Both the position numbers and the translations under genes were made by a program. A stretch of DNA of 33,637 nucleotides from Pseudogymnoascus verrucosus (taxonomy: Eukaryota), in assembly GCA_001662655.1 (NCBI GenBank), contig KV460257.1; one strand, given 5' to 3'. The notes under the pieces were generated by a model. The model searched no databases. It was not told the origin of the DNA and saw nothing but the letters and a program-made list of their open reading frames with translations. Each line of letters starts with the position of its first letter. Positions within the stretch are counted from its first letter, which is position 1. Below are positions 1 through 33,637 of this stretch, piece after piece.

Positions 1-1200
1 GATCCCTCTCGGGTCGAAGTCCGGGTCCCCACCTCTGAGATTAAACGAGACTTCAAATTACAAGTTAAGAGTTATGATGAGGTGGAAGATCCGACCATGC
101 CAACATACGAGCGTCTGAAGAAAGGCAATTTTCCCGTTTCGGAACTTCCAGATAAGCTTCTTGCTCCTGCCAATACGCCATCGACCCCAGTTTTCGATCT
201 CCAGGCAACATTCATTCGTGGTGGCTTGCTACTCTGCATCAAGTGTCATCATGCAGTAATTGATGGAGCTGGTTTGGGTTTGGTTATCAAACTCTTAGCC
301 CAGAATTGCTATCTCCACGCGAACCCTCACATTCCAGGAGAAGCTCCTAGTCTCCCGTCTATGGAACGTTCCGTACTACCCCACGGCTTGAAGGACCCTA
401 GACTCAATGAACTGGGATTCAATATCTTGGTGGGTTCCAAGGGCACCGAAACTGCTGCCATTAAAGAATATGAACCCATGACCTCTCATATCTTCAAGTT
501 TTCGGCAAATTCACTTCGGCAGCTCAAAGCTGCGTGCATTACCAGCTCTGTCAACTTCACTTCCCATGATGTCCTGACTGCACTACTGTATAGTGCTGTC
601 TCTTATGCCAGGTCACTTCGCCTGTCAAAAATCTGTGACCAGAGATCTAGTGTTCCTTCTACCATGGGCATTGCAGTAAACGGGCGACGCCGTCTGAAGC
701 CACCCATGGCCGGTTACGCTGGAAATCTCACCCTCTACGCTGCTTTCTCAAGCCCACTATCGTTACCCTGCGACCCAATACCAAGTGAAAAATCGACAGA
801 TATCACTTATCTCTCAACTAGGCTCAATCTTCCATATCTAGCCAGTCAAACCCACGCCACCGTAGCCTCGGTGACGGAGCCCTACATCTTGTCTACCATG
901 GAACTCGCTTCTTCTCTCTCAGATGTCTCAAAACTGGTCCCATCATTCTCAGATTTCTACCAAGGGACGGACTTTTTCATTACCAGTGGTGCTGACCTAC
1001 CCGTCTTTGATCATGAATGGTGGCCTGGCGGATTCGTGGAGGAGATGAGAATACCATTGAAGGCTCAGTGGGATGGGTCGTGTGCTGTGCTCGCAACAAA
1101 AGATAAGAGTACTGGATTAGATGTGCTACTTGGGTTGAGGGAAGATGATATGCTCGTTGCAAAGCGTATTTTGTTTGCATTTGGTGCCTATATTGTTTAG
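1..1200 (+). CDS. CoA-dependent acyltransferase (Transferase/BAHD-like, Tri101-type), 5' end outside the window
   Basis: Frame is open from base 1 (DPSRVEVRVP...) to TAG at 1198-1200. Shows PVFDLQATFIRGGLLL followed by the catalytic HxxxD motif (CHHAVIDGAG), plus FTSHDVLTALL, AVNGRRRL and YAGN. The usual DFGWG motif is degenerate (DHEWWPG). Confidence 0.85.
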   Translation, partial: DPSRVEVRVPTSEIKRDFKLQVKSYDEVEDPTMPTYERLKKGNFPVSELPDKLLAPANTPSTPVFDLQATFIRGGLLLCIKCHHAVIDGAGLGLVIKLLAQNCYLHANPHIPGEAPSLPSMERSVLPHGLKDPRLNELGFNILVGSKGTETAAIKEYEPMTSHIFKFSANSLRQLKAACITSSVNFTSHDVLTALLYSAVSYARSLRLSKICDQRSSVPSTMGIAVNGRRRLKPPMAGYAGNLTLYAAFSSPLSLPCDPIPSEKSTDITYLSTRLNLPYLASQTHATVASVTEPYILSTMELASSLSDVSKLVPSFSDFYQGTDFFITSGADLPVFDHEWWPGGFVEEMRIPLKAQWDGSCAVLATKDKSTGLDVLLGLREDDMLVAKRILFAFGAYIV

Positions 1201-1260
1201 ATCATTTTGTGGGTCTAATAAAACGCTTTTAGGAGGCGTAAAGCAAACTTATTTCTAAAT

Positions 1261-2192
1261 CTATGACCAAAAAATCAATCTCGGCCGCTCACCCGAAGAC
1301 TTCGCTGGAATCAGCCCCATAAAACTGCTCAACGTCAACCTCGCCCGCTGCTGCCCTGACCTGCCATCCTCCCCAATCTCTGGTTCGACAGGAAAAACTT
1401 GATGCATATTCCTTGAGTTGAAAATGCACAAGTCACCAGGCTGTGGTTGAATAGTAACCTTCTTTCGTCCTTCCACCAGCTTTTCCAGATAACCATAAGA
1501 CGAACGATCCCGAAACTCCATCGCGTCTTCAGTCCACTGACAGTCATGTACTTCGGTCTTACCACCTTTTACCTGTGTCAAGTAAAGGTTGAAAACTGCC
1601 TGCTTAGTCACCTGATTGATGATCCAATCTTCAGTCCGGCTGTCGTAAGGTGACCAGTCGCAGTGGATGGGTGTTGAGTCGTTGATTGCCCGAAAAATTC
1701 CTGAGAAGTACTGCTCGCCGGTCCTTTCTGAGGCGACGGCAACATCGTACTCAGGCAGCAATGAGGCGATTTTGTCGATGATTGTGCGCCATATGTTTTG
1801 CCCCACAACCTTCCTCAGATTCTCATGAAGTTTCTCGTGCTTCTTGGTTTCCAGGAAGTATTGCTCCTTTTCTGTTCAAATCTTAGTCAAGGTTTGCGGG
1901 ATAGGATGGGAACCCTACCATTACCGTCACTGGACCGCTGATTCAGCTGGTCGTCTGATATTGCTTGATACTCGAATTGCGCAACTCCTACTCGTAGAAG
2001 TGTTGGCCCCGGGACGTCGAGATATGGTGATAATTTAGGAGAGAGTTCGTCCTCGACCTTTTGGGCGATGTCACGAGACACGAACTGAGATTCCTTAATG
2101 CATCCCACTTTGCCGTCTAAGACACCAAGTAGGGACTCTCGAACGAATGGCGCTGGGTCTGTATTCTCCCATTGCGAAATGTACGAAGACAT
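1261..2192 (-). CDS. Fe(II)/2-oxoglutarate-dependent dioxygenase (WelO5-like fold, HxD type), about 292 aa, 2 exons
   Basis: Exons 2192-1925 and 1871-1261. Intron 1924-1872 (GTAATG...CTAAG...ACAG on minus) joins the two ORF-track ORFs in frame (SSD-E-KEQYF). Facial triad IHCD...MHQV, PQPGDLCIFN, 2OG-binding Arg in RLTLSSF. ATG at 2192 (MSSYISQW) is preferred over 2297, but this is uncertain. Confidence 0.85.
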
Positions 2193-3798
2193 TTTGTCGT
2201 CTGATATCTTAATAGAGTTCTGGAATACGGGAAGACTTCGGAATTTTGCAGGAGGTAAATCAAAGCAGCGATGCTCTGATGCAGATTTCTGTAGCATGGT
2301 ATCCCCCCTTTTCTGTTTGTTGCCCGTTCCTACGGGCGACTTAAGATAGCAACGCTACCAGCTAGCATTGATCCACTGTCCAGTGACTATAATGGTCCCA
2401 TCAATACTCAATAAAGAAGGTCGATATAATGGTCGCAGATGTTTGATATTTTAATCCGACCAGTACTGAGCTGCAGACAGGGATTAAGGGGAACGGTGTG
2501 AGAGCCAAGAAGTCCATGGATTGCCACTAGTGGAGAAATACGGGGTCCTACTACACCATTGCGCTTTTCCGGGTCCTGGAATATTTCTAAACTGTAACCA
2601 GACTTATTTAAGAGATTCTCGAATGATTTAAGTGACGAATTCCACTTTGAAGACGTCACACTAAATGTGAATTTGGGAGCCCTCAACTCAGTATCAACCG
2701 ACTCTTCCGCTCTTGGGTTGACGGCCTCACAGATTTCACCATGGCGCAAGCTGTACGCACTGCTGTCCTAAGTACAATATCTTCGCCATCAATTGCAGCA
2801 GGAAAGACATCAGAATGGCTTGTTTTGCTTGCAGACAAGCCTGGAGTTGTAAGTAAAGGAGTCTCAATTTCTTGAAGGGCGGGCTAACAACAACAGCTTG
2901 AACGTCGACTTCAGATCCGCCCTGTACACTCCAAAAACTTTGTTCGACTTCATGAAAGCGGCTTCGTATCATGGGCAGGTATGGACTCGGGCTCTTTCCG
3001 CCCTCATGCTTTTGTCCCCTGTTAGCTCCTTTGTCTTGGCGCTAACAGTATCCAGGCCCAGTATTCGAGGAGCACGTTATTGAAGGAACTCGGCCATTCA
3101 TAGGCTCCATCATGGTGGTGAACGCACCAAGTCGCGAAATAGTGAAGGAAACACTTCAAAAAGACATTTTTGTCAAGGAAGGGATCTGGGATTGGGATCA
3201 TGTTCGGATTTTCCCGTTTCGGACAATTTTACGGCAGGCTGCGAGTAAAACCGCTTGAGAATTTGAACATCTTTTGACGCACTCGCATTCATCTCAGATT
3301 CCGTGACTTCGGTTAAATTCTACCATGCACTCTAACCACATTTAAACATCGCGTAGGAAACCCGAGTCCAAGGTCTGAGCGTATTGTCCGCGTGGTTACC
3401 CTCATTTGTCACGGGCGGGGCGTCAGATTAGGGGATGCGCATCATGATGCAACTAAGCATGCCGAGAAGGTGGCTTCCGTATTAAAACCTGTAGAAAGAC
3501 TGATTTCAGAAGCCACATTCCGCGGCGTCATCATGCCATTTCTCTTACCCGAGCAACTAAGATCATAGAGACCTGCCTAATACCGTAAGTACGGTAACAT
3601 CAAAAAAGTTACAAATGGCGGCACCACGATTGCAGCTTGGAATCCGGCCAGCGGATTGCAAAGGCAATCCACAAGGAATGCCTGACGGATAGTCTGATAC
3701 TGCTCAACCCGTGATGTTGACTCGAGAGCACCCAAAGTCCAAAGGTACCAGAACTCGTCCAGAAACACAAAATTATTCCTTATCCCCTTCCGCTAACC
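2193..3798. promoter_or_regulatory. Divergent intergenic region shared by the dioxygenase and the NRPS
   Basis: Head-to-head gene arrangement. TATA-like TATTAAAA at 3480-3487. Several TTCGG half-sites (2237, 3203, 3218, 3308). Individual sites are not verified. Confidence 0.45.
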
Positions 3799-6700
3799 AT
3801 GCCACAAGACTCTTCTCCAGATCTGGATTACTGGATAGATCGCCTTCACGACAAGGACCAATGCATTTTCCCAACTCTCAATGATGGTGTGAAGGAACTT
3901 AATGGGAGACAACGAGTAGATGTCAGAACTCCTGGCCTGGGCCCCTTGAATGAGTTCTGTCAAAACCATGATTTGAAACTATCGACAGTATTCCAAACGG
4001 CGTGGGGCCTGGTACTTCGAAGCTATACTGGAGTTGACGATGTCTGTTTTGGATTCAGGGAAGATCCATCAGAAATTTTGCCTTGCCAAATGAGCCTCAC
4101 ACGGGAAAGTGGCCTTAAGCATGCTTTGGACACGGTGGAAACGACGTTCACACGTGATTCAAATCATAGGACTTGCTCTGTAAAGGATATGGAAGATGTT
4201 CTCAAGCTGGGGCGAACAGGAATTTTTAACACGATTGTCAACTATCGGAATACTTTAGGACCGTTTGGGTCATCGACCTGCAATGGTCAGAGGAATGACC
4301 AGAAAATGCACTGCCACGTAGTCCATGGTGACAGCGACAATGGGAATCACGAGGATGACACGCCAGAGTCGCAGTATATGATTGCAGTCGATATCAAGTT
4401 ATCCCCGAAATTCATATGGATGAGCTTGAGTTACCGACTGTCCGATTTGTCGAAAGGACAGGCAGCAAATGTTGCCAGCTCATTAGAAAAGGCTTTGTCG
4501 TGTGTCTTAAGCGGCGCACAAGAAACGGTGGGAGAACAACATCTGTTCAGTGAGCATCACCAGCGGCAGGTGAATGAATGGAATCGAGATCGCCCGGAAT
4601 GGATAGATTTAACTTTGCACGAAGCGATCGCAACTCGGGTTAGATCGCAGCCAGATGCACCAGCTATCCGTGCCTGGGACGAGGAATGGACTTACCACGA
4701 GATGGACGAGTTGTCGTCAAGACTTGCTCGACATTTGGTCCAAATTGGTGTCAAGACGGGTATGAGAATACCATTGGTATTCGAGAGGTCGGGTTGGTGG
4801 GTGATCGCCCTACTGGCAGTTTCAAAAGCTGGTGGCGCTTTTGTTCCGGTAGATCCCACACAGCCTGTGCTTCGGCTGAAAGAAATCCTTCAGGACATCG
4901 AGCCACAATTCTTGTTATCTTCGAGCCAATATTCTGGGTTGTTAGTAGACTCGGTTGAGACCACAGTTGTGGTATCCCGAGCTGCTTTGGAGGAATTGTC
5001 TTCGAAGACCAGGTCACCTATACCCTTACCCAAGGTTTCTTCTAAAGATGTGGCGTATGTCATGGTACGTGTTTCAGCAGCAAACTCAATTCCTCTTACT
5101 TTTTCAGACATTTCCTCAACCTCTCGTGCTCTAATTGCCTGGCTGTGGCCTAACTGTCTTATAGTACACGAGTGGTTCGACCGGACACCCGAAGGGAGCT
5201 TTATTACAGCATGGAGGGTATCTTCCGGCGTTACTCCATTGGATCGAGAATACATCCCTCGGTCCAGGCACGATGGCACTCCAAGCGAGTTCTTATGCTT
5301 GGTCAGTGTGCATCATCGAAACCATATGTTCTCTGTGGCAGGGAGCATGTTTATGTATCCCGAGTGATTATTCTAAGCATGATGATTTCACTGCAGTTTT
5401 CAACGACATGCAGATCACGTGGGCCATGTTATCACCCTCCGTCATCAAAACTGTCCAAGCAGAGTCTGTTAAATATTTGAGGACGCTGATACTATGCGGA
5501 GAGCCTGTATCACTAGAAGTTGTTTCAAAATGGACTTCAGAAAAAACAAAAGTGTGGGTGGGCTGGGCGGCAACGGAATGTCCTGCTCTTGCAAGGCCTG
5601 ACAATTTCACGGCAAACTCAGACGTACAGAACCTTGGTCCTTGCAAGGCAGTTTGCAGAGTGGTGGAAGTGGGCAATCATGAGCGTCAGGTACCTGTTGG
5701 CGCAGTGGGAGATATAGTTGTCCACGCACCCTGGATAGCAGCAGGTTACCTCAATGACCCAGAAAAAACTGCGGCAACTTTTCTAGATCGCCCAGATTGG
5801 TTGAATGGTAAGCCTTCAAGTTATGGCTCTCGGTGGTACAAGGTTGGTGATTTGGTCCGCCAAAATTCGGACGGAAGCTTGATACTCGCTGGCCGAGGTG
5901 ATAACATGGTCAAGATTAGAGGACAACGATTTGACATGTCTGAAGTTGAGCGAAACCTGGCAGTTGACGACCACATTCGAAATTCCCTGCCAATTCTACC
6001 CAAAGTGGGAGTTTGCAAGCAACGCCTAGTAGCTGTAATTGCGCTGCATGATTTTACGCCAAAACCAGACGAGGGTAAGGATGAAATTACTATTCTAAAG
6101 GGGTCAGAATTGCGGAAAGCAGCTTCGTGGGTGTCAAAGTTTCAAGAGATCTTAGCGAAACGCATCCCATCTTACATGGTACCGAGCGTATGGATTATGG
6201 TGAAAAGCGTTCCACTCACTATTACTGGAAAGATTGACAGAGTCGCATTGAAGCGGTTTGTGGAGAAAATGGATGTCGAAACATACGAGGAGATCTGCAC
6301 GTTGGGAGTTGAGCGAGAGGCCCCAACTACGCCAATGGAGATCCGTCTTCAAAAAATATGGGCAGAGATTTTGGGCCTCCCGTTGGAAAAGGTTGGACGG
6401 AATCAATCTTTCATCAGTCTTGGAGGTGACTCCATCTTGGCCATGACTGTTGGAGCCCGATGCAGGAATAACATGCTCCTGTTGCGTGCGCAAGATATCT
6501 TGAGATTCGGAACAATTGCTGAGGTTGCATTGCACACTACTCCAGTCGAAGACACGACGCGTGACGAGCTTGTTCTAGCTACCCAGTTCGACAGCCTACG
6601 CGGCTCCACCAAGGACAAGTTGCATCAAGTAGGCGTCATGGATATCGCCAACGTTGAAGATGCGTATCCTTGTTCCCCGATGCAACAAGGAATGCTCCTG

Positions 6701-9700
6701 AGCAAGGCCAGATCGACCGGGAACTACAACACATCTACCGTCTTTGAAGTTAGGCCTCGGTCTGTCGTTGCATTAAGTGCCGAAAGGCTTAAAGATGCAT
6801 GGCAGCAGGTTGTTGATCGTCACTCAAGTTTGCGGACTTTCTTTGTGGAAAGCGTGTCGCAGAGTGGGTCATTCGATCAGGTCGTACTCCGAAATTACAA
6901 TACGGCAGCGAGTGTAGTAATCTGGGACCGTGCTAATATCGACCGGACTGAGCATGCTATCCGCATGTTCGATGGCCATCAACCGGAAGCATACGCCAGT
7001 CATCAGCCACCACATCATTTTACAATACTCCACACGACGACTGGTAGGCTCTTCTTCAGAATGAACGTCGAGCACACTCTTGTGGACGGCATGTCAATTG
7101 CCATCCTTGTACGTGACTTGATCACAGCGTACGATGGAAATCTCCGACTTCAACCCACACATTTATACTCCTCATACGTCGCCAGCCTCCAGCAAATTGT
7201 CTGCAGTATTGATAACAAATACTGGAAAACATACCTGGATGGAATGAACCCTTGCCTGCTCCCGAACCTCAGCTACAGCTTGTCACGGGAACCCCAAAGA
7301 CGCGAGTCACGATCACTCAGTGTGGAGATCAAAAATCCGCATCACCTGCTCAAGTTCTGTCAAAGTCAAGAAATGACGTTGTCTGCCCTCTTTCGCACCG
7401 TTTGGGGATTGATTCTTCGAGCTTTTACTAGCTCAGATGAGGTTTGCTTCGGATTCATTACTTCTGGGAGAGACCTTCCCGTCGCAGGCATCGAGGATAT
7501 AGTCGGCACATTCATCAACATGCTGGTCTGTCGTATGAATCTGACCGAGACGAGTCTCTTGAAGGATATAATTGCGACAGCACAGACAGATTACTTGAGC
7601 AGTCTCCCCCACCAACATGCCTCGCTGGCGCAGATCCAGCACGTGCTTGGTCTTTATGGTCAGCGCTTGTTCAATACTTCCATGACAATTCTCAAGGAAG
7701 TTCCTCTGAGTTCGGGGGAAAATCCTAGCGTCGACTTCAATACCATTCATCAATGGTCGCCAAATGAGGTGAATTTTATTTCTCGACCGTATTTCATGTA
7801 TTGCATTTTCTGACAAAATCTATAGTATGATCTTGACGTACAAGTATGGGTTTCAAGTAAGACCGTGAAAATGGAGCTTTGGTACAGAACCGAGTGGATT
7901 TCCAATGAGCATGCGCGGAACATTGCTTCCACGTTTAGCCAAGCGCTAGATGCCATCACGGACGAGCCAGATCAAAGAGTCGGACAGCTGGATCTTTTTA
8001 GCGAACACCATAGGGAGCAAGTGTGGGATTGGAATGCGAGATATCCGGACACAATCCATGCCTGCCTTCACGACCTCGTCACAGAACAAGCACTGAAGCG
8101 ACCTCAAGAGATTGCGGTCCATTCATGGGATCGCGATTTGACATTCAGCCAACTCGAAGCATATGCCGATCGATTAGCTCATTATTTGGTATCTCTTGGA
8201 GTTGGCCCAGAAGTTCATGTATTCCTATGTTTTGAGAAGTCGGCGCTGGCTATTGTGGCAATTTTGAGTGTACTGAAAGCCGGTGGTGTCTGTGTCTCCG
8301 TTGACCCCGCACATCCAACACAACGATTACAACGAATTATCAATGACACCAGACCTCTATCCTGCCTTGTATCTCCCATGCACAGAGGGGTGTTCGACAG
8401 AGAAGGCCTAATTAATCTCGTCCCTCAAGTTGTTACTGTGGAGGAATCCCTTTTCGCTTCTTCTCGACTTGCAACCGTTCCTGCCGGAAAAGCGTGTCCT
8501 ACGGTTGGTCCTAAGAACGCCGCATTTGTGTTATTTACCTCAGGAAGCACAGGTATTCCCAAAGGAATAGTGCATCAACATCAAGCGATCGCGTCATCAT
8601 TGCATGCTCATGGAAATGCGATGCATGTTGGTCTTGACTCTCGCACCCTACAATTTTCCGCCTTCGTTTTCGATGTCAGTATCACCGAGATCTTCCTCTC
8701 CCTTACCCGTGGTGGCGTTCTCTGCGTTCCTTCTGAAGACGAGAGGATGAACAACCTCGAATCAGCAATCGTTCGCATGAGTGCCAACTGGGCGCACCTT
8801 ACTCCGACTGTAGCCTCGCTCCTCAACCCTGAAAAGGTGCCTACTTTAAAGCACATGGCTCTTGCTGGGGAGCCGCTCAAGAAGGTCAATATAACAGAAT
8901 GGGCTGAGAAACTTGAATTGGTGAATCTCTATGGTCCCGCTGAGTGCGCACTTGCCACTACTCTACGGGTAGGGCTGGTCAAGGACGACAGGCCGGACAA
9001 TATCGGGCGAGCTGTTGGATTATTGACATGGCTTGTTGAACCCTCGAATACTAACCGTCTCGTTCCTGTCGGAGGAGTAGGTGAAATCCTCCTCGAAGGA
9101 CCCAATATTGCCCGCGAATACTTAAAGGACAAAGACAGAACGTTGGCGTCTTTCATTGAGAATCCAACATGGTTGCAAGGCGAAAAGACGAGTCCCCCTC
9201 GGCGATTCTACAGAAGCGGGGACATAGCAAGGTACAATGGGGATGGGTCTATTCAAATCCTAGGTCGAATGGACACTCAAGTCAAGCTATACGGACAGCG
9301 TGTGGAGTTGGGCGAGATTGAGTATCAGTTGAAACTGAACCTCTCGAACCAAAAGCTTGTGAATTTAGCCGTCGTATATGCGAATTCCCCGGAACATCCA
9401 GGTGGCGGGCTACTGGCGTCTTTCTTGGAATTCGAGCAAAAGGCATCTGAGGTCGATCAGAATCAACTCATGGTCAAGATATCCCAGGAATTAAAAACAC
9501 TTCTAGTCAGGTTGGACGTTCATCTCGCAGATGCTCTCCCTTCATACATGGTTCCATCCATTTATGTACCGTTGAACGCCATGCCACTACTAACTGCCGG
9601 GAAGATTGACAGAGGCCGACTCTCACGCATTGTCACTCAACTTTCCACCGAGCAAGTGAAGTTATACTCCTTATCCGAATTCCAAGAAGACAAAGGCAAG

Positions 9701-12700
9701 CCTCGAACGAGAATGGAGAGGGCACTGCATTCACTTTGGGCCCAAGTCCTCAATATCGATGGCAGCTCTATTGGAGTTTATGACAGCCTCTTTAGACTCG
9801 GGGGAGATTCGGTCGTGGCAATGCGCCTGGCAGCTGCCGGCAGAGAGGCTGGAATCACCATCCCGGTTGCGAGCATATTCCAATATCCCAAGCTTTCCGA
9901 AATGGCAGCGATCGCGAAGCCGCTGAGCGAGAGGACCTTTCAAGAGCTCGAGGCACGGTACAAAGTTAGGAGGGATATGGTCCAGCATATTTATCCATGT
10001 TCCCCACTTCAAGAGGGCCTTATCATACTATCAAGCAGGCAAGCGGACACATATGTGATCCAGCGCGCATTCAGATTATCATTCGAGACGGATGTGGAGA
10101 AGTTTCATGCAGCTTGGGAGGCCATCTACAAACAACACGCAATTCTTCGCACTCGAATCATCCATGTGGAAAAGACTATCGGCTCCATGCAGGTTGTTAT
10201 AGATGGAAGTATTCGGTGGCGTTCAGCGAGATCTTTGGAAGCTTATTTAAAGGAAGACAAATCAAGTCCCATAGATTATGGGGAGCCGTTAACGAGATAC
10301 GCCATGGTGGATGACCATGAAGGAAAGCGATTCTTCGTTTTCACAGCACATCACTCCGCTTTTGACAGCCAGTCTCTTTCGACGCTTTTCTCCGAAGTCA
10401 CAAAGGCGTACGAATCACTTGTCTCTCTACGAGAATTGACCGCCTCAGACACCACACCTTACAAAACATTCGTCGAGCACATTTTCAATGCTGATATCTC
10501 GGCGGCCGAGTCATTCTGGAAGGACCAGTTTTCTGGTCTAAATTTTTCGACTTTTCCCAAACTGCTGGCAAATCAACATCCATTGGCGGACCATACTTTG
10601 GACTACTCCATGAAGCTCCCAAGATCTGTCAATGAGCTCGGAAGTTCTGTTTCAATGATTATTCGCGCGGCTTGGGCATTGCTTTTAGCGCAGTATTCCG
10701 ATTCCCCAGAAAATGTTGTGTTCGGCATGACTTTAGATGGTCGGGATGATTCTCAGTCAGTGCCTGGCATTGCCACAGTCTTAGGTCCCACCATAGCAAC
10801 GGTCCCCGTCAGAATATTCATCAACACCAAACACACAATTGGAGACTTCCTAGAAGAAACCCAAGCTCAGGCTGATGCTATGAGACCATTCCAGCATTTT
10901 GGTTTGCAGAATATCAGGGCGCTCAGTCCTGATGCCGCAAAAGCCTGTGACTTTCAAAGCTTGCTAGCTATCCAGCCCTTGCGCAAAGAGGGTGAAAATC
11001 ATCCCACCCTGCTGAGCGATTATGTTACCACACGAGATGCGTCTTCGACATACCTACTTCTCTTGGAATGCCAATTGAAAGAGAATGGAGTGGATATTAC
11101 GGCACAATATGATCAAAAGATTACATCAGACTCGCAGATGCAGAGGATCTTGCACCAGCTCGAACACGTGATCAAACAATTGTTGGCCGAAGACGCAAGT
11201 ACTAAGCAGCTGAGGGAAATCCAGTTCTACAGCCCTCAAGACGCGAAGGACATGCATTCGTGGAATCAATCACTTCCACCGTTGCAAGATACTTGTGTTC
11301 ATGATGTCATCGCTAAGCATGCAGCTCTACGTCCAGGTGCAATGGCAGTATGTTCGTGGGATGAAAACCTGAGTTACCATGAGCTTGACGAGCTTTCAAC
11401 AACCCTTGCACATCACCTGGTGACGGCATTCAATATTGGTCCTGAATCGCTGGTGCCGCTGTGTTTCGCTAAATCTGCATGGGCTGTGGTTGCTATGATT
11501 GCGGTGCTAAAAGCTGGAGGAGGATATGTTCCTATGGATCCTTCCCATCCCACTTCACGTCTGCAAGAAATCGTTGAAGCAACGCGAGCTTCAGTCATTC
11601 TTTGCTCACCTCAATACGAGGCTCTCAGTCGATCCTTAGCTGGAAACTCATTTATAGTCAGCCGAAAGACCCTGAGCTACTGCAAAGCATCCGAGGGCGC
11701 AGCATGCACCACTGTCAAACCGAACAATGTGGCCTACATAATATTTACAAGCGGCTCTACTGGCACTCCAAAAGGAATCGTAATGGACCACGGAGCATTC
11801 TGTATCGCTGCGACCGAGCATGGAAAGCGTACCAATCTGAACTCTGAGTCTCGTGTCATACATTTCTCATCCTACGCGTTTGAGGCCTGCATCCTGGAGG
11901 TATTGACAGCTCTCTTCAATGGAGGCTGCGTCTGTGTCGCACCAGAATCCGAACGCTTGGAAGGCATTGCCAAGACTATGAGAGATCTCCATGTCAACTG
12001 GGCGTTCTTTACGCCGTCGTTCATTCGCACAATTCGCCCTGACCAAGTACCCGATCTGAAGACGCTAGTCTTAGGTGGTGAAGCTTTAGGAGCAGACAAC
12101 ATAGAGGTTTGGGTCGACCATTGCTACTTGGTGAATGGGTACGGCCCTTCGGAGACTTGTGTCTTCTCTGTAATCAATAACAATGTGCGTCGAGGCGACA
12201 CACCAGACTTGATTGGCAGCTCTGTTGCAGGAGCATGTTGGATTGTGGACCCCGAAGATCATCGTAAATTGGTGCCACTGGGATGTGTTGGAGAACTGTT
12301 AATCGAAGGCCCCACCCTAGCTCGTGGTTATCTCAACGATCCAGACCGGACTAACCAAGTATTCGTTGAAAATCCCGAATTGCTGTCTCGAGGCCTAGAG
12401 ATCCACGGAGGAAGGACCAATGGAGCAAAAGCGAATGGTCATCCTGACGGATACATCAATGGGAAATTGACGAACCGATCGACAAAGGGCACAGCAGGCC
12501 ACACGGCTTTGAATGGTCAATCAACTGGGCGGCGGATGTACAAGACAGGAGATCTTGTATGTTACGATACTTCGGGCAATGCAGATGGTTCCATCAGATT
12601 TGTTGGAAGGAAGGATACGCAAGTCAAAGTTCGTGGCCAACGCATGGAGCTTGGAGACATCGAACACCATATGAAATCGAACCTGAAGAGTATCCAGCAT

Positions 12701-15700
12701 GTCGCTGTCGAGCAAGTTGGACTAGAAGGACGTGAGAATCGCTACCTGGCAGCATTCTTCTCTTTGGAGGGCCAAGCTCTACCACCCACACGAGGAAGAG
12801 AGAGACAGCTCCCCATGTCTATGTCACGTGATTTAAAGGCTTCGATCGTGGCTGTAGAAGCAAGGCTTGGGGAGACTCTGCCTTCCTATATGATTCCGAC
12901 ATTCTATGTGCCCCTTTTAAGAATGCCTCTATTATCTTCAGGTAAGACAAATCGACGAGAACTGCGTCAAATTGCCGCTCAATTATCAGAGGCTCAGATT
13001 AGTCAATATTCCCTCGCAGATGGGCAAAAGCGAGCGCCTAATACTGAGAGGGAGATAGCGCTGGTTAAGCTTTGGGCCTCGATTTTTCAAGTTAGCCAGG
13101 AAACAAAGATTGGTCTCGATGATAGCTTTTTCAGACTTGGTGGAGATTCCATAGCCGCGATGCGTTTGACGTCCCTCGCCCGCGAAAAAAAGATATTGCT
13201 CACTGTAGCCGAAATATTCAAGAATCCTCGTCTAGAGGACATGGCTGCAAGCAGTCTATCACTGAGTGGAAATGAAGATACAAAGATGGAGCCCTTCGTA
13301 TTACTTCGAGAATCTGCAAATGTGGATGAGCTATTGCGAAAGATACAAAGACAATACCAAATCACAAAGGAGGTCATCGAGGACGCTTTCCCAGTGACTC
13401 CACTCCAGGAAGGACTTATGTTGTTGTCGATCAAGCAACCAGGATCTTACATGAGTCAGATAACCTTGAGTTTACGACCAGATGTCGACATCAACCATTT
13501 CAAAGCCGCATGGCAAAGAACAGCAGAGAGGAACTCCGTTCTCAGGTCTCGATTTGCACATACTGGATCCCAGACAATTCAACTTGTGATGGAAGAAAGT
13601 ATTGACTGGCGAACAGGATCAGATTTGGAGACGTACCGACTCCGCGACAAGAAAGTTCAGATGGAACTTGGAAAGCCCCTAACTCGGCATGCGATTATCG
13701 ATGCAGGTGGCGATGAGAGATACTTCGTTTTGACCGCACACCACTCCCTGTATGATGGCTGGTCTTTGATGCTTATCATGGAGGAACTCGACCACTTGTT
13801 TACAGGTGGACCTGTGAAGCCAGCTGCGCCTCCCTATGCTACCTTCATCAAGCACTTAAGAAACATCGATCTAGATGAGGCAAAGTCTTTCTGGCAGGCT
13901 CAATTTTCAAACAAATCCCTCTCTAGCTTCCCTGAACCAAGATCTGTCACTCAAGCTACTGCAGAAACATCAATCGTCAAACTTACGGAAATAACCAGAC
14001 CGGCCGGATCTGATATTACTTTGTCTACCGTAATGAGAGCAGCGTGGGCTCTTCTGGTGGCTAGATACGCCAGTACAGATGATGTCTTCTTTGGAGCCAC
14101 TCTCATGGGCCGGAACGCTTCTTTACCCAACATCGAGAGAATGACTGGACCGACAATTACCACTGTACCGGTTTGCGTGTCAATTGACGGGTCCCAAACC
14201 ATCGATAAATTCTTGGACCAAGTTCAAAACCAGGCGACAGAGATGATTCCGTTCGAGCATACAGGACTTCAAAATATCAAACGCATTGGGCCAGAGGCAG
14301 AAAAAGCATGCAATTTCCAGAACCTCCTTGTAATCCAACCGGAAGGCTCCGAAGATATTAAGAGCAACCTCTGGAAAGAAAGTGCCTTGTTTGCGAAAGG
14401 AGAAATGGTGACACTCACGTACGCTTTGATCCTGGAGTGTAGACTATATAAGGATAAAGTCAGAATCACTGCCCAGTACCGAGATAATATCATTACCACC
14501 AGTCAGATGCAGCGAATGGTCCATCAATTCGAGCAAGTCATGCACAAACTCAACGACGCAATCCCAGGTGTCCGAACAGTTAACAGTATTGAGGTCTTCA
14601 GCAAGAATGACATGGACGAAGTTTTAGAGTGGAATAAGGAAACATCGGTGCTTTCCAACTCCAAGGACTGTATCCATCACACCATCGAACGTCAAGCGAT
14701 CCAACGACCACACGCACAGGCCGTAGACTCTTGGGATACGAGTTTTACATATGCTCAGCTCAACAAACTGTCGGACAAGCTAGCCCATCATCTGAGTGCT
14801 TTAGGTCTCGGCCCTAACCAATTCGTTCCATTGTGCTTCGACAAGTCAGCATGGACCATCGTAGCGATTTTGGCTGTATTGAAAGCAGGTGGTGCATACT
14901 TGTCATTGGATCCTAAGTATCCTATAAATCGAAATAACCATATCATTCAAGATGTCGAGGCCAAGGTTATTCTTACAGGAAGTCAGCATCAAAAACTATT
15001 TGACCCGTCAGCATATTATGTTCTGGTTGTCGATCGGGAGTTTATCGAGAGTCTCTCGGACCCGAAAGCTAAACAGTCTAATTTTAGAAGCCCAAATAAT
15101 GCGGCTTTCATAGTCTTCAGTAACCCAGCCCCCTTTTACCACCACGTTTCAGCATCAAAGCTAACAACATTCAGCTTCAGGGTCTACCGGCGAACCCAAA
15201 GGAATTGTAATGGAGCACGGAGCATTCTGTAGCAGCTCTCGGGAGCATTCCAAAGCGTTGCTCATCAACTCAGAGTCCAGGGTAATGCAATTTGCAGCAT
15301 ACAGCTACGATGTCAGCATGGGAGAAATCCTCACAACGCTGATGCAAGGTGGTTGTGTATGCGTCCCATCGGAAGAAGATCGGATGAGCAGACTGGCAAC
15401 GTCCATAAATGCACTTAAAGCCAATTGGATCTTCTTGACGCCAACCGTTGCTGGGTTCCTTCAGCCTGACGAGGTTCCTGGGTTGAAGGTTCTAGTACTT
15501 GGAGGAGAACATGCCACGGCGGATAACATTAAAACATGGTCAGAAGTGCTCCATCTCATTAATAGTTATGGTCCGGCTGAGTGTGCAATCTGGTGCGCGT
15601 GTACAACAGGCCTGAGCTTGGATGCGGACCCAGCGAGCCTTGGCAAGTCCGTGGGTGCATCTATCTGGATTACCGATGCCACTGATCCTAACAAACTGGC

Positions 15701-18260
15701 TCCTATCGGCTGTGTTGGCGAGCTTCTTGTCGAAGGGCCAACCCTCGCACGTGAGTATCTCAACGATGTGAAGAAGACTGCAGCGGCCTTTATAGAGAAT
15801 CCAGAGTGGTCAAATGATGGATTAGGAAGGCGCAGACGGATGTACAGGACAGGTGATCTCGTGCGATATGGATCTAATGGGAACATCCTCTTCGTTGGCC
15901 GCAGAGATACCCAGGTCAAACTCCACGGACAGCGAATCGAACTCGGCGAGATTGAACACCATGTGATGAGATACAGTCCACCGGGCTGGTTTCCAGTCGT
16001 CGACATACTTCGCTTCTCTGAGGGTGAGAGAGACGCCGCTATATCTGCGTTTATTCAGGTCCGGAAAGTCTCAAATGATAACCCAACTTCGGGCGAGATA
16101 ACTCTTCCTGTGACGGAGACCATGAACACTGCTCTGAACCAGTTACGGTCGGAACTTGAGCAAGTTTTGCCAACCCACATGATCCCGGCTGCCTATATTC
16201 TAGTCCGGCAAGTACCACTTACAGCCGGTGGAAAGGTAGATAGGATGGCGCTGCGAAAGATCGGTGAAAGCTTGACCGACCATCAGCTGCTTCCATATTT
16301 GCTAGCTGGTCAAGGGGCCTTGCGGGCTCCGTCAACCGAGACAGAAAGAAGACTTCAAAAACTATGGGCTAAGGTGTTAAATATGAGCGAGGACTCGATT
16401 GGGTTGGACTCTAACTTTTTGCGGATCGGAGGCGATTCGATTGCTGCAATGAGATTGTCTGCCATCGCGCGAGAAAACGGGCTACTGTTGACGGTGAAAG
16501 CGATCTTCACGTCGCCAAAGCTGGATGACATGGGCAAGAATACCACCCCGATCTCATCGGTTCAGGGATCAGAAACAACTTACACCCCCTTCTCATCGCT
16601 AAGAGTTCCTGATGCCGCTGCATTCCTTGAAAAGATCATTCATCCCCAACTTCCAAGCGTGGGCGAATTTGACGAAATCGAAGACGTACTCCCCGCGACC
16701 GACTATCAACGCTGGACCTTAGGATGCGGGCAACTGAAAACCAGAGGGTATAACAATTACTTCATTTTCCATATGAGAGGTCCTGCGGATCCGCAACGAA
16801 TTCAGTCCGCCTGTCAGCAGCTCATCGACCATCATCCTGTCTTACGTACTGTGTTTGTTACTCACAAGCACCAACTTTTCCAGGTCGTTTTGAAGCATGT
16901 CCAAGCTGAGTTCACACAGTACGAGGCCCTAGACATCTTGGGGTTTTTACAGTCGGTTTTGGAGAGCGATATGCGGCGACCTGTGGATCTTAATAATCCC
17001 AGTATTCGATTTCTTCTAGTAAAACAAGGCCCGGATGAGTACCGATTGATGATGCGAGCGTCCCATTCCCAATACGATGGCATATCACTACCAATATTGT
17101 TACGAGATCTAAAGGCTGCTTACCTCGGAGAGAGCTTCTCGAGTAGTTTGCCATACTCTAGGTTTATTCATGGTTCATCACGTGTGATGAAGGTGTCCGA
17201 TGCGGAAGCCTTTTGGCGAAAAGAGTTAAAAGATTCGACAATGACCAATATCTTATCCCATACAAAGCCAGCCTATCGCAACCCTGTCAATACATCTCTC
17301 AAACAGGTTATTCAGGTCAATTCCGCACTTTCAGGAGGCATCACTTTCGCCACCATCTTCAAGGCTGCATGGTCCCTGGTTCTGGCACAATTCTCTGCCA
17401 GCTCGGATGTGGTCTTTGGGCAGATCTCCACCGGGAGAAATGCTCCAATCCAAGGTATTGATCAGGTAGTGGGACCTTGCATGAACCTTCTTCCTGTTAG
17501 AGTCAAAATAGACTCAGCGTCAACCTTCAGAGATCTTCTCCGGCAAGTTCAAAGTCAGCATCTAGATATGTCGCCATACGAAACTCTCGGCTTCCAACAT
17601 ATTATTGAAAAATGCACGAGCTGGCCAAAATGGACCCGATTCAGCTCCATACTCCAGCACACAAACTTCAACAGCGGCATGGGTGACGTCGACATATGGG
17701 ATAATATTGAAATGAAACTAGGCAGCTTTACCCCTGATCATGATGTGTCTGATATCTGGATCTGGACGGGCCCATCTGATGATGGGTTTTCGATCGATTT
17801 CACCTACTCAAGTGAAGCTGTGTCTGAGTCCTTGGCCCAAGGAATGCTCGATAAACTCTGTGACACAATCCTGAAAATTACTAAGAATCCGGAGGCTTCT
17901 ATCTTTTCGGTCCTCTCAAAAATTCAACCGAAGTTTCCATCGTCGCTTGCCAACGAGAAAGCCGATCGGGCTGGGAACTTCTTCCATCCAGAATACATCT
18001 CAGGCGGGCCGTTGGAATCAATTGTGGAGAAGGTCTGTGGTAGCGTCTTTGGTGACGAAAACGATAAATTACCCGTCAGTGTCACCATAGACACACCTTA
18101 TTTCGAATTGCGCGGGGACCTCATCGCTGCTACCCAATTATCGATGGCTTTCTGCACTTTCAACTTCCAGGTTTCGCCTGAGGACATTATCGACAATCCT
18201 ACGATGCGCCTTCAAGCTGCAATGCTAAACGCCTTAAATATCTCGTTATTCTCTAAGTGA
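3799..18260 (+). CDS. Four-module nonribosomal peptide synthetase, about 4749 aa: halfC-A1-T1-C1-A2-T2-C2-A3-T3-C3-A4-T4-CT-T*(inactive)
   Basis: Exons 3799-5064, 5165-7768, 7826-15119, 15175-18260 (14250 nt). Introns 5065-5164, 7769-7825 and 15120-15174 all have GT..AG ends and CTAAC/CTGAC branch sites, and restore YVM-YTSGSTGHPKG, SPNE-YDL and VF-TSGSTGEPKG. Four A3 P-loops. GGDS serines at 6431, 9809, 13148, 16437. C active sites EHTLVDG (7070), HHSAFDS (10349), HHSLYDG (13739), SHSQYDG (17061). An alternative short 5' exon from ATG 3714 (intron 3745-3808 or 3745-3820) is also in frame, so the exact start is uncertain. Confidence 0.95.
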
Positions 18261-19106
18261 GTCCTTGAAAGAGATCATTGAATCTCCTGTGCATATAAAA
18301 GAGCTTTTAATTTCCTAAAAGACGCAAATGCTCTGTTTACCCATTTTGGTATCCAGTCGCAATGCGTTACAGCTCTGCAACTCATAGAAAATGCATAATA
18401 CGGTACTATTTAAGGCAAGAGATTTTTATATGGGCTAGCTAGGTGCAACGTAAGTTGTGGCGTAACGCTGCTAGTGGCGTGATACCTTTAAATCTTAACC
18501 ACAGTTAACTGAGAACTTAAATTACTTAACAATGGTATGGGTTAAATTAGAATCAAGTTGCAGTTCTTAGGGTACTCTCACGTGCTGCAAGCTAGAATAA
18601 TCGGTTAATATTAGAGTTGCCACCTAAACTGTCGAAAATATCAGAATTGTCACCCTGTAAGTTAACTATTAAAGCACATTCTGAAGAAGACATACAAAAG
18701 GCAATAACTAGCTGGAAAGATAGATAGTTTTCATCTATACGGGCTATAGCAATACACTTTCAAGTTTCACACACTGCGCCATCGAATGGCCGGACGTAAA
18801 ACAAAGTTTAGCGGGGTTGCACAGCCGTAATGGTGACGGAAGCCGGTATTATTAAGTTAGTGGTCGTCTAGTGCCTCTACGTCACTGCCATCGGAACATT
18901 AGCATATCGTTACGGCGAGATAAACAGCACTATGCGATAAGTCACATAGCGCGTGCAAGCAGCATTTCATTTCGTTTCCCCTATCTTCCTTATAGGCTAG
19001 TTGGCTTCTTATTCTCTTCTCAATCCGCCCGTTCATACTCTTGATAAGAAGCTCAGCAACCGAACACTCCCCATCTACCCACTTTGCCGTATCTAATCCT
19101 AGAAAA

Positions 19107-21940
19107 ATGTCAGCCACAACCACGGCTCATTGTGCATCTCACCCTGTGGGCCTTAAGAGTAACTTCAAGCATCCTTTCAAATTTCTACACGAGAAGCTTC
19201 AGCCAAAAATCAACAATGTTAAAGTTGCTTTCAGTCACAAAAGGTGAGCACGCCAGAGTAGCACCCAATTTGTGCATGGCTTAGCGTGGCCCAGACACGA
19301 GCTTGGAAAGTTGGGGAATACAGTATGCTTGACCAGACACACATTACTCCGCCTCTCCTAATAGATTAGTTCAATCCCAACCATCGTCATGACGAAAAAC
19401 ACGAGAAAATCACCGACGACAAGAGAACAAGGATTAGCAGCGGTCATCCATTTCAATCTTTTGCACCCGAGCGCCCTGGGAACGATGTCAAGTGGTATGT
19501 CGATGGACGGGACTATTACTGGGTGTGTACAGCTCAAATATCACACACGGGATCGTGAATCTGATTGTAGCAGGCAGTCTCAATTGCTCTAGAGCGCGCG
19601 AAAGAGACCATATATATTGAGGATTGGTGGCTTTCTCCCGAGTTATTCATGCGAAGACCTCCATGCTTCAACCAAGAATGGCGGCTGGACCAGATTCTAA
19701 AGCGTAGAGCAGAAGCGGGCGTCAAGATATACGTGATAGTCTACCGCGAGGTCGAGGTTATTATACAGGTCAAGATGTGGCATGCCCTACATTGCTAACA
19801 TTGCGCCAGGCTGCTCTTACATGCAACTCCAAACACACAAAGCAAGTCCTTCAAGGAATCTGCCCTGTAGGAAGCAAGGGATACGGCAATATCGTGGTCA
19901 TGCGCCACCCAGACCACAACCGTTTCGAGAACGCTGCAGACAGGACCTTATATTGGGCTCACCACGAGAAATTCGTGGTTATTGACTATCACACAGCCTT
20001 TATTGGCGGTCTTGATCTCTGCTTTGGGAGATGGGATACTCATCAACATCCGCTTGTTGATGTGCACCTAGGAGGAATTTTCAACGAAATCTGGCCAGGT
20101 CAGGACTTTAACAACAATCGCGTGATGGATTTTCAGAATGTCGAGGAGTGGAAATCTAACGCGCTGTCTAAAGCTGAGTATGGACGTATGCCATGGCATG
20201 ACGTTGCTATGGGGGTCCTAGGACCCTGTGTGGTCGATATTGCAGAACATTTTGTTCTACGATGGAATCTCATCAAGAGGGATAAGTACAAACGGGACGG
20301 CAGGTACAATTGGTTGATTATGGAAGGTCGAGATGGGCGTGATGAGGACCTAATTGGAGTTCAGAGACCGAATTTTCCTGTTGGGGAATACGTCTCTCAT
20401 CCGCTATCTCCACTGAGCAGCAAGGCTCTGGGTAACCGAGGCACTGTTCATGCTCAAGTTGTTCGAAGTAGCTCCGATTGGTCCAGTGGTATCTTGACCG
20501 AACACAGCATTCAGAATGCATACAGTGAAGTGATCCGCAACGCACAGCACTACATCTACATTGAGAATCAGTTTTTTATCACTGCCACCGGGGATAAGCA
20601 GGCGCCTATCAAAAATACTATAGGGAAAGCGATCGTGGAGGCAGTGGTGCGAGCCGGGCGAGAAGGTCGGAAATTTCGTGTCATTGCAGTTATCCCGGCC
20701 ATACCCGGATTCACAGGTGATCTCCGACATGGTGTGGCGGTGGGAACAAGACGTGGTCCTGAGGTGGGAACGAGAGCAATCATGAATTATCAATACCAGT
20801 CCATCTGTCGGGGAGAGCAATCTATTTTCGAGCAAATTAGAGCCCAGGGCGTGGACCCTGCTCAGCACATTTTCTTCTTCAACCTTCGCTCCTACGATCG
20901 CCTAAGGGCTACAACGGCTCTTGAACCGCATGGGGGAAAGCATGGTGTCAAAAACCGGGAAGTTCAAATGGCCGAGGCACAGCAAACTACGGATTCAGGG
21001 ATTCACAGTGCAGGAGACCAAGGAGGAGACCTGGGTAGGCATATACCTAATTATGGGGACTACGACGAAGAAAAGAGGACAAACGCAAAGCGCAGGCATG
21101 AGACAGCAGAAGAGCCAGTTGGCTCTAATCGCGCAACAGAGAGGACACAGAGCGTCGCCAAGAACGCGATGTACCAAATGCCAAAGCTCGAAGATGAGCT
21201 CCAGGGATGCAACACGATAGGGGAAGTAGATAGCTGGGTCCAGGAAGAGTTGTATATCCACGCAAAGCTCCTGATCGCTGATGACAGGACTGTCATTTGT
21301 GGCAGCTCAAATTTAAACGATAGATCCCAACTAGGATCTCGTGACAGCGAGCTTTCTATTGTCATGACGGATACGGAGCCGCTCGAATCGAAAATGAACG
21401 GACAGGAGTTTGTAGCGGGGCGCCATGCTGCCACACTCCGACGGTATTTGTGGAGAGAACACCTAGGTCTCCTGCCACCGCAAGATTTAGACGCCAGAAG
21501 AGAGGCAAATGCGCAACCGCCGGGCATACCAAACGATCCTCACCAAGGCGACACCTATGAATTCGTGGGTGATCCTCTCGGTAACGAGGTCTGGCATATG
21601 TGGACGTCGCGCGCCACTCAGAACACCAACGTTTTCAGCGAGCTATTCCACGCTGACCCCGACAACTCCGGTAAGCATATCCTCTCCCTTTCATGTGTCT
21701 CACAGTTAACGACCTGCGCTCGAAGTCAAAACCTTCAAAGATTACGACAAATACCTCCCTGCAAAGGGTACTAAGGCAGGACATGTATACGATCGGACCC
21801 TGCCACGTAAAGACATACTCCGCAAGCTAGACCTAGTTAAAGGGCATCTCGTGTGGATGCCTCTGGAATTTTTGAAGGACACGCCGATGTCCGAACCAGG
21901 CATCCAGTTCAATTCCTTGACAGACTATGTCTATACCTAG
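19107..21940 (+). CDS. Phospholipase D (short fungal type without PX/PH region), about 858 aa, 6 exons
   Basis: Exons 19107-19243, 19295-19322, 19370-19522, 19574-19756, 19810-21670, 21726-21940. Motifs FAPER, KWYVDGRDYYW, DWWLSPEL, two HKD motifs (HHEKFVVID, HAKLLIAD), GGLDLCFGRWD, PWHD, YIYIENQFF, GSSNLNDRS, RDSE. Confidence 0.92.
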
Positions 21941-23379
21941 ACTTGCCGTGCGCGGAAATGTTTGCGCTTGCTGCAAGCAACATCGTGGTCTCGGGATCGA
22001 CGTACAGTGCAGTGTACTATTCGCAATATTCATCACTTCTAAAAAAAAATTTAACGTGGTTTATCACCGAGTCGATCATTTTCTCCCACCTTACTACCTA
22101 CCAACTTTAACACGCGTTTTCTCAACTACTAATGGAAAATCAAACCCAAGAAGCACAGATCTCAAAGGCCTGGTCTGCAAAAGCACAACGGCCAGCCTAA
22201 ATGGGGTAAAGCCGTTCCTAGGTAGGCACATGTGTATAACGCACAGCTTTAATGTAGCACAATCTGCACATTAGTGGTGTCTGGTCCCCAGCCAGGAGGG
22301 AGTCTGTGCTGTTGCTCTCTCTCGCACGCGTATTCCGGCTTGGCTGGAACATTGTAGTCTTTTAGCTCAGTTAGAGTGACAATGCGGAACAACTTATTGA
22401 TTATGATTTGGTCTCTCATTTTAGCAGTCTTTATAGTATAAGGAAATTAATTCTTATGCCTCTACCAGCCAGCCCTATTGCCAGCTTCTAAAAAATCTCG
22501 ATTTTCGAGGCCGGTAGTGCTCTGTACTCCTATGGAATGCTGCCCTTGAGGCATTAGTCTCCATTCCCTCGAGCCAAGCGAAGCTTCTTGCGTCGCGTTC
22601 TAGTCCGAGCAACAAGGGGCCGTTTTAGGTTCCCTGGCGAGCTGATTGGGATATCCCTTTTACGCTGGAGTTGGCAGCTGCAATCCGATTGTCGTGGCCC
22701 TGCAGTGCTTTTATGATTCGGCTGCCCAAATTTGGCGTTAGCTTTTGTTTCTCAATGAACCAGTCGATAGGTTTTGGGAACGCACTTATACGTCGATGGT
22801 ATAATCTGTTGAATCTAAGGTTGATGTCGGCCTGATCAGAAGAATGACGGACTCGAAATGCTACCAGCTTGGTATAACGCCCACAAAGCTAAATTTTTCC
22901 TGTAAAGACGCTACGTCCCATACCTGCTTCCGATTTTAACCTACATATTCTTTTGTGAAAAAAAAAAACTGCGTAAAGTCTCGCTCTATGCTTCCAGCAA
23001 TTGACAGACTTCGTTCTACCGATGTCTGGTGCCGTATCATGGGTTAATGGAAGGCCGATTGGGACCGCCATGATCGATTGTTCGTGTGTGGGGGCCCTTT
23101 CGCGATAACTTCACTCGGCGGGGACTTTACTAGTGTAATAGTCACGTGAAGATAAGTGATTCTAGCATAATCGGCACCGATGGTCTGCAACTTCGTGATG
23201 AAACTCGCAAAGGAGCATATTCTTCTGCTGCAAAAGGCTGGATGAGTGGAAGACTTTTCTTAACAATGGTATTAACTCATCTATGAGGGGTTGAAAATGG
23301 AAGCCTGAATAGTAATATGGCGATTGGTTGGTGATTGGTTTCGGCCATACCTGAACAAGTTGGGCAGCAGCGCATAGCG

Positions 23380-23721
23380 CCAACTCCTTGGCCTGTCCAT
23401 GGGTTCCCTGGTAGTTCTTCCATGAGGATGAAGCTGACGCCAGTACCGTAACTGAATACTCGAGTTGCTCGTACTGCGGTCGGTGGTTTCAAGAAACGTC
23501 AGAGTTGCATATTCGCTGAGAATAAGGTACACAACCAGCGAAGATGGAAGACCAACTGCAAAGCTGGCAATACCTGGAACTCGAAATAGCCATGAAGGAG
23601 AGCCATCGTGGAAACGAATGCGACCGTGGTAGTTGGCGCTCCCCATAAGAGCGCCTGGGCCAACCGTGGAAGAATGTCCGAGACCACTGCGTCGTTGATT
23701 CGAGAGCGAAGATGGTGGCAT
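23380..23721 (-). pseudogene. Fragment of aminoglycoside/choline phosphotransferase (APH)-like kinase-fold gene
   Basis: MGSANYHGRIRFHDGSPSWLFRVP...SEYATLTFLETT continues in another frame as ...RVFSYGTGVSFILMEELPGNPW (frameshift near 23480). No HGD catalytic half follows. Boundaries approximate. Confidence 0.7.
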
Positions 23722-23835
23722 TATCCGTTTTCAGGACGCGAGAGCAATCGTTACAAACTGTAAGTTGATCATTATAGGCTTTCTGCTACATTTACAGGCC
23801 ATAGTGGCGGAGAATCGGTTCCTCATCACCACTTC

Positions 23836-24624
23836 TTAAGCCTCCAGAACCACTCCACCATTACCAGACTCGTCCAACAACTGCCCTTTTAATCCCTCCA
23901 CTTCCCTTTCCATAACCTCGTTATTCTCCGACTGCTTTGCCGTCTCAAAATCAATGAGAATTGCGCCCCTTTCCGAAATCAAGAAGTTGTGCTTGTTTAA
24001 ATCGCCATGAAGGACTCCCAATCCATGCAATCGTCTGACAACGGCCTCACAGGCAGGAAGGTCCGAGATCGTAGCGTGGTGACCTTCAACATATTCGATG
24101 AGGAATCCGATAACCCGTCCATCTTCAGTTAAGTACCCTAAGAACTCCGGCCCGATATTGTGGCCCTCTATCCATGAATACGCTTGAGTCTCGGCGATGT
24201 AGTACCCGATCTCCCAGTGGAATCTCGCAAATTTGGCGACTATTGGTTTCTCGAATTGTGGGGAAGATGCCATGTAGACGTTCGACCTGAGTCTTTCTCC
24301 GATTTCAAAGGATAGGTATGGGTAGAACTTTGAGTGCCACAGTGGATTGATTGAAGGGAGATTTTCCTTGAAGGTCTCTGCGAAGAATGGCGTTGGACTT
24401 CCCGCCGTTTGCGAGATGCGACCACAGTTCCAGTCGCCTTCGGGAAATGGCGGCAACTTTTCTAGGAGGATTGGTGGGAAACATAGGTCGTCGACTTCGT
24501 AGATTCCTGGATCGATGGTGATGTACTTGAAGTGCTTTTTGTTCACCAGCATTCTGTAATAACTGGGTGTGTTGCCCTCGGGATCTATATCTTGATTCAA
24601 GATCTCGACCTTGGTAAGATGCAT
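23836..24624 (-). CDS. Protein-kinase-like superfamily protein (small fungal Kdo/RIO-like family, often mis-annotated as alpha-galactosidase A)
   Basis: Intact intronless 262-aa ORF with VAKFARF, GPEFLGYLTE, GFLIEYVEG, catalytic LHGDLNKHNFLI and LIDFE. Confidence 0.8.
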   Translation of the reverse strand: MHLTKVEILNQDIDPEGNTPSYYRMLVNKKHFKYITIDPGIYEVDDLCFPPILLEKLPPFPEGDWNCGRISQTAGSPTPFFAETFKENLPSINPLWHSKFYPYLSFEIGERLRSNVYMASSPQFEKPIVAKFARFHWEIGYYIAETQAYSWIEGHNIGPEFLGYLTEDGRVIGFLIEYVEGHHATISDLPACEAVVRRLHGLGVLHGDLNKHNFLISERGAILIDFETAKQSENNEVMEREVEGLKGQLLDESGNGGVVLEA

Positions 24625-25425
24625 AGCTTTGGCGGGCGTGAGGCCCTCGGGTACACAATAAAGAACGCGTTTAATAACAAGACTTCACTTGGTTTCCTCG
24701 ATTCGGTGTTGATATCGAGGTCTGTGGTAGATTGGCGCGAACCTTTATTGGAGATGTTGTTGCAGAACATGAGTATCGCGTTGAAAAGAATTGCAAGTTC
24801 GACAGCGGTTTAGTTAACGAATAAGATCATTGTTAATACTGTACACACAATCTGCCTCAGCACTTTGCAGAACATTTAAACGGGAGTATCTAGCTGAGGT
24901 TCACGGACTCCGGGCGCTTATTGTGCATCAACGGCGCGAAATGATACATCCCTTCTTACGATCATCCCTTTGGTGCGATAGTAGCCAATTGATCTATCCT
25001 AAGTTTCGACTAACCTAACGTGTTAGAATCTAAATGCAGTTTCTCTCTGCCTGCACGCGCGCGCTGAAATTTCAATCGCGCGCGACCTGTAGATATGCGC
25101 TGTCCATGAGCTTCTCGAAGTCCGACCTGGACCGTTCCAAGTATATAATAGCTCTTCTGCACCTTAAAATCTGATCATTAGCACCTACAAAATATACCCA
25201 GACAAGTAAGAATTTCTCTTGCATTGAATAAGATTTGGCAACTGGTGCGTGCTTTTGAATCGCGTCACAGTATCCCGAAGAAGGCTGACTTTCATAGGAT
25301 TTCATAGGCAAACTCGCGTCTCGTTCTTCACTCAAGTTACATTATACATCTTCACTTCTAAGAATAGGTATTTCTTCCAAGCAAACTTTTTCGGTACTCT
25401 GCTTAAGCAAGTCTCAGTATCGACC

Positions 25426-25611
25426 ATGTGTGTACAGATGTTTGTCATGCACACTTGCGGCTGCGAGAAAAATTCCGAATTTAAGCAATGCGAGGAACGC
25501 CTTGGCACCAACGTCAAATGCAAGCCGGTACGAAGGCAGAAGGAGAAGGACTCAGCTCATATGTGTAAGACGCACATGACGAACCCTGGCAAAGATGAGA
25601 TGCACCGTTAA
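25426..25611 (+). CDS. Putative 61-aa Cys/His-rich microprotein
   Basis: ACCATG context. MCVQMFVMHTCGC...C...C...HMCKTH, with six Cys and several His spaced like a small metal-binding module. No hydrophobic signal peptide. Confidence 0.5.
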   Translation: MCVQMFVMHTCGCEKNSEFKQCEERLGTNVKCKPVRRQKEKDSAHMCKTHMTNPGKDEMHR

Positions 25612-25789
25612 GATGCATTGCGGTTGATGAATTATATTCTAAAGCCGAGCAAGACAGTTGTACTAAGTTGCTGGATGTCCAGGAAAGGAATGCTGGCTGG
25701 TCCGGTTGATAAATAGAGCAGAATATACAAGCAATCACGCATTTGGTCTAAAAATGGATCTTGGATACAGTCATCAAGGTATAATCGGC

Positions 25790-26890
25790 TCAAAATTTGA
25801 AGTTGCTGAGAAATCCCAAAAATCTGGCATCGGAGCTACACTGATCCCTCCCAGCAGGAAGAATATAGTCTGGCACCACCCTTCTCCCTATCTGAGACAC
25901 CTGGCACTTTTGAAAGTGCTCCATATATCCAGCAGCAGAGTAGACAGTATTCCAATTTGAATATCCACGTCTCTCATCTCGAGGTCCGAGGCGACATGCT
26001 TGGCAAGACACTCCCCAGTCAAGGTTTCCTGTCCTTCTATCTAGAGTAGGGAATCTAACCATTGCCATAAAACGATATGGATTCTGCCCATGACTATCGA
26101 ATTGTTGCAGCATTTGATTCGAAATGGGAGGTGGGTGAAAATGTGGCGGTTGCGGAAGACGCCTACGCAATGGCCTTGATCTTCGATGTGAGGCTTTCGA
26201 GTCGTCGTGCTGCATAGATCTAGCAGCAGTAGCTGAGAGCATGCGCACTAGTGATATTCGTCTTCGATATATTCTTTCACTCTCAGTATATTGCCCTGGC
26301 AGACTTAATAAGGTCGGTAACGTGCGCAGCGTCTTCGAGTTCAGATTGAATTCCCTCTTTGCCGAAGATGCTGTCATGGATAACAGTCTATCAGAATAGG
26401 CCACGCATGTAATGCAGCGTCGATGACCAGTAAACATGTCGAGGAATGGTCCAAATTGTCCACAACCGAAACAGGCTTGCGTGCAGAGTGCGTCGAAAAT
26501 ATCTTGGGCGGTAAAGTGGACAGCCATGTGCGTGGAGAGTAAAGCGCGTAATGCATCGGGAGAATGATGGACTATTTCGTTGTAAGGTGGGAAGCTATCA
26601 ACAAGTGCACGGGCGCGCCAGCTGAGAGCTCTGAAGTCCGTCAGACTTCGCAAGTCAAGTATGCTGAAAATCGAATGGATGATCTCGAGTGGAAGGGCAT
26701 CTAAATCCCCTATGTTGGAAAAAGAGGTAGCGTTATTCGCTTTGTAATCAGCGCGTGGCTGGAATAGGCCATTGTCGAGTGGACAAAGTCTTTGGAGAGA
26801 TTGAGGCTGAATCGTCATTCGCGTCAATTCAGGGCGTGACCAGGTAAGAAGGCGGAATTCGTCCTTGGTTAAGCTTATAGGCGAAGCCAT
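25790..26890 (-). CDS. F-box domain protein with Cys-rich (Zn-finger-like) region, about 366 aa
   Basis: F-box IGDLDALPLEIIHSIFSILDLRSLTDFRALSWRARALV. CFGCGQFG...RRCITC and GVSCQAC...HFQKC motifs. Likely ATG at 26890; the upstream in-frame 45 codons belong to a different gene relic. Confidence 0.8.
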   Translation of the reverse strand: MASPISLTKDEFRLLTWSRPELTRMTIQPQSLQRLCPLDNGLFQPRADYKANNATSFSNIGDLDALPLEIIHSIFSILDLRSLTDFRALSWRARALVDSFPPYNEIVHHSPDALRALLSTHMAVHFTAQDIFDALCTQACFGCGQFGPFLDMFTGHRRCITCVAYSDRLLSMTASSAKREFNLNSKTLRTLPTLLSLPGQYTESERIYRRRISLVRMLSATAARSMQHDDSKASHRRSRPLRRRLPQPPHFHPPPISNQMLQQFDSHGQNPYRFMAMVRFPTLDRRTGNLDWGVSCQACRLGPRDERRGYSNWNTVYSAAGYMEHFQKCQVSQIGRRVVPDYILPAGRDQCSSDARFLGFLSNFKF

Positions 26891-26902
26891 CTTTTGTGTA
26901 AA

Positions 26903-27290
26903 CGACAGGTGAACTCCCTCAACGAAATCTGAGATAATGAACGGTCCAAATTGCTGCGGGTTTTTCTCAGTGAAGCCCCAGCTTATCAAGCGTGGGACAG
27001 GAATCGTGGTCTGCTCGCGGAGCAATTTGATGATTTGGACCTCATTCGCGACCTTTTCGTCCCGAAAAAAGTTGTATGTCCTTGCCCTGGGAACCGAACA
27101 ATGGCATCCGGGCCGCTATCGTTGAACGTGATTTTGAGGCAGAAGTTGAAGGAGCCTTCAAACCAGTCAACAACTTTAGCTTCCCGTCCTGGCCGCGAAC
27201 AGGCGACAAATGCAGCAGTTTCATCAGTTGCGTCGAGAACGCGCTCCTTCCACTCGTTCGTCACTTGTATTCTCAGCTATTTCATCGAAG
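26903..27290 (-). pseudogene. N-terminal relic of a second APH-like phosphotransferase
   Basis: FDEIAE / EWKERVL...GSFNFCLKITFNDSGPDAIVRFPGQGHTTF / RDEKVANEVQIIKLLREQTTIPVPRLISWG...GPFIISDFVEGVHLS, with frameshifts near 27260 and in the A-run near 27065-27070. Truncated before the catalytic loop. Confidence 0.75.
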
Positions 27291-27501
27291 ACAGTCAATT
27301 TCACAGCAGTGTGAAGTCAATCGGAGAGATGTCTAGGCGGAGATACCATCAGTGAGGGGATTGAAGATAATTGAAATGGCAAGGTAGAGTGGCCAGTGTT
27401 GGCTACAGTGGCATTGTATGGCGATAAAGTTACTCCAATATATCATACTGCAAGTATAATAGTGCTACTACAGCATAGTATAGCTTTGTATTATACTGGT
27501 G

Positions 27502-27516
27502 GTTGTTGTTGTTGTT
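27502..27516 (+). repeat. (GTT)5 microsatellite
   Basis: gttgttgttgttgtt read directly. Confidence 0.8.
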
Positions 27517-27817
27517 GCTGACCGAGGTACACGTGTAGTCCTGCCTACCCTCAGCCTCGCCTGCAGCCTTGTGCCATCCAAATGGTGCTTATCTGTGGCT
27601 GAGTGACGCTCCACAACAGAGCCTCAAATCCCGTCGCGGTCACGGTCCACTACTTCGATTCTCCAACAGTCAGCACCCCCAACCGTGTCAAGGCCACATT
27701 GGCATCTGAAATCTTTCTTTCTTTCCCTACAACCTACTAAATGGAGTCAACTTCAATTCCGCATACTCCCCTGCTTTCGTCGTTACCAGAGCGCAAGTAG
27801 CTCAACGCCCTCCTGCC

Positions 27818-30090
27818 ATGGCCAGCCTCTCCAGATCAGAGGTTATCAGGAACAAACCAATTGCGGACGGGCTGAATGTGTTTCGCGATTCATTCAATTC
27901 TTTGTGAGGGACTTGGGGTATCTACTTCTGTGGACGGGTTGCAGCGCATTGGTCATGAAGGTATGTACAGTGGACTGTATATGGTTTTCTCTCTAACTCA
28001 CGTAGGTCTCCAAAATCTAGCACTTGATCTTATATTAGCCTTGCTAGTCCTCCCTGTCTCTCGGATATTACCTTCCAATATGGCAATAAAAATATCTTCG
28101 GTGACCTTTCAAGACTTAACTCGGCAGTCAATAGCGACGACTTCGACATCGAACGGGTCACACCTCTCTTGAAAGCAGTAATCAATAACGAATCCGACGA
28201 TATCATCTGGGACAAAGCATACGCCGCTGTAACTGAATCCACACCGCCTCGACCACTGCCATTCCTGAATCAAACCCCTTGGTCCAACGCTACAAGCAGT
28301 ATTGTCAACTCCTCGGAACACAGGAAATATGCGAATGAGGCTTTGAAGGAAGAACTAGGATCGTCGCTCTATATTGGGGTGCCTGGGTTTGTCGACGCTT
28401 TTTTTGGAGGTATGGCAGAGCTGGACTCGATATCCAAGGCAGTGTTTGCAAAGTGCCAGCAGGGAGGTAATCCGCTTTTCACAGAGGGGCGCGGCTGGCG
28501 TGACTGGCCAAACGAAGCAAAAGAGCCTGACGTCTTGACGTGGTTCGAAGAGCAAATTGATCAATTCTTGGGCTTTGCAAAAGATCATGGAAATGTTCCA
28601 CGAAGACCATTGGCGCAGCCCAACCAACCCTTGAAAGGTTCGACAGCAGAGCGGAAGCTGGAGAGGTCTTCGTCACTCAGGACACTCGCCGCTTCGTACT
28701 GGGCTTCACGCTCTGCGGGTCCGTCATGCGACTCTGGGAGTTCGACCGGCTGGGCGGAATCGCATCCTCACCTTTCGACGTCAACCAGGACGGCTTACAG
28801 TTCGTGTCCGCGGTACTAGGATATCTCTTGATGGAAAGAACACAGCTGGGATTCGACCCCACGATACTGGAGGCAGACGGAGAACGTTACATAGAAATCA
28901 TGCGCGATGGACGAAAAGAGCGACTTGTACTTGACAAAGTGATGAAACGGGTAGATTGTGTTGCCGGCAGAGCGACAACCTGCTGGAAAGCCCATCGCGC
29001 TGACGATGATGCAAAGGCGCCTCTGGTCATAAAGGACTCATGGCAGTATCCGGAACGGGAAGAAGAAAGGGACCTGTTACAAGAAGCAACAGAGAAGGGA
29101 GTGGTCAATGTTGCGAGACATTATTGCCATGAGACGGTTCACGTAGCTGGCCAGCGTGACGACGACCAAAACAACGTACGGAAGGCTTTGGATATTTCGA
29201 AAGCGACTAATTATTTTGTTCAACGTAAAAAAGCAGACAGCTCGATGTTGCCTCCCAAACCATTTAGCAAAGACGATGCCATCCGAAGGGGCCGATCAAG
29301 TGCGGATACTATCCACAGAAAGAGATCATCTAGCTCACTCAACGCACCCCTGCCACCTGCGAAACGCACTTATTCGAGCTCTCCAACAAAACGAGAGCAC
29401 ATTATTGATACGCATAACCGGATTCGCCGTCGTGTCATCGTCTGCGACTATGGCACACCAATATACAAGGCACGCTCTGTCGTCGCCATGCTTGCTGCGC
29501 TAGCTAGTTGCATTGAAGGGCACGAGTCTTTGTACACAAAGGCAGGGATGCTTTAGTGCGATATATCCACAGGCAATCTCATGATAAACCAAGAAGATGG
29601 CAACCCTTCGTGGCAAGCATTTTTAATAGATCTTGACCTTGCAGTTAGAGACAAACGAGAAGGGCCATCGGGAGCACGGGGCAAGACAGGCACAAGAGCA
29701 TTCATGGCAATTGGCGTACTGCATGACAATGAGAAACACTCTTTCATGCATGATTTAGAGTCTTTCTTCTGGGTACTCTTCTGGATATGCATCCATTACA
29801 ACGGACCAGACGAGAAGTTGGTTGTTCCGCAATTTGATAAGTGGAACTATGTGCATATGGAAGAGCTGGCAAAGTTGAAGTTAGGCACTGTGGCAGACGA
29901 AGAGATATTCCGTCAGACGGCAACAGATTACTTCACGCCATATCATGAACGGCTGATCCCCTGGGTCAACAGATTACGGAGGGCCGTTTTTCCAGGCGGT
30001 AGAAAGTGGAAGGAAGAAGATAGGGACCTCTATGCTCGGATGATGGAGATTCTTCAGGAAGCGCAGAAGGATCCAAATGTGGCAGATTAG
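27818..30090 (+). pseudogene. FunK1 (fungal-type protein kinase, Pkinase_fungal) pseudogene
   Basis: ATG 27818, intron 27961-28005. Family motifs RRFVLGFTLCGSVMRLWEFDRLG, GRATTCWKA, VIKDSWQ, DISTGN, FLIDLDLA, TGTRAFMAIGVL, HSFMHDLESFFWVLFWIC. Lesions: frameshift near 28078, deletion plus frameshift near 28662, TAG at 29554-29556 in the catalytic loop. Confidence 0.85.
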
Positions 30091-30450
30091 ATGCACCAAA
30101 CTTAATTGTACTATAATTGCAGGAGATCAAACATGGAAGTAGTAAATAGATACCGACTATGCGTCACATTTCACGTTCTCTCACTTCGGAATTAGTGTGG
30201 CCAAGCATTCTGTTGATTCTGCTCTCCTCTTTTCGATTTCTCATTCAGTAGGGGGAATCTGGACGGAGGATTGAGATGGCGGAATAAAGGCGGTCAGCCC
30301 TGTTGGTCGCCCCCACCCCGCTACTTTATCACACTTGGTGCACAAATACTTTGGTAAGGCATGTATGTGTGACATGACCCTATTGGATGGTCCCGATCTG
30401 ATTTCTACTTAATATGTCACGTAACCTAAGGCAGATCAAGAGGGGATCTA

Positions 30451-30520
30451 CACCCGATGGTCCCGATGATCCCTCACCCGATGGTCCTGATGAGCTCCCA
30501 CTCGATGGTCCCCCACCGAT
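30451..30520 (+). repeat. Imperfect 24-bp tandem repeat (CACCCGATGGTCCCGATGATCCCT), about 2.6 copies
   Basis: Units start at 30451, 30475 and 30499. A further GATGGTCCCGAT copy lies near 30386. Confidence 0.8.
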
Positions 30521-30651
30521 AGCCACTGAGTGACCCCTACCCTTTCAAAGTTTAGGTAGTTTGTGAATTCATACCAAATCAGTATCATCTTCGCCACTTC
30601 CATAGTTCCGAAGGGATTCAGCACAGTTGCCATATTTTGATGCGCCTAGTG

Positions 30652-32873
30652 TTAGAATACGGCCTCTTTCGCCCACAAAAGATGGTCTGGGGAACAAGCA
30701 GATAGCATATCCATATTCTCATCGATTAGATCCCAATAATTAAAGTCCGAGTCTCTCAGAGTTCTAAAGTTGGTTCCTGTCGGCTCGAGGCTCTGATCTC
30801 TGCACAGCATAACATTAGACTCGCCCCAACGACCGTCGTTAGAAAAGTCTCCCCAAGCAAGAATTCGAAGTTCGGGTATTCCTTCTGAACTAAAAGCCCA
30901 ACGTGCAAATTTCAGCAATGCTTGAGCAGGACCAGTGAAGTCCGACCTGTTTTCAATCTTCCTTGTTCTCGTGGAGATCTATTGCTGAATCAGCCAACAC
31001 ATTCGAGCACCCGTGGGCTAAGTAACAGACCTGTGGCTCTTGCATTGTGAGCACCAGGGGCTCAGAAGATGGGGAGCGGTTCGACGGCTAGGTTTGGGCG
31101 GTGTCAACAGTCTCGTTGAATGTTTCTGCCTGCGGATATGAAAGAAACTTCCCGCCCTTCTCATATACGAGTTCGAAATCCTCAAAATTAAAACCACTGT
31201 GTTCTGGGTTAGGGTTATAGAACTCTTCTTTGAACTTCTTGTGATGATCTATCCAGGACATTTTGATGTGTAAGATGTGGCATCTAGGCTTCACGGGAAG
31301 TTCAGCGAAAGACGATTTCTAAAGAGGGTAATGTTAGCAATGCAGAATCCATACAGGGGCCAGGTCTAACCATTTCAGAAATTGGGCCACTTGTGCTAAA
31401 GCAGCTAAGTCTTGAGTTGTGAAACAAAAGTTCTCCTGAATTGTGCCACGGGATACCACTATCCACAACCTCGCCATTTGAAATAATCCTCTCGTGAAGG
31501 ACTAGGCGCTTTAGGGTCGACTGATGGTGCGCGATGCTATTAGCTATAAGATACCACTCGAGAGGCTGGGTGAGTAGTAGGAAAAGGTCTTCCAGGCCTT
31601 AGAAAGAGGCCAAAAACCGAAAAATTACCTCGGTCTGCACCTCGTCAAAGTTACTGTAATGATGAAGACAGTCCCAGTCAATGATTAACTCAAACGACTT
31701 TAGTTTGGGAGTTATCCCTTGCTCAAGAAGAGCTCCTAACAGTTCCAGGGAAGAAGGGCAGTTCCGTAGTTGCAGCGTGCTCAAGTTCATCATGTTGAAG
31801 GAGTGGCCGAATTCGTATTCGAAAGGAGCAAAGGCGACGCCTACAAGTAGCAACGTTTTTAAAGACTGAAACAGGACTTTGTTCTAGTCCGATTCAATTC
31901 CGACAACTCTAGTCGCAAAAAAGTTGTCTAGGCAGGGAGGAAAGGGAGGAAACCCTCCCAGAGTTGCTTTTTAGTGATCGTACCACCCCTTTTCTGCCCT
32001 GTTCCACTCAACTAGATCTAATGTCAACGATCTTAGCCCTCGAGCCCCAGTCTGGCTCTTAATGAAATCTTCAAGACAGTCAAAATGATCGCCTCTACTT
32101 AATCCTTTCTAGGAAAGTGACTGTATGCTGGTAAATGATTTGAGATCGAGATATTCCACACACGCAAAGGTCGGACATTCACCATCGATGAGAAGCGATA
32201 TTGACTGGATGCGCTTCTGTTTCCCCGTCCAATAGTTTCCAGGATAGTTTAAGATCTCATTTGGAACACAGCATCCCAAGTTCAAACTGCGCCATGTTAG
32301 TACCAGGTCCTAGAATTAAGTGTGTGGTACATACCTCAAGCTCTGGAGGTTATTGTCGCCAAAAGTGCACATCCAGTCAATAAGTGCCATAGATAAGTCC
32401 CAAAATGGATCGAGACTCATGTCTACCTAACATGTTGCTTTAGTGTCCTCCTGAGTTTATTAGAAGAGAGGAACGCGTTAAAGGCATACTTCACTTCCAT
32501 AGTCCATATTAATGACATCAGCTAAATGCTCTGGCAACTCCGAATCGTAGTGTAGACACCGTTTTCTTAAATTATAATGCAGCGGAGCCTTAAAGCAAAT
32601 GTTCTTTGTGAACTTTACATTGTCGTTGGAACAAAGCTCGATCTTGTGTTTTAAATCATCCAAGTCCAGCATTTCGTCCGCGTGCAAGGTGATTGATTCA
32701 TACAGACACGGTGTCGCGAATTCAGCAACATATTTAGACACCTTGCAAAGACTCTTCAGATCTGATTGTGTACTAATCTGCGTGGTGATATTAGTGTTTT
32801 ACTCAAACAGACGACGTGTTCTTACTTTTTCTACGATTAACCTAAGGACTTCGGCAGGTATTCGATCGAGCAT
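30652..32873 (-). pseudogene. F-box / leucine-rich-repeat-like protein pseudogene (6 exons, five in-frame stops)
   Basis: MLDRIPAEVLRLIVEK-ISTQSDLKSLCKVSKYVAEFATPCLYESITL F-box-like start, LRR-like LxxLxL segments, C-terminal FARWAF...LRILAWGDFS. Introns 32825-32778, 32489-32427, 32334-32287, 31370-31319 and 31030-30979 keep one frame. Stops at 32111, 31973, 31886, 31601, 31090. Confidence 0.8.
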
Positions 32874-33065
32874 CTTCGCATACTCGGGATAATGGCATGG
32901 TATAACAACAAGGTTTTTAAAGGTTTGCAATGTTTTGCGGTGGGATTGAAGTTTACGGTGGACAGACTAGTGGAACGAAAACGACCTTCACGTGATGCCA
33001 AAGATCAGGGTTCTGCTTTTCGACTGTTACTGTATAGTACGTATATTGGGTGGATCCGTGAATCG

Positions 33066-33091
33066 CGGCCCCTCAATATAGTGAGGGGCCG
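33066..33091. other. Perfect 10-bp inverted repeat (hairpin) CGGCCCCTCA-ATATAG-TGAGGGGCCG
   Basis: Read directly. About 190 bp upstream of the minus-strand F-box pseudogene start. Confidence 0.75.
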
Positions 33092-33508
33092 GGAGTCTTA
33101 TCAGTACGGGCAGAACCAAGTGGAGGATGCACATACTACAAATGTCAAGACCCTCCGATGGCTTTCACCTCCCAGTAGTGCAGCGCATAATGAGATCAAG
33201 ATTGTCCAGTAGAAAAAATTACCATGCCCTGTGAGAAGTTCGAATGTCGTTAGTTTCATAGATTTGGTTCCTTCTCGAAATCTCGAAATCACGTGAACGT
33301 CATAATGTAGTAGTCACTCGCTTTAGCTTCCTGCGGTTTTGATGTGGCACCTTTTTGGGGGCTCATTTTACGTGGCTGATTTGTGGCTCGCAAATGGATC
33401 ATTAAAAATAGGAGCAAGGCAGGTACGTAACCTAAACGGTCACACTCCGGTACTATTACGAAATTGTCGCGAGACTGACACGAAATTGACACGAAAACGT
33501 CGCGTCGC

Positions 33509-33585
33509 CTCACCCTGCTAACCTTGCTCACCCCTCGGCTCACCCTGCTCACCCTGCTCACCCTGCTCACCCTCGCTTCACCCCT
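33509..33585 (+). repeat. 9-bp tandem repeat (CTCACCCTG)n, about 8 imperfect copies
   Basis: Perfect units at 33509, 33539, 33548, 33557, with variants between and after. Confidence 0.9.
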
Positions 33586-33637
33586 TAAGGCGGCAAGGGG
33601 CTCAGATTTCACGCTATGCCTATTGGCACGATTGAAA

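Follow-up and report, generated by a model that had tools for sequence, protein, structure and literature searches.

Bases 1-18260 of the window (the whole 33,637-nucleotide stretch analyzed here) hold a four-gene core encoding a TRI101-like acyltransferase, an Fe(II)/2-oxoglutarate (Fe/2OG) oxygenase, a YCII-like protein and a 14.5-kb nonribosomal peptide synthetase (NRPS). The sequence is that of a Pseudogymnoascus strain, and the VKM F-103 protein V499_01170 is near-identical. Judged from its sequence, the locus is a real, conserved, orphan NRPS cluster of an ordinary kind with a few unusual details, and we infer the structure of the product from the genes. As a whole, it is best explained, with somewhat more confidence than doubt on our part, as the conserved core of an uncharacterized ascomycete NRPS cluster leading to a small acylated and hydroxylated macrocycle. 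The product is probably a small four-unit peptide that is hydroxylated, acylated and ring-shaped.

Gene Content of the Core

A preliminary description of this DNA had proposed a core of three intact, tightly linked genes. The linkage holds; intactness does not, because 66 codons of the acyltransferase lie to the left of the window, and the core comprises four genes once the conserved, spliced YCII-like gene (2741-3258) is counted. The gene arrangement given there is otherwise accurate: the acyltransferase stop codon ends at 1200 and that of the oxygenase at 1261, with 60 bases between them, and the oxygenase (1261-2192, minus strand) is divergent from the NRPS, which runs on the plus strand up to 18260. 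Besides the YCII-like gene, the N-terminal half condensation domain and the Ser-less carrier-like domain after the terminal condensation-like (CT) domain had been overlooked.

Signs of transcription come from a run (X19) whose identity as RNA is no more than a guess and whose depths are 2-4.5. It provides spliced contigs on the 5′ end of the NRPS and on the YCII-like gene, and unspliced contigs on exon 2 of the oxygenase. Seven of the eight X19 contigs on the window are at least 99% identical to it, and no X19 cover was found on the acyltransferase.

The YCII-like gene (2741-3258, plus strand) sits between the oxygenase and the NRPS and encodes 130 aa in three exons (2741-2848, 2897-2978, and 3056-3258). 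Its GT..AG joints appear in the X19 contigs (2848/2897 and 2975/3053, the latter +3), and the spliced frame stays open. The exons are joined alike in a homolog of 130 aa (P0257), whose identity across exon 3 is 89% and which matches Pfam YCII (PF03795) with 35.6 bits over profile positions 3-94 (cut-off 24); exon 3 of the window gene alone reaches 22.6 bits, below that cut-off. Through this homolog, the product is assigned to the YCII-related family.

Domain Architecture of the NRPS

The NRPS (3714-18260, plus strand) is modeled with five exons (3714-3744, 3809-5064, 5165-7768, 7826-15119, and 15175-18260) encoding 4756 aa. X19 contigs show the GT..AG joint of the first intron (3741/3806, +3), and one contig ends exactly at 15119. 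The database-type model begins instead at ATG 3799, inside the first intron of the RNA-like contigs. It gives 4749 aa with a single stop, at the end, and the database protein P0001, also of 4749 aa, differs from it at 2 residues.

The domain order is C*-A1-T1-C-A2-T2-C-A3-T3-C-A4-T4-CT-T*, where C* is a half condensation domain and T* a carrier-like domain, and the NRPS frames match only the Pfam families Condensation, AMP-binding and PP-binding. Four adenylation (A) domains and four Ser-bearing carrier (T) domains are present, with exactly one C-like domain after each of the latter, and therefore no epimerization (E) domain: in the Pfam matches and the spliced model, no extra C-like domain lies between any T and C, and the C-like domains after T1-T3 each lead to an A domain. 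No methyltransferase family, and thus no N-methyltransferase domain, was found among the Pfam matches of any NRPS frame. The Pfam matches, the spliced model and the similarity to TqaA thus bear out the initial reading of four A-T modules without E or methyltransferase (MT) domains and with a terminal CT domain.

C* (3809-4584) has no HHxxxDG motif and matches only the second half of the Pfam Condensation profile (positions 194-454). This truncated start recurs in nine of ten orthologs, and the model of the tenth lacks the region. By Pfam and alignment, module 1 (4621-6538) comprises A1 (4621-6268, with intron 5065-5164 inside) and T1 (6311-6538), and module 2 (6641-9925) comprises C2 (EHTLVDG, with intron 7769-7825 inside), A2 (specificity code DVTHAALLAK) and T2. 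Module 3 (9968-13255) has C3 (HHSAFDS), A3 (EALFVGGVFK) and T3, and module 4 (13358-16550) has C4 (HHSLYDG), A4 (DVGFVGSIWK, with intron 15120-15174 inside) and T4 (16323-16550).

Directly after T4 lies the last catalytic domain (16653-17915), in which the motif SHSQYDG starts at 17061. Its best solved relatives are structures of the TqaA CT domain (5DLK/5DIJ/5EGF; E 6.3e-39, residues 8-419 of 421), whereas the best ordinary C domain is a weaker match (E 2.9e-29). SHSQYDG aligns to SHSQWDG of TqaA and is kept in all ten orthologs. From its position, its closest relatives and the conserved catalytic His, we assign it as a TqaA-type CT domain. The last 100 residues of the NRPS form T* (17958-18257; PP-binding 23.7 bits, cut-off 20.8), in which RGDL, from 18111, stands where the motif with the phosphopantetheine Ser is expected. 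All ten orthologs have a degenerate version of the GGDS-type motif, in which the Ser too is lost: nine read RGD plus L or M, and that of Drepanopeziza reads RSDH. The published description of the Phialocephala ortholog ends in C-T.

Adenylation Domains and the Likely Units

Asp235 of A domains binds the α-amine of the substrate. In A1, a Ser (codon at 5303) stands opposite this Asp, that of the FD motif in the alignment with LgrA, and WAATE replaces the expected YGPTE. Among the ten orthologs, position 235 is Ser or Thr in seven and a gap in three, where the gaps are probably gene-model errors. Because A1 has Ser/Thr in place of the amine-binding Asp, unit 1 is predicted not to be an ordinary α-amino acid, with an aryl, hydroxy or N-blocked acid as the likeliest candidate; the earlier expectation of at least one non-standard unit is thus supported by the A1 sequence. 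A1 is conserved nearly to the degree of the other A domains, with a pairwise identity that averages 66.1% against 66.4-71.1% for the others. Its codes differ among orthologs (SVIMICGALK, TVIIICCIFK, TPIFMALNLK), and unit 1 may therefore differ between species. The codes of A2, A3 and A4 barely vary across the ten orthologs. A3 carries Glu at position 235 (codon at 11882) in all ten, pointing to an unusual amino acid at unit 3 or an unusual linkage there. Fungal specificity codes are, in general, poor predictors of substrate.

The Putative Tailoring Enzymes

The acyltransferase frame (1-1200, plus strand) is open at the window edge and covers the 3′ 399 codons of the gene (residues 67-465 of 465). 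This part matches Pfam TRI-like_N (2.1e-17) and Transferase (1.2e-12); the full-length protein (P0239, 465 aa), 100% identical across it, scores 91.9 and 59.2 bits, respectively. Together with a catalytic HxxxD motif (HHAVID, from base 250, residues 149-154), these matches assign the enzyme to the BAHD/TRI101-like family. The stretch corresponding to the DFGWG motif expected near the C-terminus reads DHEWWPGG (1009-1023) in this single sequence. The nearest solved structures are those of the trichothecene 3-O-acetyltransferase Tri101 (2RKT/2RKV, E 1.2e-14), which shares both Pfam families and HxxxD. The match to Tri101, however, spans only residues 8-275, and Tri101 belongs to a terpene cluster whereas the gene in the window adjoins an NRPS. 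TRI101-type enzymes are known to be O-acetyltransferases.

The oxygenase (1261-2192, minus strand; about 292-294 aa) has two exons: the first starts at 2192 and ends at either 1925 or 1919, depending on which of two in-frame donors separated by 6 bases is used, and the second spans 1871-1261. The start at 2192 is favored because homologs are 283-294 aa long and because related strains have 1- and 8-base indels between 2203 and 2304. The protein matches Pfam WelO5 (9.1e-07; 29.1 bits, cut-off 27), and its AlphaFold model (pLDDT 94.1) resembles WelO5 best in Foldseek (TM 0.66-0.71) and then SadA (3W20, TM 0.53), both with probability 1.00 and with only 12-14% identity. SadA (3W20/3W21) is the only solved protein that matches by sequence (E 0.0099), with HxD and the second His aligned. 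The metal triad His161, Asp163 and His248 (codons 1665-1663, 1659-1657, and 1404-1402) is invariant in an alignment of 46 homologs. From the model, the Foldseek matches and this triad, the enzyme is placed in the WelO5/SadA branch, with a double-stranded β-helix fold and an HxD...H triad.

WelO5 is a halogenase that acts on a free indole alkaloid. In halogenases, HxG/A replaces the carboxylate ligand with Gly or Ala and leaves a site for chloride. We rejected a WelO5-type carrier-independent halogenase given the invariant Asp163, and the HxD motif implies that the oxygenase should hydroxylate rather than chlorinate. SadA is an N-acyl-amino-acid hydroxylase that is reported to act at C3 of N-substituted L-amino acids.

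Conservation and Genomic Context

The NRPS family spans at least seven genera of Leotiomycetes as well as Talaromyces atroroseus, and the fungi that share the cluster live in soil or in association with plants. Ten orthologs were found, the next relatives being at most 49% identical. The family includes Rhynchosporium NRPS2 (RAG0_06072, RSE6_11869) and Phialocephala subalpina PAC_20134. These two, neither of which has a product assigned in its publication, are 61-64% identical over a full-length 2431-aa query, and their published order (C-A-T-C-A-T-C-A-T-C-A-T-C-T) equals that found here. No functional name is attached to any of the ten orthologs ("hypothetical," "uncharacterized" or "Carrier domain-containing"), and no reported product of the family was found in the open-access literature, where two genome surveys list the enzyme but name no compound. 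As far as these annotations and papers go, the cluster is an orphan, as had been proposed.

The linkage of the genes is kept in at least seven Leotiomycete genera, judged for named genomes from locus tags and from equal sizes of the contigs carrying the genes, and in two metagenome contigs. Linked tags are found in Drepanopeziza (L3040_002829, 002830, and 002832), Phialocephala (PAC_20131 and PAC_20134), Leptodontidium (740196 and 740198) and Phlyctema (PVAG01_05832 and 05834, the contig that carries the acyltransferase being of equal size). All three genes lie on contigs of size 340217 in Acephala, the NRPS and acyltransferase on contigs of size 1468114 in Cadophora MPI, and the transferase (RSE6_11867) two genes ahead of NRPS2 (RSE6_11869) in Rhynchosporium. 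The view that the genes form a conserved unit is thus borne out by the recurrence of these genes as neighbors in several other genera. The metagenome loci (L011 and L012) show the order NRPS-YCII-oxygenase-acyltransferase with 52-78% identity, all three YCII exons and the A2 code of the window. In Talaromyces atroroseus and Pseudogymnoascus VKM F-4246 the NRPS is present with no match to the oxygenase or acyltransferase (only 8000 candidates were scored in the acyltransferase search).

Beyond the acyltransferase, both metagenome loci encode a P450, a second, AATase-like acyltransferase and an AMP-binding ligase, and Rhynchosporium has genes for an oxidoreductase and an acyl-CoA ligase on the corresponding side of NRPS2 and the transferase. 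The cluster therefore probably continues to the left of the window, in line with the original suggestion. To the right, the window encodes phospholipase D, kinase-like and F-box genes, with no polyketide synthase (PKS) or ligase within 15 kb of the NRPS. In Rhynchosporium, by contrast, the genes beyond NRPS2 encode an MFS transporter, an F-box protein, a transcription factor and the NRPS-PKS hybrid PKS12.

The persistence of gene order and orientation across genera, although the NRPS itself is only 52-73% identical, argues against chance neighbors that do not work together. We consider such an arrangement very improbable, even though oxygenase homologs (43-59% identical) occur in many fungi without this NRPS. 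Of 18 metagenome loci with the oxygenase family, 11 have no NRPS within the DNA covered, and in 5 further loci (L002, L008, L009, L013, and L016) a relative adjoins an unrelated NRPS gene.

Comparison With Known Systems

The HC-toxin/apicidin and tentoxin synthetases share four modules and a terminal C-like domain with this NRPS, but their defining domains (E and N-methyltransferase, respectively) are absent from it, and a protein named "HC-toxin synthetase-like" is only 35% identical. An HC-toxin/apicidin type was rejected given the lack of an extra C-like domain between any T and C, and a tentoxin/enniatin type given the lack of an N-methyltransferase family among the Pfam matches. An emericellamide type was rejected as well: the NRPS starts with a half C followed by A-T rather than with T-C, and no PKS lies in the window. 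Emericellamide-type systems are similar in that an acyltransferase adjoins the NRPS and an AMP-binding ligase lies beside the cluster, here in relatives only; they differ in that the acyltransferase of the window is of the TRI101/BAHD kind. The preliminary description had also set these three systems aside on the absence of E and MT domains and of a T-C start, which stands, without noticing the half C at the start.

The fumiquinazoline F synthetase TqaA shares the terminal position of its CT domain. TqaA has three modules, an E domain and a CT domain at its end, and its first A domain, like A1, has no Asp235. The NRPS of the window differs in having four modules and no E domain, in opening with a half C and in carrying a Ser-less T behind CT.

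Proposed Biosynthesis and Alternative Explanations

In the reading that we favor, a small acylated and hydroxylated macrocycle, the NRPS would assemble a four-unit chain colinearly and the TqaA-like CT domain would release it by intramolecular attack as a small macrocycle, either a lactam or a lactone. The oxygenase would add a hydroxyl to a residue or to the peptide and the acyltransferase would esterify a hydroxyl, with the acyl donor probably coming from an acyl-CoA ligase whose gene, in relatives, is found immediately to the left of the region matching the window. C* and T* may be non-catalytic remnants retained for structure. Ring formation, hydroxylation of the peptide and O-acylation are each deduced from the genes, and a building block is an equally possible substrate for the oxygenase and the acyltransferase. 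Because E and MT domains are lacking, a 12-membered tetrapeptide ring made of L-residues only would be under strain, and therefore a lactone, a longer unit 1 or 3, or non-cyclic release would be needed.

If the two enzymes did supply a building block, the acyltransferase would N-acylate an amino acid, the SadA-like oxygenase would hydroxylate it and A1 would load the N-blocked unit, yielding an N-capped peptide whose release by CT would involve attack by a side chain or by the newly added hydroxyl. Against this, the known activity of TRI101-type enzymes is O-acetylation, and SadA, at just 14% identity in the structural alignment, is a less close fold than WelO5. The scenario, which we think unlikely, nevertheless draws on the Ser at position 235 of A1, on oxygenase relatives next to unrelated NRPS in 5 further loci of 18, which would fit a role on a peptide unit, and on SadA itself, the only solved protein matched by sequence, the second-best fold family and, by report, a C3 hydroxylase of N-substituted L-amino acids.

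In a comparably doubtful alternative, unit 1 is an acid of fatty, polyketide or aromatic type delivered by A1, or by the ligase and acyltransferase of relatives, so that the product would be a capped tripeptide or lipodepsipeptide, by a logic like that of emericellamide or of the anthranilate-primed products of TqaA, whose first unit is anthranilate. The all-hydrophobic A1 code without Asp and the closeness of CT to TqaA are consistent with this, as are the AMP-binding ligase and second acyltransferase beside the cluster in the metagenome loci and, in Rhynchosporium, an upstream "LCFA acyl-CoA ligase" and PKS12 five genes downstream of NRPS2. However, no PKS or ligase is encoded in the 15 kb that follow the NRPS on its right, the NRPS start is not the T-C of emericellamide synthetase, and SMURF and MDM left the upstream Rhynchosporium genes outside the cluster ("no Cluster" rows). 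That the cluster has already been characterized under an unconnected name seems quite improbable: the literature covered was that of open-access papers, but all ten orthologs are unnamed, the next relatives are at most 49% identical and those papers yielded only the two genome surveys without a product.

A joint reading, which we hold only tentatively and think no likelier than the building-block route, is that the family makes small acylated macrocycles of a new structural class, with something other than an ordinary α-amino acid at two of the four positions. Here, the Asp-less A1 would load unit 1, which could be an N-acyl-β-hydroxy amino acid made by the acyltransferase and the SadA-like hydroxylase. 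The Glu235 domain A3 would load unit 3, perhaps joined through a side-chain carboxyl or a β/γ-amine, relieving ring strain without a D-residue, and the Ser-less T* behind CT would contribute structurally to release.

Significance

Fungal genomes carry many orphan NRPS clusters, and one more is therefore unsurprising. The conservation, compact four-gene core, signs of transcription and TqaA-like CT domain, combined with two atypical A domains and no epimerase, nonetheless make this one a tractable target for heterologous expression. Expression could yield a new small macrocycle, could add Ser/Thr235 and Glu235 pockets to the sparse fungal specificity code, and would assign a product to the long-listed Rhynchosporium "NRPS2" and Phialocephala PAC_20134. 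Should the reading as a new structural class prove true, the product could act in plant association, a role that is possible because the Helotiales that keep the cluster include endophytes of roots and pathogens of leaves, the barley scald fungus among them.

Gene Model of the NRPS and Signs of Transcription

The NRPS gene spans four long plus-strand frames (3721-18260) in which Condensation, AMP-binding and PP-binding are the only Pfam families matched. Removal of three short GT..AG introns (5065-5164, 7769-7825 and 15120-15174, +) restores the adenylation core motifs and yields a coding sequence of 4749 codons whose only stop lies at its end. Searched against the database, the largest exon recovered a protein of 4749 aa, P0001 (hypothetical protein V499_01170, Pseudogymnoascus sp. 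VKM F-103), which differs from the spliced model at 2 residues; the window therefore derives from this strain or a close relative of it.

For transcript evidence, we aligned four sequencing runs to the window, none of them on record as RNA. Three behave like DNA of related strains, covering the whole region at 95-99% identity; in run X8, from a related strain, matching ends at 18276, just past the NRPS stop. Run X19, whose kind was guessed, is the sole run of the four with spliced contigs, and seven of its eight contigs match the window at 99% identity or more. Its GT..AG joints at 2848/2897 and 2975/3053 (+3) correspond to both introns of the YCII-like gene, and another at 3741/3806 (+3) lies at the 5' end of the NRPS. 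Further X19 contigs fall on exon 2 of the oxygenase gene (1303-1469 and 1600-1800), and one terminates exactly on the NRPS exon border at 15119. The core cluster is apparently transcribed, on X19 data that are thin (depths 2-4.5) and leave the acyltransferase without cover, which is uninformative either way.

The intron in the X19 contigs (3745-3808) takes out ATG 3799, where the database model of the NRPS starts, while ATG 3714, preceded by a stop, is in frame with the NRPS through this splice. Starting from ATG 3714, the protein would begin ten residues earlier and measure 4756 aa, with its domain reading unchanged. Most of the ortholog models share a Q at residue 3, just where the CAG/AAG acceptor site falls; the publicly deposited ortholog models may therefore carry this wrong start too.

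Domain Organization and Specificity Codes

The NRPS contains four A domains and as many T domains, the latter with GGDS, and exactly one C-like domain follows each T domain, so that no epimerase is present; no methyltransferase family was matched in the protein (Pfam). The final C-like domain carries the motif SHSQYDG. The preliminary description, which had read four A-T modules, a terminal SHxQYDG condensation domain and neither an E nor an MT domain, thus holds for the modules and the CT domain, but it missed a further domain at either end. The N-terminus consists of the second half only of a condensation domain, and the last 100 residues match PP-binding (23.7 bits against a cut-off of 20.8). 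In this C-terminal carrier-like domain RGDL replaces the GGDS-type motif, and the phosphopantetheine serine is therefore absent; the motif is degenerate likewise in all ten orthologs. The accessible part of the Phialocephala genome paper writes the ortholog as C-A-T-C-A-T-C-A-T-C-A-T-C-T, in agreement with the window NRPS.

The best solved relatives of the CT domain are the TqaA CT structures (E 6.3e-39, residues 8-419 of 421), whereas the best chain-extending C domain matched more weakly (E 2.9e-29), and the SHSQYDG motif aligned opposite SHSQWDG of TqaA. The CT domain of TqaA is an experimentally studied fungal macrocyclising domain. Among the other C domains, C3 (9968-11245, between modules 2 and 3) has a mean pairwise identity of 48% compared with 65-67% for the rest, and its motif, HHS(A/I/V)FD(S/K/R/Q/N), ends in a variable residue rather than Gly.

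Ten pocket positions per A domain, numbered by the GrsA convention, were read by core-motif anchoring, giving SVIMICGALK for A1, DVTHAALLAK for A2, EALFVGGVFK for A3 and DVGFVGSIWK for A4. Across all ten orthologs the codes of A2, A3 and A4 show little or no variation. That of A1 is variable and never contains the Asp: the position is S or T in 7 of 10 orthologs and a gap in the other 3, where gene-model errors are the probable cause. An alignment with LgrA, used as a check on A1, likewise places Ser opposite the Asp of the FD motif. Taken as a whole, with a mean pairwise identity of 66.1%, A1 is conserved to the same degree as A2-A4 and is therefore under selection. Asp235 of A domains binds the alpha-amino group, and from its absence in A1 we infer that unit 1 is probably something other than an ordinary amino acid. 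The A1 code may resemble the Asp-less hydrophobic codes of hydroxy-acid, anthranilate and aminoadipate domains, and the Glu at position 235 of A3, which is unusual, may be reminiscent of the aminoadipate domain of ACV synthetase. Neither the four window codes nor those of hydroxy-acid, anthranilate and aminoadipate domains turned up in literature searches.

Genes Flanking the NRPS

The oxygenase is encoded by two minus-strand frames (1261-1875 and 1887-2354) with WelO5 and 2OG-FeII_Oxy matches (Pfam), and its metal triad (H161, D163, H248) is invariant across 46 homologs. An AlphaFold model (pLDDT 94.1, pTM 0.92) retrieved WelO5 first (TM 0.66-0.71) and then SadA in Foldseek, and SadA is the sole PDB match at the sequence level (E 0.0099). 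Given the Asp in the triad, the enzyme should hydroxylate rather than halogenate. A start at 2192 is favoured over one at 2297 because homologs are 283-294 aa long and because indels of 1 and 8 bases occur between 2203 and 2304 in related strains. The intron (1872-1924, -) has two candidate in-frame donors 6 bases apart, GTAATG and GTAGGG; P0121, a database homolog, takes the second, adding Gly-Asn, and the site lies outside the RNA-like contigs.

The acyltransferase frame (1-1200, +), with TRI-like_N and Transferase matches (Pfam), is open at the left edge of the window. Its best solved relatives are Tri101 structures (E 1.2e-14); the protein contains HxxxD, with DHEWWPGG at the DFGWG position. 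The genes had been described as three and intact. All three are present, but the acyltransferase is cut by the window edge, with 66 of its 465 residues outside, and a fourth, YCII-like gene between the oxygenase and the NRPS (2741-3258, +) had been overlooked. The arrangement is otherwise as first described: the acyltransferase and oxygenase end at 1200 and 1261, with 60 bases between the stops, and the oxygenase and NRPS point apart on opposite strands.

In the YCII-like gene, frame 3046-3258 has a YCII match below threshold, and three exons, 130 aa when spliced, are conserved in related loci (tblastx). P0257, a database protein of 130 aa with the same exon joins, is 89% identical over exon 3 and scores 35.6 bits against Pfam YCII (cut-off 24). 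The protein is placed at the family level only.

To the right of the NRPS lie genes for a phospholipase D (18996-22274, +), a kinase-like protein (23162-24684, -) and an F-box protein (25790-27115, -), none obviously biosynthetic. Beyond them, a fungal-type protein kinase gene (28028-30090, +) is split over frames (Pkinase_fungal, 3.3e-86 and 1.8e-30, Pfam), and an in-frame TAG (29554-29556) separates two contiguous frames; the gene is possibly a pseudogene, or it may hold an intron that escaped recognition.

Conserved Linkage Across Fungi

The NRPS protein search returned 1367 proteins at E<=1e-30 among 2063 candidates; in the best 120, which were listed, ten clusters match the full query at 61-100% identity and the next best match is at 49%. 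Besides P0001, these orthologs come from Pseudogymnoascus VKM F-4246, Phialocephala, Leptodontidium, Acephala, Phlyctema, Cadophora, Rhynchosporium, Drepanopeziza and Talaromyces atroroseus. Searches with the oxygenase (118 matches among 183 candidates) and the acyltransferase (18 matches among 8000 scored) recovered proteins from NRPS-bearing genomes with neighbouring locus tags or on contigs of identical size. These include Drepanopeziza (002829, 002830 and 002832), Phialocephala (PAC_20131 and 20134), Phlyctema (05832 and 05834), Leptodontidium (740196 and 740198), Acephala (all three genes, contigs 340217 long) and Cadophora MPI-SDFR-AT-0126 (NRPS and acyltransferase, contigs 1468114 long); in Leptodophora the oxygenase and acyltransferase are paired (016819 and 016820). 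No oxygenase or acyltransferase of T. atroroseus or VKM F-4246 was among the matches listed.

The T. atroroseus ortholog (P0010, UA08_06365) is the only one outside Leotiomycetes and, at 63% identity, is as close to the window as those of Helotiales. In the tree its sister group is the Leotiomycete clade, and the branch is short and weakly supported (SH-aLRT 81); this placement could reflect patchy distribution or old transfer and is not decisive.

Scanning metagenome contigs with the oxygenase alignment gave 18 loci, five of them on contigs <5.4 kb and several mutual repeats (L003-5, L011-12, L014-15). Oxygenase relatives adjoin some NRPS in seven of the 18 (L002, L008, L009, L011, L012, L013 and L016), and in L001 the oxygenase and acyltransferase are tail to tail. 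The near-identical loci L011 and L012, on contigs of 212 and 281 kb, retain the whole arrangement of the window in order and orientation, including the three YCII exons. Identity to the window is 52% for C*-A1, the half condensation domain and first A domain, 66-73% for C2-A2, at most 78% for the oxygenase (best segment) and 53-55% for the acyltransferase; the A2 code is the same, and that of A1 is the variant TPIFMALNL. The linkage first noted in the window is therefore conserved, the genes being neighbours in several genera and in these two loci. The suggestion that the cluster runs on leftward finds its best available support in L011, where a cytochrome P450, an AATase-like gene and an AMP-binding ligase lie past the acyltransferase.

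In a different context, L013 (14-709, 10001-11027) has an oxygenase homolog (48% identity) beside an otherwise unrelated NRPS (31-38% identity), one A-domain pocket of which, DVSFVGSIW, agrees with DVGFVGSIW of window A4 at 8 of 9 positions. This lone observation hints at an association of the oxygenase family with an A4-type residue.

Proposed Pathway and Alternatives

We infer that the NRPS would load four units in order: an aryl, hydroxy or N-blocked acid as unit 1, amino acids as units 2 and 4, and as unit 3 an amino acid recognised through Glu235 of A3. C2-C4 would join the units and CT would release the chain through an intramolecular attack. Since there is neither an epimerase nor N-methylation, an all-L 12-membered lactam would be under strain; it is therefore more plausible that the ring is a lactone or that unit 1 or unit 3 widens it. 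The oxygenase would add a hydroxyl and the TRI101-like enzyme would esterify a hydroxyl, using acyl-CoA that, in relatives, could come from the neighbouring ligase.

The main rival reverses this order, so that acylation and hydroxylation would first make an N-acyl-beta-hydroxy amino acid that is then loaded by the Asp-less A1. There is a precedent in SadA, which is reported to hydroxylate N-succinyl-leucine; we regard this order as improbable. A product that is lipid- or aryl-primed, the second rival, seems to us just as unlikely. We favour loading of four units followed by cyclising release, hydroxylation and esterification.

Relation to Known Systems

The NRPS would work like a TqaA-type CT-terminated synthetase. 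It differs from the HC-toxin/apicidin type, which has an E domain, from the tentoxin/enniatin type, which has an MT domain, and from the emericellamide type, which has a T-C start and a PKS (none lies within the window), so the separation from HC-toxin/apicidin, tentoxin and emericellamide drawn in the preliminary description stands. Two families of cyclic peptides were considered as products and rejected. The omnipolyphilins, chlorinated cyclotetrapeptides of the helotialean Polyphilus sieberi, contain, in the accessible part of their description, D-Tyr, four alpha-amino acids and chlorine on tyrosine; they do not fit because the NRPS has no E domain, A1 is Asp-less and the oxygenase is of the hydroxylase type. 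The onychocins of Aspergillus hancockii, according to the portion of the source available, are N-methylated and were ruled out.

The NRPS falls in an orthologous group, as yet unnamed, together with Rhynchosporium NRPS2 and Phialocephala PAC_20134, for which the available parts of the 2016 genome surveys give no product; our literature search found no later characterisation of this group, and the accessible part of the Pseudogymnoascus australis genome paper held no match to the window cluster. In the Rhynchosporium genome paper the ortholog goes by the name NRPS2 (supplementary file 7 has RAG0_06072 in its NRPS2 column), and a transferase lies two genes before it; RSE6_11867, the Rhynchosporium transferase, is the protein recovered in our acyltransferase search. 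Further upstream are an oxidoreductase and an LCFA acyl-CoA ligase, and NRPS2 is followed by an MFS transporter, an F-box gene, a transcription factor and PKS12. Rhynchosporium, like the window, thus has an F-box gene on this side, two genes past NRPS2 in the supplement.

The window cluster is an uncharacterised NRPS cluster of a known type of system. Otherwise one among very many orphan NRPS clusters, it is notable for being conserved, compact and apparently transcribed, and for an NRPS in which two A domains are atypical and CT is followed by a carrier domain that lacks the Ser.
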